Part shown: positions 1 through 64,000 of the stretch, piece after piece | How positions within the stretch are numbered: position 1 is the stretch's first letter | How the letters are laid out: every line of letters begins with the position of its first letter | Assembly: GCA_964447175.1 (NCBI GenBank) | Contig: CAYURP010000002.1 | Span: 937-64,936 of the forward strand | Length of the DNA stretch: 64,000 nucleotides | Source of the DNA: an uncultured Ignavibacteria bacterium | GTDB lineage: Bacteria > Zixibacteria > MSB-5A5 > SM23-73-2 | Direction of reading: 5' to 3' | Notes under the pieces: model-generated | Database searches by the model: none | Told to the model about the DNA's origin: nothing | Seen by the model: the letters and a program-made list of their open reading frames with translations, nothing else | Position numbers and translations under genes: made by a program

Positions 1-32
1 ATTTTCATCTATCCTTTCAGGATTTTTTCCAA

Positions 33-866
33 TTAATACTTATTTATATCGATCAGCTGCGCTTTTTTGATTTTTTTCCCTAAAAACCTTTGACCGATCT
101 GGATGAATTTCTCAGGCTGATCCGATACAAAAAACTTGTGAACTGGAGTTTTAGACACTTGCTTTAAAAGTCCTTTTTTTCGGAGAGATTCTTTTAGCTC
201 TATGGCTGTTTCCCGGGCTGAGTTTATCAAAGTAACATCATTTCCCATTACCTGAGCAATCACTTTCTTTAATAATGGATAGTGGGTACATCCTAAAATC
301 AGGGTGTCGATTTTGTCTTTTTTTAGTGGCTTTAGATAATCTTGGGCAATCAAGTAAGTTGCTTTTTTGTCCAGAAATCCCTCCTCTGCTAAGCTCACGA
401 AAAGCGGGCAGGGGTAGGAAAAAACCGATAGCGTCTTATTGATTCTCTTAATTGCCTTGCTATAGGAGCGTGAAGCTATGGTTCCCGCAGTCCCTATTAC
501 CCCGATCCTTCCATTTCTGGTGGAGTTAACTGCAGCTTTTGATCCCGGCTCTATTACCCCCATTAAAGGTAGGTTAAAATCTCTTTTCAGATGATCTAAA
601 GCAAATGCGGATGAAGTATTGCAAGCTACTACTATGATTTTAACTCCTAAGGAAATAAGAAAATTCACGTTCTGAACGGAGAACTCCTGAACGATTCTTT
701 TGGACCTGGGTCCGTAGGGGCAGCGGGCAGTATCTCCGAAATAGATTACAGATTCAAAAGGCAGGATTTTAAAGATCTCTCCTGCCACGGTCAATCCTCC
801 CACTCCGGAGTCAAATACCCCTATTCCCCCATTAGCGGATTTTTTATAAGAGAATTTTTTACCCAT
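33..866 (-). CDS. murI: glutamate racemase
   Basis: 277-aa ORF. The N-terminal VFDSGVGGLTV motif and the later LGCTHYP motif are the two conserved Asp/Glu-racemase signatures. It lies 1 nt from the downstream amidase gene. Confidence 0.9.
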   Translation of the reverse strand: MGKKFSYKKSANGGIGVFDSGVGGLTVAGEIFKILPFESVIYFGDTARCPYGPRSKRIVQEFSVQNVNFLISLGVKIIVVACNTSSAFALDHLKRDFNLPLMGVIEPGSKAAVNSTRNGRIGVIGTAGTIASRSYSKAIKRINKTLSVFSYPCPLFVSLAEEGFLDKKATYLIAQDYLKPLKKDKIDTLILGCTHYPLLKKVIAQVMGNDVTLINSARETAIELKESLRKKGLLKQVSKTPVHKFFVSDQPEKFIQIGQRFLGKKIKKAQLIDINKY

Positions 867-867
867 A

Positions 868-2310
868 TTATAACGATTCCGGGTATTTTTCCTTGAACCT
901 GATTATAGCTTGATATAGGGCTTGAGCCACCCACTGCTTGAAACTGTCCTCCCTTAAAAGAAGCTCCTCATAAGGGTTGGAGATATAGGCTACCTGGACT
1001 AAGATACCGGGCATGTAAGCCTTTCTTAGAATCCGAAAATCAGCCTGGCCTATTCCTCTATCCTGGGTGGGAAGGATCCTTTTTAACTCCTGGTGCACTA
1101 TTGTAGCCAGCTCTTTAGATGCATTTATGAACTTGATTTGAGTGGTATCCTGATCCTGATACGCAGATAGGTCTTCAATTTCATCTAAAGAATCAATACT
1201 GGAAGCATAGTTTTCTGATATCTGAATGATGCTGTCCTCCTCTGATTTTGCTGCACCCGGGATGAAGATTTTAAAACCCGATTTTGTGGGATCCTGAGAG
1301 AAATTAGTTTGAAGGGAAATAATAAGATCCCCCCCGTTTTGATTGGCAAATCTCGCCCGTTGCTTAAGGGGTAGGTTCAGATCGGCTTCCCGGGTCAGAA
1401 ATACCTTCAGGTCATCATATCCCTGAAATAAGTCTTTTATCCTTTTGGCAATGTCCAGCACCACATCTTTTTCGCTCAAACCTTTGGGACCGACGTTACC
1501 CCAATCATCGCCTCCATGTCCCGGGTCAATGATCACCACGTCCACCAGATCGGTTCTCTGGATTATCTCTTCCAGATGGTTGGAGGCAAAATCAGATGTG
1601 GTATCCTCAATGGATATCTGGATTCTATAAGGCTCGGAGATAAGAGAATGGGAGAAGGTATCGTAAGATCTATTCAAAAGCAGAGACAGCTGAGCTGAGT
1701 TGTCGAATTGATATGCTTTGGTCTCCCTTATCAGTCCTGGAATCTTCAGTCCTGAAAAGTACTCTGTATCTATTTTTGTTCTGTAAAAATTAATGTTTAA
1801 CCAATTGTTACCCGGTAGGAAAACCTCATACTGAAGAGGTTGGGAGATGAAAATCTCGATCAACACACCATTTAACTTTCTGGAAGCCCTGAGTTCAGTT
1901 ACCTCGGGTTTCTCCTCAAATATGGAGGATTGACCTTCCTCCTCTAATCTGGTTTCCCCAGACTTGATCTTTTTTAAAAGGGGATAGAAATTATCAAGGG
2001 GAACATACAGAGTTCCTTTTTTGAACTTAACCTCATATACCAGATTATAAGCTTTGTGATCCATCAAAATATAAGGCGAGAAGAGAACTAAAGTTATCTG
2101 ATGCTCTTTTACCTCCCACAGAGCTTTCTTTTCCGGGTAGTTCCATTGAAGCTTTCCTCCGTAGATTTTTACCAGGTCATTGATTGAGATATATTTAATC
2201 CCGTCTATATACAGATATTGAATTCTGAAGCTTTTATCCTGAGCAAAAAGAAAAGAGGAAAACAAAAGAATGCTTACCATAACACACATTGTAGTAACTT
2301 TTATTTTCAT
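868..2310 (-). CDS. N-acetylmuramoyl-L-alanine amidase (Amidase_3 family, AmiC-like), secreted
   Basis: 480 aa with signal peptide MKIKVTTMCVMVSILLFSSFLFAQ. The C-terminal domain carries IIDPGHGGDDWG and an LSEKDVVLDIAKRI-type Amidase_3 core. Its cell-wall function fits the adjacent murI. Confidence 0.8.
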   Translation of the reverse strand: MKIKVTTMCVMVSILLFSSFLFAQDKSFRIQYLYIDGIKYISINDLVKIYGGKLQWNYPEKKALWEVKEHQITLVLFSPYILMDHKAYNLVYEVKFKKGTLYVPLDNFYPLLKKIKSGETRLEEEGQSSIFEEKPEVTELRASRKLNGVLIEIFISQPLQYEVFLPGNNWLNINFYRTKIDTEYFSGLKIPGLIRETKAYQFDNSAQLSLLLNRSYDTFSHSLISEPYRIQISIEDTTSDFASNHLEEIIQRTDLVDVVIIDPGHGGDDWGNVGPKGLSEKDVVLDIAKRIKDLFQGYDDLKVFLTREADLNLPLKQRARFANQNGGDLIISLQTNFSQDPTKSGFKIFIPGAAKSEEDSIIQISENYASSIDSLDEIEDLSAYQDQDTTQIKFINASKELATIVHQELKRILPTQDRGIGQADFRILRKAYMPGILVQVAYISNPYEELLLREDSFKQWVAQALYQAIIRFKEKYPESL

Positions 2311-2329
2311 ATATGTTTCACTCTTAAAT

Positions 2330-2794
2330 TTATCTCATTTTTTCCTTAAAAACCCTCTCCAGAGCTCTTTTAGCTTCGCGTTCGGCAATGGCTTTTCTTT
2401 TGTCATACTTCCTTTTGCCGGTGACCAAAGCCAGCTCAATTTTTGCATGGCTCCCCTTGAAATAAAGACGTAAGGGCACCAAGGTTAAGCCTTTTTGAAC
2501 TGTTTTTCCCAAAAGTCTTCTTATTTCTTTTTTGTGCATCAAAAGCTTTCTGGAGCGAGTGGGATCATGACCAAATTGGGAAGCCTTATCATATGGACTT
2601 ATATGCATTTGCAAAAGGTAAAGTTCCTCATTTTTTACCATGGCATAGCTGTCCTTCAGGTTGGCTTTGCCAGCTCTTAATGATTTAACCTCGGATCCCT
2701 CAAGCACCATGCCAGCCTCGTATGTTTCCAGAATGAGATAATCGTGTCGGGCTTTCCTGTTAGTAGCAACAACCTTTGTCTGATCTTTTTTCAC
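2330..2794 (-). CDS. smpB: SsrA-binding protein SmpB
   Basis: 154 aa. N-terminus KVVATNRKARHDYLILETYEAGMVLEGSEVKSLR and a C-terminal basic tail (KRKYDKRK) are typical of SmpB. Confidence 0.9.
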   Translation of the reverse strand: MKKDQTKVVATNRKARHDYLILETYEAGMVLEGSEVKSLRAGKANLKDSYAMVKNEELYLLQMHISPYDKASQFGHDPTRSRKLLMHKKEIRRLLGKTVQKGLTLVPLRLYFKGSHAKIELALVTGKRKYDKRKAIAEREAKRALERVFKEKMR

Positions 2795-2842
2795 AAATCA
2801 AAATATATCCAAAACAAAGATGCATCGCAAGAGTAATTTTGC

Positions 2843-2866
2843 AGGGGAGCCCCTTGCGGGCTCCCG
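2843..2866. repeat. GC-rich hairpin (ggggagcccc-ttgc-gggctccc), member of a recurring hairpin family
   Basis: Perfect inverted repeat seen in the sequence. A near-identical hairpin recurs at 3034-3056. Confidence 0.5.
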
Positions 2867-3033
2867 TCAAGATTTCCCAACAGATGAAACAGATAATTTT
2901 GTAGTCGCTCGATTTATCGAGCCATTTTGTAATTTGCAGATTTATGCGCAGCACCTTGACGGTCGGCTAAAAGATGCACCATAAGTGGTGCAACTACAAT
3001 CCAGAAACAAAACCCAACCAGGAGAATTATGTA

Positions 3034-3062
3034 GGGGAGTCCCTTGTGGGCTCCCTTTTTTT
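3034..3062. terminator. hairpin ggggagtccc-ttgt-gggctccc followed by T7 tract (terminator-like)
   Basis: Stem-loop plus ttttttt on the + strand. A third hairpin, gggaggag-acaa-gctcctccc, follows at 3073-3096. Confidence 0.4.
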
Positions 3063-3159
3063 AATAAGAGAGCGGGAGGAGACAAGCTCCTCCCCTACGC
3101 TTAAGTCAGGCTCTTGAAATCGGCTTGCGTAATATTCTAATTCACAGGTAAATTTTACG

Positions 3160-3189
3160 TTGACAATTAAGGCTTTGGGATTATATTAT
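3160..3189 (+). promoter_or_regulatory. candidate sigma-70 promoter (TTGACA-N16-TATATT) upstream of the repeat-protein gene
   Basis: ttgaca at 3160-3165 and tatatt at 3182-3187. It lies about 225 nt upstream of the 3415 start, implying a long 5'UTR. Confidence 0.3.
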
Positions 3190-3414
3190 AAAAAGGGATG
3201 ATGTGAAAAAGAGATGAGATTTGCTTCTTGTCGGGATAGTCTTTAAAATTGAGGGGGAACTGAAAAAGGGGCAATTTGAGAAAGAGAGGAGACCTTCTTT
3301 TAATTTCAGCTTTTTCTGGAGGTGATGCCGATATAAATTTCTTCGGATTTACTCAGAAACAGACGATAATTAGCTAATAACCTTAAACTTTCTCAAAAGG
3401 AAAGGAGAAAACAA

Positions 3415-4890
3415 ATGAGAGCTCTGAGAATGTTGTTTTTTGTTGGGTTAGCTTTCATCTTTGTTTGCTCATCTTTGATTTATGCTGGTGTGCCCCAGAT
3501 GATTAATTATCAGGGGAAAATAACTACGCCTGCAGGGGCTTTAATAGATACAACTATCGGAATGATATTCACCATTTATGACGACAGCACTTCGGGTAAT
3601 ATCTTTTGGGCAGATACCTTAGGTTCAGTGTCGGTTGAAAAAGGTATGTTCAGCGTCCTGTTAGGGAGTGTGAATCCGATTCCGGACTCTGTTTTCGATG
3701 GAAATATCAGATATTTAGGTATCAAAGTGGGTGGCGATGCGGAGATGACTCCCAGGAAAGTTATTGCCAGCGTGGCTTATGCTTACCGGGCAGGCTCAGC
3801 AGATTTAAGTGCTCATAATCACTGGGGCGAAACCTGGGCTGGTGCAGACACAGGATTGATCCTTACCAGTACCGGCGTATCCAGAGACAACGGATCTGTT
3901 GGAGTCTCCGGTAGAGGCGTTAATTCAGGAGTGCATGGAAGTAGTAATACCGGCAGCGGTGTTTCCGGAAGTAGCCAGGATGGACGCGGGGTCAGTGGTT
4001 CCAGCAATAATGGCACCGGTGTCCAAGGAACTAGCCCCAATGGACAGGGAGTCGAAGGTGCAAGCACCTGGGGCACTGGGGTTTCAGGTACCAGCAACAA
4101 CGGCAATGGAGTGTCTGGTTCCAGCACTAACAGTAATGGAGTGCAAGGGTCCAGCGGTAGCAACACCGGCTCCGGAGTAAGAGGAACCAACAGCTCTCCT
4201 GAGGGAGATGGAGTGAGTGGCCAAGCTGATGGGGGTGACGGCGTTCATGGCGAAAGCAATACTGGTGATGGTGTCTCGGGTGGCAGCAATTCGGGGATTG
4301 GCGTTCACGGTGCAAGTGCTGAGGGCACCGGAGTTTCGGGTGAAAGCGTAAACGGCACAGGTGTTCATGCAAGCTCAGCCTTCGGAACCGCCCTGGTGGT
4401 TGATGGCTCCAGTATATTTAACTGTAACGCTCAGTTCAACTGTAATGTAACAGTCGCAGGAACTCTTGAGGTGAAAAAACTCACAGCATGGGAAATCGAC
4501 CCTATCATCCTTGAGTTATTCAAAGTAGACCCATCTCAGGTTTACCAAAAAGGAGATGTTCTGGTTATCGATCCTGAAAGTGATACTTACAAGCTTTGTG
4601 ATGCTGCAAACGACACAAAGGTTTCCGGTGTTGTCTGGAATGCAGACCCGAACGAGAATGGTGAGGTTCCAGTTGTGATTCTGGGAGCTAAGACTCCATC
4701 CAATACCGTTTACATAAAAGTAGATGTCAGCTATGCTACCATTCAGAGAGGTGATTTGCTAACATCATCTCCAACCCGAGGACATGCTATGAAGGCGACC
4801 GAGCCCAAGCCTGGATCCATAATAGGCAAGGCGCTTGAACCATTTAACTCAGGGAAAGGTCTTATAAAAGTCTTTGTCAACTTGCACTAA
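3415..4890 (+). CDS. secreted repeat protein: conserved N-terminal domain + ~15 Gly-rich decapeptide repeats (G-x-G-V-x-G-x-S-x-x) + C-terminal beta-rich domain
   Basis: 491 aa; signal peptide; RBS aaggag 6 nt upstream. The N-terminal ~110 aa are about 85% identical to the next gene. Residues 159-324 are a decapeptide array. Confidence 0.75.
   Translation: MRALRMLFFVGLAFIFVCSSLIYAGVPQMINYQGKITTPAGALIDTTIGMIFTIYDDSTSGNIFWADTLGSVSVEKGMFSVLLGSVNPIPDSVFDGNIRYLGIKVGGDAEMTPRKVIASVAYAYRAGSADLSAHNHWGETWAGADTGLILTSTGVSRDNGSVGVSGRGVNSGVHGSSNTGSGVSGSSQDGRGVSGSSNNGTGVQGTSPNGQGVEGASTWGTGVSGTSNNGNGVSGSSTNSNGVQGSSGSNTGSGVRGTNSSPEGDGVSGQADGGDGVHGESNTGDGVSGGSNSGIGVHGASAEGTGVSGESVNGTGVHASSAFGTALVVDGSSIFNCNAQFNCNVTVAGTLEVKKLTAWEIDPIILELFKVDPSQVYQKGDVLVIDPESDTYKLCDAANDTKVSGVVWNADPNENGEVPVVILGAKTPSNTVYIKVDVSYATIQRGDLLTSSPTRGHAMKATEPKPGSIIGKALEPFNSGKGLIKVFVNLH
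3889..4386 (+). repeat. intragenic tandem 30-nt (10-aa) Gly/Ser/Val repeat array
   Basis: SGVHGSSNTG / SGVSGSSQDG / RGVSGSSNNG ... about 15 units. It generates several spurious antisense ORFs. Confidence 0.85.
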
Positions 4891-4954
4891 GATACTACTA
4901 ATCAAAATGACCGTATGAGCCTATCAAGTTTAAAAAAACCAAAGGAGTAACATC

Positions 4955-6952
4955 ATGAGATGTAGAAGTGTAGTTTTTTGGATGATAGGAGTTTTAATAC
5001 TCCTACTTTGCTCTATTTCATCTGCTGGCGTGCCACAGATGATAAATTATCAGGGGAAGGTAACTACGCCCTCAGGTGCTTTAATAGATACGACTATCGG
5101 AATGATATTCACCATTTATGATGACAGCACTACGGGTAATACCCTGTGGGCAGATACCTTGAGTTCGGTTGCGGTTCAAAAAGGGATTTTCAACGTTTTG
5201 CTGGGCAGTGGAAATCCCATTCCCGATTCGGTTTTTGATGGCAATATTAGATATTTAGGTACCAAGGTGGGTAGCGATGCGGAGATGACTCCCAGGAAAG
5301 CGATGGTGAGTGTAGCTTATGCCTACCGTGCCGGAACTGCAGACGGAGGTGGCGGAGGAAGCTGTGGCTGGGTAGATGATGGTGTGGTTGTCAGGCTGGA
5401 GACCAACACAGATAATGTGGGAATCGGAACCACCAGTCCGGGAGCGAATCTGGACATCGTTTCCACAAATCCGAATCTTCGTGTGGGCACTTCATCTGGT
5501 TCCCCGGTTATTACTCTAGATAAAGCTTCAGGCTTTTGGGGATATCTGGAATTCAGAGATGCCGGAGCATCCAGGTGGCAAGCAGGCGTAACAAATAGCA
5601 ACGATTATTACATCCTGAACTGGCCATCTTCTAAATATGTTTTCTATGCCAATAGCGCAGGTAATGTGGGCATCGGAACCACCAGTCCCGATGAGAGATT
5701 ACATATTGTTGGAAACATCAAGATGGTTGATGGAAATCAAGCAGCAGGCTATATCTTGACTTCTGATGCAAATGGTGTGGGAACTTGGCAGGCAGCATCG
5801 GGTGGTATTGGTGGTAGTGGTGCAACTAATTATCTCCCGAAATTCACAGGCTCTACCACCCTTGGCAACTCTGTGTTCTACGAAAACGGAGGGAAAATAG
5901 GTCTTGGAACCACCAGCCCGGGTGCAGATCTGGACATTGTTTCCACAAATCCGAATCTCAGGCTGAGCACAACATCTGGTTCTCCAGTCATCACCCTGGA
6001 TAAAGCTTCTGGCTACACATCCATACTCGAATTCCGTGAGGGTGGAGCTTCCAAGTGGCAGGCGGGAGTATCGACTACCAACGATTATTACATCTTAAAC
6101 TGGCCTGCTTCCAAATATGTTTTCTTTGCTAACAGCGCAGGTGACGTTGGTATCGGGACCACCAGTCCAAGTGAGAAACTTACTGTTAATGGTGACATCG
6201 ATATGATACAGGGCCAATCACGGATTCACGGCACAGGAGAGATAAGTTTTGACTGGTCTGCAGGAAGTACCTACGACAATCCCAGTCTTCATGGTTTTGA
6301 ATCTAAAGATGAAGCAGGAACCTGGGGAGATGAAATCAGGATAAATAGTATGAATGATATAATCAACACGGTTGATGCAAATGATAATGACGCAACGTCT
6401 TATTTCAAGGTTCAACATCACTCAACCGGAGATGGTGAGGATCTTTTCTGGGTGCGTTCAAGTGATGGTTATGCATATCACAAAAGCAGGTTGGGAATAG
6501 GCACCACCAGTCCGGGAGTTGATCTGGACATCGTTTCCACAAACCCGAATCTCAGACTGAGCACCACATCTGGTTCCCCGGTTATTACTCTGGATAAAGC
6601 CACAGGCTTTTGGGGGTACCTGGAATTCCGAGATGCTGGATCATCCAAGTGGCAGGCGGGTGTAACAAGTGGTAACGATTATTACATCCTGAACTGGCCT
6701 GCTTCCAGATATGTTTTCTATGCTAATAGTGCTGGTAATGTAGGACTCGGAACCACAAGTCCCACCGGCCCGTTGGACGTTAATGGCAATGATATCCGTA
6801 TTCGCAGCTCCCAAACGCCGGCATCTTCTACAGCAGATGGTTACACAGGAGAGATTGCCTGGGATGCCAGCTACATTTATATTTGCACCTCTGGAGATGG
6901 TCCGGGCGGTGGAACAGATAGCTGGAAAAGAGCAGCTTTAAGTACATGGTAA
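4955..6952 (+). CDS. secreted repeat protein paralog: same N-terminal domain + three ~90-aa repeats (IGTTSP...LDIVSTNPNLR...DYYILNWP) + tail-fibre-like C-terminus
   Basis: 665 aa; signal peptide; RBS aaaggag. The C-terminus GEIAWDASYIYICTSG...SWKRAALSTW resembles the terminal motif of many bacterial and phage tail-fibre-domain proteins. This is recognition from memory, not a search. Confidence 0.75.
   Translation: MRCRSVVFWMIGVLILLLCSISSAGVPQMINYQGKVTTPSGALIDTTIGMIFTIYDDSTTGNTLWADTLSSVAVQKGIFNVLLGSGNPIPDSVFDGNIRYLGTKVGSDAEMTPRKAMVSVAYAYRAGTADGGGGGSCGWVDDGVVVRLETNTDNVGIGTTSPGANLDIVSTNPNLRVGTSSGSPVITLDKASGFWGYLEFRDAGASRWQAGVTNSNDYYILNWPSSKYVFYANSAGNVGIGTTSPDERLHIVGNIKMVDGNQAAGYILTSDANGVGTWQAASGGIGGSGATNYLPKFTGSTTLGNSVFYENGGKIGLGTTSPGADLDIVSTNPNLRLSTTSGSPVITLDKASGYTSILEFREGGASKWQAGVSTTNDYYILNWPASKYVFFANSAGDVGIGTTSPSEKLTVNGDIDMIQGQSRIHGTGEISFDWSAGSTYDNPSLHGFESKDEAGTWGDEIRINSMNDIINTVDANDNDATSYFKVQHHSTGDGEDLFWVRSSDGYAYHKSRLGIGTTSPGVDLDIVSTNPNLRLSTTSGSPVITLDKATGFWGYLEFRDAGSSKWQAGVTSGNDYYILNWPASRYVFYANSAGNVGLGTTSPTGPLDVNGNDIRIRSSQTPASSTADGYTGEIAWDASYIYICTSGDGPGGGTDSWKRAALSTW
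5420..6785 (+). repeat. three long intragenic direct repeats (~270-290 nt each; approx 5420-5700, 5900-6185, 6494-6785)
   Basis: Near-identical DNA stretches, e.g. ccaccagtccgggagcgaatctggacatcgtttccacaaatccgaatct recurring. Protein repeats start at aa 156, 316 and 514. Confidence 0.8.
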
Positions 6953-7070
6953 TGTTAAGTAGGAATGCAACAACTTGTTGTTGCGAATTACAGCAATCCA
7001 TATGGATTGCACTCCAAAACGTCTGGGATAAACCCAGACGCTACAACAAAAAATGGAGGTGTTCAGAAAA

Positions 7071-7525
7071 TGAACAGATTTAATATAATCAAATTGGCGG
7101 TGTTTTTCCTGGCGGTTTCTCTTTTGCTTTGCACAGGATTTTACGCTCAATCTTACTCCCAGAATTTCAAGTTGTTAACTGATGGTCTGGACAGCTTTGG
7201 TGGAAGATCATCATCCACAAATTTCTCCCTGAGAATAGGCTCAGGTGGTCAGCCGGGAGTTATCGGAACTTCCCAGGGTTCAAGTTTTTATGGACTTCAA
7301 GGCTATGTGAACACTGCGGCATTTGTGCACGGGGATGCTAACGCAGACGGGAACACAACCATCGCTGATGTGGTCTATCTGGTAAATTATCTTTTTAAAT
7401 CAGGTCCTGAACCAATCCCTCTGGAGACAGGGGATGTGAATGGCAACAATGAAGCCACTATAGCGGATGCGGTTTATCTGGTGAGCTATCTTTTCAGAGG
7501 AGGCAATCCACCGATTAATCTTTAG
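7071..7525 (+). CDS. small secreted protein with C-terminal type-I dockerin module
   Basis: Start chosen at the internal ATG with RBS ggagg. Signal-like N-terminus MNRFNIIKLAVFFLAVSLLLC. Two dockerin repeats, GDANADGNTTIADVVYLVNYLF and GDVNGNNEATIADAVYLVSYLF. Confidence 0.7.
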
Positions 7526-7611
7526 CATTTTACCATATTTTAAATGTCCAGAACCTAACTCAAGTTAGGTTCTGGCAAATCTAATTACTGTTTTGATTTC
7601 AGGAATGCGGT

Positions 7612-7648
7612 AGCCCACCTTGTCTTCAAGGTGGGCTTAGGTTTTTTT
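7612..7648 (+). terminator. rho-independent terminator (agcccacctt-gtcttc-aaggtgggct + T7)
   Basis: Perfect 10-bp stem followed by ttttttt. It is preceded by a second hairpin at 7549-7574 (cagaacctaact-caa-gttaggttctg). Confidence 0.6.
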
Positions 7649-7879
7649 GGATTGTGACCCTTCAGGTTCACCTGGTTTTCTAAAGAGTTGGAAGTCAAGC
7701 TGAAGCTTGACAATCCAATTCTTCGGGCGAAGACAGAGCTTCGCCCCCATGTTTTCTTACGACCACCTATAAATTCAAAATCTTTTGCTTGACAAAGTGT
7801 TATGATCTACCTATAATTCCTTAGGTTGATCCAGCATGGGTGGCTGTAACTTATTTACTTCTGCGTTTTTGTAAGTTCT

Positions 7880-10630
7880 TTGCAAATGAGAGCAATTTTT
7901 ACATACCTTAACATAGTCTTTCTTCTTCTGTTTTTTGCTATTGTAAATGAAAGGGGGAACCTGCAAGCTCAGGGGTGGGGAACTATCAAAGGCGAGGTTT
8001 CCAACTTTGAAAACGGTGAGCTGCTTTCCGGTGCCAACGTGCTGGTTCAAGGAACCAGGTATGCTACCTCAACAGATGAGAATGGGGTTTTCCTGATTAA
8101 ATTCGTTCCAGCTGGTAAATACACTCTGGAGGTCTCCTTAATAGGATACATTAAGGCACAACAAACGGACGTTGAAATTGAGAAAGACGAAACGGTCAAC
8201 CTTGTATTCCAGCTCAGGCCCACTGAAGTATTATTAAAGGAAAAAATCGAGGTAATTGGAAAGCGCCCCCTTATGGACATAAATGTTCCCGCCACCCGTA
8301 GGGACATAGGAAAAGAGGATCTCGAAAGGTTAATGGTCCATCGGATTGAGGATATTCTCAGCACACAAGCTGGTATTGTGGAGCAGGACCAACAAATCCA
8401 TATCCGGGGTTCCAGAACTTATGAGAGCCTTTATCTGATTGAAGGTATGGCTATAGAGGACCCTTTCTCCACCCGGGGGTTGGGGATTAATCTTTCACCT
8501 TCTGCCATTGAGGAGTTGAGCATCATCACTGGCGGGATTGAGGCTGAATATGGTCAGGTGACCTCAGGCGTAATAGACGTTAAAATAAGGGAGGGCGAGG
8601 ATAAATTGCACGGCTTGCTGACTTACAAAAGAGATCACTTTGGATGGAGCGCTCCCTATAACTTTAATACGGATATAGTTGATTTCAGCCTTTCCGGGCC
8701 CTTTTATAAACGTCTATACTTTTTCTGTAATGCCCAGACTTATCTCAGCGATACTTATTTTTCCTCAACTAACAAACTTTATTCATCCACTTTTGGGGGA
8801 AAGACTTTTGCCCCGCGAGAGGATAATCGTTTTTCCTTGATGGGGAAGCTCAGCTTAAGGTCTAATCCCCTGCGGACTTTGTCCTTCACCTTTGGCAAAT
8901 CAGTGGTGATAAACCAGGATAAAAGTATTTTAACCACCCGAATCAAAACTCCGATTTATAGTTATGGCTACCCCTACGAATATAAAAACATCCTAGAGAG
9001 CTATAACACCTTCACCCATGAGAGCGAGTTTCAGCTAATATCCTGGGAACAGAAAATCAGTTTGAACACATCCTATCAACTTAAACTTTCCCGTTTCTTT
9101 ACCAATCTTCATTCGGATGTGAATGGTAAGCACTGGTCAGAGTATACCATGCCGGAGGATTACCTGCCTCTGGAGATAAGCATAAGCCCGGATAGCACCC
9201 ATTACGTTGTTACTGCCGGGGACGGGTTTTACGATTGGGGGGATGGGGATACTTGGTATGATCATTTTATTGAAAGCTTTGCCTTAAAAGGGGATTTCTC
9301 CCATGTGTTCAGCGAATTCTATCAAATGAAAACGGGGATTTATCATCAATATCAGACAATTCAGCTTCTGGATATATACAAACCCTGGCTGGGTGAGACC
9401 GGCCTGGGCTTGAACTATGACCTGTACCGGGTTTTTGCCAGTGACGGTGCTTTTTTCTGGCAGAATGATTTCAATCTGGGAGATGCCTGGCTTAACCTGG
9501 GGATGAGGTATGATTACTGGTTCCCCGGAAAATATGTGGAAAGGGCGGTGGAGGATACGGATTTGACTTCAGAGGAGATTCGCAGGAAATTTAATCAGGA
9601 TACATTCGAATTTCTGGGATCAAAAGCCAAGGGAGTTCTCTCTCCCCGGGTAGGTTTTTCCACCTCTTTAGGAAAAAACCAGAGGTTTTTCTTTAACTAT
9701 TCCCAGCTTTCCAAAAAACCCAACCCTCAATATGTCTATGCCAAATTGTTTACCTCCACTGAGTCCACCTACCAGCTTTTCGGAAATCCTAATTTGAATC
9801 CGGAGAGGGTGATAACCTATGAGGTGGGTTTGAAATTTCTAATAACCTCACAGGACGCTTTAAGGATAGTGGGTTATTACAGGAACATCTATGATGCCAT
9901 AACAGCTGTGGGGGTGATACCTGAGGATGAGGGTGAAAATCCCTATCTGATGTATTTCAATCTGGATTTTGGTGCCTGCCGGGGAATTGAGCTCCAGTAC
10001 CTGAAAGAGGTGAGCAAAAAGCTCTTTTTGGGAGTGGAGCTTTCACTTTCCAAAGCCTCCGGTGAAAGGTCTTTACCCTCAGACGTTCTGATGGGCATCC
10101 CTGGTCGAGCCTATCAAGCCCTGTATCAGGAATATTATCTGGACTGGGATAAGCCCTGGCAAACCTCCTTTACTCTTAACTATTATGAGGATCTCAAAAG
10201 AAAGATTTTGGGGATAACTTTGCCTGCTAATTGGGAGTTTACCCTTCGGGGATGGGCTCAGGCTGGCAAAAGATACACACCCTTTGAGATGGTTGTTGAA
10301 GATACTGATACCTCTTTTGTTCAGGCGGGGATATTCAATGAGAAGATAGGCAAATATCTAAGCTCGGTGGATCTTAATTTCCAGAAGCATTTTCACTTCA
10401 GGTCATTTAAGTATAGCCTTTTCTGTGAGATAAACAACCTTTTCGATCGAAAAAATCCCACGGTTATAAATCCTTTGACCGGGGATGCATACCAGAAAGG
10501 GGATATCATACCCTATAGCATCGATAATCTGCTTTTGCCGGAATTTGGTTTAGACTTTCCTTTCTGGGAGGATCCAGCCAGGTATTCACCCCCCCGGAAC
10601 GTAAAATTGGGGATTGTATTAAGATGGTGA
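7880..10630 (+). CDS. TonB-dependent-receptor-like outer-membrane protein with N-terminal carboxypeptidase-regulatory-like (CarboxypepD_reg) domain
   Basis: 916 aa; signal peptide. GTIKGEV...GANVLVQG...TDENGVF...GKYTLEVSLIGY is the CarboxypepD_reg signature, followed by a plug-like region and a long beta-barrel ending in ...KLGIVLRW (aromatic C-terminus). Confidence 0.75.
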   Translation: MQMRAIFTYLNIVFLLLFFAIVNERGNLQAQGWGTIKGEVSNFENGELLSGANVLVQGTRYATSTDENGVFLIKFVPAGKYTLEVSLIGYIKAQQTDVEIEKDETVNLVFQLRPTEVLLKEKIEVIGKRPLMDINVPATRRDIGKEDLERLMVHRIEDILSTQAGIVEQDQQIHIRGSRTYESLYLIEGMAIEDPFSTRGLGINLSPSAIEELSIITGGIEAEYGQVTSGVIDVKIREGEDKLHGLLTYKRDHFGWSAPYNFNTDIVDFSLSGPFYKRLYFFCNAQTYLSDTYFSSTNKLYSSTFGGKTFAPREDNRFSLMGKLSLRSNPLRTLSFTFGKSVVINQDKSILTTRIKTPIYSYGYPYEYKNILESYNTFTHESEFQLISWEQKISLNTSYQLKLSRFFTNLHSDVNGKHWSEYTMPEDYLPLEISISPDSTHYVVTAGDGFYDWGDGDTWYDHFIESFALKGDFSHVFSEFYQMKTGIYHQYQTIQLLDIYKPWLGETGLGLNYDLYRVFASDGAFFWQNDFNLGDAWLNLGMRYDYWFPGKYVERAVEDTDLTSEEIRRKFNQDTFEFLGSKAKGVLSPRVGFSTSLGKNQRFFFNYSQLSKKPNPQYVYAKLFTSTESTYQLFGNPNLNPERVITYEVGLKFLITSQDALRIVGYYRNIYDAITAVGVIPEDEGENPYLMYFNLDFGACRGIELQYLKEVSKKLFLGVELSLSKASGERSLPSDVLMGIPGRAYQALYQEYYLDWDKPWQTSFTLNYYEDLKRKILGITLPANWEFTLRGWAQAGKRYTPFEMVVEDTDTSFVQAGIFNEKIGKYLSSVDLNFQKHFHFRSFKYSLFCEINNLFDRKNPTVINPLTGDAYQKGDIIPYSIDNLLLPEFGLDFPFWEDPARYSPPRNVKLGIVLRW

Positions 10631-11790
10631 TGAAGGGACTTCTAAAATTTATAGTTTTATTCGGATTGATAATTCTTTCCGTTCAATGTGGAAAGAAAAT
10701 AAAGCTCCCCACTTCCCTGCCCTATTCTCAGGATAAAACCCTGGATACCACCTACGTTCAGATAGGGCCGGTTTGGGAGGAAGCTGGAGGGGTGTCCTTT
10801 AATAAACCCGAGGATGTGCATATCGGATATGATACTTATATTTACATCGCGGATAGCGAAAACGACCGCATTGTTAAGATGGACCGCAGGGGGAAATTCG
10901 TGGATTCCTATCCGGTTCCCCATCCCATATCCATAACCCAGGATCCTTTGTTGAGATTGGCAGCAGTATCCGGGGATGATATAATCTATCTCAAGGATAT
11001 TTTCGAGGCAGAGCCATTTCATGAGGTTTTTGCTTTTGATCAGTGGATGGATACTTTAATATTTGAAGTGGATTCAGTATTTGTAATAGATTCCACTTAT
11101 TATCCGGACTCGCTGGACACTATACTCGTTGGAGTGGATACCCTGGAGGTTCTGGTTGATACGGTCAGCGTATCCCTAAAGGCTATTGCTGCCACTCCCA
11201 TACCGGATGAGCAATATAACTTTTTTACCTGCGACCAAACCTGGCACACTTATACCGGAATTGGAGGAGAAAAACACCAGAGAGATGAGATCTCAATGTT
11301 TGTTCCTAAATTTGAGGACACAGTTCTGGTTTTTCAATATGTTGATATCGCAGTACCAAGGGGTGGGGACTTAGGGAAAACCATAAGCCCAACCGGGATT
11401 TTCACCTATCCCTATAAGAACCACTTTCGGATAGCCTTCTGTCAAGGGTATCCGACTAACAGTGCTCAAATACTAAATGGTGAAAACTTCTATCCGGTGA
11501 TTCCCAGAACGGATTTCACCGAAATATATTTTCCGGGGATGTTTGGAGTAGCTGAGGATATCACCGTGGACGAATTTGGTAATATCTACGTGGTGGATGC
11601 TTCCCGACACTCGGTTTTAAAGTTCAACCCCAAGGGGAGACTTCTTCTAAAATTTGGCTCCCTTGGTTCAGGAAACAAAGAATTCAACAGACCCAAAGGA
11701 ATAGCATACTATAACCAGACCTTATATGTGGCAGATACTGAAAACAACCGCATTCTGAGATTCCAGTTATCCACCGACGTAAGGAAATAA
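10624..11790 (+). CDS. NHL-repeat beta-propeller protein, probable lipoprotein or secreted
   Basis: 388 aa; signal peptide ending LSVQCG. NHL-type repeats ADSENDRIVKMD and ADTENNRILRF. A 7-nt overlap with the upstream OMP gene suggests an operon. Confidence 0.55.
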   Translation: MVMKGLLKFIVLFGLIILSVQCGKKIKLPTSLPYSQDKTLDTTYVQIGPVWEEAGGVSFNKPEDVHIGYDTYIYIADSENDRIVKMDRRGKFVDSYPVPHPISITQDPLLRLAAVSGDDIIYLKDIFEAEPFHEVFAFDQWMDTLIFEVDSVFVIDSTYYPDSLDTILVGVDTLEVLVDTVSVSLKAIAATPIPDEQYNFFTCDQTWHTYTGIGGEKHQRDEISMFVPKFEDTVLVFQYVDIAVPRGGDLGKTISPTGIFTYPYKNHFRIAFCQGYPTNSAQILNGENFYPVIPRTDFTEIYFPGMFGVAEDITVDEFGNIYVVDASRHSVLKFNPKGRLLLKFGSLGSGNKEFNRPKGIAYYNQTLYVADTENNRILRFQLSTDVRK

Positions 11791-11958
11791 TCCCAAGTCA
11801 AAGCTTAAAAAATATCCATAAAAACAAAATGGACTTCATTCTGTTTGAACTTTAATCTTTATAGAATATACCGAAACAGTTAAAGGAATTTGTTCGATTG
11901 GAAATTCTGGAAAAATCACTTGTTATTGATTAAAATGTAATTTATATTAAAAAGGAAT

Positions 11959-12043
11959 TGCCGAAGTGGTGGAACTGGGAGACACGCTACGTTCAGGGCG
12001 TAGTGCTCGTAAGGGCATGGGGGTTCAAATCCCCCCTTCGGCA
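11959..12043 (+). tRNA. tRNA-Leu (anticodon CAG), class II with long variable arm
   Basis: Acceptor GCCGAAG/CTTCGGC+A. The D-arm GTGGTGGAACTGGGAGACAC resembles E. coli tRNA-Leu. Anticodon loop tt-CAG-gg. T-arm GGGGGTTCAAATCCCCC. Length 85 nt. Confidence 0.9.
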
Positions 12044-12366
12044 TTTTTAACATAAAAGAGGAAGGAGTTATTCTAATAAGCCATTCCAGAAGAATTCTTT
12101 TAATTTCTTGTAAATTGCGAATTACATTAGGATTAAGTATCAGTTGACAAATAGGCAGTTTTTTGACAGATCTCCCCAATTAGAGTGAATCTTTGAGATA
12201 AAAGAGGAAGTGGTATCTTACCATTTTAGACTTGACTTTTGGGGAAAAATACGTAATTTATAGTAGAAGTAGGGGAATAAGTCTGAAGATGAACATTTAT
12301 ACCATAAGGAAAATGTTTTTTAGTTTTTAACTTAAATTTTGATATTCAGAGAGGAGGAGAGAGGAG

Positions 12367-13788
12367 ATGAAAAGCAAGACTATCATCACGATGGCGATAT
12401 CCTTGATTTTATTTGCTTTTTTAGCAACAACCTGGGCCGGAACGGATCAGGATCTGCAAGAGATAAGAAAAGCAATTAAGGAGAAAGGGGCAAAATGGGA
12501 GGCAGGCGATAACTGGGTTTTTCGTCTTTCCAAAGAGGAGAGGAAAAATCTAATGGGGGACCTCCCGGTAAAATATCTTCCCGCAAAGATCCCACAACCT
12601 TTATCTGGACTTTCGTTGCCCGACAGTTTTGACTGGCGAAGCTACAATGGATACAACTGGACCACCTCCATCAAGAATCAACTAACTTGTGGGAATTGCT
12701 GGGCTCATGCCTCCTGCGGTGCATTAGAGACGGTGGTTAAAATCACTTTAAATGAACCCAATCTATCAAATACATCCATCGACCTCTCAGAGTTGTATAT
12801 GACTTCTTGCAGTGGCAGGGGATGTGAACTGGGCTGGGATCAATCCAGCAGCCTTCAGTTTATAAAGGTTAATGGTGTCCCGGATCAAGTATGCTTCCCG
12901 GGTAATCTCCCTCCAGCTCCCTGTGGAGATACCTGTTCTAATAAATACAATAGATCTATATTCATAGAGGATTGGTATTATTATGGATCTGGGGTGTCTG
13001 TGGATTCAAATGATGTTAATGCCATAAAGGATAGGATATATAATCATGGTCCGGTTACGGTTCATTTTCTCGTTTACGAAGATTTTGGCGGTTATCAATC
13101 GGGGGTTTACGAGCACACTTGGGGTGATCCTGAAGACTGGCATGCGGTGAGCATGGTGGGATGGAATGATGTGGATAGCTGCTGGATCTGTAAAAATAGC
13201 TGGGGGCCAGATTGGGGTGATGACGGCTGGTTCAGGATAAGAATGATTCATGCTGGAGTTCATATAGAAGAGGAATGCTGGTATATGACGGTGGATTCCG
13301 CCTCCATCCCTCGGATTACAGTTACCTCACCTGTTGACGGAGATAAGTGGATGATGGGAACCCAGCATGACATCAAATGGATATCACCTTATTTTAGTGG
13401 ATATGTTAGAATCGATTATTCCACCAATGGCGGTTCGGACTGGGATAATATTACTGAGAGCACCTTAGACGATGGCAGCTTCAACTGGGTCAATATCCCG
13501 GACATCCCTTCGAGTAACTGTAAGCTTAAGATCTCCGATGCCAGCGATGGGATTCCCTGGGTCTTAAGTCGGGGAGCATTTTTTATCGTAACTTTGGGAG
13601 ATGTAAATGCTGATGGGGGTGTGGGCATAGCAGATGTGGTATATTTGGTGAACTATGTCTTGCGTAGCGGACCTGAGCCTTATATTATGGAAACCGGCGA
13701 TGTAAACTGCGACTGGTTAGTGAATATGAATGATATAGTCTTTCTGGTCAACTATATTTTAAGAAGTGGTCCTAAGCCGGAATGTTAA
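12367..13788 (+). CDS. papain-family (C1) cysteine protease with C-terminal dockerin module
   Basis: 473 aa; signal peptide; strong RBS ggaggag. Active-site Cys motif QLTCGNCWAHASCGALE, His region HAVSMVGWND and Asn/Trp region NSWGPDWGDDGWFRI. The C-terminus has two dockerin repeats, GDVNADGGVGIADVVYLVNYVL and GDVNCDWLVNMNDIVFLVNYIL. Confidence 0.85.
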   Translation: MKSKTIITMAISLILFAFLATTWAGTDQDLQEIRKAIKEKGAKWEAGDNWVFRLSKEERKNLMGDLPVKYLPAKIPQPLSGLSLPDSFDWRSYNGYNWTTSIKNQLTCGNCWAHASCGALETVVKITLNEPNLSNTSIDLSELYMTSCSGRGCELGWDQSSSLQFIKVNGVPDQVCFPGNLPPAPCGDTCSNKYNRSIFIEDWYYYGSGVSVDSNDVNAIKDRIYNHGPVTVHFLVYEDFGGYQSGVYEHTWGDPEDWHAVSMVGWNDVDSCWICKNSWGPDWGDDGWFRIRMIHAGVHIEEECWYMTVDSASIPRITVTSPVDGDKWMMGTQHDIKWISPYFSGYVRIDYSTNGGSDWDNITESTLDDGSFNWVNIPDIPSSNCKLKISDASDGIPWVLSRGAFFIVTLGDVNADGGVGIADVVYLVNYVLRSGPEPYIMETGDVNCDWLVNMNDIVFLVNYILRSGPKPEC

Positions 13789-13859
13789 CATAGAAAAGAG
13801 GTCTGATTTTCTCTTTTGGGATAGTGGTTAATTGCAGGTTCTGAGGTGGGTTTATCTTT

Positions 13860-14243
13860 TTATATGCTTACTTTTTCTTCTTTGCTCGCTTTTAATTCCT
13901 GGGTTTTCTTTAGAATTTCCCGGATCTCTTTTAGCTCAAAGGGTTTATGAATACAGGTAATAGCTCCCTCCTCCTGAGCTAATTCACTTAAAAGGTCGGG
14001 GAAACTATCCATCATAACTATAGTTATGTTCTTATCGAGGGTTCTTATCTTTTTTATCATTTCTAAGCCGTTTAATACAGGCATGTGTATATCAGAGAGG
14101 ATAAGGTCGAAGTTTGAATCTTTCACTTTATCCACAGCTTCCTTGCCGTTCTCTACTGCCACCACCTGATGCTGGTCGTCTTTGAGCACATCTGTTAGGA
14201 GATGTCTTATTATGGCTTCATCATCCACTACCAGAATTTTCAT
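13860..14243 (-). CDS. stand-alone response-regulator receiver (CheY-like)
   Basis: 127 aa. MKILVVDDE...D (phospho-acceptor region LILSDIHMP)...K. No output domain. Its start overlaps the stop of the upstream RR gene. Confidence 0.8.
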   Translation of the reverse strand: MKILVVDDEAIIRHLLTDVLKDDQHQVVAVENGKEAVDKVKDSNFDLILSDIHMPVLNGLEMIKKIRTLDKNITIVMMDSFPDLLSELAQEEGAITCIHKPFELKEIREILKKTQELKASKEEKVSI

Positions 14244-14641
14244 TATCCCAGCTTCCCCCTTACTAATTTGTTAACCAGAGCTCTAATTTGGTTTATCTGA
14301 AAGGGTTTGGCAATGTAATATGCAGCTCCCAATCTCTGACACTTTTGTTTGATCTGAGGGGTGGCGTATCCGGTTATGATTATCACTTCGGTTTTGGGAT
14401 TAACTTCTTTAGCCTTTCTCAAAACCTCAGTTCCATCCACCCCGGGCATTCGAATATCAGTGATTATGAGTTGGTACTTGTTTTGGGAGATTTTCTCCAA
14501 AGCCTCCTCTCCGTTGGCAGCTAAATCCAAATCATAACCCTCGTCCACAAAGACATCCAGAAGGAAACTCCTCATTATCTCCTCGTCATCTACGATGAGG
14601 ATCTTTTCCTCCTGCGTTAGTTTCTTCTTTTCCGGATTCAA
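14243..14641 (-). CDS. stand-alone response-regulator receiver (CheY-like)
   Basis: 132 aa. ILIVDDEEIMR...LIITDIRMPGVDG...IIITGYA. No output domain. Confidence 0.8.
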   Translation of the reverse strand: MNPEKKKLTQEEKILIVDDEEIMRSFLLDVFVDEGYDLDLAANGEEALEKISQNKYQLIITDIRMPGVDGTEVLRKAKEVNPKTEVIIITGYATPQIKQKCQRLGAAYYIAKPFQINQIRALVNKLVRGKLG

Positions 14642-14670
14642 TTTATCCCCTTTATGATCCTACTGTTTTC

Positions 14671-16347
14671 TTATCTCCCTTTTTCAAAAACTGGCAACTC
14701 CTTGCTTTTATCAGACATTTTCTTGTGCTTTTGTGTTTCCGCCACAGGTATCACTACTCTAAAGGTGGTTCCTTTTCCCATTTCACTTTCCACCAGAATC
14801 TCTCCATTATGATCCCGGATGATCCCATAGCTTACCGAAAGTCCCAATCCTGTTCCCTCACCTGGTTTTTTAGTGGTGTAGAAGGGTTCAAATATTTTAC
14901 TGAGATTCTCCTGATTTATGCCGTAGCCGGTATCTGTGAATTCAATCTGGGTAAGCCTCTGGGAATCAAATTCCTTGACGCTGGTAGCTATTCTCAATAC
15001 TCCACCCTGGGGCATTGCGTGTAAGGCATTCAGGATAATATTGGTACAAACCTGCTGCAGTTGGTTGCTGCTACCCATAATGTGTGGAAGCGAATCAGCT
15101 AATTCTAGCACCAGTTTCACCTTGGCCATATCCAGTTGATGTCGGGTGAAGACCAAGGTGTCTTGCAATACTGTATTTAAATCTAAGGGTTCAAAGGAAT
15201 CTTCCACCGAGGCTCGGGCGAACTTCAAAAGATTCTGAACAATGGTCTTGCAGCGCTGAGATTGGCACTCTATATCCCTTAGATATTGGGTATAGGTGGA
15301 GACATCATCAGAGGTCAGATCCTGGGGGGTCTTCGAGCTTATTTTCTCAATAGCGAACTGGGAGTAGCCTAAGATACCGCCCAGAGGATTGTTCAATTCG
15401 TGGGCTACCCCGGCAGCCAACTGTCCCACTGCAGCCATCTTCTCGGTCTGAACCAGTAGAGACTGTGCCTCCTTGAGCTCTTTAGTTCTCTCCTCCACTT
15501 TTCTCTCCAGATTTCGGCTGTAGTCCTCAATCTGTTTTCTGGACTCCAAAAGTGAGGTGGTCATCTGATTGAAAGCTTGAGCCAGTTTTCCGATCTCGTC
15601 TTTCCGATCCACCTCTACCATCTGGGATAGATCGCCTTTGGCGATTCTTTCAGTTGCCCTAACAAGTTTATCCACCGGTTTTACGATCAGGTTTACCAGA
15701 GCGAAAGTCAGTAAAATAGCTATAGCTACCACCAGGGCTGTCAGGAGCACAACAATGTTTTTCATCCGGCTTATCTCATTTCTCATTGTATTCAAGGACA
15801 GACCTATTCTTGCCACCCCGATTTTTTTCTCCAAACGTTTAAGATCCATATCCTTATCAAAAATGACTCCCAGTTCTTCCTTAGGCATTTCGACTTTGGT
15901 TGTTTTTATAGAATAAGCTAAATCATAAAATCCAAACCTGCCTTCATGGGTAAAATGATACTCCCCGAAAAAACCTTCCCCATTCAGGGCTAATGTGATT
16001 ATTCCTGAATCCAGATCTTTCTCTCTATGAAACTTTCTCTGATCCATTTGAGCTAGTACCTTTCCCTCTCTGTCAAATATTTGAGTATAGATCACATCCT
16101 CCTCTCGGATCAATCCTTCGATCAGGGTAGCTAAAAGCTTTTCATTTTCAATTAACACGCCATATTCACTATTATAGGCTAAGTTCTTGACCAGAGATCT
16201 CCCTCGTTTCTCCAGTTCGCTCTGGATCAGGTCGCTTTGTTTTTGGATCAGAAACCCGCTCAAGACTATGGAGGTAAAGAGTATCAAAAAAGAGATGATC
16301 AGCACAAACTTGATTTTAAGTCCTAATTGAAGATTTGGTATTTTCAT
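14671..16347 (-). CDS. membrane sensor histidine kinase (periplasmic sensor domain, HAMP, HisKA, HATPase_c)
   Basis: 558 aa with two TM segments flanking a ~150-aa periplasmic region. H-box AAGVAHELNNPLGGI. N/G boxes IILNALHAM, DTGYGI, GTGLGLSVS. Confidence 0.85.
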   Translation of the reverse strand: MKIPNLQLGLKIKFVLIISFLILFTSIVLSGFLIQKQSDLIQSELEKRGRSLVKNLAYNSEYGVLIENEKLLATLIEGLIREEDVIYTQIFDREGKVLAQMDQRKFHREKDLDSGIITLALNGEGFFGEYHFTHEGRFGFYDLAYSIKTTKVEMPKEELGVIFDKDMDLKRLEKKIGVARIGLSLNTMRNEISRMKNIVVLLTALVVAIAILLTFALVNLIVKPVDKLVRATERIAKGDLSQMVEVDRKDEIGKLAQAFNQMTTSLLESRKQIEDYSRNLERKVEERTKELKEAQSLLVQTEKMAAVGQLAAGVAHELNNPLGGILGYSQFAIEKISSKTPQDLTSDDVSTYTQYLRDIECQSQRCKTIVQNLLKFARASVEDSFEPLDLNTVLQDTLVFTRHQLDMAKVKLVLELADSLPHIMGSSNQLQQVCTNIILNALHAMPQGGVLRIATSVKEFDSQRLTQIEFTDTGYGINQENLSKIFEPFYTTKKPGEGTGLGLSVSYGIIRDHNGEILVESEMGKGTTFRVVIPVAETQKHKKMSDKSKELPVFEKGR

Positions 16348-17378
16348 CTGTAAACCTCCTTGGCCACCTCTATGAGATCCGCGGGAATTTTTAAATTTAT
16401 CTGTTGCGCCGTGTTATAATTAAGGTAAAGGTAAATCACCCGGGGCACAGAAACCGGAATATACCTGGGCTCTCTGCCGGAAATAATCTCCAAAGCCATC
16501 TCTCCTGCCTGTTTTCCTACATCCTTGTAATCTGGAACTAAGGTGAAAAGCGCTCCCGCCTGCACGAATGAGGGTGTTAGCCCCATTAAGGGTAATCCAT
16601 TTCTCAAAGTGAAAAGCAGAATGAATTGAGTGGATTGGGGAGTAAAGATTAAAGGGTCAGCAACAGCCCAGATACCGTCCACCTCATTTTTCAGTTTTTC
16701 CAAAGTTGATGGTATCTCCTTCTCCGATTGAATAAGCCGGGCTATTAACTCTATCCCCAGATTCTTTGAAACCGATTGGGCTTCCTTAATAAGGGATTCT
16801 GTCTCTGAAGTATACACTACCCCCACGCTTTTCAGATGGGGAACGATAAGTTTAAACTTCTCCAGTTGAATCTTCAAAGGTACATCCAGGGAGGCCCCAG
16901 TTAAATTCCCCTCAGGAGAATTCATATCGGAGACAAAACCACTAACCACCGGATTAAGAACGGCGGAGAAGATTATGGGTGTATCCTTAATATATTTTGA
17001 GACCAACTCTGTTGACTTAGAGCCGATAGTCAGGATCAAATCTGGTTTTTTGGCTTTGATTTCCCCTAAGATTTTGTCTTTCCCCTGGGGATCCTCAGGT
17101 ATGGTGTATTCGATGAAATCAGCCGCCTCTCCACTCTGATTAATTATCTGTTTGAATCCCTTGATGGCCCTGAGATAGGATGTGAAGTCCTCTGTTTTCG
17201 CTATGATAATTTGCTTAGATTTGGCAGGTGATTCTGGAGCGAAAAGAAAGATAAAAAAAATAATAAACAGAATCAAATGCTTAACCGTCCTGGGGGATTT
17301 CTTGAATGTGCTCGAAATTTTTCTAATCCCGGTGGTATAACTTTTTCTCATCACTTGTTTAACTATTCTGGGCTTCAT
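16344..17378 (-). CDS. periplasmic substrate-binding protein of the ABC_sub_bind (PF04392-like) type, sensor-kinase accessory
   Basis: 344 aa; signal/TM then a periplasmic-binding-protein fold (TIGSKSTELV...GVVYTSE). A 4-nt overlap with the HK gene suggests translational coupling. The family assignment is from memory. Confidence 0.5.
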   Translation of the reverse strand: MKPRIVKQVMRKSYTTGIRKISSTFKKSPRTVKHLILFIIFFIFLFAPESPAKSKQIIIAKTEDFTSYLRAIKGFKQIINQSGEAADFIEYTIPEDPQGKDKILGEIKAKKPDLILTIGSKSTELVSKYIKDTPIIFSAVLNPVVSGFVSDMNSPEGNLTGASLDVPLKIQLEKFKLIVPHLKSVGVVYTSETESLIKEAQSVSKNLGIELIARLIQSEKEIPSTLEKLKNEVDGIWAVADPLIFTPQSTQFILLFTLRNGLPLMGLTPSFVQAGALFTLVPDYKDVGKQAGEMALEIISGREPRYIPVSVPRVIYLYLNYNTAQQINLKIPADLIEVAKEVYR

Positions 17379-17980
17379 CCCACTGGACCTAAGAATTCCA
17401 TATATCTGCTTAACTATTTCTTATAATCCTGAAAAGAAGAGGATAAAGCACCTACCTCCATACAAAAAAAAATATTTCTGTATATCTCTGTGCCTGTTCA
17501 TCCAAGGAATTCAATTCTTTTTTTAAATCGGCTTGTTTTTCGAAATCTTGACAATGTGGTGTGAAATGGCTGAAATTTTAAAAATATTCTACACCGTTAA
17601 TTAAAAACTAAAATCATTTCTATACCTGTCGATAAGAACTTAGACGATAATAACTATTACCGGAAGAATTCTGACTGAAAAATGAGGTGTCACGAAATCC
17701 AAGATATGCCAAAGCCATAATTTGACTGATATCTCCTTGGTTTCTGGAGCAAGATTTTTTTATGGATCCATTGATTTTAAAACTAAAGTTATTCGGGGAG
17801 GAGTCGATTTTAAGAAAAGATTCACTCTTAACTTTTTTAAAGTGTTATGGTATGTTTTGATAGGCTAAGGAAAATCTTAAGGTAAATTCAATACAAAATT
17901 AGAACTTTAAGCTTAAAACCCAGATGAGTGAACTCAACCATAAACCCAAGAGAGATAACCTTAAATAAGGAGGGTGAAAA

Positions 17981-20653
17981 TTGTTAATCCAAAAGAGATA
18001 CAGAGAAATTTTCATCTTTGCTTTTATAATGATTTTCTGGGCGTCCTGGGTGTGGGGCGGAACCTCAGGCAAGATATCCGGTACCCTGAGAGATAAAATC
18101 ACAGGAGAACCCTTGCCCGGTGCAACCATTATGATTTTGGGAACCAATATCGGTACCTCAACGGATGAAGATGGTGATTATTTTCTGATAAATATCCCCC
18201 CGGGCAACTATACTATTCAAGCAACTTTAATCGGATATGAGCCCGTTGTTCAAAAAGAGGTTAAAGTCCTTTTGGATCTGACCACTCCGGTGGATTTCAA
18301 ATTGATGTCCTCTCCCATTGAACTGGTCGAGGGTATAACGGTGATAGCTGAACGTCCGATGATTCAGAAGGATTTAACCTATTCCGGGAACATAGTGACC
18401 CGGGAGGAGTTAAATAACCTTCCTAATGCAGTAAACCTGCAGCAGGTGGTCTCCAATATGGCTGGAACGGTGGTGGACGAAGCTGGTTTGTTACATGTCC
18501 GGGGAGGCCGGGATGGAACGGTCAGCTATTTTCTGGACGGGGTAAATGTTCAGGATCCTTTTGTGGGGCAAGCTGGCACCCGGATTACCCCGGATGCCAT
18601 AGAGGAGCTGGATGTCACTACCGGAGGCTTCACTGCTGAGTATGGGGAGGCGCTCTCAGGAGTGGTAAGCGCAGTTACAAAGCGAGGAACCAACCTCTAT
18701 CAAGGAAAGATCAAAGCCTACGATGGCGCCACTCGCTCCTACGATGTTCACAACGGAAGTTTCAAAGATCTTGCCCGAAACGATAACCAATCGGTGATCT
18801 TAAACTTGGGAGGTCCTTTGACCTTCACCAACACTGATAGAGCCACGTTCTTTTTAACCAGTGAATATCTGAGAGACAAGGGCTACCTGCCTCATAACCA
18901 GGTGGAACTTTATTCCCATACTGGAAAGATAACCTTAAAACCCACCAATGATATCATAATCCTTCTTACCGGAAACTATTATCAGAGGGATCGACAGCGA
19001 TACCAACACCGGGACGGGAATAACTTCTCTTATGATTTCAACCTGGAGGGTCTGGGTAACTACCAAAATAAAGCCTATCATTATGGAGCTAAAATTACTT
19101 ATCCCGCTTCCCAAAACACCATATACACTATTAAGTTCAACCATTTCTTCACTGAAACCAAGCTTGCGCCAGAGCATCTCTTTGACCTGTACTGGAATCA
19201 GTGGCCTGGTTATTCGGTGGACTCCAATGGGGTTTACAATGGGACCATTCATACTCAAAACTACAACGTGGATCCAGAGTATTTTAACACCGGTTTCACT
19301 AAGGCTCCAGATTACTTCCCGGTCTATCATTATCGCAGGACCCAGTATAACAGCTTTGGTCTGGATTTGATCTCCCAGATAGATAAATATAATCAGATAA
19401 AATTAGGTTGGGAATACAGAGCCAACAGGCTCAAATGGGATGACAAACAATTCTTCAATATCAGACCGTACGGGGAACGCTATGTGGTCAATCCTGCGTA
19501 TGCAGCTCTGTATGTGCAGGATAAAATCGAGTTCCGGGAGATAATTTTAAATGCAGGCTTAAGATTGGATTATATGGATGCGGACATCGATTTCTGGAAT
19601 GATCCGGTGAAAAAAAATGAAAAAATACACACCAAGTCCAAAACTCAACTTTCACCTCGTCTGGGAATTTCGCATCCCATTTCTGATCTAACGGTTATTC
19701 ATTTCAACTACGGATATTACTTCCAGGTACCTCAGTATATGTATATGTTCACCAATTTGCAGGCTGATTTAAGCACCGGATATCCTCTGGTGGGCAATCC
19801 CAATATGGAGGTGGAAAAAACGGTTGCCTATGAGATGGGAATAAGCCATATGCTTAATCCAAACATCAGATTGAAGTTAACTGCCTATTATAAGGATCTG
19901 GGCAATCTGGCTACCACCCGAGAGGTGGTTTATGCTGGTGGTTCCTACACTCAGTACACAAATGCTGATTATGGATCAGTTAAAGGATTTGATTTGGTCC
20001 TGACTAAAATTGCCAGTGACCATCTCTCCGGAGGCATAAATTATACCTATTCCATAGCTAAGGGGAATGCTTCTTCAGTAACCGAGGGTTACTATGATTA
20101 TTTCACACAGGGAACGGAAGCTCCGGTCTGGCCGGTAAAAGAATATCCCCTCTCCTTTGATCAAAGGCACACTCTCTCGGCTGACATTGATTATCGAGTT
20201 CCCCGGGACTGGAAGGGTAAGTTTTTAGGTCTGACTATGCCCGGCGCCTGGGGAGTTAATGTGTTAACTCAATACGGAAGCGGATTACCTTATACCAAAA
20301 CCGATGACCAGGGGCATAGAGTTGGAATGCTAAACGAGGGTAGACTGCCCCCCACCTACCGGGTGGACCTGAAATTCAACAAGGATTTCTATTTCCTCAA
20401 GGATAGTGATCTTCATCTCACATTTTTCACCGAGGTGGAGAATCTATTTGATAGAAGTAATATCATTGATGTTTACCCTAATACCGGAAAACCGGATGAT
20501 GATGGAAGATATTATGAGCTGACTTCTGATCCGGATGGAGACGGACCTTTAACCCCTGAGGATGTGAATTGCTATTATAGGCTGTTGGCTAAGGATCCTC
20601 AGAACTACGACTCTCCCAGAAGGATCAGATGGGGATTTGAATTTGTGTTTTAA
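17981..20653 (+). CDS. TonB-dependent-receptor-like outer-membrane protein with CarboxypepD_reg N-domain (paralog of 7880-10630)
   Basis: 890 aa. TTG start with RBS ggagggtg. GKISGTLRDKITGEPLPGATIMILGTNIGTSTDEDGDYFLINIPPGNYTIQATLIGY is CarboxypepD_reg. Plug and barrel follow, ending ...RWGFEFVF. Confidence 0.75.
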   Translation: MLIQKRYREIFIFAFIMIFWASWVWGGTSGKISGTLRDKITGEPLPGATIMILGTNIGTSTDEDGDYFLINIPPGNYTIQATLIGYEPVVQKEVKVLLDLTTPVDFKLMSSPIELVEGITVIAERPMIQKDLTYSGNIVTREELNNLPNAVNLQQVVSNMAGTVVDEAGLLHVRGGRDGTVSYFLDGVNVQDPFVGQAGTRITPDAIEELDVTTGGFTAEYGEALSGVVSAVTKRGTNLYQGKIKAYDGATRSYDVHNGSFKDLARNDNQSVILNLGGPLTFTNTDRATFFLTSEYLRDKGYLPHNQVELYSHTGKITLKPTNDIIILLTGNYYQRDRQRYQHRDGNNFSYDFNLEGLGNYQNKAYHYGAKITYPASQNTIYTIKFNHFFTETKLAPEHLFDLYWNQWPGYSVDSNGVYNGTIHTQNYNVDPEYFNTGFTKAPDYFPVYHYRRTQYNSFGLDLISQIDKYNQIKLGWEYRANRLKWDDKQFFNIRPYGERYVVNPAYAALYVQDKIEFREIILNAGLRLDYMDADIDFWNDPVKKNEKIHTKSKTQLSPRLGISHPISDLTVIHFNYGYYFQVPQYMYMFTNLQADLSTGYPLVGNPNMEVEKTVAYEMGISHMLNPNIRLKLTAYYKDLGNLATTREVVYAGGSYTQYTNADYGSVKGFDLVLTKIASDHLSGGINYTYSIAKGNASSVTEGYYDYFTQGTEAPVWPVKEYPLSFDQRHTLSADIDYRVPRDWKGKFLGLTMPGAWGVNVLTQYGSGLPYTKTDDQGHRVGMLNEGRLPPTYRVDLKFNKDFYFLKDSDLHLTFFTEVENLFDRSNIIDVYPNTGKPDDDGRYYELTSDPDGDGPLTPEDVNCYYRLLAKDPQNYDSPRRIRWGFEFVF

Positions 20654-20687
20654 TCTTTTTTAACCCTTTTCAGGAGGGAAGGTAAGT

Positions 20688-23357
20688 ATGTTTCAAAGAA
20701 AATCTATTGGCTTCTGGATTTATTCCTGGGGTTTTTTGATCTCCCTAATTCTTTTTAGCAGCAGCGGATTGTCCAAAACTACCTCTTCTTTGATTCCTCC
20801 GTCTGAGATTCAGGACCAGATCATTCAGAACAAGGGTAATATCGCAACCACAATTCAGAATTGGGGTCAGATCGGAGGACAGAGCCATCTGGGCAAACCC
20901 TCAGGGGAGTGGCCTAAGGGATCGGGTCATAACTACCTGGCAGAGATCAAATACTGGATGGGTGCCATCAAGCTCAGCGGCGATACGGTGGTAGCTAATA
21001 CCGAAGACGATTTCATGCCTATTGCTATGCCTCTCTTTGGAGAGGAGAGCTACAAGATCCGTCTTTCCACCGACCCCTCAACCTACGATTATGATTCATA
21101 TGATACGGTGGGTTTGGGAATTGGCAAACCCTCCTATGGGTGGAAAGTATGGGATTTGGAGAAGGACTCCTGGGAGTATAACAAGGTCTGGAACTTATCC
21201 TCGGGTCAATTTGAAGGAGCTGGTCCAATTTCCTTACAGGAAAGCCACTACCGGTTTAATGATGCTAATAGCGGCATAAGTGTTTTGGATTTGGAGATGA
21301 CTCAGACTATTTATCAGTGGAACTACAGCTACAACCAGGATTTTCTATTCGTGGTATTAGAGATCAAAAACAACAGTTCCGATAATTACTCTGATTTTGC
21401 TTTTGGTCTTTACTGCGATTTCGATGTGGGGGGGTATCATCCACCTACCGGGGAAAACGGGAGATTGGGTGATCTGGTGGAATTTGATTCTGCTTTGAAT
21501 TTGGCTTGGACCTATGATCAGGATGGTTATGATCCTGGTTGGGGACCCCTGGTAAAGACCGGAATGATGGGGACCAAATATATAGAGACGCCGGACAATA
21601 TCGGAATGACTGCCTTCAGAACCGGCCAATGGGAATATCTGCCGGATGATGATCCGGGGAAATATGAATATATTAATAGCCAGCAATTCGATCAGAGTTT
21701 ACCCCCCACAGACCAATACTATATTCAATGCACTCGGGGGATAGATTTGAGGTCCGGCAAAACAGTACGAGTGGTTTTTGCGCTTATTGCTGGTTATGAT
21801 GAGAAGGATTTAAAGGATAAAGCCAATATGGCTCAAACGGTATATGAGAACTATTTTATCGGTCCGGAACCACCCAAGCCATCTAATCTGGTCGCTACGC
21901 CGGGGAATGGTTTGGTAAAGCTCCTGTGGGACGATGTTTCTGAAAATTCGGTGGATCCTCTAAGCGGGATTGTAGATTTTAGGGGTTATAAGATCTATAG
22001 AAGCACAGATATGGGTTTGACCTGGGGAGATTTGGTGAAAAATCCAGATGGGAGCCTGGGTCCGGATTACATACCCATTGCAATGTTTCAGAAGGAAAAT
22101 GAGGAGGACATCCTACCGCATACCTATATCGACAGAAACCTGACCAATGGGATAGAATGCTGGTATACGGTGGTGGCTTTTGACGGGGGTGACACCACGG
22201 TTCCCATAGAGCCTTTACAGAATGCTTATGGTCGACCGGGTGAAGATCCCAACTGCCAGTTCGCCATACCTCGTACTGATCCTGCTGGATATTATCCCAT
22301 AGACGTAACTGTGGATCACAACTATTATGGATTGGAGAGCAAAAGCGATGGATGGGTAGTGCCAATGGTTTTCGATCAGGGCGCTTTGACGGGACACGAT
22401 TATAAAGTTACCTTTTCCGAGGATTATCTATCTACCTACTGGCATTTGATTGATATTTCCAACAGTGATACGGTTTTAAAAGCACAGACCGAACAGTCCG
22501 GTGATACGGTGAAATACCAGGTGGTGGATGGAATCCAGGTGATCGTCACCAACGGTCTTAAGGATCCCAGCTACTACTACCAGACTGAGTTTGCCACCGG
22601 ATCAGATACCACCTTACATATGGGATATATGTATGGGTCGATGGGAGAGACTTTTGGATTTCCTACGGGCGGAGACATCCATTTTCGCTCCACCTACGAA
22701 TTCAGATTCACCGCGGAAGGCTCTCAGGGGTTCAGCTTTCACGATGGTGTTACTCCCGTTGATCTCCCCTTTGAAGTCTGGAACGTAACCTTGGAGCAAA
22801 AGGTTTTTGCTGAGATTTATGATCGAGGAGATGGGGTATGGGACCCGGATAAGAAAGATTATATAATTATCGTTAACTATCCGTATGATGGAGAACCACA
22901 TCCCGAAGCTTTTCCCTTTTATGACGTTTGGTTCTTCAGATTCGACACCACGGATACCCAATATTCAACAGGCGATGTTTTCAGAGTTGGGGGGGCATCA
23001 CTCAATTCCCCGGATGATGAATTTTTCTTCAGTTCTCCAGGGATAGACGACAGACAAGCAAGAAGGGAACTGGCTAATGTTAAGGTTGTACCTAATCCCT
23101 ATATCGCCCGTGCCGATTGGGAAACCACAGACGGGATGAGGAAGATTCAATTCACCCATCTGCCCGATATCTGCACCATAAGAATTTACACCTTAGCCGG
23201 GGATCTAGTTCAGACCCTTATACATGATAATGGTTCTGGATCAGAAGATTGGGATCTTTTATCCGAAAATCAACAGGGAATAAGCTCAGGAGTCTATTTC
23301 TATCACGTTTCATCAAAATATGGTGAAAAGATCGGCAAATTCGCTATTATCAAATAA
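20688..23357 (+). CDS. large secreted protein with FN3-like domain and T9SS type-A C-terminal sorting domain (CTD)
   Basis: 889 aa; signal peptide. The C-terminal ~85 aa, VKVVPNPYIAR...CTIRIYTLAGDLVQTL...ISSGVYFYHVSSKYGEKIGKFAIIK, match the Por_Secre_tail pattern (VYPNP...IxIYdxxGxLV...SGvYFy...KfxiiK). Confidence 0.65.
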   Translation: MFQRKSIGFWIYSWGFLISLILFSSSGLSKTTSSLIPPSEIQDQIIQNKGNIATTIQNWGQIGGQSHLGKPSGEWPKGSGHNYLAEIKYWMGAIKLSGDTVVANTEDDFMPIAMPLFGEESYKIRLSTDPSTYDYDSYDTVGLGIGKPSYGWKVWDLEKDSWEYNKVWNLSSGQFEGAGPISLQESHYRFNDANSGISVLDLEMTQTIYQWNYSYNQDFLFVVLEIKNNSSDNYSDFAFGLYCDFDVGGYHPPTGENGRLGDLVEFDSALNLAWTYDQDGYDPGWGPLVKTGMMGTKYIETPDNIGMTAFRTGQWEYLPDDDPGKYEYINSQQFDQSLPPTDQYYIQCTRGIDLRSGKTVRVVFALIAGYDEKDLKDKANMAQTVYENYFIGPEPPKPSNLVATPGNGLVKLLWDDVSENSVDPLSGIVDFRGYKIYRSTDMGLTWGDLVKNPDGSLGPDYIPIAMFQKENEEDILPHTYIDRNLTNGIECWYTVVAFDGGDTTVPIEPLQNAYGRPGEDPNCQFAIPRTDPAGYYPIDVTVDHNYYGLESKSDGWVVPMVFDQGALTGHDYKVTFSEDYLSTYWHLIDISNSDTVLKAQTEQSGDTVKYQVVDGIQVIVTNGLKDPSYYYQTEFATGSDTTLHMGYMYGSMGETFGFPTGGDIHFRSTYEFRFTAEGSQGFSFHDGVTPVDLPFEVWNVTLEQKVFAEIYDRGDGVWDPDKKDYIIIVNYPYDGEPHPEAFPFYDVWFFRFDTTDTQYSTGDVFRVGGASLNSPDDEFFFSSPGIDDRQARRELANVKVVPNPYIARADWETTDGMRKIQFTHLPDICTIRIYTLAGDLVQTLIHDNGSGSEDWDLLSENQQGISSGVYFYHVSSKYGEKIGKFAIIK

Positions 23358-23378
23358 CCTTAAAAAAGGGAGAAAAAA

Positions 23379-24389
23379 ATGGCTAAGAGAATTCTACTAA
23401 CTTTAATCATTCTGACTCTGGTGCTGAGCCACTCCGGCGTGGCAGAGGAATTCTCCAAGGTGGGGAGTGTGGGAGCGCAGTTTTTGAAAATAGGCGTGGG
23501 TGCAAAGTATGTGGGAATGGGTGAAGCATCGGTGGCTTGCGTGAATGATGCCTATGCTATGTACTGGAACCCAGCCGGTCTGACTCAGCTTTCCCAGAAT
23601 AATCTACGCTTCACCAATGTGGATTGGATAGATGATGTCCAGCTGAATTATGTGTCTTTTGGTAAACCCTGGGGCAGCTCCTCTGCCTGGGGAATCAGTA
23701 TGACCGTTCTGACCATGGGGGATATGGAAGTTACCACGGTGCAGGAACCAGAAGGGACTGGCGAGAAGTTCTCCGCCTCGGATTACTCGATAGCTTTAGG
23801 TTATGCCAGAAAACTTACAGATAGATTTTCTCTGGGACTGAGTTTCAAATACCTGTGGGAGAGGATCTCAGAGGAATCTGCATCCGGATTTGCTTTTGAT
23901 TTCGGGACTCTGTTTTTCACCGGCATTCAGAATTTAAGGATGGGTATGAACATCTCCAATTTGGGCCCGGAGATGAAATTAGATGGACCGGAGCTGGATG
24001 TGTTTTATACCCCCTATCCCGAGAACACCAACTATGATGGGGTGAAAAGCAAGCTGGCTGTGGAACCCTATGATCTGCCGCTAACTTTTAGAGTGGGATT
24101 GGCATATGATCTTTACCCATCGGCTGATTCCAGGCTCACTCTATCCAGCGAAGCCAAACATCCCAATGATAACCTGCAGCAGGTGAGCTTTGGCGGAGAA
24201 TGGGTTTGGAAGGAAATGGTGTCCTTGAGAACCGGATATAAGCTGAACTATGAGGAAGAGGGTTTAACCTTAGGGGGTGGATTGAAGCTGAAAACCGGAG
24301 AAAGAACCACCCTGGAGCTGAACTATGCCTGGGCTGATTTCAACCGGCTACAGAGCGTTCATCGCTTTTCTGTGGGTTTTGACTTTTAA
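23379..24389 (+). CDS. PorV/PorQ-family-like outer-membrane beta-barrel (T9SS shuttle-like)
   Basis: 336 aa; signal peptide. The N-terminal GAQFLKIGVGAKYVGMGEASVACVNDAYAMYWNPAGL motif (GxxxLGMG...ayaiYWNPAGL) is characteristic of the PorV/PorQ/UPF0164 barrel family. It has alternating amphipathic strands and a C-terminal F. It is adjacent to a CTD-bearing cargo gene. Confidence 0.55.
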   Translation: MAKRILLTLIILTLVLSHSGVAEEFSKVGSVGAQFLKIGVGAKYVGMGEASVACVNDAYAMYWNPAGLTQLSQNNLRFTNVDWIDDVQLNYVSFGKPWGSSSAWGISMTVLTMGDMEVTTVQEPEGTGEKFSASDYSIALGYARKLTDRFSLGLSFKYLWERISEESASGFAFDFGTLFFTGIQNLRMGMNISNLGPEMKLDGPELDVFYTPYPENTNYDGVKSKLAVEPYDLPLTFRVGLAYDLYPSADSRLTLSSEAKHPNDNLQQVSFGGEWVWKEMVSLRTGYKLNYEEEGLTLGGGLKLKTGERTTLELNYAWADFNRLQSVHRFSVGFDF

Positions 24390-24430
24390 GGTGGACCATT
24401 ATAAAAGGGCGAGGATTTAAAAAGTTAATA

Positions 24431-24517
24431 AAAAAGGTGGCTCCCTTGCCAGGGTAGAGACGGTGGGAATTTAGACAAGGGAGCCTAATTGGGGCTTTAT
24501 GAAGTCAAATCTATAAT
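24431..24517 (+). repeat. copy 1 of ~88-nt structured element (candidate sRNA/regulatory RNA)
   Basis: aaaaaggtggctcccttgcc...aagggagcc...ggggctttatgaagtcaaa. An internal inverted repeat ggctcccttgc/gcaagggagcc forms a long stem. About 80% identical to copy 2. Confidence 0.45.
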
Positions 24518-24677
24518 ATGCTGAACCTTATTTTTTGTCAAGAAAAAATTATACTCGTTTAATATTTTACCAGAGGAATATCAACTCAAGAATTATTAGA
24601 GTCGCATATCAGACCTCGATTCAGGAGAATCTTCAAGAGAAGATCTGGCAATAGAACAACAATATAAAAAAGTATAT

Positions 24678-24765
24678 AAAAAGAGGTGGCTCCCTTGCTA
24701 GGGTAGAGACGCGGGGCTTTTCGCAAGGGAGCCGGTTGGGGCTTTATGAAGTCAAACTAATTATA
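24678..24765 (+). repeat. copy 2 of ~88-nt structured element
   Basis: aaaaagaggtggctcccttgctagggtagagacgcggggcttttcgcaagggagccggttggggctttatgaagtcaaa. Same stem and conserved 3' block as copy 1. Confidence 0.45.
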
Positions 24766-25032
24766 GCTATATAAAAATTTTTGACAATCGGGTAACAACC
24801 TTAATTTCGGTTAAAGATATCCTTTTTTCATAATAAAAAACGACCTCAAATGGAAAAAGTTTGAACTTTTTTAAAGAAAAGACCTCCCCAGGGGTTATAT
24901 CTACCTTGAATCTCCTATACTAGCCTTTTAAAACTAAAAAGCGATTCTCCCCATCATCCTTTATACATAATAATTGCCTTATCCCTTCCTGGAGTGATCA
25001 AATGTTAAGTTCCCTCCTTAGAGATAATAAAA

Positions 25033-25105
<73 letters not shown>

Positions 25106-25537
25106 CAACTTATTCTTTTATCGACCCGATATAAATTTCTTAAACAAAATAAAATATTAAAAATCAGTGTCAAGAGAAAATTGGACTCTTCATATATTTT
25201 AATTGTTACTGGCAGCAACTGAGGACACAAAAGAGTACAACCTTCCATTAAAAAGAGAAGATTTCAATAAATCATAGCCTTAAGTAGAAGGTATCAGGAT
25301 TCGGTTAGACACAATTTGAAGCATATCTATTTGGAGGAGGCCACTACAACAAATGGTTCCTTGGGATAAGGCGGCATTTGTGGAATGCTCACATATTGAA
25401 CATTAACCCTTTTTGGGTATTGCCGATAAACAAAGCAACAGGAGGAGGTGCGTAGTATATTACTGTGAATTTAACTACTTAGTATACCAATATTAAAAAC
25501 CTAAAATTTACGAAAGGAGGTGAAAGGGGTGAAAAAC

Positions 25538-26044
25538 ATGCGCACACTTTTTGAGAACCGAGCTGGTTTTACACTGGTTGAGCTGGCCATCGGTCTGGTG
25601 ATCATCGGTCTTTTGATCGGAGCTATTCTGGGAGGTGCTCAGATGATCAAGAACGCCAAGATCAAAAGGCAGATCAATGACCTTCAAGGTCTCTATGGCG
25701 CAGTGTACACCTATTTCGATAGGTTCCTGCAGCTGCCAGGTGACTATAATGCTGATGGTTATTTCGACATTGACTCCGTGGTGTGGAACGATATCGAGAG
25801 TGAGGAGTTAGCTTACGAGGCCAAGAGAAGCCCGTTTGGAGCTAAATACTATTTTGGTTCCGATACGCTTGCAACACCAGCAGCATACAGGAATGGTAAT
25901 TACGTCCTGGTAAGCCTTCCGGTGGATGTAGCGGAGAATGTGGACAAGCAGCTCGACGATGGAATTGATAGCACCGGTATCGTGACATCAGATAGTCCTT
26001 ATACCGGCACAGGGAAGATAGATGTTTATTACTTCTTAGACTAA
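25538..26044 (+). CDS. type IV (pseudo)pilin with prepilin leader, likely major pilin of the downstream MSHA-type system
   Basis: ATG at 25538 preferred over upstream GTG. Leader MRTLFENRAG | FTLVELAIGLVIIGLLIGAIL is the class-III signal with cleavage G|F and Glu+5. Confidence 0.8.
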   Translation: MRTLFENRAGFTLVELAIGLVIIGLLIGAILGGAQMIKNAKIKRQINDLQGLYGAVYTYFDRFLQLPGDYNADGYFDIDSVVWNDIESEELAYEAKRSPFGAKYYFGSDTLATPAAYRNGNYVLVSLPVDVAENVDKQLDDGIDSTGIVTSDSPYTGTGKIDVYYFLD

Positions 26045-26142
26045 AGGATAATAGTCGATTTCAAGGTGGGGGACACTGCTCAGGTGGTGTCCCCTTCCCG
26101 AATTTCACAGGAAATGCCAGATACTTTTTTTGAGAAAACTAT

Positions 26143-26994
26143 ATGAGCTTCTCATATTTCAGGATAGCTCATGAACACCCCTATAGGGGTTTCACCCTTC
26201 TGGAGTTAGCCATAGTCATGGCCATTTTCGGATTATTGACAGCATCCGCTGTAGGACTTTATGGGGCCATGTCCAAACGCAATCGAGAAGTGAAAACCAA
26301 AGACGAAATGGAAAACATAAGAGAGGCAGTGCTGGGCTATTATCGGAACTATCTGTTTTTACCCGCTCCGGAAGCCGGGTATGTTGTTCCCATTGACGAG
26401 CTGGATCTTCCACCCACAGCCCAGAAGGATGAGATCTATAAAGGAAAGTATTATGCTTACATAGCGACCAATGCCGGGTCACCATTCTCCGAGCTGTTAG
26501 TGGACGGACAGTCCATAGGAGAAACAGCTATAGTTTTGATATCCAGCGGAGCCAACTTGAGATTTGAGGAGGAAAATTCCGATCTCGGCGACGGGGAATA
26601 TTCTCAGGAGGGAACCACTGCAGATTTCGATGATATACTTATATGCCTTTCTGGCAACGAGCTGGGGTCCTCCATTGCTTGGAGAAGGGAGATCGAGGAG
26701 GAAGTGGCAGTGTTGAATCGGGCTGCAGAGATATTGGCGAAAAACGATGATGATGGAGATGGGTTTGTAGATGAGGATTCCACCGACCCTTCAGGCAACT
26801 CAGATAGCTACACTGACTGGGATCTGGTGAGTGGAACAGGGTCTTTAGTCAATGCCGGGCTTTTGTGGAATCCCGATCACATAGTGGACCCATGGGGAAC
26901 TGAATATTGTTGGGATTTTTTTAATCATGAATTTTACTCAGCCGGCTCCAACAGGACCGATGAAGGCTGTGGTGGGGATGATATCTGCCCTTAA
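26143..26994 (+). CDS. larger prepilin-type protein (minor pilin or pseudopilin)
   Basis: 283 aa. ...YRG|FTLLELAIVMAIFGLLTASAV prepilin motif, then an Asp/Glu-rich region (DDDGDGFVDEDSTDPSGNSD) resembling a Ca-binding loop. Confidence 0.65.
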   Translation: MSFSYFRIAHEHPYRGFTLLELAIVMAIFGLLTASAVGLYGAMSKRNREVKTKDEMENIREAVLGYYRNYLFLPAPEAGYVVPIDELDLPPTAQKDEIYKGKYYAYIATNAGSPFSELLVDGQSIGETAIVLISSGANLRFEEENSDLGDGEYSQEGTTADFDDILICLSGNELGSSIAWRREIEEEVAVLNRAAEILAKNDDDGDGFVDEDSTDPSGNSDSYTDWDLVSGTGSLVNAGLLWNPDHIVDPWGTEYCWDFFNHEFYSAGSNRTDEGCGGDDICP

Positions 26995-27009
26995 AAGGAG
27001 CAAAATCAA

Positions 27010-28377
27010 ATGCTTTTGTGCGTGGATTTGACAAGTAAGAAAGCCAAGGTAACCGGGATAAATAAGGGGAAAAGATCTTTCAGAGTTGTGGAATCGCTGG
27101 AATTTGACATATCTAAGCTGGAAACAGCCTTTGGAGAATATCTTAAGAGCAGATCCGGGGACATTGACGAAATAAGGGTATCCGGAGCTCTGGAGAATAC
27201 CTTTCATAAGATCTTCATTATTCCCGATCTGAAGGGAAAGATGTTTACGGCTGCCCTGTATTCTGAGGTGACAAAAGCCTTTGGAGTTATTTATCAATTC
27301 AAATACCTGGATATGGGTGAGGTCCCCGGTCCTGGTAATAAAATTAACCGAAAGATAATGTCAGCAGGTATAAAAAGAGATAACTTGGAAGAGCTCTCAC
27401 GACTGTTTAACGACTCCCCAACAAAACCGGATATGTTTACCACATATCCGGTAGCTGTGCATGCGGCTATTCAAAAACTCGAACTCATATCTGAGGAACC
27501 CCTGGGTTTTCTGGAGCTGGACTATCCCACCAGTCGTATAGTTATCTTCAAAGGGGATGAAATAAGAGTGTCTCGGGAGATCAATGTTCTGGAGGAGGAA
27601 AAAGACCCTGACCGATCAACTCTGGCTAAGGATATCTATCGAACCCTGCTTTTCTACACGGAGAACTATCCTAACGAGTTAGTGAAGAGAATAGTTTTGG
27701 CAGGAAACTCAGCCACCTCAAAAACTGTTGAGGCTTTGACTAAAAAAACAGGAGCTGAGATCATTCCCTTTTCACCCGAGGGCATGATCGAGAAATCAGA
27801 TAAAATATCCCCCGTTCCCCCTGGATGCTTGGGGCTGGCACTGTTAGATCCCGATAGCTTCCCCTTTGAATTCGTACCCATGTCGATTCAGGAGAAAAGA
27901 AAGATAAAAAAGGCATTAACCCTCTCCTTTAGTGCTATTCTGGTTATTGTCCTGATTCTTGCTTTAGCCATTTCTCGGTTTTCTCTGGATTTGAGAAATC
28001 TGAATAATTACCACAGGGGGATTAAAGGTGGAATCAAGATGAAGGAGGATCGGCTGAAAGAGCTGGGTTTGGAGTTTGTCTCTCATTCCATTGAAACCAC
28101 CCAACCCCCATGGTCTGAGGTGCTTCTGGAGATGGCAGCGGCAGTGCCGTCGGGGGTTGTTTTTGAATCCTTTGTCTTGAAGAAGACAAATAAGGTGTGG
28201 AGGGGGGAAATCGTAGGCTTGGCAGAGGGGAAAGACGAGATCAGCTCGCTTTTGCTGGTGGAAAGCTTACAAAATAATTTCAATCAGTCCCCCCTTTTTA
28301 AGGATGCTAAGCTGTTGGAAAAAGAACTGCAAGGTAAAAAAGTTGAGTTCAAAATTAATTATCAATTGAATATGTGA
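27010..28377 (+). CDS. PilM/PilN-like fusion (MshI/MshJ-like): actin-like cytoplasmic domain + TM + periplasmic domain
   Basis: 455 aa with a single TM helix ALTLSFSAILVIVLILALAISRF around residue 300. Position is first in an Msh-like gene order. The family call is inferred from architecture and synteny. Confidence 0.45.
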   Translation: MLLCVDLTSKKAKVTGINKGKRSFRVVESLEFDISKLETAFGEYLKSRSGDIDEIRVSGALENTFHKIFIIPDLKGKMFTAALYSEVTKAFGVIYQFKYLDMGEVPGPGNKINRKIMSAGIKRDNLEELSRLFNDSPTKPDMFTTYPVAVHAAIQKLELISEEPLGFLELDYPTSRIVIFKGDEIRVSREINVLEEEKDPDRSTLAKDIYRTLLFYTENYPNELVKRIVLAGNSATSKTVEALTKKTGAEIIPFSPEGMIEKSDKISPVPPGCLGLALLDPDSFPFEFVPMSIQEKRKIKKALTLSFSAILVIVLILALAISRFSLDLRNLNNYHRGIKGGIKMKEDRLKELGLEFVSHSIETTQPPWSEVLLEMAAAVPSGVVFESFVLKKTNKVWRGEIVGLAEGKDEISSLLLVESLQNNFNQSPLFKDAKLLEKELQGKKVEFKINYQLNM

Positions 28378-28378
28378 T

Positions 28379-37230: not shown

Positions 37231-40071
37231 TTAATTTTGCTTATTCTCCTGCTTAATCTTCCCCTCATCGATGATCTGAATAGGTCTGTGGCGAGGCAAA
37301 ACTTTTACTGTGATTTCCCTTTCCTCTCCTGGTTTTAGATCGAGCTGAAACTCCTCTTGCTCCAGGTAATGGTGGGTGGGTAGATTGTAGTCATAAATTT
37401 TCAGCTTCCATTTGCCAGGTCTTATATCTTCAAAGGAAAATCTACCTTTTTCATCTGTAAGTTGACGCAAAACTTCTTCTCCGTCAGTAATCTCTACTAA
37501 AATATTACCTAATCCTCTTCCCTCCCTCAAATCATCATTCTTAGGTTTTTCTTCTTTACCCGGCCCTATCAAAAACAGGCTGTCCTCGGAAATACTAACC
37601 TTATCCTCAAGTTTTTTATCCGAAGGGAGGGCGAAAATTGCTACCCTGCCTGAGAACTTACAAGAGGTTACTACACCAATCTCAGTCGTTATCGTTTCTC
37701 CACCTTTTACCTCTATTATAACAGGCAGTTTCCTGGTGGTAACCCGATTAAATCCGATAGAGGCTTTATCCACTCGCAGGTAGTAGGTTCCTGGCTCAAG
37801 CGAAGGAAAGATGTATCCTCCATTTTCGCGGGTTATCGCAGTTGCTTCATTAGCTGTTAAAATAACTTTTGGAATTGGGGGTTTTTCTGGTTTTTCTTGG
37901 TCATAAACTTTGCCTTTCAGAACTCCAATACTTTTCTTTTTGCTTACAGGAATTCTTAAGGGAATGGTATACATTAAGAGAAATGAGAACTCTCCCTTTT
38001 GCTTCTGTTCATACTTTGACCACTGGCTCCTTAAAACTAAAGCATGGTTATTTGGTAAGGTATAGTTAAGGGTGGAGAAGATATTACTTAGCTTTTGACT
38101 TCCTTCCGAACCAGATTCATCCCTCCGAAAGTTCAGGCTGATGCAAATTTCATCCTTGATATTCCAGGAACCTGAAATATCTATGGTTTTTGTCTTTTTG
38201 GGGCTCCCGGTAAAACTGCTATGTCCAGTTCTTGTGTAAAGACTATATGTTTGCCCGTAACTTGGACGAAAATGAAGATAAAGGCTATATCTTTCTAGAT
38301 TATTATTCTTGGTAGCTAAAAGTCTGTCTTCAAATTCCCCTCTTTCTACGTGGGTGCGGAGGCTGAATTTACCAAAGGTTTGTGCCACTTCTAATTTCAA
38401 TGTTTTTTCTTTGTAATTATAATTAACTGGTAAAACACAATCTTCTCTAATTAAATCTTCATACTTTAAAGAAATGTGTGTGCCAAAAGGAAATGAATAG
38501 AAAGCACTTGCCTGGCGAGACTTTTCCCGGTTAGCTGTCTCCTTAGTAGAGTCAATGTCGAGATTATTTTTGTAAGAGCGGTAGGAGAAATTTCCTCGTA
38601 GTTTACGGTAAATTGGAAAGGTTATTGTGCTACTCTTATAATCAGCATCATTGTAATAACCAAAATAGTTTGGTCCAGCATAAATATTCTCATAAGAGTA
38701 CCGAATCTGGTCAGATAACTGGCCATCCAGGTTTATTCGAAAGGCTAACTCACCAGATTCTTGTTCTCCCTCAGTATCGCAGTAACCCAATTCTAAGTCG
38801 AGATTTAAAGTCTTGGCTAATTCCACTTTTGATTCGAGACTATAGAGCTTCTCATCGTAGCTCCAGGAAGAGGAGGTGGATCTATTCCTTTTGGTCAGGA
38901 AATTTCCTTTTATGTTTAATTTCTTGGTGAATTGATAGCTAAGTGATGTTCCTACCCTTCTAAGCTTTGGTTGTGACCACCTGTTCTCTGCATAAAAAAC
39001 TTTTAATCCATACCTTTCGGGGGAGATATTTGCTTCTAATCCTCTACCATAACAGAATTTCTGGGTTAAAGGAGAAAGGGAATAACTTCCATCACCAAAA
39101 TGTAGCTGTATATCGTCATAGTGGTAACTGAGCCGGTACTCATCTCTTCTCCCGCGTCTGCTTATCTCCTGAATGTCAGGACCCCGAAATAGAAAATCAA
39201 TCCCTCGTTTGCCTTCTTCATCCAAACTACCCCTGCCGGAAAGCTCTGCCTGAAGACCGTTTTTTCCATCCTGGCCTGCACCCATTAATGCCACCTGAGA
39301 AGGCAATATAAGGTAACGACCAAATTCATCGGTTACTTTGGGGATAATCTCAACTAAAACCGTTCGGCTGACAGAAACCACTCCATTGCTTGAGTCTTCT
39401 GTCTCAGCCTTAATCTCAAGAACATTTTTGATTCTCTTTTTTAACTTTGCATCCGTCTCTACTTCAACTTTTAGAACCTGGGACTTTCCAGCTTCCAATG
39501 CTATCACAGGTGGTTTTATGCTAACCGGGTAGGTTGGAGTTGATTTTATTTTGAATCTTAAGTCGATTTTACTATTACCCTTGTTAACCAAACGCAGCAT
39601 TAACCCATAAGCATCTCCAGCAATTACCACCTCCGGTTTTCCTTCCACTAAAATCTCTAACTTCATCACTGGTAACACTACCACCGATATGCTATCACTA
39701 TCTGTGATATTATAATCCCTCTCACTTCTGATGGAATAGCCAATCTGGTAGCGACCGGTAGCACAAGTTTGAGGGACCATGAATGCGACCACCCTAACTC
39801 GTTGCTCTTCCGGCTTTAGTCTAAGAGGAAACTGGTCGGAAATAATCTCCTGCCAACCAGCAGGCAGCTTCAACTCCTCGATAAATTCCTCTTCCCCTTG
39901 GGTCTTGTTGGAAACCAGGAAACTTCCAGTAACGATTCTGCCAGGTTCTATCTCTAAAAGTTCAGGTGAGGTCGATCTTACTTCAACTCCATAACCTCTG
40001 TCTTGGGCAAAGCTTAAAGAGAATAGGAGGGAAATAAAACAAAAGAAGAAAATAAAATCCTTTTTCATCAT
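37231..40071 (-). CDS. large outer-membrane-type protein: N-terminal Ig-like region, central beta-barrel-like region, two C-terminal CarboxypepD_reg-like beta-sandwich domains (usher-like topology?)
   Basis: 946 aa; signal peptide MMKKDFIFFFCFISLLFSLSFAQ. The central ~350 aa are rich in Y/S/T/N/R alternating strands. The C-terminus has GVLKGKVYD...GGYIFPSLEPGTYYLRVD and GRVAIF...GRFSFEDIRPGKWKLKIYDYNL. Last gene of a 4-gene operon. Confidence 0.5.
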   Translation of the reverse strand: MMKKDFIFFFCFISLLFSLSFAQDRGYGVEVRSTSPELLEIEPGRIVTGSFLVSNKTQGEEEFIEELKLPAGWQEIISDQFPLRLKPEEQRVRVVAFMVPQTCATGRYQIGYSIRSERDYNITDSDSISVVVLPVMKLEILVEGKPEVVIAGDAYGLMLRLVNKGNSKIDLRFKIKSTPTYPVSIKPPVIALEAGKSQVLKVEVETDAKLKKRIKNVLEIKAETEDSSNGVVSVSRTVLVEIIPKVTDEFGRYLILPSQVALMGAGQDGKNGLQAELSGRGSLDEEGKRGIDFLFRGPDIQEISRRGRRDEYRLSYHYDDIQLHFGDGSYSLSPLTQKFCYGRGLEANISPERYGLKVFYAENRWSQPKLRRVGTSLSYQFTKKLNIKGNFLTKRNRSTSSSWSYDEKLYSLESKVELAKTLNLDLELGYCDTEGEQESGELAFRINLDGQLSDQIRYSYENIYAGPNYFGYYNDADYKSSTITFPIYRKLRGNFSYRSYKNNLDIDSTKETANREKSRQASAFYSFPFGTHISLKYEDLIREDCVLPVNYNYKEKTLKLEVAQTFGKFSLRTHVERGEFEDRLLATKNNNLERYSLYLHFRPSYGQTYSLYTRTGHSSFTGSPKKTKTIDISGSWNIKDEICISLNFRRDESGSEGSQKLSNIFSTLNYTLPNNHALVLRSQWSKYEQKQKGEFSFLLMYTIPLRIPVSKKKSIGVLKGKVYDQEKPEKPPIPKVILTANEATAITRENGGYIFPSLEPGTYYLRVDKASIGFNRVTTRKLPVIIEVKGGETITTEIGVVTSCKFSGRVAIFALPSDKKLEDKVSISEDSLFLIGPGKEEKPKNDDLREGRGLGNILVEITDGEEVLRQLTDEKGRFSFEDIRPGKWKLKIYDYNLPTHHYLEQEEFQLDLKPGEEREITVKVLPRHRPIQIIDEGKIKQENKQN

Positions 40072-40898
40072 TCAATTCCTAAATCATATTGAGCACCAAA
40101 GACGTATTCATCTCCGTTGTCGACTACTACTAAAGCCCTATACTTCCCTTTTGGAACATCCGTTAAATCAACATCATGCCTTACAGAACAGCCTGGGTAG
40201 ATCCGCTTTTTGTCACTTTCAAGGCGGTTCACCCTTGTTCCCTGGCTGTCGTAGAGTTCTACCCACATTGTGGGAGTAAGCCACCTTTCCCCGATATTTT
40301 CGATATCCATTTGAAGAATTGTTTTCTCATCCTGAATTATCAACTTCTTATCCAAAAACTTAATCTTACGGATTCCAGTATCGCTAATGTGTGTGATCAT
40401 CTGAACACCGTAGCGGATGACCTGCCTTATGCCCAACGCGGGTCTACCTTTCTCTGGCATACTGAACTCGGGTGAACTTTTTGAAATTTCCTCTACCATA
40501 AGCATACTCCAGTAGGTTCCGACCAGAGTCTCATCCTCAGGCACTTTTAAGGTATATTTAACCTCGGATACGTCTTTAGGCGGGATCACCTGCCGATGAG
40601 GGTTAAAGCTAATCCACTGGGCATTGGAGCGCTTATCCATGCCAGGCTCACCATAAATACTTCTGCCATCGTAGAAAAAAAGGTAGTCGGTCTGATAGAG
40701 CTTTACCTCTAAAGGTTCTTCCAGGGGGTTTCGGATAAAGATGACGCCCTCATAAAATTCACCCACTGTGGCTTCTCTTTCCTGGGTCAAGCCACCAACA
40801 ATAATTATCCCGGCCTGAGCTACATTCGGCATCAACAAGCAGGAAAACAAAGCAAAGAAAATAATCTTTCTTTTCAATTTCATAATCTCAACCTCCAA
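40068..40898 (-). CDS. secreted periplasmic protein (candidate chaperone-like/Ig-fold partner)
   Basis: 276 aa; signal peptide ...MPNVAQA. Beta-rich, no recognisable catalytic motif. A 4-nt overlap with the downstream barrel gene and a 1-nt gap to the upstream gene indicate translational coupling. Confidence 0.4.
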   Translation of the reverse strand: MEVEIMKLKRKIIFFALFSCLLMPNVAQAGIIIVGGLTQEREATVGEFYEGVIFIRNPLEEPLEVKLYQTDYLFFYDGRSIYGEPGMDKRSNAQWISFNPHRQVIPPKDVSEVKYTLKVPEDETLVGTYWSMLMVEEISKSSPEFSMPEKGRPALGIRQVIRYGVQMITHISDTGIRKIKFLDKKLIIQDEKTILQMDIENIGERWLTPTMWVELYDSQGTRVNRLESDKKRIYPGCSVRHDVDLTDVPKGKYRALVVVDNGDEYVFGAQYDLGIE

Positions 40899-40899
40899 G

Positions 40900-41379
40900 T
40901 CAAGTTTCGGTAACTGTGTAAATAACCGTGCCTGAATAAGTATCCGGGGTGATTTGTATGGAAACCCCTGTCAAACCACATTGTACACCGACGTTAATTC
41001 TCGTAAGTGAACCAGTAAAGAATTGTTGGTTAGCACCGGCCACTTGCTGCCATGAAGTTCCACCCGAGATTGAACCTGAACCGGTTCCATCGGTGGTTCT
41101 TCTGATGTAAAATGTCACACCGGGAGGCCATTTAGTAACGGCCCCTCTCACAGACACGACCCAGGAAGTGCTTGTATTTTCAATATCTATACCTATTTGA
41201 TCGGTGGCACTTAAATAGGTAGGGTTAAGGTCACTTCCAGCACCAGCTTGTAAATCTGAGGCATCAATAGTCAAAAACCAGCTACCAGTTACGGTAATGT
41301 CAATTGCCTGTATTTTTTCCCATATGGTAATTGACACAAATATAAAGAGCAGGATTAAGAATTTGATTGTTATTCTCAT
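40900..41379 (-). CDS. small secreted Thr/Gly/Ser-rich protein, SCPU (spore-coat-U / sigma-fimbria subunit)-like
   Basis: 159 aa; signal peptide. The C-terminus ...ITPDTYSGTVIYTVTET resembles the (A/P)GxYxDTVTVTV ending recalled for SCPU-domain proteins. Family assignment is from memory. Confidence 0.4.
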   Translation of the reverse strand: MRITIKFLILLFIFVSITIWEKIQAIDITVTGSWFLTIDASDLQAGAGSDLNPTYLSATDQIGIDIENTSTSWVVSVRGAVTKWPPGVTFYIRRTTDGTGSGSISGGTSWQQVAGANQQFFTGSLTRINVGVQCGLTGVSIQITPDTYSGTVIYTVTET

Positions 41380-41437
41380 TTTGTACTTTTTTGGGAAGAG
41401 GGCGGACCTTAAAAGGTCCGCCCATCGCCAAACTTAC

Positions 41438-41926
41438 TTACGGTCCATCTGTAAGGGTGTAGGTAACCGTGTGAACATCACTTCCCGTTCCTTGAGCTGC
41501 GGTAGCACTTGCCGTGTACTGTAAGTCACAGCCGCCAATTGTCGTCCCTATTGCGGTAACAAAATTATTGGCTCCTGTGGTGCTAAGAGTTACTTCGGAC
41601 GCTGCGGTGCCACCAGTGACGTTTTGAGCCAGAACTTTGAGGGTAAAAGTCGGAGCCGCCAGATCGGTTTCCACTGTGATCTTTTTAGTGGCTTCGTTTG
41701 TGGTCCAGTCCAGATCACAGGTGGTATTATCTACTGCGTCATCGGGCTCCTGTCCGGCAGTGGCGGTATTAATAGTCAGGACAAGGTTCCCCCCAGCAAT
41801 AGCAATCTCATTGATCGCTTGAACCTGCACGGTTACCGTGTGGTTGTCGGTGTTTGATGCCATTGCCAGTATGCCCACGGCAAGTACAAGCCCCATCACC
41901 GCCACACCCACAATCAGTTTCTTCAT
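41438..41926 (-). CDS. small secreted Thr/Ala/Gly-rich protein, possible second fibre-subunit-like protein
   Basis: 162 aa; signal peptide MKKLIVGVAVMGLVLAVGILAMA; strong RBS ggagggcgggaggag. Single Cys pair, and the C-terminus ends ...GSDVHTVTYTLTDGP. First gene of the operon. Confidence 0.4.
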   Translation of the reverse strand: MKKLIVGVAVMGLVLAVGILAMASNTDNHTVTVQVQAINEIAIAGGNLVLTINTATAGQEPDDAVDNTTCDLDWTTNEATKKITVETDLAAPTFTLKVLAQNVTGGTAASEVTLSTTGANNFVTAIGTTIGGCDLQYTASATAAQGTGSDVHTVTYTLTDGP

Positions 41927-42380
41927 CTTTCTCCTCCCGCCCTCCTGTGGTTTTTGGTTTCTTAAATTCCTATTACGACATTATCTCTAGGTATCGGGGA
42001 ACTAAGGTGAATCTGATCGGATATGTTCAGGATAATTTAGCTGGTTTTATAGATTTGCTTGTTCCCCACTCCTTCAAATTAACCTTTTGATCACCCGCAC
42101 CTAAAAAATGTAAAAAACTCCCTGTTTAGCACCTTATGATGTAATGCACCTCTTATTAATAACTCATTTTATTTTATCGGCTTAGCTTTAAATACCTTTA
42201 GGAGCTGGATTTAACTTATTCCAGAGGATTATTTTGACAATTTTTTAGAAGGATCAAATAATATTCCTATTGTTCCAGCTTTCAACAAATCATGTAAATG
42301 ATTTAAATTGGACTACTTTTAGATTGATCTTTCTCCGAGCCTGGGAGCCCCATCTACGGGCTCTGTGTAGCCCCCTTTCC

Positions 42381-42411
42381 AATAAAAAAGCCACCCAAAA
42401 ACTTGGGTGGC
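42381..42411 (-). terminator. rho-independent terminator for the sigma-54 activator gene
   Basis: The minus strand reads gccacccaag-ttttt-gggtggc followed by ttttttatt. It lies 20 nt after the stop at 42432. Confidence 0.6.
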
Positions 42412-42431
42412 TTAAATTCAGTTTATTTAGT

Positions 42432-45284
42432 CTATTCTGGTTTTTTGATTTTGTACTGTTTGATCTTGAATCTCAAGGAGGATTCCGGAATATGCAAGGC
42501 GTCTGCTGCGGCGTTTTTCACCCAGTTGCTGTCGATCAATGCCTTAATGATGTATTGACGCTCCCACAATGCTACCCGATCATAAAGGGAAAGCTTCTCC
42601 GAGTGCAAATCGGAGGGCATGGTGAATTTGTCGGAGAGGATGTCCAGACGCGGGGTTTTGGTTTCCCGGTTGAAAGCTAAAAGCCTTTTGACCTCGTTTT
42701 CCAGTTCCCTGACGTTTCCGGGCCAATTGTAATTGGTGAAAAGCTCCAGGATAAGGGGTATCAGATGGGAGAACTTAGATGGATCATCTGAGTAGGTTTT
42801 AATGAAGTGATCAACCAGCAAGGGGATATCCTCTCTTCGATCCTTGAGAGGAGTAAATTTGATATGCACGGCATTCAGCCTGTAGAAAAGATCCATCCGG
42901 AAGCCACCCTGTTGAACCTCCTCCTCCATGTTCTTGTTGGTGGCGGATATTATCCGGATATCTATTTTTCTGGGTTTGGTTTCACCTAACCGGGTTAACT
43001 CTTTATCCTCCAGGACTCTCAGTAGCTTGATCTGAATGGAGGGATGCATGTCTCCGACTTCGTCCAGATACAGAGTCCCTCCGTCCGCTTCCTCCAGAAG
43101 ACCCCTTTTATCGTAAGCAGCACCAGTGTACGCCCCTTTTCTATGCCCGAACAGCTCAGATTCGAATAAGGATTCGGGCAAAGCAGCGCAGTTTACTGGA
43201 ACAAACCTTTGATTTTTCCTGCTGCTGGAATAGTGGATGGCTTTGGCCACAAGATCTTTTCCGGTTCCGGTATCGCCTTCCAGCAATATGGAGATGGAGG
43301 AATCCTTCACCTGTTTCAGCTTCCATAACGTCTTGAGCATATCGCTGTTTTGAGTGATCACATTGGGGAAACAGTATGTGAGCTGGAGCTGTTCCTTCAA
43401 TCTCAGGTTATCTTCCTCCAGTTTCCTTTTCTGGATTTCCACTAATTTCAGGGCAAGGACGTCAGCAAAAGCCACGGCAAAGTTTAGCTGGTTCTGGTTG
43501 AAGGCTGAGCTTTGTTCACCGTTAACCACTCTATCCAGGTAAAGGTGGCCATCTATCTTCTCGCCGGTCTTCAGAGGCACACAGATCAGGCTCTGAATGG
43601 TGTTGCCGTTCTCCAGACTGGCATTGGTCTGGATAAGTGGTTTTTCCAGTTTTTCCTTTTTGTTCTGGAAAAGCTCGGTGAAGATCTCTGTGGCTTTATC
43701 CAGACTGAAGTTGTAGGCTGAGCTTATAGGAAAGTCCTCCTGGTCATTGTTTAAAACCACAAATCCTCTATCAGCAGAAATCCGATGGGCTAAAATCTGA
43801 AGGCTTTCATCCAGGCTTCCAGCTTGAATTCCTTGATATTCACCTTCGCTTAAATCCCTGCGGAACAGCCTGTACTCGTTATCAACTGAGAGACTTTTTT
43901 CACTGATGGCTTTTTCCACCTTGCTCCGCAGAGACAGAATCTGATCAAAGCAATACTGATCTTTTAGTTCGGAGAATATGTTTTGAGCCTGATCCAGCGA
44001 AGAGATAGAGTTATCGAAGTTGTTATTTGCCATTTGAACTTCTGCTCTTTGAATCAGGGTCAGACCAATCCAGTATGGGATTTTCAAACCCTTAAAGATT
44101 CTCTCACTTTCTCTGAGATAATTCAGGCTCTCCTGATGGTCGAAAAGCCTGGATTGAGCAGCTTTAAGAATAGTTTTAGCCAGCTCATATTTAGCTCCGA
44201 TCTCCCTGAAAAGATCGATACCTTTAAGGAAATACTGGGCGGCTTTGGTTTTCTCATCCTTCTGGGTATGAATCTGTCCAAAGAGCCTGTATACCGCACC
44301 CTCTTCCAGTTTGTTGTTCAATGAGAGGGAGACATCCAAAGATTTATTGCAGGAGTTTAATGCCTCCTCCAGTTGGTTTGAACTGAGCTGAAGTTCTGCT
44401 AATAGCCTGAAAGATTGATTAATTATATCACCATCCGGAGCGATCTTCTCTCCAATCTCGATTGCCTTAAGGTAGAATTCTTTTGCTTTTTGGAGCTCCC
44501 GTTTTTCGAATTCCAGCTCTCCGGAATACTCATAATAGATGGCTAACTCTCGGATCAGGTTGTTATTCTCTATTAAAGGTAAAGCTTTGAGATAGGTTTC
44601 CTCAGCTTGGAGGAAGTCCCTCATTAAAAATCTGATATAGCTCAGGGAGAGATAGCAGCGAGCTAAGTTTATCTCGTCTTTTCGATCTGTGTGAATTTTG
44701 ATGGCTGATAAGATGTTTTTCTCTGCTGCGGAGAGCTCCCCGGATCTGATATAGACCACAGCCACGTTTGCCAGAAGGTGAGCCATTACCTTATGGTTAT
44801 TGGTTTTTTCGCAGATGTGGATGCTTTCATTGAGGTATTCGATGGACCTGGAGAATTCGGATCGGATAAAGTAGATATTGGCTAATTTGTTGTATGAATT
44901 GATAATCCCCTCGTAATCCTCGATTCTCCTGTAAGTGGCTATAGCGTCCCTTAGTTCCGCCTCGGCGTTTTTGGAATGGCCCAGCCTGAGATAGGTGTTT
45001 CCCAGGATATAAAGGGTCTGAGCTATTCTTTTGTTTTCCAGGGTGTTTTTGAAGATCTCGTAGGCCTTTTTCCCTTCAGCCAGTGCTTCCTGGTACCTGC
45101 CCAGCCCGTAGAAAGTGGCAGCTAAAAGATAGGATATAGTGCCCCTATCAATAGAATAAGCGTCTTCTTTCAGCTGGGGCAAAATCTCTCTAAGCGCTGC
45201 TAACGCTTGGCTGAACCTGCCCTTCTGAACTAACGCTTCGACCTCTTCTAGCTTTGTATTTAGCTTTAGCATCGTCTTTTTCAC
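42432..45284 (-). CDS. sigma-54-dependent enhancer-binding protein with long N-terminal TPR array and GAF-like domain, C-terminal HTH
   Basis: 950 aa. About 450 aa of TPR repeats, then a GAF-like segment. AAA+ sigma-54 interaction domain: Walker A LEGDTGTGKDLVAKAIH, ESELFGHRKGAYTGA (GAFTGA variant), Walker B LYLDEVGDM. C-terminal Fis-type HTH AAADALHIPESSLRFKIKQYKI. Confidence 0.85.
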   Translation of the reverse strand: MKKTMLKLNTKLEEVEALVQKGRFSQALAALREILPQLKEDAYSIDRGTISYLLAATFYGLGRYQEALAEGKKAYEIFKNTLENKRIAQTLYILGNTYLRLGHSKNAEAELRDAIATYRRIEDYEGIINSYNKLANIYFIRSEFSRSIEYLNESIHICEKTNNHKVMAHLLANVAVVYIRSGELSAAEKNILSAIKIHTDRKDEINLARCYLSLSYIRFLMRDFLQAEETYLKALPLIENNNLIRELAIYYEYSGELEFEKRELQKAKEFYLKAIEIGEKIAPDGDIINQSFRLLAELQLSSNQLEEALNSCNKSLDVSLSLNNKLEEGAVYRLFGQIHTQKDEKTKAAQYFLKGIDLFREIGAKYELAKTILKAAQSRLFDHQESLNYLRESERIFKGLKIPYWIGLTLIQRAEVQMANNNFDNSISSLDQAQNIFSELKDQYCFDQILSLRSKVEKAISEKSLSVDNEYRLFRRDLSEGEYQGIQAGSLDESLQILAHRISADRGFVVLNNDQEDFPISSAYNFSLDKATEIFTELFQNKKEKLEKPLIQTNASLENGNTIQSLICVPLKTGEKIDGHLYLDRVVNGEQSSAFNQNQLNFAVAFADVLALKLVEIQKRKLEEDNLRLKEQLQLTYCFPNVITQNSDMLKTLWKLKQVKDSSISILLEGDTGTGKDLVAKAIHYSSSRKNQRFVPVNCAALPESLFESELFGHRKGAYTGAAYDKRGLLEEADGGTLYLDEVGDMHPSIQIKLLRVLEDKELTRLGETKPRKIDIRIISATNKNMEEEVQQGGFRMDLFYRLNAVHIKFTPLKDRREDIPLLVDHFIKTYSDDPSKFSHLIPLILELFTNYNWPGNVRELENEVKRLLAFNRETKTPRLDILSDKFTMPSDLHSEKLSLYDRVALWERQYIIKALIDSNWVKNAAADALHIPESSLRFKIKQYKIKKPE

Positions 45285-45292
45285 CCATAGAG

Positions 45293-45601
45293 TTATCTGC
45301 TGGCCTTACTCCTTGAATGACGTGAGCGGGTGGACTCAGAACCCTTGGTTTTGACTGGAGTATCCGAAACGGATACCTTGGTAAAAGTGAAAGTGAAATA
45401 GGGAGAAGCCGGTACATAACCTACGGTTACGATGATAACCTTGATGTCATCATCATAATAAGGTGTGCTGCCTGTCTCATTCCAGGGGTCAGCATCCGGG
45501 TCTGGTTTGGGGTCCGTCCCATCATTGGGAAAGGCTGAAACTATAAGGAATAGGAGAAGAAAAACCAGGGTTAAAAGACTTAGGATCTTTTTTGCTTTCA
45601 T
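45293..45601 (-). CDS. small secreted Asp/Pro-rich protein with basic C-terminal tail
   Basis: Start set at MKAKKILSLL... with RBS ggaggagggg. Signal peptide, then PNDGTDPKPDPDADPWNETG, and the C-terminus ends ...TKGSESTRSRHSRSKASR. About 9 nt from the activator gene start. Confidence 0.45.
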   Translation of the reverse strand: MKAKKILSLLTLVFLLLFLIVSAFPNDGTDPKPDPDADPWNETGSTPYYDDDIKVIIVTVGYVPASPYFTFTFTKVSVSDTPVKTKGSESTRSRHSRSKASR

Positions 45602-45934
45602 CTTTCCCCTCCTCCAAAGCGGGATCAAAAGTTTTTACTTTTTTAAAGAACTACTTTATTGGAGGAAATTAAACAAACTCCTCCATTCTAAATTTAATGC
45701 AAAAAAGCTTTTTTGTCAAGCGTTTTTTGCTAATTTCTTATGTTCCAAAAAATTATACGAAAGCTCTTTTAACTGAATTTGAACGAAATAATTAGCAACA
45801 AAAAAACTGATTATGAAATAATTCTGAGTTCTTGAGTTAAAATACTTCATCAAAGGCCACTTTACAGGACTTGAGAAGAATTGCCTGATTCGAGAGATTG
45901 CCACGACCTTCGAGCCCGCAATTACATAGGGTAG

Positions 45935-46028
45935 TCGTAGGAGGGGCTCTCCCGCCTCTACGTGGGTCTGCCTATGGCATGACCAGTCCCGCTGAGAATA
46001 TAGCCCGAGCAAGGGTGCCTGGGCTACG
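45935..46028. repeat. dispersed hairpin-repeat element (family R1: ...ctgcctatggcatgaccag...gcaagggtgcctgggctacg)
   Basis: Same element found inverted at 60588-60651. Partial copies at 49455-49495 and 60676-60709. Confidence 0.6.
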
Positions 46029-46081
46029 AAACGGTCAAAACAATTTCAGATAATGAATTGTATTTTATCTTGAAATTAATC

Positions 46082-48394
46082 CTACCACCAGGACCAGATC
46101 TCTACCCTTAGGTAGTGGATTATTCTTCTGGTTAAGACATAAATCAAACTTCGTTTTCCGCAGTAGATTTTGGCATGGCCGGTCATCCCGGGCCTTAATA
46201 GGTGCTCGGCGTTTGCTACTTTGCTGGTTATTCGGAATACTTTCCTTGAACCAATGCTTTCGGATTGATGGGAGATTCTGGAAACCTCTCCAAAAAATGA
46301 TTCAAAGGGATAGCTCCTGACTTTGGTTTTGACCTTTAATCCGGGCTGGACCACGTCCATGTCTTTTTCAGAAACATAAATCAAAACCCTTACGGTATCG
46401 ATGTTTTTGATGCTCAGGAAGTTGCTGTCTGTTTTCACTGTGGTGACAATCCCGGAGATGGGGGTTTTTATCTCGGATGCCTGTATCTGATTCTCCAATA
46501 ACTCTGCCTCTGCCTTGAATTGTTCCACCTCTGCCTGTGCCATTTTAAGTTCCTCAGGCTTTGAGCCAGCTTCCAGTATCTTGAGATCGTTTTCTGCAAT
46601 ATCCTTTTCCTTAATCAGAACAGAGTGGTCGGTGGTGATTTTTTCTAATCCCTCCTCGCTTATCAGATTCTGCTCTGAAAGCTTCTTTGCCCTATCCAGC
46701 TCAGATTTTTTGGATTTGAGTTTAAGTTCCGCTTGAGTTAACTTGTCTTTAGCATTCTGGATTTCCTCCGGGTCGGGCCAGTTTTCTAAAAGCTGGTAAT
46801 TGGCTTCTGCTTGTTTGATTCTGGCGTTTATCTCCTTTAGCTGGGTTTTATACTGGGTGGAGCTAAATGAGGCTATTACCTGTCCCGGCTTCACCATCTC
46901 CCCCTCTTTTACCCTGGTCTCCAGATTGACCACGGCATAGTCCGAGGAGATCAATTTCAAAAAATTGGTCTCCTTTTTCTCCTGGTTTTTTGCCAGAAAA
47001 ATATTCTCCTGAATATACCCGTCAGTATGGGTAATCAAGGTATAGGATTCCAGGGGTGCGATCTCGCAGTTGCTGGAGACCCTTAACTGAATCGGGAAAA
47101 GGAAAAGAAAAAGAAGAATTGCAGCAATTATGATTGACCATCGGATGATCTTTTTTGGCTTCAAAATATCCTCTTTTTTTACCAGAAAAAAGCTAACAAA
47201 CCCAGCCAGAAAAACCTGAGCCGGATGTTTAAAGATAAGATAGACTAAAACCAAAAACAAGACAAATCCATACCCCTGAAACTGGTGCACTAAGAACTTC
47301 TCGACTCTGATAAAAATATAACCCAGAAGCAAGACAGAATAGATCAGAGACAAACTTCCATAAAAGGAGTAAATCTTTTTCTCCTTGGGCGTGATATTAA
47401 CTTCCTGCACTTCCAACTTCAGGATATTCTTTTTGAAAACCGAATTCAGATAACCGAACGCTTTTTTTCTGAGGTTGGGTATCTCCAGGTAGTCTGACAG
47501 AAGATAGTAGGCATCGAATTTCATCAGGGGATTGAAGTTAAAAAGCAAAACTACACCGGAGGTCAACATCACCACGAAAAGGAAACTATTGAGCTGGGTT
47601 TGGATATCGGTGATTCTCCAGAGAATGGTTGCTGATGCCCAGAGGAAAATGTGAATGTAAATTCCGGCAAAGGAGACCCAGAGCTTTTTCGATTTCTCTT
47701 TAAAAAGCCAGGCATCGGACACGTTGGTGAAAAAAGCAGGCTGAAGATATATCAGCAAAAATCCCATCTCATGCACATCTCCACCATAGTGTTTACAGGT
47801 TACGGCATGCCCCAGCTCGTGAATTATCCCGATAAAAAAGATGGCAATCCAGAGCTTGAAGATGGTGGTGATGCGATAAAGCCCCCGAAGAGAGTATCCC
47901 AGATCGCCCCAGTTAAAGATTGTTATGAGGAAGCCTAAAACTATCACCAAAATCGAGAAGATGAAAAACCCGGGCGTGAATAGGAATCTAACCTTTTTGG
48001 TGAACCTATCCAGAAACCTGTTGGGATCAAAGGCTTTGATCTTTAAAAAGAAAATCCTTCTGAGGATGTTTTTCTTTTTCTGAGCCTGGTATTGTAATTT
48101 TGAAAGCTCCCTTTGAGATATTTCCCCTTCTAAAAAGCCTGCCTTTTCCAATTTTTCAATGAATCTATCTAAGGTTTCAGAGGATACTATGACATTCAGT
48201 TCCTGATGCAGCTTTTGTATAATCTTTTCTTTGGGTGTTTTGCCGTCGAGATATTTTATGATAAAGTGTTCTGGTTCACCCACACGGAAGAATCTTTTGG
48301 TGATAGGATCTTTTATCACATAGTAGGTTTTGTTCTCGAATACCTGCTGGCTTGTGATCAGCTTTTCCCTTATTTTGGGATAATTACCTGTCAT
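46082..48394 (-). CDS. membrane HExxH zinc-metalloprotease-like domain fused to HlyD-family periplasmic adaptor (membrane-fusion protein) domain
   Basis: The ORF runs to a GTG at 48466. The first ATG with a plausible context is MTGNYPKIRE (48394), so the start is uncertain. A multi-TM region contains GIIHELGHAVTCKHYGGDVHEMGF. The C-terminal half has an HlyD-like coiled-coil, biotin-lipoyl-like and beta-barrel segments (GEMVKPGQVIASFSS...; RVLIYVSEKDMDVVQPGLKV). Confidence 0.6.
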   Translation of the reverse strand: MTGNYPKIREKLITSQQVFENKTYYVIKDPITKRFFRVGEPEHFIIKYLDGKTPKEKIIQKLHQELNVIVSSETLDRFIEKLEKAGFLEGEISQRELSKLQYQAQKKKNILRRIFFLKIKAFDPNRFLDRFTKKVRFLFTPGFFIFSILVIVLGFLITIFNWGDLGYSLRGLYRITTIFKLWIAIFFIGIIHELGHAVTCKHYGGDVHEMGFLLIYLQPAFFTNVSDAWLFKEKSKKLWVSFAGIYIHIFLWASATILWRITDIQTQLNSFLFVVMLTSGVVLLFNFNPLMKFDAYYLLSDYLEIPNLRKKAFGYLNSVFKKNILKLEVQEVNITPKEKKIYSFYGSLSLIYSVLLLGYIFIRVEKFLVHQFQGYGFVLFLVLVYLIFKHPAQVFLAGFVSFFLVKKEDILKPKKIIRWSIIIAAILLFLFLFPIQLRVSSNCEIAPLESYTLITHTDGYIQENIFLAKNQEKKETNFLKLISSDYAVVNLETRVKEGEMVKPGQVIASFSSTQYKTQLKEINARIKQAEANYQLLENWPDPEEIQNAKDKLTQAELKLKSKKSELDRAKKLSEQNLISEEGLEKITTDHSVLIKEKDIAENDLKILEAGSKPEELKMAQAEVEQFKAEAELLENQIQASEIKTPISGIVTTVKTDSNFLSIKNIDTVRVLIYVSEKDMDVVQPGLKVKTKVRSYPFESFFGEVSRISHQSESIGSRKVFRITSKVANAEHLLRPGMTGHAKIYCGKRSLIYVLTRRIIHYLRVEIWSWW

Positions 48395-48466
48395 TTTTCT
48401 GAGAACGATTTTTTTATAATCTACCAAAACGTAATAAAATAAGTCAAGTGAAATCTGAATTAGCAC

Positions 48467-49700
48467 CCTTCGGGCGAAGATAAACTTCGCCCCTACGCGT
48501 TAATTTTATAACCTCTCCCTAACCCTCTCCTTTTAAAGGAGAGGGAATAGGTGAGGATAAACTCTTTTTAGGGAGTAGCCTGGAGTCTTCTGATCCAAGG
48601 TAATGGTGTCCGGGTTGTGAAACCTGTCATTGCGGGTGATAGCGAATCAATCTTCAATTAAGGATGTATGATTCTGTCGGGTCGGGGGACCCGACAGACA
48701 CAGAATTCCCACCTTGCCTCAATGTGGGATTACAGTTTTAACCCCTCCTGACCTCCCCTTATCAGGGGAGGAATATTTTGAGTCCCCCTGACAAGGGGGA
48801 AACGGGGGTTTATTTCGTCCTTGCCATAACTCCGGCCACATTCTCCAAATCCCCAATCAACTCTTTCTTGTCTTTCATATAACTTTGCCTTGATTCTTCA
48901 TTTTCTATTTTCTGGACAATATCATTCACGATTTTGAAAGCCAATTCAAACTCCTTATAACCTGTTTCATAATCTTTGCTCTGAATATGTAATTTTCCCA
49001 AAAAATGATGAATTCTCCACAAAGTTTCCGGCTTTCCTATTATCTTTGGCAATTTCTTTTGATTTTTTCAAATTCACCTAACCTCTGACAAAAGGTAGAC
49101 CAGTGGCCTCGGGCACTGGTCAAAATATACTTTTTCAAGGGTCTCATTCATCGGGACACGAAAAACCAATTTGATGAATCAAACCGCTACGAGAAACCCC
49201 TGTAGATATCACACCTGTCCCGTTCTTGGCGGGATTTATGCGACCCGATGAACTGTTTTAATAACCCCTCCTGACCTCCCCTTATCAGGGGAGGAACATT
49301 TTGAGTCCCCCTGACAAGGGGGGATACGGGGGTTTATTGCGTCTTCAACAGAAACCCTCCCACCCCTCCAAATCCTCCATCAACTCTTTCTTGTCTTTCA
49401 TATAACTTTGCCTTAAAGGGTACACCAGTAGCCTCTGCCACTGGTCAAAATATACTCATTAGCCCAGGCAGGGGTGCTTAGGCTACGAGACTTTTCTTTC
49501 CGAACCTCTCCCTAACCCTCTCCTTTTGAAGGAGAGGGAATGGGTGAGGATGTACTCTTTTCAGCGGGTAGCCTGGAGTCTTCTGATCCAAGGTAATGGT
49601 GTCCGGGTCAACGAAACTCTTTTACGTTGAAATAATGTTATCGTAGGGACATACCTTTAGGTCTGTCCGTGACACCAAAAAAACGGACAGGTCTGAAGAC
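48467..49700. repeat. repeat-dense region made of duplicated modules (A: 48511-48615/49504-49608; B: 48737-48814/49259-49337; C: 48845-48895/49368-49415; D: 49095-49131/49417-49454)
   Basis: Each module occurs twice with more than 85% identity. Module B is a pair of GC hairpins (ctcccct-tatc-aggggag; tccccct-gaca-aggggga) plus a T-run. The region is bounded by the direct repeat gggcgaagRtaaacttcgcccctacgcg at 48470-48500 and 50577-50603. Confidence 0.7.
48810..49052 (-). pseudogene. TPR-like gene fragment embedded in the repeat region (probable remnant)
   Basis: The 80-aa ORF contains TPR-like helices. Its 5' end (module C) is duplicated at 49368-49415 without a continuing ORF. Confidence 0.3.
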
Positions 49701-49805
49701 CTGTCCCTACATTCCTTCATTCTTTTCAAGAAGAAATCCTCTTGACACCTGATGGTTACTTTCTAAGTTATTGAGTCGTACTTTTCTTGAACGTAGAACT
49801 TAACA

Positions 49806-50543
49806 ATGGATAAAAGCAGAGCAAGTTTTAATTCAGAATTTATCAAATCGCCGGAATACCTGAAAGATTTCTTCTCAAGATTGGCTCCGTCTTATAAGAA
49901 ATTCAACAGAATAGCCAGCCTTTTTCTGGATGGATACTGGAGAGACCGGGTGGTAAGCTTTGCCCGAACCGGAATGAGTGTATTAGACCTCTGCACCGGA
50001 ACAGGTGATCTGGCATTTAAGATAGCAAGAAAGATTGGATGGGGTGGAAAGGTTGTGGGCATCGATTTCAGCCCGGAGATGTTGACCCTTGCCAAAGAGA
50101 AAAAAGAGAAGCTGAGCTTGGATTCGAGAATTGATTTTCGGTTGTCCCGGGCAGAGGATTTACCATTTGAGTCCGAAAGTTTCGATCTTGTGGTCTCGGC
50201 TTTTGCCATGCGCAATGTAAGGGCGAATTTGGAAAAAGTCTTAAAAGAGATTTTCAGGGTGCTTAAACCCGGCGGGCAAACAGCGATTTTAGAATTCTCC
50301 AGACCGAAATTTCTCATCTTAAAACTCTTGCACTTTCTTTATTTGAAAACAGTTATACCATTAGATGAGAAAATAGTCTTTGGATCAAAATGGAGCTCTG
50401 ATTATTTAACTGAATCCGTTTTACATTTTTTCAGTCCAAAGGATTTTTGCCACAAGCTTTCCCAGGCAGGTTTTTCAAAGGTGAGATATATCCCCTTGAA
50501 TTTTGGCATTGTTGTGATTCACCGGGCGAGGAAGTGTATCTAA
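49806..50543 (+). CDS. ubiE: class I SAM-dependent methyltransferase of the UbiE/MenG family (demethylmenaquinone/ubiquinone methyltransferase)
   Basis: 245 aa. SAM motif VLDLCTGTGDLAFKIA, VVGIDFSPEMLTLAKEK, and RVLKPGG...ILEFSRP, which closely parallels E. coli UbiE RVLKPGGRLLVLEFSKP. Confidence 0.7.
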   Translation: MDKSRASFNSEFIKSPEYLKDFFSRLAPSYKKFNRIASLFLDGYWRDRVVSFARTGMSVLDLCTGTGDLAFKIARKIGWGGKVVGIDFSPEMLTLAKEKKEKLSLDSRIDFRLSRAEDLPFESESFDLVVSAFAMRNVRANLEKVLKEIFRVLKPGGQTAILEFSRPKFLILKLLHFLYLKTVIPLDEKIVFGSKWSSDYLTESVLHFFSPKDFCHKLSQAGFSKVRYIPLNFGIVVIHRARKCI

Positions 50544-50718
50544 TAATACTTTTATGAACATGGTTGGGATCAATGGGCGAAGGTAAACTTCGCCCCTACG
50601 CGATGCTTTTTCCGTTTTAAATATTTTCATTTACTTATATAATTAAAAAAGCGAGGATGATTACATCCTCGCTTAGCAGATTTACTCGTAGGGTTGGAGT
50701 TTATCTCCACCCAATAAA

Positions 50719-51246
50719 CTATTGTTCTCGCAGGGATTGTAAGACCTTGTTGGTTATGTCCATTTCGTCTTTGGCGTATAAAATATCTCCACCGGCTGTA
50801 TCTAAAATCAGGGTGTAGCTATCCCTTAAAGCTATCAGGTTGATGGCAGCGTTTATCTTATCGATCAAGGGCTTGGAGAGTTCGTATTCCCTTTGAGCTG
50901 CCTCGCCGTCAGCCCCTAAAATCTTTCGGGCAAATTCCTCGTATTCCAGTTGTTTCTCCAGTATCTTCTGCTCCCTTTCCCTTCTTTTATCCTCACTTAA
51001 AAGCATCCTCTGGGTATTGAGCTCATCCTGCATATTGATGATTTCCTGCTGTAATGAATCTGCATAACCCTGCCAAATAGCCAGCTGCTGATCGAATTTG
51101 GCTTTAGCGTCGGCATATTCTTTATATTCCAATTTCAGACGATTGGTGTCCACGTATCCGATCTTGATCTGCTGGCTAAAAACGCTGGAAGCTATAAGCA
51201 AAAAAGCTAAAAAGAAAAGCATAACCGAGAATCTCTTTACAGACAT
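50719..51246 (-). CDS. skp: OmpH/Skp-family periplasmic chaperone
   Basis: Start set at MSVKRF (RBS aggagg 6 nt upstream). Signal peptide, then a long coiled-coil-rich region with a conserved core (IGYVD...ILDTAGGDILYA). Confidence 0.7.
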   Translation of the reverse strand: MSVKRFSVMLFFLAFLLIASSVFSQQIKIGYVDTNRLKLEYKEYADAKAKFDQQLAIWQGYADSLQQEIINMQDELNTQRMLLSEDKRREREQKILEKQLEYEEFARKILGADGEAAQREYELSKPLIDKINAAINLIALRDSYTLILDTAGGDILYAKDEMDITNKVLQSLREQ

Positions 51247-51586
51247 TCTTACCTCCTCTTTGTCGAATAAATTCGAACACAAAAATTTGATTTCATTGAG
51301 ATATGGTCTTCTTTCATAATTTTTACTTGGACTAAGATAAAATTCCGAGGGTGCTTGTCAAGCACTATTTAAATAAGTTTCACTATTCATATCCATATTT
51401 ACTCATATTGGTTTGAGCAAATTTGACTTTTGTCATAAAACTTCATTTCCCTTTTTCACCTTTTATGAGCTTGACTTTTGAGGAAATCCTGTTTAAATAG
51501 AGATATTGATAAAAAGTTAAGTTGCTGTTTATGATCTGACTCCTCTATTAAAGAGTAGAGGTTTTTACAGAGGAAAGGTATAAATT

Positions 51587-52474
51587 ATGGAGAATTTGAA
51601 ATTTTACATAGTGGACGTTTTTGCAGAGGAGAAATATGCCGGCAACCAGCTGGCGGTGATCAGAGGAGCAAAAGCACTTTCCACTGATCAAATGCAAAAA
51701 ATTGCCAAGGAGATGAACTATTCGGAGACCACCTTCATCCTATCAGATGTACAAAAAGGAGGGGGATACGATGTCCGCATTTTCACCCCGGAAAATGAAC
51801 TGCCCTTTGCAGGACATCCCACTTTAGGAACTGCTTATGTGATACAGCAGGAGATCGTCAAAAAGCCTGTGAAGAGGATTGTTTTAAGTCTGAAGGTAGG
51901 AAAAATTCCAGTAGATTTTAATTATGCCGGAGAAAAGGTAGACATTATGTGGATGAAGCAGGTTCAGCCCATTTTTGGGCAGACTTTTGATCCTGAGACT
52001 ATCTCTCAGATTTTGAACCTGAAAACCGAAGAAATAGATCAAAATTTTCCCATCCAGGATGTTTCCACAGGGGTTCCATTTATTATAGCACCTTTGAAGA
52101 CCTTGAAGGCTTTAAAACTGGCAAGGGTGGACCGGGATAAATATTTTAAGCTGGTTAACACCTCTCAGGCCAAAAGCCTTTTGGTTTTTTGTCCTGAAAC
52201 ATACAAAAAGGAAAACGACTTGAACGTCCGGGTATTTGCGGACTACTACGGCGTGACCGAGGATCCTGCCACTGGATCTGCCAATGGCTGCCTGGCTGGG
52301 TATCTGGTAAAGCATCGTTATTTCGGAGAGGACAAAATCGACATTCGTGTGGAACAGGGTTATGAAATAGGCAGGGAATCTTTGCTTTTTTTAAAAGCGG
52401 AAAAAAAGGAGGAGGGAATAGATGTGTTTGTAGGTGGCAGGGTGGTAATGGTGGCTAAAGGGGAACTGGTTTAG
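51587..52474 (+). CDS. PhzF-family isomerase (phenazine-biosynthesis-like protein)
   Basis: 295 aa. N-terminal FYIVDVFAEEKYAGNQLAVI and ETTFI motifs plus the second-half catalytic region typical of PhzF/DAP-epimerase-fold proteins. Confidence 0.75.
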   Translation: MENLKFYIVDVFAEEKYAGNQLAVIRGAKALSTDQMQKIAKEMNYSETTFILSDVQKGGGYDVRIFTPENELPFAGHPTLGTAYVIQQEIVKKPVKRIVLSLKVGKIPVDFNYAGEKVDIMWMKQVQPIFGQTFDPETISQILNLKTEEIDQNFPIQDVSTGVPFIIAPLKTLKALKLARVDRDKYFKLVNTSQAKSLLVFCPETYKKENDLNVRVFADYYGVTEDPATGSANGCLAGYLVKHRYFGEDKIDIRVEQGYEIGRESLLFLKAEKKEEGIDVFVGGRVVMVAKGELV

Positions 52475-52513
52475 ATTGAATTTCCTAAATGTGATCTGAA
52501 GCAGGAGAAAAAT

Positions 52514-53761
52514 ATGAATCAGAGGAATAGAGGATGGGTAAAGGTTATCCCTGTATTCTTATTGGGTCCAACTCCCTCATTTATTCGAGAGGATGGATTG
52601 GGCTTCAGTGATGTGAAAGATAAGGCTGAACAAGATGTTAAAGCAGATGAGATTCTAAAGCGATTGGACATAAAAACAGAACCCAAAATTATGGTAAAAG
52701 AGGAGGAAGACCTTTTTGGACTGGATACCCAGGCAGATGTGTTGATATTTTTTTCACACTGTATGGACAGATTCCCTTATCTTATCAGTCTTGCTGCCGC
52801 AGGCTTACCCATTATCATCTCAACTGAAGAGGGCCTGTCAAGTGATGCTTTGGATACATATGAATACCTGGCGGATTATGATAATGTAGAGCTTGTATTC
52901 AGTTTTGAAGAGATCAAACGGGAAATCAGAATTATCAACACTGTAAAGCAAATTAAAAGGACAAAAGTTTGTGTGTTCGATTTAGGTGAACGCTCCTTGG
53001 ATGGAGTTGCCTGGTATAAAAATCCCCTTTTAAAAGGAAAGTTTAAAACTCAATACATTGATGTGCAGGATTTCGAAAAAAGATACAAAGAGATCAACAT
53101 GTCAGAGGCACAAAGTTTAGCGAAAAAATGGATGGAGGAGTCTGAGGTTAAAGAGCCCTCTTTGGAGGATGTTACAAAATCCGCTCAGGTATATATTGCT
53201 ATGAAGAATATAATTGAGCACATGGAGGCGGACGTTGCCTATGTGCTCTGGTGCGGTCAGTTCAGTGAGATACTGGGCACGAAAATGTGCTTTGCCATTA
53301 CCAGATTAAACGATGCTGGTATTCCAACCGGATGCTGGAGAGGGGAGAGTCTTCTTCCCATGTTGATTCTGCACCATCTTTCGGAGAAACCTGTTTTCTT
53401 TGGAGAGGTGCACACCTATCGGGATGGAATTCTAAGCCTTCGCCACTGTGCGGTTCCCTCAAAGATATCACCCTCACCCTTTGTTTTGAGAAGGTGGCGG
53501 GATCGAGAAGGAACGGTCACCGGCTACTGTGAAATGCCAAAAGGGGAGGTTACCCTGGTTAATTCCGGCATAGGAGACAAAATAGTGGTGATGAAAGGTG
53601 AGGTTGTCAAGTGCGGAGACGTAGGTGGCGATAACTGCAGGACCACTGCCTGGGTGAAGCTTGAGGATGGATCACCTGTTTCTGAAATCACGGGCCGTGA
53701 ATTTGCCATGGTTTACGGAGATTATGTAGAAGAGGCAATAGAAGTTGCTAAGATGCTCTGA
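52514..53761 (+). CDS. hypothetical protein (two-domain, Cys-containing; possibly sugar-isomerase-like)
   Basis: 415 aa. No motif recognised with confidence. It is co-directional with phzF and separated from it by 40 nt. Confidence 0.4.
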   Translation: MNQRNRGWVKVIPVFLLGPTPSFIREDGLGFSDVKDKAEQDVKADEILKRLDIKTEPKIMVKEEEDLFGLDTQADVLIFFSHCMDRFPYLISLAAAGLPIIISTEEGLSSDALDTYEYLADYDNVELVFSFEEIKREIRIINTVKQIKRTKVCVFDLGERSLDGVAWYKNPLLKGKFKTQYIDVQDFEKRYKEINMSEAQSLAKKWMEESEVKEPSLEDVTKSAQVYIAMKNIIEHMEADVAYVLWCGQFSEILGTKMCFAITRLNDAGIPTGCWRGESLLPMLILHHLSEKPVFFGEVHTYRDGILSLRHCAVPSKISPSPFVLRRWRDREGTVTGYCEMPKGEVTLVNSGIGDKIVVMKGEVVKCGDVGGDNCRTTAWVKLEDGSPVSEITGREFAMVYGDYVEEAIEVAKML

Positions 53762-53892
53762 TGTGAAACTAAAGGGTTTGACTTTTCAAAAGGATTGTTG
53801 TAACATAATTGTGTTTTTATTCTTATTAACTACAAAATAATTCAAAAAGCTTGAAAATATGTTTTTAATTAACAAAAATGTTAGGAGAAGTT

Positions 53893-55914
53893 ATGTCACC
53901 CAAGAAACGTCGAATAACAGCAGAGGATTTATATCGTTTTAAACTTATCTCTGATTGTAAAATCTCACCGGACGGAAGTCACATTGTATACTGCCTGCAT
54001 AGAGTGGATAAAAAGACCGAGAAGAAGTATTCTAATCTCTGGATTGTGCCCACAGATGGAGGATCTGCCCAGCAGTTCACTTATGGTGATCATTCAGATA
54101 CCAAGCCACAATGGTCACCAAGTGGCAAAGAGATTGCTTTCATCTCCAATCGAAAGGATGAAAAACAGTCCCAGATCTATATAATTCCCTTTGAAGGAGG
54201 GGAGGCGCGTCAATTGACTGATTTTAAGGGTGAGTTCGGAGGTTTTGAGTGGTCACCTGACGGGAAAAGATTTGTTTGCCAGTTCCGCAAAAAGGACAAA
54301 GAGGATATTGAGCGGGAGAAGGATGAGCAGAAGAAAAAACTGGGCGTGGTTTCACGTCACATAACGCGTGTCTGGTTCAAGGAGGATGCCAGGGGATTCT
54401 TGCCCAAAGAGCGCTGGCATATCTGGGTAATTGATGCTCGCAGTGGCAATGGAAAACAATTGACTCAAAGCGATGTTTACGATGAGTGGTTTCCGAGCTG
54501 GTCACCGGACGGAAAAGAGATAGTTTTCTGTTCCAATCGAACCAAAGATCCGGACCTTGATCCGAGTGTGATTGATCTTTTTGTTATAAAAGCTACAGGT
54601 GGTAGTTTTCGTGAAATAAAAACTCCACTGGGACCCAAGATGATGCCGGTTTATTCGCCGGATGGGAAATGGATCGCCTATACTGGTAAAGAGGGTAGGG
54701 GGCAGTACTGGAAAAATAACTCCCTGTGGATCGTCCCGGCTAATGGAAAGGGAAAAGCCAAAAATCTAACTGGAAAATTTGATTTCAATGTCACCAATTG
54801 GACCATAAATGATTTGCCCGGCACTCCCCCTGACATCCCGATTACCTGGTCTAAAGACGGAAAACGGTTGTATTTCCCGGTGGCAAAACATGGTAACGGA
54901 TTTCTCAAAACAGTAGCACTGGATGGTAATAAGAAGAGTTTGCAATCTGTGATTGGTGATGAGGGGGTGGTGGGAGCTTGCAATTTCAGCAAGGACCAAT
55001 CCAAGCTCTGTTATTTTCGCGGGGATATGAAAGATCCAGGTGAAGTCTGGATTAGAGATATGCTTACTGGTCGCTCTCGTAAACTGACCCAGGTCAACGA
55101 TGACCTGCTGAAGACCATCAACCTGGGACAAATTGAAGAGGTTTGGTTCAAGGGTGCTGCAGGCAACAATCTGCAGGGCTGGATTCTCAAACCGCCCGGT
55201 TTTAACAAAATGAGGAAATATCCATCCATTTTAGAAATACACGGTGGACCAAGGGTGCAGTATGGTAACTATTTCATGCACGAGTTCTATTATTTAGCTG
55301 CGCAGGGATATGTGGTCTATTTCTGTAATCCCCGCGGGGGCCAGGGATACGGCGAGAAGTTCTCCAAAGCTATTCATAACAACTGGGGCACGGTGGACTA
55401 TGATGATCTGATGGCCTGGACGGATTTTGTCAAGAGAAAACCATATATAAACAAAAAGAGAATGGGAGTCACAGGTGGCAGTTACGGCGGCTACATGACT
55501 AACTGGATCATAGGGCAAACCAATCAATTCGCAGCAGCGGTAACCCAGCGAAGCGTGAGCAACCTGATCAGTATGTATGGCTCCAGCGATTTCAACTGGG
55601 AGTTTCAACACGAGTTCAGCAACCTGTCTCCCTGGGAGGATTTTAAAAACTACTGGCGTCAGTCTCCAATGAAATACATCGGCGATGCTAAAACGTCTAC
55701 CCTGGTGATTCACTCAGAGCAGGATTTACGCTGTGCCATGGAGCAGGGAGAGCAGGTCTTTGTGGCTCTGAAGAAATTAGGTGTAGACACCGAAATGGTA
55801 CGCTTCCCGGACGAGCCTCATGGGCTTTCCCGGGGAGGTCGCACAGACCGCAGAATCGAAAGGCTGAAACATATGCTGCGCTGGTTTGATCGATATCTTA
55901 AAAAAAGAAAATAG
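53893..55914 (+). CDS. S9-family serine peptidase (N-terminal beta-propeller + C-terminal alpha/beta-hydrolase; acylaminoacyl-peptidase / dipeptidyl-aminopeptidase-like)
   Basis: Start at MSPKKRR (RBS aggaga). Propeller blades with repeated SPDGK motifs. Catalytic Ser in GVTGGSYGGYMTNW. Asp and His in the C-terminal region (HSEQDLRC..., PDEPHGLS). Confidence 0.85.
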   Translation: MSPKKRRITAEDLYRFKLISDCKISPDGSHIVYCLHRVDKKTEKKYSNLWIVPTDGGSAQQFTYGDHSDTKPQWSPSGKEIAFISNRKDEKQSQIYIIPFEGGEARQLTDFKGEFGGFEWSPDGKRFVCQFRKKDKEDIEREKDEQKKKLGVVSRHITRVWFKEDARGFLPKERWHIWVIDARSGNGKQLTQSDVYDEWFPSWSPDGKEIVFCSNRTKDPDLDPSVIDLFVIKATGGSFREIKTPLGPKMMPVYSPDGKWIAYTGKEGRGQYWKNNSLWIVPANGKGKAKNLTGKFDFNVTNWTINDLPGTPPDIPITWSKDGKRLYFPVAKHGNGFLKTVALDGNKKSLQSVIGDEGVVGACNFSKDQSKLCYFRGDMKDPGEVWIRDMLTGRSRKLTQVNDDLLKTINLGQIEEVWFKGAAGNNLQGWILKPPGFNKMRKYPSILEIHGGPRVQYGNYFMHEFYYLAAQGYVVYFCNPRGGQGYGEKFSKAIHNNWGTVDYDDLMAWTDFVKRKPYINKKRMGVTGGSYGGYMTNWIIGQTNQFAAAVTQRSVSNLISMYGSSDFNWEFQHEFSNLSPWEDFKNYWRQSPMKYIGDAKTSTLVIHSEQDLRCAMEQGEQVFVALKKLGVDTEMVRFPDEPHGLSRGGRTDRRIERLKHMLRWFDRYLKKRK

Positions 55915-55938
55915 ATTCTTCTGGTATGTTCTATAGTA

Positions 55939-56523
55939 ATGAGTTCTTTTGAGGAACCCCTTAAGGTTTTTAAGCTTTTAGCTGGTTTTAAAATACACTG
56001 GTTTGTGGCTGGTGGATGGGCTATAGATCTTTTTTTAGGCAAGGTAACCCGGGAGCACGAGGACATTGAAATAGTTATTTTCAGGTGCGATCAGCTGACG
56101 CTTCGAGATTACCTTAAGGATTGGGAATTCAAAAAAGTAATACCCGTACCCAAAATGCACACGGAACTCTGGAAAGAGAACGAATGGCTGGACTTGCCAG
56201 TTCATGAAATTCACGCCCAGAATTCGAACAGTGATCTGCCGCATCTGGAAATTCTTGTGAATGAATCTTCTGGTGACGAGTGGAGGTTCCGCAGGAATCC
56301 TAATATCACTCGATCAATTTCAATGCTTGGCACTCGCTCTCAAAATGGTATACCTTTTTTAAATCCTGAAATCATTCTGCTGTACAAGGCAAAAAATCCT
56401 AATCCTCAGGATGAAGCTGACTTCAAGAACGTTCGCAAGATACTGGGGCAAGAACCACGTGGCTGGCTAAAGCAGGCTGTCAAAGTCTGTTATCCCGGGC
56501 ACCAGTGGCTTGAGACTCTGTAA
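55939..56523 (+). CDS. aminoglycoside 2''-nucleotidyltransferase (ANT(2'')-Ia)-like nucleotidyltransferase family protein
   Basis: 194 aa. N-terminal WFVAGGWAIDLFLGKVTREHEDIEIVI closely parallels ANT(2'')-Ia GGGWAIDARLGRVTRKHDDIDL (recalled from memory). Confidence 0.55.
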   Translation: MSSFEEPLKVFKLLAGFKIHWFVAGGWAIDLFLGKVTREHEDIEIVIFRCDQLTLRDYLKDWEFKKVIPVPKMHTELWKENEWLDLPVHEIHAQNSNSDLPHLEILVNESSGDEWRFRRNPNITRSISMLGTRSQNGIPFLNPEIILLYKAKNPNPQDEADFKNVRKILGQEPRGWLKQAVKVCYPGHQWLETL

Positions 56524-56628
56524 CTTTGATAAAGCTTAAAATCAAGAGTTAATAATGTAGTTCATATTTAACTATATAAAAAGCGGATTCTATCTGGAAA
56601 AAGGTAGGCCAATTTGGAGGTGAGGTAG

Positions 56629-57198
56629 ATGAACGTTTTAGGAATATCCGGAACTCCCAGAGAAAACGGAAACAGCGAGATCCTGTTGGAGTATGCATTA
56701 CGGCCATTTAAGGCAAGAGGATGGAATATCCTGCACCTTCGCCTGAGGGAGATGAACATCCATCCATGTCGAGCCTGTGAAGAATGCAAAAAGCAAGGGG
56801 AATGTATAACCGATGATGATATGCACACGGTCTATGACTCTTTTAGATGGTGTGACGCGATCCTGATTTCCAGTCCAGTTTATTCCCGTAATGTTTCCGC
56901 TCAGGTGATGGCTGTTTTAGATCGAAGCTACGCTTTAAATCATGAAAGAGCTTTGCAGGGAAAGGTTGGGGGAGCAATTGCCGTGGGACGGGGAACCTGC
57001 GGAGGACAGACCATCACCATAAACGGAATTTATAACTGGATGCTGAGCGCTGGCATGGTGTGTGTTCCAGGTGAATTAAATGGCGTTACTGCCGTAGCAT
57101 CTGAGCCAGGGGATGTTCTGAAGCAGGAGAATCGCCTGAGGCAGGCTATAATTTTAGGTGAGAACGTGTTGAATGTGGCTCACAAGCTGAAGTCATAA
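56629..57198 (+). CDS. flavodoxin-fold NAD(P)H-dependent FMN reductase / iron-sulfur-flavoprotein-like protein
   Basis: 189 aa. MNVLGISGTPRENGNSEILL... plus a CRACEECKKQGEC cysteine cluster, as in Isf-type FMN-reductase-fold proteins. Confidence 0.6.
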   Translation: MNVLGISGTPRENGNSEILLEYALRPFKARGWNILHLRLREMNIHPCRACEECKKQGECITDDDMHTVYDSFRWCDAILISSPVYSRNVSAQVMAVLDRSYALNHERALQGKVGGAIAVGRGTCGGQTITINGIYNWMLSAGMVCVPGELNGVTAVASEPGDVLKQENRLRQAIILGENVLNVAHKLKS

Positions 57199-57312
57199 TA
57201 TCTGAAATTTATCGGGAGCGAGTATAAAACAGAATTTATGAGTTTATAAAAATAGACAAAATCTTACAAATGGATAAAGATGTAAAAAATTAAGTAACCA
57301 GGGAGTGCAATT

Positions 57313-57651
57313 ATGTCAGATATATTTCCGGAGCCAATAAGAAATCTGCCTGAAGCAGACGTTCCATTGAAAGGGGTTAAGGCATATCTTTCCCAATCGG
57401 AGACCCATCAGATTATTTTTATGGAATTCTCAGAAGATATCGAAGTGCAGGAGCATTCGCACGAAAGCCAATGGGGAATCATTCTGGCGGGTAAGATAGA
57501 TTTGACTGTGGATGGTGTTAAACGGACGTATTCAAGAGGTGACCGCTACTTCATTCCTAAAGGCGTAAAACACGGGGCAAAGATATATGCAGGCTATGCT
57601 GACATGACATTTTTCAACCAGAAGGATCGCTACAAAGCAAAACAAGATTAG
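57313..57651 (+). CDS. cupin-domain protein
   Basis: 112 aa. Two-His motif E-x-H-x-H (VQEHSHESQWGIIL) and a second motif (YFIPKGVKHG) typical of the small cupin fold. Confidence 0.55.
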   Translation: MSDIFPEPIRNLPEADVPLKGVKAYLSQSETHQIIFMEFSEDIEVQEHSHESQWGIILAGKIDLTVDGVKRTYSRGDRYFIPKGVKHGAKIYAGYADMTFFNQKDRYKAKQD

Positions 57652-57865
57652 TCAACTCAATTATCCAAAAGTTTGAAAGTATTTTAGCGTACCTCATCAA
57701 GATATGATTTCGGTCTAATCTAAAGGCTTGACTTAACATTTTATATCATTATCTTAATGACGGTCTGCAATTCTATAAAGACCCCTTAAATGAAGTAAAT
57801 GGTTTGATAATTAAAGTCCTATGTTTCTTAGATGAATTAGTAAAAATGATTGAAAAGGAGGTAAT

Positions 57866-59230
57866 ATGTTCCAGAAGTTACGAGAAATCTTAAGCAAAAT
57901 TGACGCTGATTATGCGGACGTCCGCTACGAGATCAAAAAGGAGTCTGTTATCTCATTCAGCGGAAAGGAGCTTACCCAGATCGGCTCTAATTCCACGGAT
58001 GGATATGTGATAAGGGCGCTAAAAGACGGTGGGTTGGCTTCGGTTGTCTTCACCAAACAGTCCGATGCTGAGAAAGCAGTCAGATCCGTGGTGGAGAACG
58101 CACAGCTGATTTCTAAAAACATTGATAAGCCGGTTAAGCTGGCGCAGGTGGAAAAAGCGAAGGATACCTTTATCCCTACCTTGAAGGAGGACCCCAGAAA
58201 AGTTAGTATGGAGGAGAAACTGGAGTTGATTAGAAAGTATAATGATATAGTCCTGGGATTTGACAAGATTGCCACCACAGCCATAGGCTACGAGGAGGTA
58301 ATGAGGGAAAAATACTTCCTCAGCTCAGAGGGTTCAGAGATACGGGAGGATCTGATAACCACCAGGCTGAGAGGTGAGCTGATAAGCACAGAGGGTAACT
58401 TAAGGCAGAATATCCGGGTAGCTGCTGGCGGGAGCAACGGATTTTCCACTATCAGGGATCAGGAAAGCTATTTTGAGAAGCGAGCCAAAACAGTAATTGA
58501 CCTTTTGAAAGCCAAGCCGGTCAAAGGCGGAACTTATAACTGTATTTTGAATCCCAGCATGGCAGGTGTTTTCACCCATGAGGCATTTGGCCATTTTTCC
58601 GAAGCGGATTTGATTGAGAACCTTCCGGCAATGCGGGAGAAAATGAAAATTGGAAACAAGCTGGGCAATGACATCCTGAATATAGCGGACAATGCTACAT
58701 TACCGGATCAGCTCGGATTCTACAAATATGATGATGAAGGAATAAAGGTTCGACACACCCAGCTTATGAAAAATGGCGTTTTAACCGGTCATTTACATTC
58801 AAGAAGAACTGCTGCTGAATTCGGGGAACCCATCTCGGGCCACACAGTGGCTGAGGATTATCGCTATGCTCCCATAATCAGGATGGGGACCATATTCATC
58901 GAGCGGGGCAAGCATACCTTCGATGATCTGGTTAAAATGCTGGGCGATGGATTGTACGTCCTGGATGCCAAGGGCGGCGAGACCTCCGGTGAGAATTTCA
59001 GTTTCGGTGCCCAGTATGCCTACCATGTGAAAAATGGCAAGGTGGGTGAGATGGTGCGGGATATAAACGTCTCGGGCAACCTGTACCAGACATTGAAGAA
59101 CATAAATGCAATCGGGAATGATTTTACCCTGTCAAAAGTTGGGGGCTGTGGCAAGTGGCAGGCTAATATCCGTTCCTGTTACGGGGGTCCGCATATACTT
59201 GTCAACAATCTCGTCATAGGAGGTGTGTGA
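57866..59230 (+). CDS. tldD: TldD-family metalloprotease
   Basis: 454 aa. HExxxH-type motif FTHEAFGHFSEAD and a GxC-containing C-terminal region (GGCGKWQ) typical of TldD. Confidence 0.8.
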   Translation: MFQKLREILSKIDADYADVRYEIKKESVISFSGKELTQIGSNSTDGYVIRALKDGGLASVVFTKQSDAEKAVRSVVENAQLISKNIDKPVKLAQVEKAKDTFIPTLKEDPRKVSMEEKLELIRKYNDIVLGFDKIATTAIGYEEVMREKYFLSSEGSEIREDLITTRLRGELISTEGNLRQNIRVAAGGSNGFSTIRDQESYFEKRAKTVIDLLKAKPVKGGTYNCILNPSMAGVFTHEAFGHFSEADLIENLPAMREKMKIGNKLGNDILNIADNATLPDQLGFYKYDDEGIKVRHTQLMKNGVLTGHLHSRRTAAEFGEPISGHTVAEDYRYAPIIRMGTIFIERGKHTFDDLVKMLGDGLYVLDAKGGETSGENFSFGAQYAYHVKNGKVGEMVRDINVSGNLYQTLKNINAIGNDFTLSKVGGCGKWQANIRSCYGGPHILVNNLVIGGV

Positions 59231-60540
59231 TGGAGAAATTACTGGAAATGGCTAAAAAGGTATGCGACAAGTCAGAGGTTTATTCGGTGGAATATACCAA
59301 CAATCACGTTTCATTTGAAAATGCCAAACTTCAGAACATAGATAACAAGTTTCAGTCAGGGTTAAGTCTGAGAATAATCAAAGACGGTAAGCTGGGATTT
59401 GCCTACACCAGGAATCTGATAAATCGGGAAGAGCTTGTGCAGAATGCCCTTGAGTCTTTGAAAGGTGGAGTGGAGGCAGAGTATGATTTTCCTTTGACCA
59501 ATGATCTTCCCAAGCTCAATACCTATGATTCATCTATGGAAAAGCTTTCAGGCAGGGATATGGTGAATGAGTGTGCTCGGGTGTGCGATCACTTAAAATC
59601 CAATACGGACGGTGAGATCGAGATGAATTCACTTGCCGTCACAGATAAGTTACGCATCATAAACACCGAGGGAACCGACATCACCGGGCAAAGCACCACC
59701 TACGCCATGTTCGGAGCTATAACCTATCCCGGAGTCGGCACAGGCATCTTGAGATTTTTCCAGGATAAAAAATTCGATAAGTTTCCTGACGACACAGCAA
59801 ACGATATGATCCAGCTTTACCAGGCATCCTCCAAAGTTGTGGAAATCAAAGGGGGCAAGATGAAGGTGATGTTTATGCCCAACAGCTGGATTACGCTCAC
59901 CTGGAGAATCTCAAGCGGCACAAGCTCCAAATCGGTTTACGAGAAAATCTCGCCTGTGGCAGATAAGGTGGGAAAGAAGATATTCGATGAAAAACTCACC
60001 ATCTGTGACGATCCCTTAGACGATAAATTCCCCGGAGCCCGGGCATTCGATGATGAGGGAGTCAAATGCAGGCCCTTAACCCTGGTGGAAAACGGGGTAT
60101 TGAAAAGCTTTTACTATGATCTGGACTACGCCAAAAAGATGAAAGCTAAATCCACCGGACACGGGTACAGAACGTCAATGTGGGGAGGGGATTCCATTAC
60201 AATGAAGCCCATACCAGCCCTTTCTCACTTAAGAGTAAAAACCGGCAATAAGTCCTTCTCGGATTTGTTAAAATCAATGGACAAAGGCATCATAATCGAA
60301 GGAGCATTAGGACCCCACAGTGGAAACATACCCAATGGAGATTACTCAGTTGGTATCAGTCCGGGATTGTATGTGGAGAACGGCGAGATAGTAGGCCGGG
60401 TAAAGGACGTAATGGCAGCAGGCAATATCTACGAGACCTTGAAAAACGTCGTGGATATCGGCGACACCCTATATCCCACCTGGTTTGGTGCCTGGGTGCC
60501 GGCAATAGTATTCGACAACGTAAGCGTCGCCGCGAAGTAG
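59227..60540 (+). CDS. pmbA: PmbA/TldE-family protein (TldD partner)
   Basis: 437 aa. PmbA_TldD fold with no HExxxH. A 4-nt overlap with tldD suggests a coupled heterodimer pair. Confidence 0.75.
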   Translation: MMEKLLEMAKKVCDKSEVYSVEYTNNHVSFENAKLQNIDNKFQSGLSLRIIKDGKLGFAYTRNLINREELVQNALESLKGGVEAEYDFPLTNDLPKLNTYDSSMEKLSGRDMVNECARVCDHLKSNTDGEIEMNSLAVTDKLRIINTEGTDITGQSTTYAMFGAITYPGVGTGILRFFQDKKFDKFPDDTANDMIQLYQASSKVVEIKGGKMKVMFMPNSWITLTWRISSGTSSKSVYEKISPVADKVGKKIFDEKLTICDDPLDDKFPGARAFDDEGVKCRPLTLVENGVLKSFYYDLDYAKKMKAKSTGHGYRTSMWGGDSITMKPIPALSHLRVKTGNKSFSDLLKSMDKGIIIEGALGPHSGNIPNGDYSVGISPGLYVENGEIVGRVKDVMAAGNIYETLKNVVDIGDTLYPTWFGAWVPAIVFDNVSVAAK

Positions 60541-60585
60541 TGTATGGTTGATAGTTATTAGTAGTTAGTAAAGATCAAAACATAT

Positions 60586-60710
60586 AGCCCGTAGGCTGGG
60601 CACCCTTGCCCAGCCGTAGATTCGGAAGGGCTGGTCATGCCATAGGCAGATCCCTGCCAACGAAAGTAAAGACATATATCCCGTGTAGGTCGGGCACCCC
60701 TGCCCGACCA
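60586..60710. repeat. inverted copy plus partial copy of dispersed hairpin-repeat family R1
   Basis: cccgtaggctgggcacccttgcccagccgtag...ggctggtcatgccataggcagatc is the reverse complement of 45968-46028. A second partial copy is gtaggtcgggcacccctgcccgacc. Confidence 0.6.
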
Positions 60711-60940
60711 CCCTCTCCTCCTTTTTTCACGGTTATAGATTCTCTACAAAATAAAAGCTTGACTGAAGGGGTAAATGAACATAGTTTTATAATAGTTGAA
60801 GCTTTTGCGAATTTGGAATTTTCGGGTGGTTCACAGTAGCCAAGTACAACTCAGAATCTGGGAATTAGAAAATGTCGATGCTGAAAGACTAAGAAGCATG
60901 GGCAGTTTTATTGCTGTATGGCCAAAAAGAGGAGGCTTAA

Positions 60941-61399
60941 ATGAAGTACTTAGATCGAGCTAAAGAAATCATTGAAGAATTCCGTAAAGTAAGTCATTTG
61001 CCTGTTGACTTAGACGAACTTTGCTTTGAGATCAAAGCTCCAGAAGACCATGAAAGAGGGAGAAGGTTCTTTTTGTTTGCTCGAGATTTCAATCAAGCTG
61101 GCGCAGTTGAGTTTGAAATAAAGTGTGTACTCGGTACAATCGAGGACCCTATAGCTTGTGTGAATCTCGCGCTCCTTAATGGACGAAATTGTGGATACAA
61201 GCATGGTCTTTTTGCATGCGGCTTACGCGCAGATCCCTCGGTTCCTCCGTTTTTTGTTTTGGCGAGACGCATGGCATTTGCCCCTTCGACTTTTGCACGA
61301 GAGGCGGGTGGTATGCTTTGGGCAGAGCTTATCCCCATTATACGTCCGCCTTTTACATCTATGGAATTAGAAGCCCCGGAGGGTGTTTCCTTGTTTTAG
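60941..61399 (+). CDS. hypothetical protein (partner of downstream STAND NTPase?)
   Basis: 152 aa with RBS gaggagg, no signal peptide and no recognised motif. By eye the GC content looks higher than in flanking DNA. Confidence 0.4.
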   Translation: MKYLDRAKEIIEEFRKVSHLPVDLDELCFEIKAPEDHERGRRFFLFARDFNQAGAVEFEIKCVLGTIEDPIACVNLALLNGRNCGYKHGLFACGLRADPSVPPFFVLARRMAFAPSTFAREAGGMLWAELIPIIRPPFTSMELEAPEGVSLF

Positions 61400-61468
61400 A
61401 ATGATTGCTAATTTCTCTCGATGCATCGCCATTAGGAAATATTGAGGCTTATGAAGGAGTGAGTTAGA

Positions 61469-63919
61469 ATGGAAATAATCGTAGCGCTGATTGGAGTGGC
61501 AGGTGGGATTGCAGCGGTATATTTCGGCTATTGGCTCGTGAAGAGGGACCGCGAGAAGGACAAAGGCCAAGAACCACGAAAACCACTTCGTCCACCATCC
61601 CCTCCGACACCAAGCAGTCTACCGGAAGCGATTCCTAAACTTCCTGATCCCTACTTTGCTCATCCCTATCCTTTGCAGAAAAATTTCACTGGCAGGATGG
61701 CTGAAAGAATGGAGTTAACCGAATGGTTCACTAAAAGCTCTGATCCAATGTTTGCCTATATTGCCATTGGAGGTATGGGTAAGTCTGCACTTACCTGGTA
61801 TTGGTTGAATGAGGATATCATTAAACAGGGATTGGCACCGGAGGGAGTTATCTGGTGGTCTTTTTATGACGAAGAAGCAAGATTTGAGACTTTCTTACTG
61901 AAAGCCATCCAATATGCAAGCAAAGGCAAAACCGATCCTAAAACGATAGACTCCACACGAGATAGAATGGAGTGCCTTTGCCACCTCCTTCGTGATAACC
62001 GATTTCTCTTAGTTCTTGACGGCGTAGAGCGCGTCCTTCGGGAGTACGCCGGCTTGGGGTCTCCTTATAAAGGTGATGAGGTGAAAGAGGATGAAAGGGG
62101 AGATTTCCGGGTGTGTGTCGATCCGAATGTTGGCATGTTTTTACAGTGGTTATGCTCTAGTAATCCACAGACAAAGATACTCCTCACCAGTAGATTGTTT
62201 CCAAAAGAGCTGGATGGTATGTCAGGATGCTGTAAAGAAGAACTGGAGGAGATGTACAAACAGGATGCAGTTGAGTTTTTTCTTCTGCAAGGAGTTAAAG
62301 GAACAAGAGCTGAAATCGAGAGGGCTTGTGAGCCTTATGGTTGTCATCCGTTGGGCTTAAGACTACTCTCAGGTATGATTTTGAAAGATCCAAAATTTCA
62401 GGGTGATATAGTGGGATGGACAAGACATAATCCCATACCTGAATTAACAGGGACACAAAGACAACATCATATATTAGGATTATCCTATGACTCATTAGAT
62501 TCGTCGAAACAATCGCTAATAAGCAAACTATCAGCATTCAGGTATCCGATGGCCTATGATGCAATCTCTATTTTAAATGAATTTGGAAATGAAAAGGAAT
62601 TCGATGAAGCATTAATTGAATTGAGAGATAGGGGCCTGTTACTGCGAAATGACAAGACAAATAGATACGACCTGCACCCTATTGTAAGAAGCTACTGCTA
62701 TGATAGACTGTTAGATAAAAAAGGCGTTCATTCTCAATTACGCGACTACTTTGCAAAAGTGCCACAACCTGAAAGGGTAGAATCTCTGGACGATTTAGCG
62801 CCGGTTATTGAATTGTATCACCATACAGTGAATTCGGGGAGGTATGATGAGGCTTTTCATTTGGTACCTGAACGGCTTCATGGCCCCCTTTATTATGTTC
62901 TTGGTGCTTATCAAACTGTTATTGACCTTCTTTGCGCTTTATTCCCAGATGGTGAAGATAAGCCACCGCGGTTAAAAGAAAAAAATGCTCAGTCGTGGGC
63001 ACTGCACTCATTAGCAGGCTCCTACTCCATATCTGGTCAGAGTAATAAGGCAGTCCCGCTGTTGCAGATGGGAAATGAGATTGACCAGAGACTAGAAAAT
63101 AAACAAGGGCTTGCTGTCGGTTTGGGATGTCTTGCCCTTGGGCCTCAAATTTTGCTTGGTGAACTTAAGTCTGCTGAGGCTAACTTACGGCGTTCAATTG
63201 ACTTATCTCACGAAATTGAGCATGAATTTGATGAAGCTGTTGGCCATGAAGAGCTTGGTCGATTGCTCGCATATCAAGGTAGGTTTGAGGAATCAGAAAC
63301 CGAGCTTTTAAAAGCACAAGGAGTGTTTGACCAATACGGCCATACTGAAACCAATTTAGTGTCTGTTGTCCGAGCATATCTTTCCTTGCTTGCCCTTTTC
63401 ATCGACAAGCCTTCGGTAGCTTTAGAATTTGCAGAAAAGGCGTTTGAACTTGCTAAGAAATCACAGAAAGCAAAATGTCCATATGCCGGACCTCAGGACA
63501 TCATTCGAGCTGAATGGATACTTGGTGCTTCGTATCTTGCTAACGAGGATTTGCCAAATGCTGAGAAACATTTACATGAGTCATTGAATAGGGACAGAAG
63601 AATAAATATGGTGGATTTAGAGCCGGACATCCTTTTGGAACTGGCGAAACTTAGATTTAAACAAAAACATAAGGGACATAAAGAAGAAGCATTAAAACTG
63701 GCTAATGAGGCTTTGCAGATTGCAGATAGATGCGAGTATAGGCTGAAGCAGGCGGATATACATAATTTCATGGCAGAATTTTATCTTGGCAAAAAGGATT
63801 ATTCGACCGCAAAAGAACACGCTGATATTGCCGAAGAGCGAGCGAAATGCGGGTATAAGCCGGCGCTGGATAAAGCCATAAAATTATCGAAGTTGATTGC
63901 TGAAAAATCGAAGAGTTGA
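61469..63919 (+). CDS. membrane-anchored STAND-class NTPase (NB-ARC/AAA-like P-loop domain + C-terminal TPR array)
   Basis: 816 aa. N-terminal TM IVALIGVAGGIAAVYFGYWLV and a Pro-rich linker. Walker A IAIGGMGKSALT, Walker B FLLVLDGVE. The C-terminal ~350 aa are TPR-like helices. Confidence 0.65.
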   Translation: MEIIVALIGVAGGIAAVYFGYWLVKRDREKDKGQEPRKPLRPPSPPTPSSLPEAIPKLPDPYFAHPYPLQKNFTGRMAERMELTEWFTKSSDPMFAYIAIGGMGKSALTWYWLNEDIIKQGLAPEGVIWWSFYDEEARFETFLLKAIQYASKGKTDPKTIDSTRDRMECLCHLLRDNRFLLVLDGVERVLREYAGLGSPYKGDEVKEDERGDFRVCVDPNVGMFLQWLCSSNPQTKILLTSRLFPKELDGMSGCCKEELEEMYKQDAVEFFLLQGVKGTRAEIERACEPYGCHPLGLRLLSGMILKDPKFQGDIVGWTRHNPIPELTGTQRQHHILGLSYDSLDSSKQSLISKLSAFRYPMAYDAISILNEFGNEKEFDEALIELRDRGLLLRNDKTNRYDLHPIVRSYCYDRLLDKKGVHSQLRDYFAKVPQPERVESLDDLAPVIELYHHTVNSGRYDEAFHLVPERLHGPLYYVLGAYQTVIDLLCALFPDGEDKPPRLKEKNAQSWALHSLAGSYSISGQSNKAVPLLQMGNEIDQRLENKQGLAVGLGCLALGPQILLGELKSAEANLRRSIDLSHEIEHEFDEAVGHEELGRLLAYQGRFEESETELLKAQGVFDQYGHTETNLVSVVRAYLSLLALFIDKPSVALEFAEKAFELAKKSQKAKCPYAGPQDIIRAEWILGASYLANEDLPNAEKHLHESLNRDRRINMVDLEPDILLELAKLRFKQKHKGHKEEALKLANEALQIADRCEYRLKQADIHNFMAEFYLGKKDYSTAKEHADIAEERAKCGYKPALDKAIKLSKLIAEKSKS

Positions 63920-64000
63920 ATAATGCTATGACGAATGACGTATGATTGATGACGAATAACGGATAACGAAACGGATTTTACGAATCACGAATAACGTATA

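Follow-up and report, generated by a model that had tools for sequence, protein, structure and literature searches.

What does a single chain do that begins as a membrane protease and ends as a periplasmic adaptor, and with which partners does it act? The window, the 64-kb stretch of DNA analysed here, encodes such a protein on its minus strand, the strand of every feature of the protein given below. The answer depends on whether the chain is real, on whether each part has the fold and the motifs that its resemblance suggests, and on the genes that accompany it here and in its relatives.

The gene and its start codon

The open reading frame at 46082..48466 (-) runs without interruption for 794 aa counted from GTG 48466. 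The initial annotation had read it as one chain, with the start left ambiguous between that GTG and ATG 48394. Judged from the N-termini of homologues, which begin at the equivalent of M1 and conserve M1, P6 and R9, the start codon is ATG 48394 rather than GTG 48466; homologues covering 100% of the resulting 770-aa query are mostly 767-783 aa long, with a few up to 810 aa. The coding sequence is accordingly 46082..48394 (770 aa plus the stop codon). The 24 codons from the GTG show no conservation, and no listed homologue reaches across them. This 5' extension (48395..48466), of which homologues stop short, is in all likelihood a promoter region or an untranslated leader and lies outside the protein. 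It contains a sigma-70-like TTGACT-18-TAGATT at 48447-48418, a weak candidate, as site counts there are not above chance.

An unnoticed frameshift or assembly error merging adjacent protease and adaptor genes, the outcome that would have split the annotated fusion in two, can be ruled out: no support for it was found, the plasmid records (some) that name the two halves as different products hold single CDSs of ~700-730 aa, nearly all of 120 listed homologues (48-92% identity, independent assemblies) are full-length single proteins, and 80 genomic loci from several phyla each give one match covering residues 1-770.

RRE domain and intramembrane protease core

Conservation was assessed in two alignments, A1 with 34 close relatives and A2 with 40 diverse relatives. 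Residues 5-88 (48131..48382) fold as three beta-strands and then three helices, the PqqD-like winged helix of a cytoplasmic RRE. Domains of this kind take up a leader peptide as an extra strand, and leader binding would be the expected role here. Pfam model PF05402 (PqqD) scores 15.8 bits on the fusion protein, below its gathering threshold of 23.4, and matches 13 of the 40 diverse relatives (E<=0.01).

The S2P catalytic core follows at residues 138-303 (47486..47983), with the family's layout of TM1, TM2 with HExxH, a re-entrant beta-hairpin, TM3, and a kinked TM4 with NxxPxxxxD. The zinc-binding and catalytic motif HELGH (H192, E193, H196; residues 192-196 in ATG numbering, 47807..47821) sits in a TM helix, within the hydrophobic segment 176-202. 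It is invariant in A1 and A2 and is found in 150 of the 150 closest representatives. The acidic motif noticed downstream of it proves to be NFNPLMKFD (residues 286-294, 47513..47539), the S2P motif NxxPxxxxD(G), with D294 as third zinc ligand; P289 and D294 are invariant in A2, and N286 and N288 nearly so. D294 is followed by A in the fusion protein, where at least 90% of relatives have G. The membrane HExxH protease-like module of the initial annotation can be named as an S2P core with intact motifs, although PF02163 (Peptidase_M50) reaches only 20.1 bits on the fusion protein against a gathering threshold of 27.2; the same model matches 37 of the 40 diverse relatives (E<=0.01; best 7e-11).

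A sequence search of PDB with the N-terminal profile returned neither S2P nor RRE proteins, just chance matches (E 0.04-1), so fold comparison was required. Residues 1-445 were modelled apart from the full chain because adaptors swamped the full-length Foldseek list. By pLDDT (76.5 and 70.3) the AF2 models deserve moderate confidence; the full chain has a pTM of 0.38, and pLDDT drops below 50 in the active-site loops.

Three further helices, TM5-TM7 (residues 343-432, 47099..47368), were placed from hydropathy, AF2 helices and the positive-inside count, and TM7 (residues 413-432) serves as the membrane anchor from which the periplasmic adaptor extends. With seven TM helices in all, and 25 K+R residues in predicted cytoplasmic loops vs 4 in periplasmic loops, the chain has an N-in/C-out topology: the RRE is cytoplasmic and the adaptor periplasmic. 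This agrees with the cytoplasmic N-domain and several TM helices first read from the sequence.

The periplasmic adaptor

Residues 433-770 (46085..47098) form a complete adaptor (membrane-fusion protein), in which lipoyl, alpha-hairpin and beta-barrel parts follow the TM anchor. The HlyD-type assignment made at the outset, from its coiled-coil, lipoyl and beta-barrel layout, holds in sequence and in fold. The Pfam models HlyD_D23 (41.9 bits, cut-off 30) and HlyD_3 (24.9 bits, cut-off 22.2) both pass on the C-terminal 340 residues. Sequence profiles find MacA (8.8e-12), the HlyD-type MFP 8dck (3.4e-11) and EmrA (2.7e-09) in PDB, and Foldseek finds MacA (E 2.7e-17) and EmrA (E 2.9e-16).

The long alpha-helical hairpin (residues 513-639, 46478..46858) has two arms of ~60 residues each, modelled by AF2 as helices 513-574 and 580-639 with pLDDT 80-90. 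Its tip carries RAKKLSEQNLIS (46658..46693), with the spacing R568-x3-L572-x6-S579, as in the "RLS" motif with which MacA and AcrA dock on TolC. Tip motifs of the form R-x3-L-x6-S(T) serve tip-to-tip docking onto TolC-family channels. L572 and S579 are invariant in A1 and R568 is at least 90% conserved there; among the diverse relatives, about half (~19 of 40) have the strict R-x3-L-x6-S at the corresponding place in the hairpin. The chain ends in RVEIWSWW (46085..46108), the tail of an amphipathic helix (residues 750-767). A1 shows no variation at R763, E765, W767, S768 and W769; A2 shows none at W767, and most of its 40 diverse relatives have RVEFWSWW-like ends. The fusion shares its layout, the N-terminal TM anchor and the R-x3-L-x6-S tip spacing with the adaptors MacA, EmrA, HlyD and YbhG, but differs from them in having a whole protease before the anchor helix, a family-specific RVEFWSWW C-terminus, and no adjacent pump or TolC.

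Family size and spread

The RRE-S2P module is represented by 11,165 representative clusters. The adaptor is present in ~105 of the 150 closest, and the fusion spans at least six phyla, which argues for selection acting on the entire chain. Far from being a rarity, the fusion is the prevailing architecture in a very large family. Orthologues are also carried by complete Zixibacteria chromosomes such as CP070839.1 and OY970208.1. The clusters of 10 distant representatives have members from metagenomic sources only. Literature searches found no description of an RRE-S2P-adaptor fusion ("M50" matches in adaptor reviews are residue numbers or DOIs), and the family is essentially unstudied.

Proposed function

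We infer from these parts that the fusion binds a leader, cleaves it, oligomerises, docks on TolC and takes part in export. Our preferred reading, held at even confidence, is of a leader-guided intramembrane protease inside a trans-envelope duct, acting on a peptide or a protein. The cytoplasmic RRE would catch the N-terminal leader of the substrate, whether a peptide or a larger protein, and the 7-TM S2P core, whose zinc site lies towards the cytoplasm, would cut that leader off at or within the membrane. The adaptor carried on the last TM helix would oligomerise in the periplasm and use the tip of its hairpin to dock on an outer-membrane channel of the TolC type, and the processed product would enter the trans-envelope duct. 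The protease module would then occupy the place of the ABC, MFS or RND pump in classical tripartite systems. In its favour are the folds, motifs and topology described above, the conserved hairpin tip, the precedents MpaP and EpeP (see below), the operon partners of the proteobacterial fusions, and the retention of the entire chain across phyla. Counting against it are the PqqD and Peptidase_M50 scores below threshold, the moderate confidence of the AF2 models, the presence of the strict tip motif in just about half of the diverse relatives, the gene neighbourhood (see below), and the fact that translocation cannot be powered by the protease itself.

The initial annotation had compared the protein to a bacteriocin ABC exporter that has no ABC domain. 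The chain does lack one, with no Pfam or NCBIfam match to C39, ABC transmembrane or nucleotide-binding domains, the three domains that make up a PCAT; processing may be coupled to export in the way proposed. PCATs such as CvaB of the colicin V system, together with the HlyD-family protein that works with them, would share the logic of coupled leader recognition, cleavage and export, but they carry a C39 cysteine peptidase on the pump, whereas the fusion carries a zinc intramembrane S2P on the adaptor.

A second comparison is with EpeP, an M50 protease thought both to cleave and to export EpeX (PMC10885120). The EpeP/YydH-LiaK proteins (NF058609) belong to the intramembrane M50 proteases and have a ribosomal peptide as substrate, as the fusion may, but those of the YydH type have no RRE and no adaptor, and their partner is an ABC transporter in Firmicutes. 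NF058609 is not among the NCBIfam matches of the window protein; its matches to proteobacterial relatives, the sole proteins scanned with it, are weak (4.7e-08 and 3.6e-06).

Gene neighbourhood

A ubiE-like methyltransferase and OmpH are encoded on one side of the fusion gene; on the other lie genes for a small secreted protein and for a sigma54 activator. The ABC or OMP partner and the precursor genes that the initial annotation looked for nearby did not turn up. The 64-kb window, Pfam scan included, has no ABC exporter, OMP/TolC, further adaptor or recognisable precursor gene. At 84 related loci no conserved ABC exporter, TolC or precursor adjoins the fusion, and the gene stands alone: there are zero matches to TolC or an extra adaptor, zero exporter-type ABC genes within 10 kb, and three ABC-ATPase-like ORFs, none in an exporter arrangement. 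No gene for a substrate, TolC or an energy partner lies in the window or is conserved beside the 84 loci; the local context lends export no support. Clustering the 1,140 ORFs of these loci reveals lineage-specific synteny only, with a ClC channel, an FAD oxidoreductase, a Ser/Thr kinase-TPR protein, sigma54 activators, a TPR lipoprotein and a thioredoxin-like protein as neighbours. The small secreted protein (45293-45628, 111 aa) has an ordinary signal-peptide-like N-terminus; it was considered as a substrate and rejected as a family-wide partner, being conserved just in the two closest relatives.

These observations bear on the model of the initial annotation in its strict form, in which the fusion would be the adaptor of a conventional tripartite exporter, its ABC, MFS or RND pump and TolC would be encoded elsewhere, and the S2P core would replace the C39 domain of bacteriocin ABC exporters as leader peptidase. 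Every characterised adaptor has an inner-membrane pump partner, and the adaptor here, being complete, is nearest to the ABC- or MFS-linked MacA, EmrA, YbhG and HlyD. Dedicated exporters nearly always adjoin the adaptor gene, however, and no exporter-type ABC gene lies in the window or within 10 kb at the 84 loci. Proteobacterial operons that do have TolC and further adaptors (see below) are still pumpless. We consider the conventional exporter doubtful.

The sigma54 activator suggests another possibility, and S2Ps are classically signalling enzymes (RseP and SpoIVFB are among the fold matches). Its gene (TPR-GAF-sigma54 activator, 42432-45284) lies directly downstream of the fusion, and such genes occur at 30 of the 84 related loci. 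The S2P core might cut a regulator that is anchored in the membrane, an anti-sigma factor for example, with a transcriptional rather than a secretory output. This is unlikely, and so, equally, is its corollary that the adaptor-like domain would be a sensor or gate comparable to the PDZ domains of RseP. The neighbouring activator matches soluble domain families only (TPR, GAF, AAA+, HTH) and would make an improbable S2P substrate, while its association with the fusion is limited to Zixibacteria synteny blocks. A search for sigma54 promoters gave 22 matches vs 24.5 expected, with zero upstream of the fusion gene. In addition, the known pathways of regulated intramembrane proteolysis have no place for an RRE or for a conserved hairpin tip of the TolC type.

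Relation to daptide proteases

The closest characterised relative of the N-terminal half is MpaP, an RRE fused to an intramembrane S2P, which removes daptide leaders (PMC10036551). The daptide protease model (NF041824) has RRE and S2P in the same order and is the top family match, aligning to residues 21-387 (E 2.4e-63) over model positions 15-364 of 379 with HExxH intact. JGI names for relatives, "putative peptide zinc metalloprotease protein" (yydH-type), point the same way. One could on these grounds take the fusion for a protease that matures RiPPs, as in daptide or epipeptide systems, working within a biosynthetic cluster, its adaptor merely accessory. That seems quite improbable. The score of 214.5 bits falls under the equivalog cut-off of 300, and MpaP has no periplasmic adaptor, whereas the window protein adds three TM helices and a 340-aa HlyD-type module. 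A daptide cluster holds an aminotransferase, a methyltransferase, a dehydrogenase and Thr-ending precursors; the neighbours of the fusion are unrelated to these, and the window and the relatives show no flanking aminotransferase, methyltransferase, dehydrogenase, radical-SAM, ABC or short precursor genes of such a cluster.

Proteobacterial relatives and their operons

Distant relatives from cultured Proteobacteria (22-26% identity; N-terminal half aligning at E 1e-33 to 1e-50) have the same three modules and keep HExxH and NxxPxxxxD. All eight of the fusions inspected in these organisms lie in operons with extra adaptors. In most of the eight operons there is also TolC, together with a giant protein whose N-terminus (ALEPRxxxDA) is not of the Sec type; none of them has an ABC exporter. 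These uncharacterised operons contain a giant LEPR-XLL (NF012209)/DUF4347/tandem-95 protein, TolC, a short adaptor, an HlyD protein or HExxH-less paralogue, and the fusion; SapC, DUF3467 and a truncated SecA-like ATPase are present in some. Cultured carriers include Azospirillum argentinense p2 (D3093_RS25390-25410), Burkholderia anthina (J4G50_RS39020-39040) and Variovorax paradoxus (INQ48_31250-31270). The window gene, by contrast, is solitary: neither a giant protein nor TolC nor a second adaptor is encoded near it. Features split between two proteobacterial paralogues meet in its product: the active protease of one, and the C-terminal W-rich tail and RLS-like tip of the other, which lacks HExxH. 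Identity is low, and no EPR-motif ORF is found in the window or at the 84 MAG-type loci, so function may not transfer to them from the proteobacterial operons.

With that caution, we tentatively suggest that such fusions could be the inner-membrane core of an undescribed, ABC-independent, TolC-linked secretion and maturation route, whose substrates would be LEPR-XLL giants in Proteobacteria and unlinked in other phyla. The RRE would pick substrates by their leader, the protease would remove the leader and give inner-membrane passage or release, and the fused adaptor would be the duct. In Proteobacteria the exported products would be the giant, adhesin-like LEPR-XLL proteins, with a SecA-like motor assisting in some lineages; in Zixibacteria, Acidobacteriota, Verrucomicrobiota and Gemmatimonadota one self-sufficient copy would serve unlinked substrates.

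Significance

By definition, a tripartite envelope machine consists of TolC, an adaptor and a pump in the inner membrane that is supplied with energy. In the present family an intramembrane protease of the leader-binding type sits on the adaptor, and no pump gene lies alongside. This pumpless pattern extends from solitary genes in several phyla to proteobacterial TolC operons beside some of the largest known bacterial proteins. Azospirillum, Burkholderia, Variovorax and Magnetospirillum offer cultured hosts in which the hypothesis could be tested directly. If it is true, thousands of entries labelled "efflux RND transporter periplasmic adaptor subunit" would be corrected, the export of LEPR-XLL/DUF4347 giants, which have no Sec or C-terminal T1SS context, would be explained, and the family would represent a new coupling of leader removal to envelope crossing.

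Gene structure and start site

The minus-strand reading frame at 46082-48466 is uninterrupted, as the initial annotation described it, and runs for 794 codons from a GTG; its product, however, is 770 aa from an ATG rather than the single chain of about 790 aa proposed there. The choice left open between GTG 48466 and ATG 48394 is settled by homologue coverage and conserved first residues. A 770-aa query beginning at ATG 48394 finds 1,773 relatives at E<=1e-5 in a word-indexed search of 5.8 billion proteins. The best 120 of these share 48-92% identity, nearly all are full-length with 100% query coverage, and most are 767-783 aa long (a few up to 810). M1, P6 and R9 are conserved in an alignment of 34 relatives, in which the 24 codons upstream of the ATG have no aligned residues; translation therefore starts at ATG 48394. 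A sigma-70-like match in that upstream stretch (48447-48418) is weak, since such sites are no more numerous there than chance predicts. Full-length homologues, together with 80 genomic loci in which one tblastn match covers residues 1-770, exclude a frameshift joining two separate genes, and leave a negligible chance that the fusion is an artefact and not a true single gene.

Three modules in one chain

The protein is one chain, N-in/C-out, combining a RiPP recognition element (RRE), an intact site-2 protease (S2P) catalytic core and a TolC-type adaptor. Residues 5-88 form the RRE, three strands followed by three helices in both AlphaFold models; Pfam PqqD is sub-threshold for this protein and matches 13 of 40 diverse relatives. 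Within the membrane core (residues 138-303), HELGH (192-196) lies inside a TM helix and is followed by a beta-hairpin and NFNPLMKFD (286-294); the HELGH and downstream acidic motif recognized from sequence are both present. H192, E193, H196, P289 and D294 are invariant in relatives down to 29% identity, and HExxH is kept in all 150 of the nearest representative clusters. The NCBIfam daptide intramembrane metalloprotease model aligns to residues 21-387 (E 2.4e-63), and Peptidase_M50 matches 37 of 40 relatives. Seven TM helices are predicted from hydropathy and the models. Lys+Arg number 25 in the predicted cytoplasmic loops vs 4 in the periplasmic loops, which places the RRE and the zinc site at the cytoplasmic face and the rest of the chain past residue 432 in the periplasm.

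Residues 433-770 make a complete periplasmic adaptor by Pfam, profile and Foldseek, bearing out the coiled-coil, lipoyl and beta-barrel layout first read as HlyD-type. HlyD_D23 and HlyD_3 score over Pfam cut-offs, the sequence profile matches MacA, a HlyD-type MFP and EmrA, and Foldseek returns MacA (E 2.7e-17) and EmrA (2.9e-16), then AcrA, MexA and ZneB. Each of the two hairpin arms is about 60 residues long. The tip sequence, RAKKLSEQNLIS, reads as R-x3-L-x6-S, the spacing of the RLS tip motif by which adaptors dock on TolC. Among close relatives L572 and S579 are invariant and R568 is at least 90% conserved. At the C-terminus stand an amphipathic helix and RVEIWSWW, whose signature form RVEFWSWW is retained in most diverse relatives. 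Strong purifying selection acts on the full chain across phyla.

Genomic neighbourhood

A repeat-rich spacer of 1.4 kb, a ubiE-like methyltransferase and OmpH flank the gene on one side; a small ORF for a secreted protein and a TPR-GAF-sigma54 activator flank it on the other. The cognate ABC or outer-membrane partner for which a search had been proposed did not appear: Pfam scans of essentially all larger ORFs in the 64 kb reveal no ABC exporter and no TolC. The same scans detect TonB-dependent receptors, a type IV pilus/T2SS-like cluster, a PorV-like protein, peptidases and TldD/PmbA.

Several features of the window deserve record. The spacer upstream of the gene (48467-49805) is made up of duplicated segments (48739-48891 vs 49262-49414 at 92-96%; 48510-48615 vs 49503-49608 at 93%) and has several GC-rich palindromes. 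Its 80-aa ORF (48810-49052, minus) looks like what is left of the C-terminus of a TPR protein; the end of this ORF, SYMKDKKEL, is repeated at 49345-49425. The small ORF that separates the fusion gene from the sigma54 activator (45293-45628, minus) is 111 aa long; a start at MKAKK, giving about 102 aa, is more likely. Its N-terminus resembles a signal peptide, and the ORF is conserved in only the two closest relatives (L001, 44%; L005, 35%). Downstream of the activator (42432-45284), four consecutive secreted proteins (37231-41926, minus) may form an undescribed type of fimbrial or usher-like operon under sigma54 control; three (162, 159 and 276 aa) have no Pfam family, and the fourth (946 aa) combines CarboxypepD_reg with SpaA-like domains and matches PapD_N weakly. 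In 23379-36201, the PorV-like protein (23379-24389) is preceded by two outer-membrane proteins of about 890 aa, the first matching TonB-dependent receptor families and the second without a Pfam match, and is followed by the type IV pilus/T2SS-like cluster (N-methyl pseudopilins, secretin, AAA, TPR, GspE/MshE-like, GspF-like). The TldD/PmbA metallopeptidase pair (57866-60540) is syntenic in L001, the nearest relative of all.

Clustering of 1,140 ORFs from 84 loci around relatives of the fusion gives only lineage-specific synteny. A Walker-A plus LSGGQ screen of these loci finds three ABC-ATPase-like ORFs and no exporter arrangement, and the sole match to TolC and adaptor queries is the fusion itself. 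The Zixibacteria-type gene thus behaves as a stand-alone unit. The LEPR motif is found neither in the window nor in the 84 loci. On Zixibacteria chromosome CP070839.1 the orthologue is followed directly downstream by a thioredoxin-fold ORF (L010:12400-13047) that is broken by an in-frame TGA at precisely the point T-[TGA]-P-Y-C-P. This ORF probably encodes a UPYC redox protein with selenocysteine, which ORF callers split in two; the same family occurs in L004 and L012-L016.

Distant fusions in proteobacterial operons

A plasmid tblastn search recovers fusions at 22-27% identity in Azospirillum, Burkholderia, Variovorax, Magnetospirillum, Thalassospira, Methylosinus and Rhodobacterales. All eight of those inspected, on plasmids and chromids (L085-L090, L096, L097), lie in operons with extra adaptors; the recurrent operon joins the RRE-S2P-adaptor fusion to a giant protein, TolC and two or three adaptors, and both SapC and DUF3467 turn up repeatedly. 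Six of the eight have a TolC-family gene, six have a giant-protein gene (DUF4347, LEPR-XLL, LamG-like, "tandem-95 repeat"; about 10 to 49 kb), and none has an ABC exporter. At the giant-protein position Magnetospirillum has a ~490-aa ELWxxDGT-repeat protein; Rhodobacteraceae M382 has no gene listed in the 8.7 kb upstream. In the four giant proteins whose N-termini were read (Azospirillum, Burkholderia, Thalassospira, Pseudosulfitobacter), a basic stretch lacking a Sec signal precedes ALEPRxxxDA; NF012209 (LEPR-XLL) matches one of two giant proteins scanned.

SapC is encoded in the Pseudosulfitobacter operon together with a truncated ATPase that resembles SecA (NCBIfam SecA, E 1.8e-175) and is annotated "prepilin peptidase." In M382 the corresponding position is occupied by a gene annotated SecA, and Methylosinus has a similarly placed gene labelled "prepilin peptidase." These genes of ~640-675 aa (L086:12678-14702, on the Pseudosulfitobacter plasmid; L090:12638-14596; L096:10171-12087) are candidates for the motor of the LEPR-XLL/TolC/S2P-adaptor system. 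DUF3467 occurs in the Thalassospira and Methylosinus operons. A 2026 preprint on Chlorobium chlorochromatii giant proteins describes SapC and TolC genes adjoining signal-less giant proteins, with no mention of a protease-adaptor fusion; this may be the same kind of system.

In four operons (Pseudosulfitobacter, M382, Thalassospira, Methylosinus) a 600-630-aa "adaptor" gene adjoins the active fusion, and all three of these paralogues read lack HExxH. The C-terminal 200 residues of the window protein best match such an HExxH-less paralogue, including the W-rich tail and RLS-like tip, whereas its N-terminal half matches the HExxH-containing fusion.

Proposed function and family

Daptide leaders are removed by MpaP, an RRE-S2P fusion (PMC10036551), and the M50 protease EpeP is thought to cleave and export its own peptide (PMC10885120). 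By our reading the RRE would bind the N-terminal leader of a substrate, the S2P core would cut it at the membrane, and the adaptor would oligomerise and bridge to an outer-membrane channel, the product leaving via the duct so formed and the protease module taking the position of a pump. We consider this general scheme evenly balanced, and the stronger claim of a self-contained, ABC-independent secretion route somewhat unlikely. No pump gene is adjacent to the fusion in the window or the related loci; that a conventional pump partner is encoded elsewhere, unlinked, is a possible but unlikely explanation. Regulated intramembrane proteolysis, the adaptor acting as sensor, is improbable, and the role of a RiPP-cluster protease slightly more so.

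Each module is already known, as is the RRE-S2P pair (daptides). What appears new is the triple fusion and its stand-alone occurrence, neither found in 7.7 million PMC papers or in bioRxiv (subscription-only literature and TCDB/InterPro notes being outside the scope), and the proteobacterial operon type, of which no published description was found in PMC or bioRxiv.

Searched exhaustively by HMMER with residues 1-445, 1.84 billion 50%-identity representatives yield 11,165 matches at E<=1e-3 and 2,277 at E<=1e-30, and about 105 of the best 150 have a detectable HlyD-like C-terminal module. A search of 185,579 species genomes lists 599 pattern matches, of which 586 encode a relative; the total is thus at least 586. 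Labels on the best 80 loci are Zixibacteria, Acidobacteriota, Verrucomicrobiota, Gemmatimonadota, Phycisphaerae, Aminicenantes and one Burkholderiales MAG, and a number of close loci are titled "uncultured Ignavibacteria" in their records. The nearest relatives point to a Zixibacteria genome as the origin of the window. No NCBIfam model spans the whole fusion, and database names of relatives include "efflux RND transporter periplasmic adaptor subunit," "HlyD family..." and "putative peptide zinc metalloprotease protein." The gene in the window is an ordinary member; it is the family itself that is large and mislabelled.

What the first reader, a model, noticed from the sequence alone, without database searches (positions are those of the whole stretch)
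48467..50603. Repeat-dense, degraded segment; direct repeats bracket it together with ubiE
Four sequence modules each occur twice within 48500-49640. They include a TPR-like gene fragment and a second copy of only its 5' end, so this is a duplicated and then decayed region. The 28-nt hairpin gggcgaagRtaaacttcgcccctacgcg occurs at both 48470-48500 and 50577-50603, flanking the repeats and the methyltransferase gene. This could mark past mobile-element or recombination activity.
Basis: seen in the sequence. Interest (0 to 1): 0.5.

Follow-up and report, generated by a model that had tools for sequence, protein, structure and literature searches.

The report
REP hairpin cluster with dead gene fragment
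The repeats are real, but they form an ordinary cluster of REP-type selfish DNA hairpins plus a twice-copied dead tail of a kinase gene, sitting between two conserved promoters of a Zixibacteria-like genome; they are not a mobile unit that carries ubiE.

Summary
The 28-nt hairpin is a GTAG-tagged repetitive extragenic palindrome (REP). Both of its variants flank, base for base, a REP-associated tyrosine transposase (RAYT) gene on a contig carrying the Zixibacteria RBG-1 RAYT protein, and copies lie at unrelated sites in other Zixibacteria MAGs. The copy after ubiE is at the same position in all three relative lineages with DNA, so it is old and fixed. The gene order M50/HlyD-like, ubiE, OmpH, PhzF is conserved, so the two hairpins do not bracket a mobile ubiE unit.

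The variable part is the 1277-nt spacer 48464-49740 between the two conserved divergent promoters; the whole gene-to-gene gap is about 510-540 nt in two relatives against about 1340-1410 nt here. The spacer holds at least eight GTAG-tagged hairpins, a compound hairpin module (twice), and a dead 3' end of a large kinase-AAA-TPR gene with that gene's own 3' flank. A second, further deleted copy keeps only the last 16 codons, which is the 3' end of the gene, not the 5' end.

No transposase remnant lies in the window. This is a new member of a known kind (REP/BIME-type cluster); interest is low to moderate.

The parts
48395..48463 (-). Conserved 5' leader and promoter of the M50/HlyD-like gene. 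The likely true start is the ATG at 48394, not the mechanical GTG at 48466. A promoter-like site lies at 48447-48418.
   Evidence: 92-95% identical to relatives up to 48463, where homology stops. The L001 gene call starts at the equivalent of 48394. Promoter scan.
48472..48499 (-). REP-a1: GTAG-tagged REP hairpin. On the minus strand it reads CGCGTAGGGGCGAAG-TTTAT-CTTCGCCC.
   Evidence: DNA fold -9.9 kcal/mol, z -3.4. Identical 28-mer lies downstream of the RAYT gene in L129. Relatives carry a different REP type in the opposite orientation at this site.
48510..48615 (+). Module B1: compound hairpin H1 (48512-48556), a spacer, and a degenerate GTAG-tagged hairpin (about 48575-48600).
   Evidence: H1 -15.8 kcal/mol, z -5.0; the tail hairpin is not stable. 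H1-like elements occur at unrelated loci of other Zixibacteria and Ignavibacteria MAGs.
48662..48709 (.). Module C hairpin (TTCTGTCGGGTC-GGGG-GACCCGACAGA). It is part of the native 3' flank of the kinase gene family.
   Evidence: -14.3 kcal/mol, z -4.7. By eye, a related sequence lies in the 3' flank of the full-length kinase gene in L134.
48739..48812 (-). Double hairpin of module D, copy 1 (CCTCCCCT-TATC-AGGGGAGG and TCCCCCT-GACA-AGGGGGA). It is the native 3' flank of the kinase gene.
   Evidence: The same hairpins follow the stop codon of full-length kinase genes in L014 and L134.
48810..49052 (-). Relic 1: an 80-aa ORF that corresponds to the last 76 residues of a protein of about 1270 aa with Pkinase, AAA_16 and TPR domains. 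A dead 3' gene fragment.
   Evidence: 68% identity to P0122 residues 1193-1268, ending at the same C-terminus. 72% identity to the 1392-aa gene in L134. No Pfam hit of its own.
49090..49131 (+). Module F1: GTAG-tagged hairpin (GGTAG-ACCAGTG-GCCTCGGG-CACTGGT). It lies just upstream of the truncation point of relic 1.
   Evidence: -10 kcal/mol, z -5.0.
49262..49414 (-). Module D, copy 2: the double hairpin plus only the last 16 codons of the kinase gene (49366-49414).
   Evidence: 88% identical to copy 1 with one indel. Its KELMEDLE matches the full-length relatives better than copy 1's KELIGDLE.
49415..49456 (+). Module F2: second copy of F, fused directly to the 49-nt gene end. Its GTAG head has mutated to GTAC.
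49462..49488 (-). Module H: degenerate GTAG-tagged hairpin. Ancestral, also present in relative L010.
   Evidence: 89% match to L010 5152-5178, where the hairpin is perfect (GTAGCCCAGGCA-CCCT-TGCCTGGG). Fold.
49503..49608 (+). Module B2: second copy of B. This is the copy collinear with relative L010.
   Evidence: 92% identical to L010 5242-5331, against 89% for B1.
49643..49710 (.). Module I: inverted REP dimer with the GTAG heads outward, REPIN-like (GTAGGGACA..). The minus-strand arm is followed by T7.
   Evidence: I3; -17.4 kcal/mol, z -4.8. L010 has a single arm, on the other side of B.
49741..49805 (+). Conserved ubiE promoter and leader (TTGACA at 49743).
   Evidence: 86-88% identical in L007-L013.
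49806..50543 (+). ubiE/menG-type methyltransferase gene, intact and syntenic.
   Evidence: Pfam PF01209, E 2e-53. Relatives at 78-83% aa identity keep the same gene order.
50575..50602 (-). REP-a2: second copy of the 28-nt REP, fixed at the 3' end of ubiE.
   Evidence: Present at the same position in L001/L003, L007 and L010. Identical 28-mer lies upstream of the RAYT gene in L129.
50649..50674 (-). Canonical intrinsic terminator shared by the convergent ubiE and ompH genes. It lies between the two REPs.
   Evidence: 11-pair stem followed by TTTTTT. Conserved in relatives.
50688..50712 (+). REP-b (GTAGGGTTGGAG-TTTAT-CTCCACCC). Together with REP-a2 it forms a dimer with the GTAG heads inward around the terminator.
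   Evidence: 96% match to the REP that sits next to the M50 promoter in L001. Conserved in relatives.

Best explanation
The segment is the variable spacer between two conserved divergent promoters, that of an M50/HlyD-like gene and that of ubiE. The genome is Zixibacteria-like. The spacer has been filled by extragenic palindromic repeats.

The 28-nt hairpin is a REP: a GTAG tetranucleotide followed by an 8-bp G+C-rich stem and a 5-nt loop. REPs are the non-autonomous partners of a REP-associated tyrosine transposase (RAYT, also called TnpA-REP), a HUH/Y1 enzyme. By analogy with the E. coli enzyme, it binds the folded single-stranded hairpin and cuts next to GTAG.

The copy after ubiE, a normal terminator and a second REP type form an old, fixed dimer at the ubiE/ompH junction. 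The copy next to the M50 promoter is lineage-specific.

Between the promoters lie further GTAG hairpins of several sequence classes. There is also a second kind of compound hairpin (module B, twice). A collinear piece of about 440 nt comes from the 3' end and 3' flank of a Ser/Thr-kinase-AAA-TPR gene. Part of that piece was copied again, and the second copy lost 198 nt internally.

Shown here: the identity of the repeats, their dispersal, their association with RAYT genes in relatives, their extragenic position, stem covariation, conserved gene order and an extra block relative to relatives.

Inferred: mobilisation by a RAYT. Also inferred is that the block grew by ectopic or unequal recombination among dispersed repeats, followed by decay.
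For: Identity of the 28-nt hairpin:
- Both variants flank a RAYT gene in L129, a contig encoding the protein of Zixibacteria RBG-1 gene RBG1_1C00001G1148. That protein scores 115 bits on NCBIfam NF047646, cutoff 80.
- The scan pattern hit at least 114 loci, including six RBG-1 loci and twelve loci of five other Zixibacteria MAGs. The GCGAAG stem variant of the window lies in five RBG-1 loci and in other Zixibacteria MAGs.
- RAYT genes lie in 5 of the 114 REP loci. In L112 the gene has REP dimers on both sides.
- Three variable stem pairs are 96-98% Watson-Crick, against 60-83% expected if independent.

REP character within the window:
- Ten GTAGG-tagged hairpins in the window against 1.2 expected, maximum 4.
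- 14 of 14 REP-like elements are extragenic in a window that is about 85% coding.

Comparison with relatives:
- Gene order is conserved. The gene-to-gene gap is 543 and 507 nt in two relatives against 1339 nt (ORF call) here.
- REP-a2 is orthologous in three relative lineages.
- The upstream site carries a different REP in relatives.

Gene relic and literature:
- The relic equals the C-terminus of Pkinase-AAA_16-TPR proteins. Its 3' hairpins follow the full-length genes in L014 and L134.
- Published work describes REP clusters that reiterate REPs together with segments of flanking DNA (PMC3733652).
Against: - The window's own genome could not be searched beyond 64 kb. The copy number of REP-a and the presence of a RAYT in this genome are unknown, and no RAYT lies in the window.
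- Module F and the double hairpin of module D were not found as dispersed repeats in the loci held.
- The order of events that built the block cannot be reconstructed. The B, D and F copies differ by 7-12%, about as much as B2 differs from B in a relative. They could therefore be independent insertions rather than a local duplication.
- Module B is better conserved between genomes (92%) than the neighbouring coding DNA (82-86%). That could hint at a function.
Confidence: 0.8

Rival explanations
1. The two 28-nt direct repeats are the ends of a mobile or recombined cassette that carries the repeat block and ubiE.
For: Two nearly identical 28-mers in the same orientation lie 2.1 kb apart and occur nowhere else in the window.
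Against: - The order M50-ubiE-OmpH-PhzF is conserved in four relative lineages.
- The downstream copy is present at the same site in relatives that lack the block.
- The same 28-mers are dispersed in other genomes.
- There is no transposase or remnant of one, and no terminal inverted repeats.
Confidence: 0.03
2. The hairpins are ordinary functional RNA signals (terminators, mRNA stabilisers or an sRNA), and the repeats reflect selection for them rather than mobile DNA.
For: - REP-a2 has been kept after ubiE across lineages with wobble-compatible changes.
- The minus-strand arm of module I and one hairpin of module D score as terminator-like.
- B2 is 92% identical to B in L010.
- REPs are known to act also as RNA elements (PMC3733652).
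Against: - REP-a is not followed by a T-run and is not called as a terminator; a canonical terminator sits 50 nt further on.
- REP-a1 lies upstream of a promoter.
- The GTAG head, the link to RAYT genes and dispersal at unrelated loci are not features of terminators.
- No Rfam family reaches its threshold.
- Module B is absent upstream of ubiE in L007, and the L001 lineage has only its GTAG tail hairpin, without H1.
Confidence: 0.1
3. The block is an assembly artefact: a chimeric join or a collapse and expansion of repeats in a metagenome-assembled genome.
For: - Relatives' contigs break near these repeats: L007 starts 145 nt before ubiE and L010 ends 156 nt after it.
- The source is probably a metagenome assembly.
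Against: - The copies differ by 7-12%, whereas assembly duplications are usually identical.
- An independent JGI record holds the identical 70-aa end of the ORF.
- Both edges of the block join conserved promoters in the right order.
Confidence: 0.04
4. The 80-aa ORF is a living small gene, a stand-alone TPR-like C-terminal domain, rather than a relic.
For: - The reading frame is intact over 76 homologous codons and ends at the ancestral stop.
- Several short proteins of 85-210 aa match the same domain.
Against: - It covers only the last 6% of the parent architecture.
- It starts with TTG; by eye I saw no ribosome-binding site, which was not tested.
- No Pfam family is hit.
- It has a single identical relative in 5.8 billion proteins by word search.
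- The second copy is clearly decayed.
- Many of the short matches may be genes cut off at contig ends.
Confidence: 0.05

Closest known systems
GTAG-tagged REP elements with their RAYT/TnpA-REP transposase (REPtrons, REPINs). Sources: Nunvar 2010 PMC2817692; Bertels and Rainey PMC3337134; Messing 2012 PMC3479197; Di Nocera 2013 PMC3733652.
   Same: - A 5' GTAG head followed by a short G+C-rich imperfect palindrome.
- Strictly extragenic position.
- Singletons, dimers with the heads inward or outward, and clusters.
- The cognate RAYT gene is flanked by the same REPs in a relative.
- Compensatory variation in the stem.
   Different: - The host is Zixibacteria-like. A full-text search found no paper that mentions both Zixibacteria and repetitive extragenic palindromes.
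- Several stem classes coexist within 2.3 kb.
- Copy number and a RAYT in this particular genome are not shown.
BIMEs and large REP clusters that reiterate REPs together with pieces of flanking DNA (E. coli BIMEs; the clusters described in PMC3733652).
   Same: - A mosaic of REPs in alternating orientations with spacers.
- Reiterated flanking DNA.
- Located between genes.
- Differs between related genomes.
   Different: - There is no regular Y/Z alternation or fixed linker types as in E. coli BIMEs.
- The reiterated flanking DNA here is a recognisable gene 3' end.
- A second, non-GTAG compound hairpin family is interleaved.
MITEs and composite transposons.
   Same: Short non-coding repeats in intergenic DNA, with presence and absence differences between relatives.
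   Different: Terminal inverted repeats, target-site duplications and a transposase of a cut-and-paste family are all absent. ubiE is not mobile.

Membership tests
REP / REPIN-RAYT system | Palindrome of 20-40 nt that folds into a stem-loop. | tested here: met
   8-bp stem and 5-nt loop, -9.6 to -9.9 kcal/mol as DNA, z about -3.5. Stem covariation across 121 instances.
REP / REPIN-RAYT system | Conserved GTAG tetranucleotide next to the stem. | tested here: met
   CGCGTAGGGG precedes the stem in both copies. There are 10 GTAGG-tagged hairpins in the window against 1.2 expected.
REP / REPIN-RAYT system | Extragenic location. | tested here: met
   14 of 14 elements lie outside ORFs of at least 120 aa, with about 85% of the window coding.
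REP / REPIN-RAYT system | Many dispersed copies in one genome. | tested here: inconclusive
   Only 2 exact-type copies occur in the 64 kb available. The source genome could not be retrieved.
REP / REPIN-RAYT system | A cognate RAYT gene flanked by the same REPs (REPtron). | tested here: met
   Met in relatives, not in this genome. In L129 the RAYT has the exact 28-mers on both sides, and the protein passes the NF047646 cutoff. L112 shows the same layout. No RAYT lies in the window.
REP / REPIN-RAYT system | The RAYT binds and cuts the single-stranded REP at GTAG. | not testable with these tools
   Known for E. coli TnpA-REP (PMC3479197, and PMC3733652). It needs biochemistry with the Zixibacterial enzyme.
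Composite transposon or mobile cassette carrying ubiE | A transposase gene or its remnant inside or at the ends. | tested here: not met
   No ORF of more than 80 aa lies in 48467-49805. The only ORF with homologues is the kinase tail. tblastn with RAYTs finds nothing in the window.
Composite transposon or mobile cassette carrying ubiE | The bracketed unit is present or absent as a whole among relatives. | tested here: not met
   ubiE, its downstream REP and the neighbouring genes are conserved in place. Only the spacer 48464-49740 varies.
Intrinsic terminator | G+C-rich hairpin followed directly by a T-run. | tested here: not met
   The 28-nt hairpins are not called as terminators. The terminator is the separate hairpin at 50649-50674.
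MITE | Terminal inverted repeats and a target-site duplication. | tested here: not met
   The ends of modules B and D-F are not inverted repeats of each other, and the flanks show no duplicated target.
Ser/Thr kinase-AAA_16-TPR gene family (for the ORF) | Full architecture of Pkinase, AAA_16 and TPR domains. | tested here: not met
   Only the last 76 residues are present, so it is a fragment and not a member gene.

The most novel reading that the evidence does not exclude
This REP type (GTAGGGG, an 8-bp stem and a TTYAY loop) is a single family shared almost base for base by very distant phyla: Zixibacteria, Patescibacteria, Ignavibacteria, Chloroflexia, Planctomycetia, Actinobacteria and some Gammaproteobacteria. 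Meanwhile the RAYTs compared here (Ignavibacteria, Patescibacteria, Zixibacteria) have diverged to about 50% identity. That would imply either repeated cross-phylum transfer of REPtrons or an unusually rigid enzyme-substrate constraint. In addition, REP hairpins of type F sit at both truncation junctions of the kinase relic. This would mean that REP or RAYT activity itself truncates genes and copies gene fragments.
Probability: 0.15. Interest if true: 0.5.

Novelty: new member of a known kind. Interest (0 to 1): 0.25.

Why it matters
It shows that a candidate-phylum genome carries a typical REP/RAYT system. It also shows that a conspicuous 'degraded repeat' region is the normal product of such a system, not a sign that ubiE was acquired.

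Practical consequences:
- The 80-aa ORF should be annotated as a pseudogene fragment.
- The start of the M50/HlyD-like gene should be moved to 48394.
- Contig breaks in related assemblies coincide with these repeats.

The near identity of this REP type across phyla may be worth a dedicated survey.

Tried and rejected
- Exact look-ups of the window's ubiE, of P0002 and of P0001 in the assembly index found nothing. The source contig and strain variants could not be fetched.
- The closest relative, the P0006 contig, gave a gene table but no DNA.
- A search for remnants of the 205-aa gene that sits between M50 and ubiE in the L001 lineage found none in the window.
- Rfam gave only two tRNAs at gathering thresholds. 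The permissive search of 48300-50800 gave six matches, all well below their gathering scores.
- Word-seeded protein search of the ORF gave only one identical fragment. The exhaustive search was needed to find the parent family.
- Module F and the unique stretches C and G gave no significant hits in the 128 loci then held.
- The metagenome scan with the ORF returned one locus only.
- I considered a simple tandem duplication and rejected it, because the three repeat pairs have different spacings (993, 523 and 325 nt).
- I considered Campbell-type integration at module B. It does not fit well, because module H, which is ancestral, lies between the insert and B2.
- I did not scan the viral collection, because nothing pointed to a phage.
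Full report

Yes. Within 48000-51200 the repeat finder and a self-BLAST give four repeat pairs.
- Module B: 106 nt at 48510-48615 and 49503-49608, 99/106 identical.
- Module D: a collinear block of 153 nt at 48739-48891 and 49262-49414, 88% identical with one indel.
- Module F: 42 nt at 49090-49131 and 49415-49456, 37/42 identical.
- The 28-nt hairpin: 48472-48499 and 50575-50602, 27/28 identical.

Pattern searches of the whole 64-kb window, with up to 3 mismatches, find each module only at these places. The chance expectation is 0.00-0.01. ubiE at 49806-50543 is confirmed by Pfam PF01209 at E 2e-53.

**2. What is the 28-nt hairpin?**

On the minus strand it reads CGCGTAGGGG-CGAAG-TTTAT-CTTCG-CCC. 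That is a GTAG tetranucleotide followed by an 8-bp G+C-rich stem and a 5-nt loop. As single-stranded DNA it folds at -9.6 to -9.9 kcal/mol, z about -3.5.

The window holds more hairpins of the same design with other stems.
- 3031(+) and 3098(-)
- 49643(+) and 49710(-)
- 50688(+)
- 60591(+) and 60685(+)
- Degenerate ones at 49462-49488(-) and in the tails of module B
- Module F (GGTAG-ACCAGTG...)

A strict scan finds 10 GTAGG-tagged hairpins. Markov simulations of the window give 1.2 on average and at most 4. All 14 REP-like elements lie outside ORFs of at least 120 aa, although about 85% of the window is coding.

I scanned 185,579 species genomes with a degenerate pattern, GTAGGGKYRRRGTTYAYCTYYRCCC. 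The pattern also allowed non-complementary stems.
- The hits come from Chloroflexia, Zixibacteria (six loci of RBG-1 and five other MAGs), Ignavibacteria, Planctomycetia, Actinobacteria, Runella, Rheinheimera, Patescibacteria and others.
- Each genome has its own dominant stem variant.
- The three freely variable stem pairs are Watson-Crick in 96-98% of 121 instances. If the two sides were independent, 60-83% would be expected.
- The window's GCGAAG stem variant occurs at unrelated sites in five RBG-1 loci and in other Zixibacteria MAGs (the 28-mer itself is exact in L032 and L064). It is often paired with a second hairpin, GGGTGGAGRCAAGCTCCACCCCTACG.

**3. Link to a transposase**

Five of the 114 pattern loci encode a Y1/HUH protein.
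- The L040 and L112 proteins score above the NCBIfam cutoff for 'REP-associated tyrosine transposase' (NF047646; 101 and 124 bits, cutoff 80).
- The L077 protein scores below that cutoff (68 bits).
- The L057 and L118 proteins were identified by tblastn only.

In L112 (Patescibacteria) the gene is flanked on both sides by REP dimers whose REP differs from the window's by 2 of 28 bases.

A protein search with the Ignavibacteria RAYT found four Zixibacterial RAYTs. All four pass the NF047646 cutoff. One of them, P0187, is the product of RBG-1 gene RBG1_1C00001G1148. On a contig encoding that protein (L129):
- GGGCGAAGGTAAACTTCGCCCCTACGCG lies 23 nt before the start codon. This is exactly window 50575-50602.
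- GGGCGAAGATAAACTTCGCCCCTACGCG lies about 50 nt after the stop codon. This is exactly window 48472-48499.

This is the REPtron layout that defines REP/RAYT systems (PMC2817692, PMC3733652, PMC6006769). No RAYT lies in the window itself. The rest of the source genome could not be fetched.

**4. Comparison with relatives**

ubiE homologues at 78-83% aa identity come from Zixibacteria-like contigs. Four lineages keep the order M50/HlyD-like(-), ubiE(+), OmpH(-), PhzF(+), a 415-aa gene.

The distance between the M50 gene and ubiE differs.
- 543 nt in the P0006 contig.
- 507 nt in L010.
- 394 nt plus a 205-aa gene in L001.
- 1339 nt here.

No trace of the 205-aa gene remains in the window.

Homology to relatives runs at 92-95% up to 48463 and then stops. 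The conserved part contains a promoter-like site at 48447-48418. It also contains the probable true start codon, ATG at 48394, which matches the L001 gene call; the mechanical GTG start at 48466 is therefore unlikely. Homology resumes at 49741, the ubiE promoter with TTGACA at 49743. The variable block is therefore 48464-49740.

Downstream of ubiE three elements are conserved at the same positions in L001/L003, L007 and L010: REP-a2, a canonical terminator (50649-50674) and REP-b (50688-50712).
- L001 carries a wobble-compatible change in the stem.
- L007 and L010 carry a decayed head, CTAT instead of CTAC.
- In L007 and L010 the ubiE reading frame runs on into the REP, and the stop codon lies in the REP loop.

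This copy is therefore old and fixed. At the M50 side, relatives carry a different REP type. In L001 it is GTAGGGGTGGAGTTTATCTCCACCC in the opposite orientation; in L010 it has an insertion in the loop. That site turns over. So the two 28-mers are not the ends of one unit.

**5. What fills the spacer?**

From left to right:
- REP-a1
- B1
- a hairpin, C
- the double hairpin of D
- an 80-aa ORF on the minus strand
- F1
- a stretch of 130 nt, G
- D copy 2, holding the hairpins and only 49 nt of the ORF
- F2, fused directly to that 49-nt piece
- H
- B2
- the inverted REP dimer I

About 73% of the block lies in these named modules.

The modules H, B2 and I and the promoter have counterparts in L010, but B and I are in the opposite order there. 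L010 also has only one arm of I. The block B1 to F2, about 950 nt, is extra.

The H1 hairpin of module B recurs next to REPs at unrelated loci of other Zixibacteria and Ignavibacteria MAGs (L023, L073, L059, L102). Module B is therefore a dispersed element too. A composite of REP-b, a spacer and GGGTAGCCTGGGGTC... sits upstream of ubiE in L001 and L010 but downstream of ubiE in L007. That is direct evidence that such pieces move.

**6. The gene fragment**

A word-seeded search found only an identical 70-aa fragment in a JGI record. The exhaustive search found 38 relatives. The best is P0122, 1268 aa, which aligns at residues 1193-1268 with 68% identity and ends at the same C-terminus. P0122 and its relatives have Pkinase, AAA_16 and TPR domains. 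The ORF itself has no Pfam hit.

The same two hairpins follow the stop codon in two loci that encode full-length genes: L014 (GCA_022866245.1) and L134 (a 1392-aa gene, 72% identity). By eye, L134 also carries a hairpin resembling module C further on. Window 48616-49052 is thus collinear with the 3' end and 3' flank of such a gene.

The fragment is a relic. Copy 2 reads KELMEDLE like the full-length genes, while copy 1 reads KELIGDLE. Neither copy is therefore derived from the present form of the other. No full-length paralogue lies in the window.

**7. How it most likely works, and what is not known**

Shown:
- The hairpins belong to a REP family tied to RAYT genes.
- They are extragenic, structured and dispersed.
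- The block is lineage-specific and lies between intact promoters.

Inferred from the E. coli system (PMC3479197; PMC3733652):
- The RAYT recognises the folded single strand and cuts at GTAG.
- This spreads REPs and generates dimers and clusters.

[quoted passage not shown] That is what is seen here.

The order of events is open. The different spacings (993, 523 and 325 nt) exclude a simple tandem duplication. The 7-12% divergence between copies is similar to the divergence of B2 from B in L010. The copies may therefore be old duplicates or separate insertions. A REP-type hairpin (F) sits next to both truncation points. This is suggestive, but F was not found elsewhere.

**8. Rivals**

- A ubiE cassette is contradicted by conserved gene order.
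- Plain terminators are contradicted by the missing T-run, the GTAG head and the RAYT link. An added RNA role for REP-a2 or module I remains possible.
- Rfam gives nothing.
- An assembly artefact is unlikely, because the copies differ and an independent record holds the ORF.
- A living small gene is unlikely.

**9. Verdict**

This is a REP/BIME-type cluster with a decayed, partly reiterated gene tail, in a phylum where I found no paper that mentions REPs. It is a new member of a known kind. Interest is low to moderate. The point most worth following up is the near identity of this REP type across distant phyla.

Noticed in passing
L112:480-1260; L129:1330-2075; loci L015-L128: The same REP type (GTAGGGG, 8-bp stem, TTYAY loop) occurs nearly base for base in very distant phyla. 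Each genome has its own compensated stem variant. The RAYTs compared (Ignavibacteria, Patescibacteria, Zixibacteria) are only about 50% identical.
   Followed up: partly
window 46082-48466: The mechanical ORF of the M50/HlyD-like gene starts at GTG 48466. Relatives and the conserved promoter indicate that the true start is ATG 48394, giving about 770 aa instead of 794.
   Followed up: partly
L007:860-930; L010:6142-6200: In two relative lineages ubiE is 7 codons longer (252 aa). It reads into the REP, and its stop codon lies in the REP loop.
   Followed up: partly
window 48512-48556, 49505-49549, 48739-48812, 49262-49335; L023:1491-1590; L073; L059; L102: This is a second repeat family without a GTAG head. 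An outer stem (AACCTCNCC...GGNGAGGTT) encloses one or two inner CCTCTCC/GGAGAGG hairpins. It is usually found next to REPs. The double hairpin after the kinase gene has the same design.
   Followed up: partly
window 3031-3109: An inverted REP dimer with the GTAG heads outward (GTAGGGGAGTCCC... and ...GGGAGGAGACAAGCTCCTCCCCTAC) lies in the intergenic gap 2795-3414.
   Followed up: no
window 60591-60709: Two GTAGG-tagged hairpins of a further stem class (..GGGCA-CCCY-TGCCC..) lie in direct orientation, 94 nt apart, after the gene that ends at 60540. Module H at 49462-49488 belongs to the same class.
   Followed up: no
window 3483-3782 / 5023-5322 and 5418-6763: There is a 300-nt repeat (84% identical) between two neighbouring genes, and three copies of a 272-nt unit inside the 665-aa ORF. 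These look like paralogous genes with internal domain repeats.
   Followed up: no
window 24419-24765: Two direct repeat pairs (54 nt and 30 nt, each copy about 248 nt from its partner, 80-87% identical) lie in the large gap next to tRNA-Phe (25033-25106).
   Followed up: no
L001:1653-2270: The L001 lineage has a 205-aa ORF (hydrophobic N-terminus with a cysteine, lipoprotein-like by eye) between the M50 gene and ubiE. It has left no trace in the window, so this spacer is a hot spot for gain and loss.
   Followed up: partly
window 45937-45965: GTAGGAGGGGCTCTCCCGCC resembles the element GTAGGCGGGGCTCTCCCACC found in the M50-ubiE spacer of L010. It may be another dispersed REP-like element downstream of the M50 gene.
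   Followed up: no

Follow-up and report, generated by a model that had tools for sequence, protein, structure and literature searches.

We report a computational analysis of an 816-residue protein encoded in a 64,000-nucleotide stretch of DNA (hereafter the window) from an uncultured Zixibacteria bacterium, and find that it is a genuine membrane-anchored, NLR-type (STAND) ATPase belonging to a large and uncharacterised family. Within this Zixibacteria lineage the gene is a long-standing resident rather than an island acquired recently. On balance, we favour the view that its product is an NLR-like intracellular sensor (STAND, NB-ARC-type) working as a single-gene system, most likely in defence against viruses or other mobile elements.

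Domain organisation and fold of the STAND protein

The gene and the smaller reading frame that precedes it, orf152, lie downstream of tldD/pmbA exactly where an earlier note on this DNA had placed them:

57866..59230 and 59227..60540: two PmbA/TldD-family genes, 5' of orf152 and the STAND gene
60941..61399, + strand: orf152, a 152-aa near-orphan with its own ribosome-binding site (GAGGAGG)
61469..63919, + strand: the 816-aa STAND NTPase gene, whole coding sequence

The next gene 3' of the STAND gene, beyond a 90-nt spacer, is an mgmt-like gene with PF01035 only. The same note had read the protein as a TM anchor, a Pro-rich linker, a P-loop domain and a TPR array, that is, as a STAND protein, and the motifs, the AF2 model and the fold matches all bear this out:

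61472..61540, + strand: single Gly/Ala-rich N-terminal TM helix, aa 2-24, occupying the effector slot
61541..61648, + strand: disordered Pro-rich linker, aa 25-60 (11 Pro in 43 residues; pLDDT <50 at aa 25-55)
61649..62248, + strand: nucleotide-binding domain (NBD), aa 61-260
62249..62758, + strand: helical domain (HD) and winged-helix domain (WHD), aa 261-430
62759..63916, + strand: TPR sensor array, aa 431-816 (TPR_12 and TPR_MalT matches, AF2 helical repeats)

The hydrophobic segment spans residues 1-24 (mean Kyte-Doolittle 2.12 over 19 aa; helix 2-29 in the AF2 model) and is followed by KRDREKDK and the linker. Because no charged stub precedes the helix and five K/R lie within the 15 residues after it, the predicted topology is N-out/C-in. 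Read from the sequence, Walker A is IGGMGKS (aa 100-106, nt 61766-61786), which together with the preceding residue gives the P-loop pattern GxxxxGK[ST] (A-IGGMGKS, aa 99-106), and Walker B is LLVLDGVE (aa 180-187, nt 62006-62029). In an alignment of 37 family sequences the NBD columns G101-K105, D184, G185, E187, R188, T240 and R242 are invariant, so the Asp of Walker B (LLVLD184-G-V-E187), the Gly adjacent to it and the Glu three residues on are all unchanged, as is the sensor-I-like LLTSR at aa 238-242. With D-G in place of D-D/E, hydrolysis may be slow, and the invariant E187 might compensate. The D-G-h-E form resembles the NACHT pattern; Pfam returned no NACHT match in the window protein at E<=0.1 and none among the 37 family members. 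Further along the chain are a GLPL-like G-x-H-P-L (aa 291-295) and, in the winged-helix region, an MHD-like L-H403-P, with P294, L295, H403 and P404 invariant in the same alignment; the precomputed Pfam HTH_77 match is faint. The TPR array is matched by Pfam TPR_12 (E=4.5e-13), forms helical repeats over aa 440-815 in the AF2 model and, by its conservation profile, varies most at aa 521-560 and 601-680.

The AF2 model (pLDDT 83.9) finds its best Foldseek match in the TPR-STAND protein PH0952 (6mfv; E=8e-18, 766 aligned columns, 16% identity), followed by Apaf-1, CED-4, Avs3 (8dgc, E=2.7e-8) and plant NLRs, with NRC2/4 and the wheat resistosome also among the matches; the NOD matches to PH0952, Apaf-1 and CED-4 hold at the level of the whole fold. 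PH0952 is also the sole solved protein whose NOD is matched by the family sequence profile, in the HD-WHD region (PDB profile positions 234-433). The invariant motifs and the AF2 match agree on the order NBD, helical domain, winged helix, with LLTSR242, G291-x-H-P294-L and L-H403-P in place. The window protein falls short of the Pfam NB-ARC (PF00931) gathering score (17.5 vs 23.5 bits, E=0.0026, aa 96-186), and the same model matches 28 of the 37 family members at E<0.01 (best E=1.6e-6). Neither a LuxR-type HTH nor a SARP output domain appeared in Pfam and NCBIfam scans of the 816-aa protein, and similarity to AfsR/MalT is restricted to the TPR region.

The kinship with defence STANDs that the earlier note had expected emerged in part: the NOD fold matches NB-ARC proteins and Avs3, and a PADLOC scan of the protein returned no Avs/STAND defence HMM and a generic TPR model only (E=0.017). 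None of the PADLOC and NCBIfam defence models matches the NOD-TPR core; four of the 37 members weakly match the PADLOC model 'STAND_TPR' (PDLC01173, E=1.6e-4).

A constant core with exchanged N-terminal modules

Family members share 55-72% identity across Zixibacteria, ANME-1 and Altiarchaeales. What is exchanged between them is the N-terminal module, which is a DUF4062/TIR-like NADase, HNH, TIR, Mrr, metallophosphatase or one to two TM helices; the NOD-TPR core stays constant, so that a variable N-terminal effector sits on a conserved NOD-sensor core, as in Avs proteins. Pfam assigned the N-termini of 70 independent metagenome loci to DUF4062 (36), HNH (at least 7), TIR (5), Mrr_cat (3), Metallophos (2) and nSTAND1 (1). 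At least 53 of these 70 modules carry DUF4062, HNH, TIR, Mrr_cat or Metallophos (E<0.001). TM modules are found at about nine of 76 loci and in 41 of the 120 top matches, and the 18 single-TM alleles (18/18) are all built alike: the TM helix, rich in small residues, comes after a short stub and leads into a K/R cluster and a Pro-rich linker. Among the modules, those of HNH type match the HNH model of Zorya ZorE, and a DUF4062-like one aligns to positions 1-180 of PADLOC candidate PDC-S60 (E=1e-46); DUF4062 has been reported as a TIR-like NADase active in antiphage defence (bioRxiv 10.64898/2026.05.01.722283). High-confidence defence STAND clades have been delimited by requiring effector domains in at least 50% of members (PMC13581612), a level that the family exceeds with its 53 or more of 70, a figure to be read with the caveat that the text of that paper does not contain DUF4062, so its effector list may omit this domain, and that excluding DUF4062 lowers the fraction to about 24%, in the 'low-confidence' band.

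At fixed loci in lineages other than that of the window, neighbouring genes are 92-98% identical and the STAND cores 64-79% identical with different effectors; very different alleles occupy one locus among closely related or near-identical genomes. Clustering of 351 neighbouring ORFs gave no partner gene that recurs across lineages, and the family is a single-gene system with no conserved partner. Effector swapping, polymorphic alleles and the lack of a conserved partner together support an Avs-like single-gene defence sensor, and they support the TM helix as the effector of this allele. The Avs-type defence idea of the earlier note has gained strong backing at the family level, from the swapped N-terminal slot and the divergent alleles at one locus.

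Several observations count against defence. No defence HMM matches the core, the single TM helix could be merely an anchor, and no family copy was found among IMG/VR viral contigs. The six contexts inspected in detail (window/L001, L020, L021, L023, L025 and L107) consist mostly of housekeeping genes and are not defence islands; one Mrr_cat neighbour occurs in these six, and a RelE/ParE-like ORF lies directly upstream at three of the 76 metagenome loci. At about 70% column identity and a dN/dS of 0.14, the sensor is conserved to an unusual degree, and neither its conservation profile nor its dN/dS gives any sign of arms-race diversification. In this lineage the core has diverged in step with its neighbours, as an ordinary gene would.

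Much of this would suit a housekeeping or signalling STAND of the MalT/PH0952 type, a membrane-tethered, NTP-dependent switch or scaffold that senses a cellular metabolite or protein with its TPR array, plays no part in conflict and uses the TM helix only for localisation. Nuclease, NADase and phosphoesterase modules (HNH, Mrr, TIR, DUF4062, metallophosphatase) in the same slot at no fewer than 53 of 70 loci sit poorly with a metabolic switch. Near-identical genomes with alleles that are only 64-79% identical and differ in effector also tell against this reading. That reading can also call on a position conserved in three related genomes with a conserved promoter, on a core whose dN and dS equal those of tldD/pmbA under purifying selection, on the housekeeping neighbours and the missing PADLOC match, and on the non-immune nature of the STANDs to which similarity is seen (PH0952, the closest solved relative, TPR_MalT and AfsR). 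The HTH/LuxR/SARP output domain is absent and the inter-domain spread at 55-60% identity points to frequent horizontal transfer, both of which tell against it. We regard it as unlikely.

Residence of the STAND gene at its locus

The earlier note had seen in the region an acquired islet. L020 and L107, both genomes related to this one, share the pmbA-STAND-mgmt arrangement: the STAND gene occupies the same locus there, and orf152 is absent from the stretch for which the earlier note had proposed a check of relatives (60941-63919). The STAND core (dS 1.2, dN 0.18) has co-diverged with tldD/pmbA, at the same synonymous and non-synonymous divergence (flanking genes dS 1.0-2.1, dN 0.09-0.26). Composition is uniform: the GC content of the STAND gene (0.431) and of orf152 (0.451) does not depart from the window mean of 0.435 (sd 0.037, 500-nt windows). 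The GC-richer appearance of 61100-61400 was marginally confirmed (0.488 vs 0.435, about 1.4 sd), although orf152 and the STAND gene as wholes remain at background.

A further mark of residence lies upstream:

60750..60829, + strand: promoter-like/operator block for the STAND gene, conserved across the window, L020 and L107

The block contains TTGACT (-35-like, 60759-60764), a 17-nt spacer and TAGTTT (60782-60787), the inverted repeat AAAAGCTT (60753-60760) / AAGCTTTT (60799-60806), and CGGGTGG at 60823-60829. It is kept in all three genomes in spite of saturation at synonymous sites in the flanking genes. A generic sigma-70 scan did not call it; judged by its sequence, it is a putative promoter from which the STAND gene would be transcribed.

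Recent insertion of 60941-63919 beside tldD/pmbA by horizontal transfer, perhaps via flanking repeats, is difficult to square with the GC content, with the occupied locus and conserved promoter block in L020 and L107, or with divergence comparable to that of the flanking genes; nor was any tRNA, integrase or transposase found near the STAND gene within the window. In its favour are the REP-like repeats just upstream, the clear transfer of the family between phyla and domains, and the fact that orf152 is itself an insertion. The earlier note had itself named uniform composition and presence in relatives beside tldD/pmbA as grounds against an islet, and the outcomes come close to these. The proposal is unsupported: for the STAND gene it is largely refuted already, and as a whole we hold it to be highly improbable.

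The dispersed repeat that the earlier note had described upstream is real, and comprises two hairpins and a companion segment:

60594..60615, + strand: REP-like hairpin 1, GGCTGGGCA-CCCT-TGCCCAGCC (9-bp stem, 4-nt loop; exact core-motif match)
60629..60653, + strand: companion REP segment GGCTGGTCATGCCATAGGCAGATCC, a 25-mer (inverted copy at 45964-45989, 92% complementary)
60688..60709, + strand: REP-like hairpin 2, GGTCGGGCA-CCCC-TGCCCGACC (9-bp stem, 4-nt loop)

The hairpin region has a DNA fold z of -4.9, and the core motif occurs four times against 0.68 expected. In L020, hairpins of this type flank a Y1_Tnp/RAYT ORF (Y1_Tnp E=5.9e-13), and the companion segment also lies beside the RAYT there (3815-3845); L109 has a Y1_Tnp gene at the equivalent place. 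The dispersed repeats are REP-like hairpins, short GC-rich extragenic palindromes tied to a Y1 transposase gene, and are not part of the STAND unit. At the other end of the gene is a second repeat:

63928..64000, + strand: degenerate (ATGACGA)n heptamer array (TRF on L001 and L020), extending past the window end

This tandem motif, also reported earlier, is real but weak (degenerate heptamer ATGACGA, about six copies, TRF score 37-45), shows no enrichment elsewhere in the window, and belongs to the leader of the next, mgmt-like gene.

orf152 as a separate insertion

The small gene orf152 is unrelated to the STAND gene and came in separately, as an insertion specific to this lineage that lies between the promoter block and the STAND gene:

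60870..61444, + strand: insertion of about 575 bp with orf152 (pairwise and three-way DNA alignments; ends +/-15 nt)

The insertion is absent from the syntenic loci of L020 and L107, and the DNA alignments showed no clear target-site duplication. Purifying selection acts on this near-orphan ORF, which occurs elsewhere with no STAND gene beside it and probably derives from a mobile element. Its structural model is weak (pLDDT 57), with a low-confidence fold resembling T3SS chaperones, YbjN and PsiB. A role as housekeeping gene or conserved partner was rejected, given that neither syntenic relative has it and that the few homologues it has lie away from STANDs.

It might nevertheless form a two-gene module with the STAND gene, acquired together with it and acting as regulator, antitoxin-like inhibitor, adaptor or captured viral bait. 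Lying 70 nt upstream on the same strand and 3' of the promoter block, it is probably co-transcribed, and the selection on it, the likeness of its tentative fold to small protein-binding chaperones and inhibitors, and one homologue that adjoins a virus/plasmid-type ATPase (phrog_5156, E=5e-54) would all fit. Yet L020 and L107 have the STAND gene without orf152, a STAND gene adjoins none of the three orf152 homologue contexts (0/3), no homologue occurs at the 76 family loci besides the window's own contig (0/76), homology between copies ends at the ORF ends, and the structural model is weak. We consider such a module very unlikely.

Proposed mechanism

Our preferred reading remains that of the single-gene sensor, probably antiviral, for which we infer a trigger, oligomerisation, membrane damage and a defence phenotype as follows. 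The one Gly/Ala-rich helix would tether the protein to the cytoplasmic face of the membrane (N-out/C-in), and the cytoplasmic TPR array would keep the ADP-bound NOD autoinhibited, as in PH0952 and Apaf-1. Binding of a trigger by the array would free the NOD for nucleotide exchange and oligomerisation, bringing together the N-terminal modules, which in sister alleles are nucleases (HNH, Mrr), NADases (DUF4062, TIR) or a phosphoesterase. In the present allele, clustered TM helices would perturb or permeabilise the membrane in an abortive-infection-type response.

A more elaborate combination, which we rate as distinctly unlikely, would make the NOD-TPR core a pattern-recognition receptor for a trigger that viruses of bacteria and archaea, or their mobile elements, have in common in anoxic sediments, and the TM alleles constitutively membrane-inserted 'resistosomes' whose single Gly/Ala-rich helices form a pore upon activation; the receptor would be controlled by, or coupled to, the mobile-element-derived orf152 between promoter and start codon.

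Comparison with known systems

The repeats of the window resemble REP/RAYT (IS200-like Y1) elements in being short GC-rich hairpins that flank a Y1_Tnp ORF in related genomes, and differ in that the 64-kb window holds no RAYT gene. The STAND protein shares with MalT/AfsR-type regulators a NOD and TPR switch logic and similarity to TPR_MalT and the AfsR TPRs; that similarity is confined to the TPRs and the LuxR-type or SARP DNA-binding output is missing.

The antiviral STAND (Avs) proteins, Avs1-7, were reportedly described by Gao and co-workers in 2022. Further defence-associated STAND clades related to them are also known (PMC13581612). As in Avs, a single gene joins a variable N-terminal effector, a STAND NOD and a C-terminal TPR-like sensor, the effectors include HNH and Mrr nucleases, TIR-type NADases and TM modules, and spread is horizontal. 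Unlike Avs, the family has no PADLOC Avs match, its NOD is NB-ARC-like and closest to PH0952, it lies outside defence islands and prophages in the contexts inspected, and it resides in uncultured Zixibacteria, ANME-1 and Altiarchaeales of sediments; compared with Avs1-4, its sensor is much shorter (about 385 aa) and highly conserved.

PH0952 of Pyrococcus horikoshii (PDB 6MFV) has the same NBD-HD-WHD order followed by TPRs, in a closed, presumably autoinhibited arrangement, whereas the window family, at 16% identity, adds a TM anchor and an N-terminal slot in which effectors are swapped. With Apaf-1, CED-4 and plant CC-NLRs such as ZAR1 it shares GxxGxGKS/T, hhhhD, TxR, GxP and the winged-helix His, and it departs from them in a TPR instead of a WD40 or LRR sensor, in a DG instead of a DD Walker B and in an NB-ARC score below the gathering threshold. 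The proposed output, N-terminal helices clustered at the membrane after oligomerisation, would parallel the ZAR1-type funnel, with the difference from plant NLR resistosomes that the TM helix here is predicted to be inserted constitutively in the membrane and not exposed on activation.

Architecture of the 816-aa protein

Four genes of the window are at issue, all on the same strand:

57866-59230, tldD-like gene
59227-60540, pmbA-like gene
60941-61399, 152-aa ORF (orf152)
61469-63919, 816-aa ORF (the STAND gene)

The 816-aa protein begins with a hydrophobic helix rich in Gly and Ala (residues 1-24), which is preceded by no charged stub and followed directly by KRDREKDK. The orientation of a transmembrane (TM) helix is given by its flanking charges, according to the positive-inside rule, and the pattern here therefore predicts an N-out/C-in signal-anchor, not a cleavable signal peptide. 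A Pro-rich linker (residues 25-60), disordered in the structural model, runs into the conserved core, and the final 385 residues are TPR-like repeats. An AF2 model built from a 37-sequence alignment (pLDDT 83.9) has as its top PDB fold match the TPR-sensor STAND PH0952 (6mfv, E=8e-18), followed by Apaf-1, CED-4, Avs3 and plant NLRs, and the STAND family profile matches PH0952 across the helical and winged-helix region. The Pfam NB-ARC model scores 17.5 bits on the protein itself, under the 23.5-bit threshold, and matches 28 of its 37 relatives. Invariant in the family alignment are the Walker A (IGGMGKS) and Walker B (LLVLD-G-V-E) motifs and the motifs LLTSR, G-x-H-P-L and L-H-P of the nucleotide-binding module (NOD); directly after the Walker B Asp stands Gly in place of a second acidic residue. 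Sequence, model and motifs thus agree with the earlier note, which had described a TM anchor, Pro-rich linker, P-loop domain and TPR array.

A resident locus

In a longer copy of the contig (L001) the STAND gene is followed by a 102-aa gene with only the MGMT DNA-binding domain PF01035 (mgmt-like), a TPR protein and a BatA/VWA protein. The nearest GTDB genome is a Candidatus Zixiibacteriota MAG (tldD 95%, pmbA 92% identical), and the window therefore derives from a Zixibacteria-like organism. The contig of the closest GTDB relative, L006 (pmbA 92% identical), stops inside pmbA, and three more distant relatives (L007-L009) carry unrelated genes after pmbA.

It had been proposed that the STAND gene and orf152 form an acquired defence or signalling islet. 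The evidence argues against this. The GC content of the STAND gene (0.431) and of orf152 (0.451) is that of the window (mean 0.435, sd 0.037); the stretch 61100-61400, singled out by eye as GC-rich, does reach 0.488, but this is only about 1.4 sd over the mean and composition is uniform. The STAND gene is also present at the same locus in two related genomes. Synteny is complete in L107, which carries a Tricorn-like peptidase, tldD (82%), pmbA (75.5%), STAND and mgmt-like genes in turn, the STAND core being 72% identical to that of the window and its N-terminal module, of about 160 aa, different; in L020 a 66%-identical single-TM allele lies between the same intergenic sequence as in the window and the mgmt-like gene. 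Between the window and L107 the STAND core (dS 1.2, dN 0.18) resembles the flanking genes (dS 1.0-2.1, dN 0.09-0.26), and has therefore co-diverged with them.

The window, L020 and L107 also have in common an 80-nt block (60750-60829), conserved though synonymous sites are saturated, which holds TTGACT, a 17-nt spacer and then TAGTTT/TAATTT, an inverted repeat AAAAGCTT/AAGCTTTT and CGGGTGG. We propose this block as the putative promoter and operator of the STAND gene on account of its conservation in three genomes, since a generic sigma-70 and terminator scan gave a site count not above that of shuffled sequence. Taken together, these comparisons indicate a resident locus and not an islet.

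The mgmt-like (93%) and STAND (66%) identities to L020 might be read as a sign that the STAND allele of the window had been replaced in place. This reading was withdrawn because the syntenic L107 reveals the mgmt-like gene as an atypically slow clock (dS 0.27 between window and L107, where the remaining flanking genes have 1.0-2.1), the STAND core behaving like tldD and pmbA.

The 152-aa ORF

The promoter block is separated from the ribosome-binding site of the STAND gene by an insertion of about 575 bp (roughly 60870-61444) that L020 and L107 lack, and orf152 lies on this insert with its own GAGGAGG site. From its position, orf152 is therefore probably cotranscribed with the STAND gene but falls outside the ancestral unit. 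Its homologues are few: a set of 5.8 billion proteins yielded three and one of 1.8 billion representatives a fourth, and at none of their loci is a STAND gene adjacent. Its absence from the syntenic loci and the lack of a neighbouring STAND gene at the homologous ones speak against orf152 as a partner in an acquired islet. A dN/dS of 0.12-0.15 marks it as a real gene. Homology among the copies stops at the ORF ends, and neither a target-site duplication nor conserved termini could be found around the insertion. In L003, a 425-aa HerA/TrwB-like ATPase (2178-3455, minus strand) lies two genes 3' of an orf152 homologue and matches the viral phrog_5156 (5e-54), which suggests that orf152 travels with mobile elements. 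Our best guess is that its product is small and binds other proteins, and that the gene came from a mobile element and settled in the STAND leader; regulation of the STAND gene by orf152 is a possible, unsupported role.

Another small lineage-specific indel is the FMN_red (NADPH-dependent FMN reductase) gene at 56629-57198, missing in L006 and L107, which are otherwise syntenic.

Repeats and the mgmt-like gene

The dispersed repeat copies reported upstream of orf152 were confirmed as REP-like hairpins with a companion segment.

Repeats and mgmt-like genes
REP-like hairpins (composite dispersed element, GC-rich): window 60594-60709, 45951-46030, 49460-49485; L020 3190-3260, 3770-3850; L109 8919-9401
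(ATGACGA)n array (position kept, copy number varies): window 63928-64000, on to L001 3436; L020 2783-2861
mgmt-like gene: L001 3442-3750 (102 aa, PF01035-only, ATL-like); L020 2880-3191 and 3900-4208; L107 8774-9085 and 9136-9438; L109 9539-9868; L035 5434-5727

In L020 the hairpins flank a RAYT (IS200-like Y1 transposase) ORF (3274-3762, Pfam Y1_Tnp 5.9e-13), and in L109 a Y1_Tnp gene lies between the STAND and mgmt-like genes; the 64-kb window contains no RAYT gene. The contigs of L006 and L020 end exactly at the REP cluster, presumably as assembly breaks, which explains the difficulty of reading synteny here. Rfam and tRNA scans over 60400-64000 gave no accepted match, a single sub-threshold PhotoRC-I match on a REP hairpin being taken as chance.

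The tandem motifs noticed at the window's end are real, forming a degenerate (ATGACGA)n array of about 6 copies (about 11 in L020), but they belong to the leader of the mgmt-like gene and lie outside the STAND unit. The mgmt-like gene is found 3' of STAND in five loci, two with a duplicate, though the 5' gene varies (pmbA or HisRS). Its dS of 0.27-0.40, far under the 1.0-2.1 of other flanking genes, possibly reflects gene conversion, recent transfer or a link to STAND.

Further repeats in the window are unrelated to the STAND finding. Near-identical 50-106-nt blocks at about 48.5-49.6 kb (48470-49610) include palindromic stretches rich in Pro/Gly, and direct repeats of 270-300 nt occur at 3.4-6.8 kb (3483-6763).

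A constant core with exchangeable heads

The 816-aa protein has more than 2,400 protein matches, the best 120 at 53-72% identity over nearly full length and from Zixibacteria, ANME-1/Methanophagales and Altiarchaeales; a scan of IMG/VR found no family members. The core (NOD and TPR array) begins at a conserved P-x-P-Y-F-A-H-P-Y-P motif and has a per-column conservation of about 78% in the NOD and 70% in the TPR, while the segment N-terminal to this motif, the head, is swapped wholesale between members. Heads were counted by a Pfam scan of 70 N-terminal modules from independent metagenome loci, regex sorting having been set aside as it undercounted DUF4062.

N-terminal heads assigned by Pfam (loci of 70)
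DUF4062: 36
HNH: 7 (more by motif)
TIR: 5
Mrr_cat: 3
Metallophosphatase: 2
Extra nSTAND1 NTPase: 1

A 1266-aa member (L048 2509-6309) bears an additional N-terminal nSTAND1 NTPase (Pfam 1.3e-51) and thus has two STAND modules. At about 9 of 76 loci the head consists of one or two TM helices, as it does in 41 of the 120 best hits, and all 18 single-TM alleles (18/18) have a short stub, a Gly/Ala-rich helix, a K/R cluster and a Pro-rich tether. A further module, 'MLELFALFYGILGTTA.LKPYFDKL...', fills this slot in about 10 of the 120 nearest members (the N-terminal ~160 aa of P0002, P0008, P0014, P0022, P0026, P0029, P0030, P0054 and P0059), among them the syntenic allele of L107 (6001-6486); the module has no significant Pfam match and may be a new effector domain.

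In some cases near-identical genomes carry different heads at one chromosomal position. Clustering of 351 neighbouring ORFs gave no gene recurring across lineages, the recurrent neighbours being lineage-specific and housekeeping (CCA-adding enzyme, HisRS, argininosuccinate lyase (ASL)). At these loci the neighbouring gene is 92-98% identical against 64-79% for the STAND core, and the heads differ, one pair setting an Mrr allele against one with an uncharacterised 190-aa module and another a TM against a DUF4062 allele. We claim allele replacement only at these loci of other lineages. Three HisRS-type loci have a RelE/ParE-like small ORF upstream of the STAND gene:

L033 1144-1482 and L036 5422-5682, 33-46 nt upstream
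L063 4028-4288, about 1.4 kb upstream

Relation to known STAND systems

PADLOC, NCBIfam and PHROGs returned nothing specific for the 816-aa protein or orf152, and none of the known defence HMMs covers the family core. The proposal of an Avs-type defence gene is accordingly not backed by a profile match to the core but is supported at the level of the family, by its swapped heads and single-gene loci. Among its heads, those of HNH type are matched by the ZorE model of Zorya, and a single DUF4062-like one aligns to positions 1-180 of the PADLOC candidate PDC-S60. DUF4062 was recently reported to be a TIR-like NADase with a part in antiphage defence (bioRxiv 10.64898/2026.05.01.722283), and the effector-domain fraction is one of two criteria for a defence-associated STAND clade (PMC13581612).

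A mechanism can be proposed for the window allele, its first three steps following the established behaviour of solved STANDs (Apaf-1, NLRs, Avs). The NOD, tethered at the membrane, would be held closed by the TPR array; binding of a trigger by the array would open the NOD; and nucleotide exchange and oligomerisation would gather the N-terminal modules. In this allele these are single TM helices with many small residues, and their clustering would likely yield a helix bundle perturbing the membrane, a speculative output for the TM allele. The helix could instead be a mere anchor; it sits in the slot that holds enzymes in sister alleles. If the helix is indeed an effector, TM alleles would offer a minimal model of NLR oligomerisation turned into membrane damage.

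Should our reading hold, these proteins make up a large and experimentally uncharacterised family of Avs-like STANDs that bacteria and archaea from methane seeps and subsurface sediments share at high identity. The conserved sensor would then suggest that viruses of bacteria and of archaea have one trigger in common, and the single core bearing TM, HNH, Mrr, TIR, DUF4062-NADase and phosphoesterase heads would provide a clean natural experiment in effector exchange. Most worth pursuing are the conservation between domains and the effector polymorphism seen at fixed loci. For annotation, the lesson is that an Avs-like gene can be stable, vertically inherited and flanked by housekeeping genes, not in a mobile island. 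A constant sensor, swapped effectors, a single gene, one-locus polymorphism and inter-domain transfer together make up the signature of Avs-type STANDs, which supports assigning the family to Avs-like STAND immune receptors and the window gene, as a predicted, uncharacterised member with a TM effector, to the same class.
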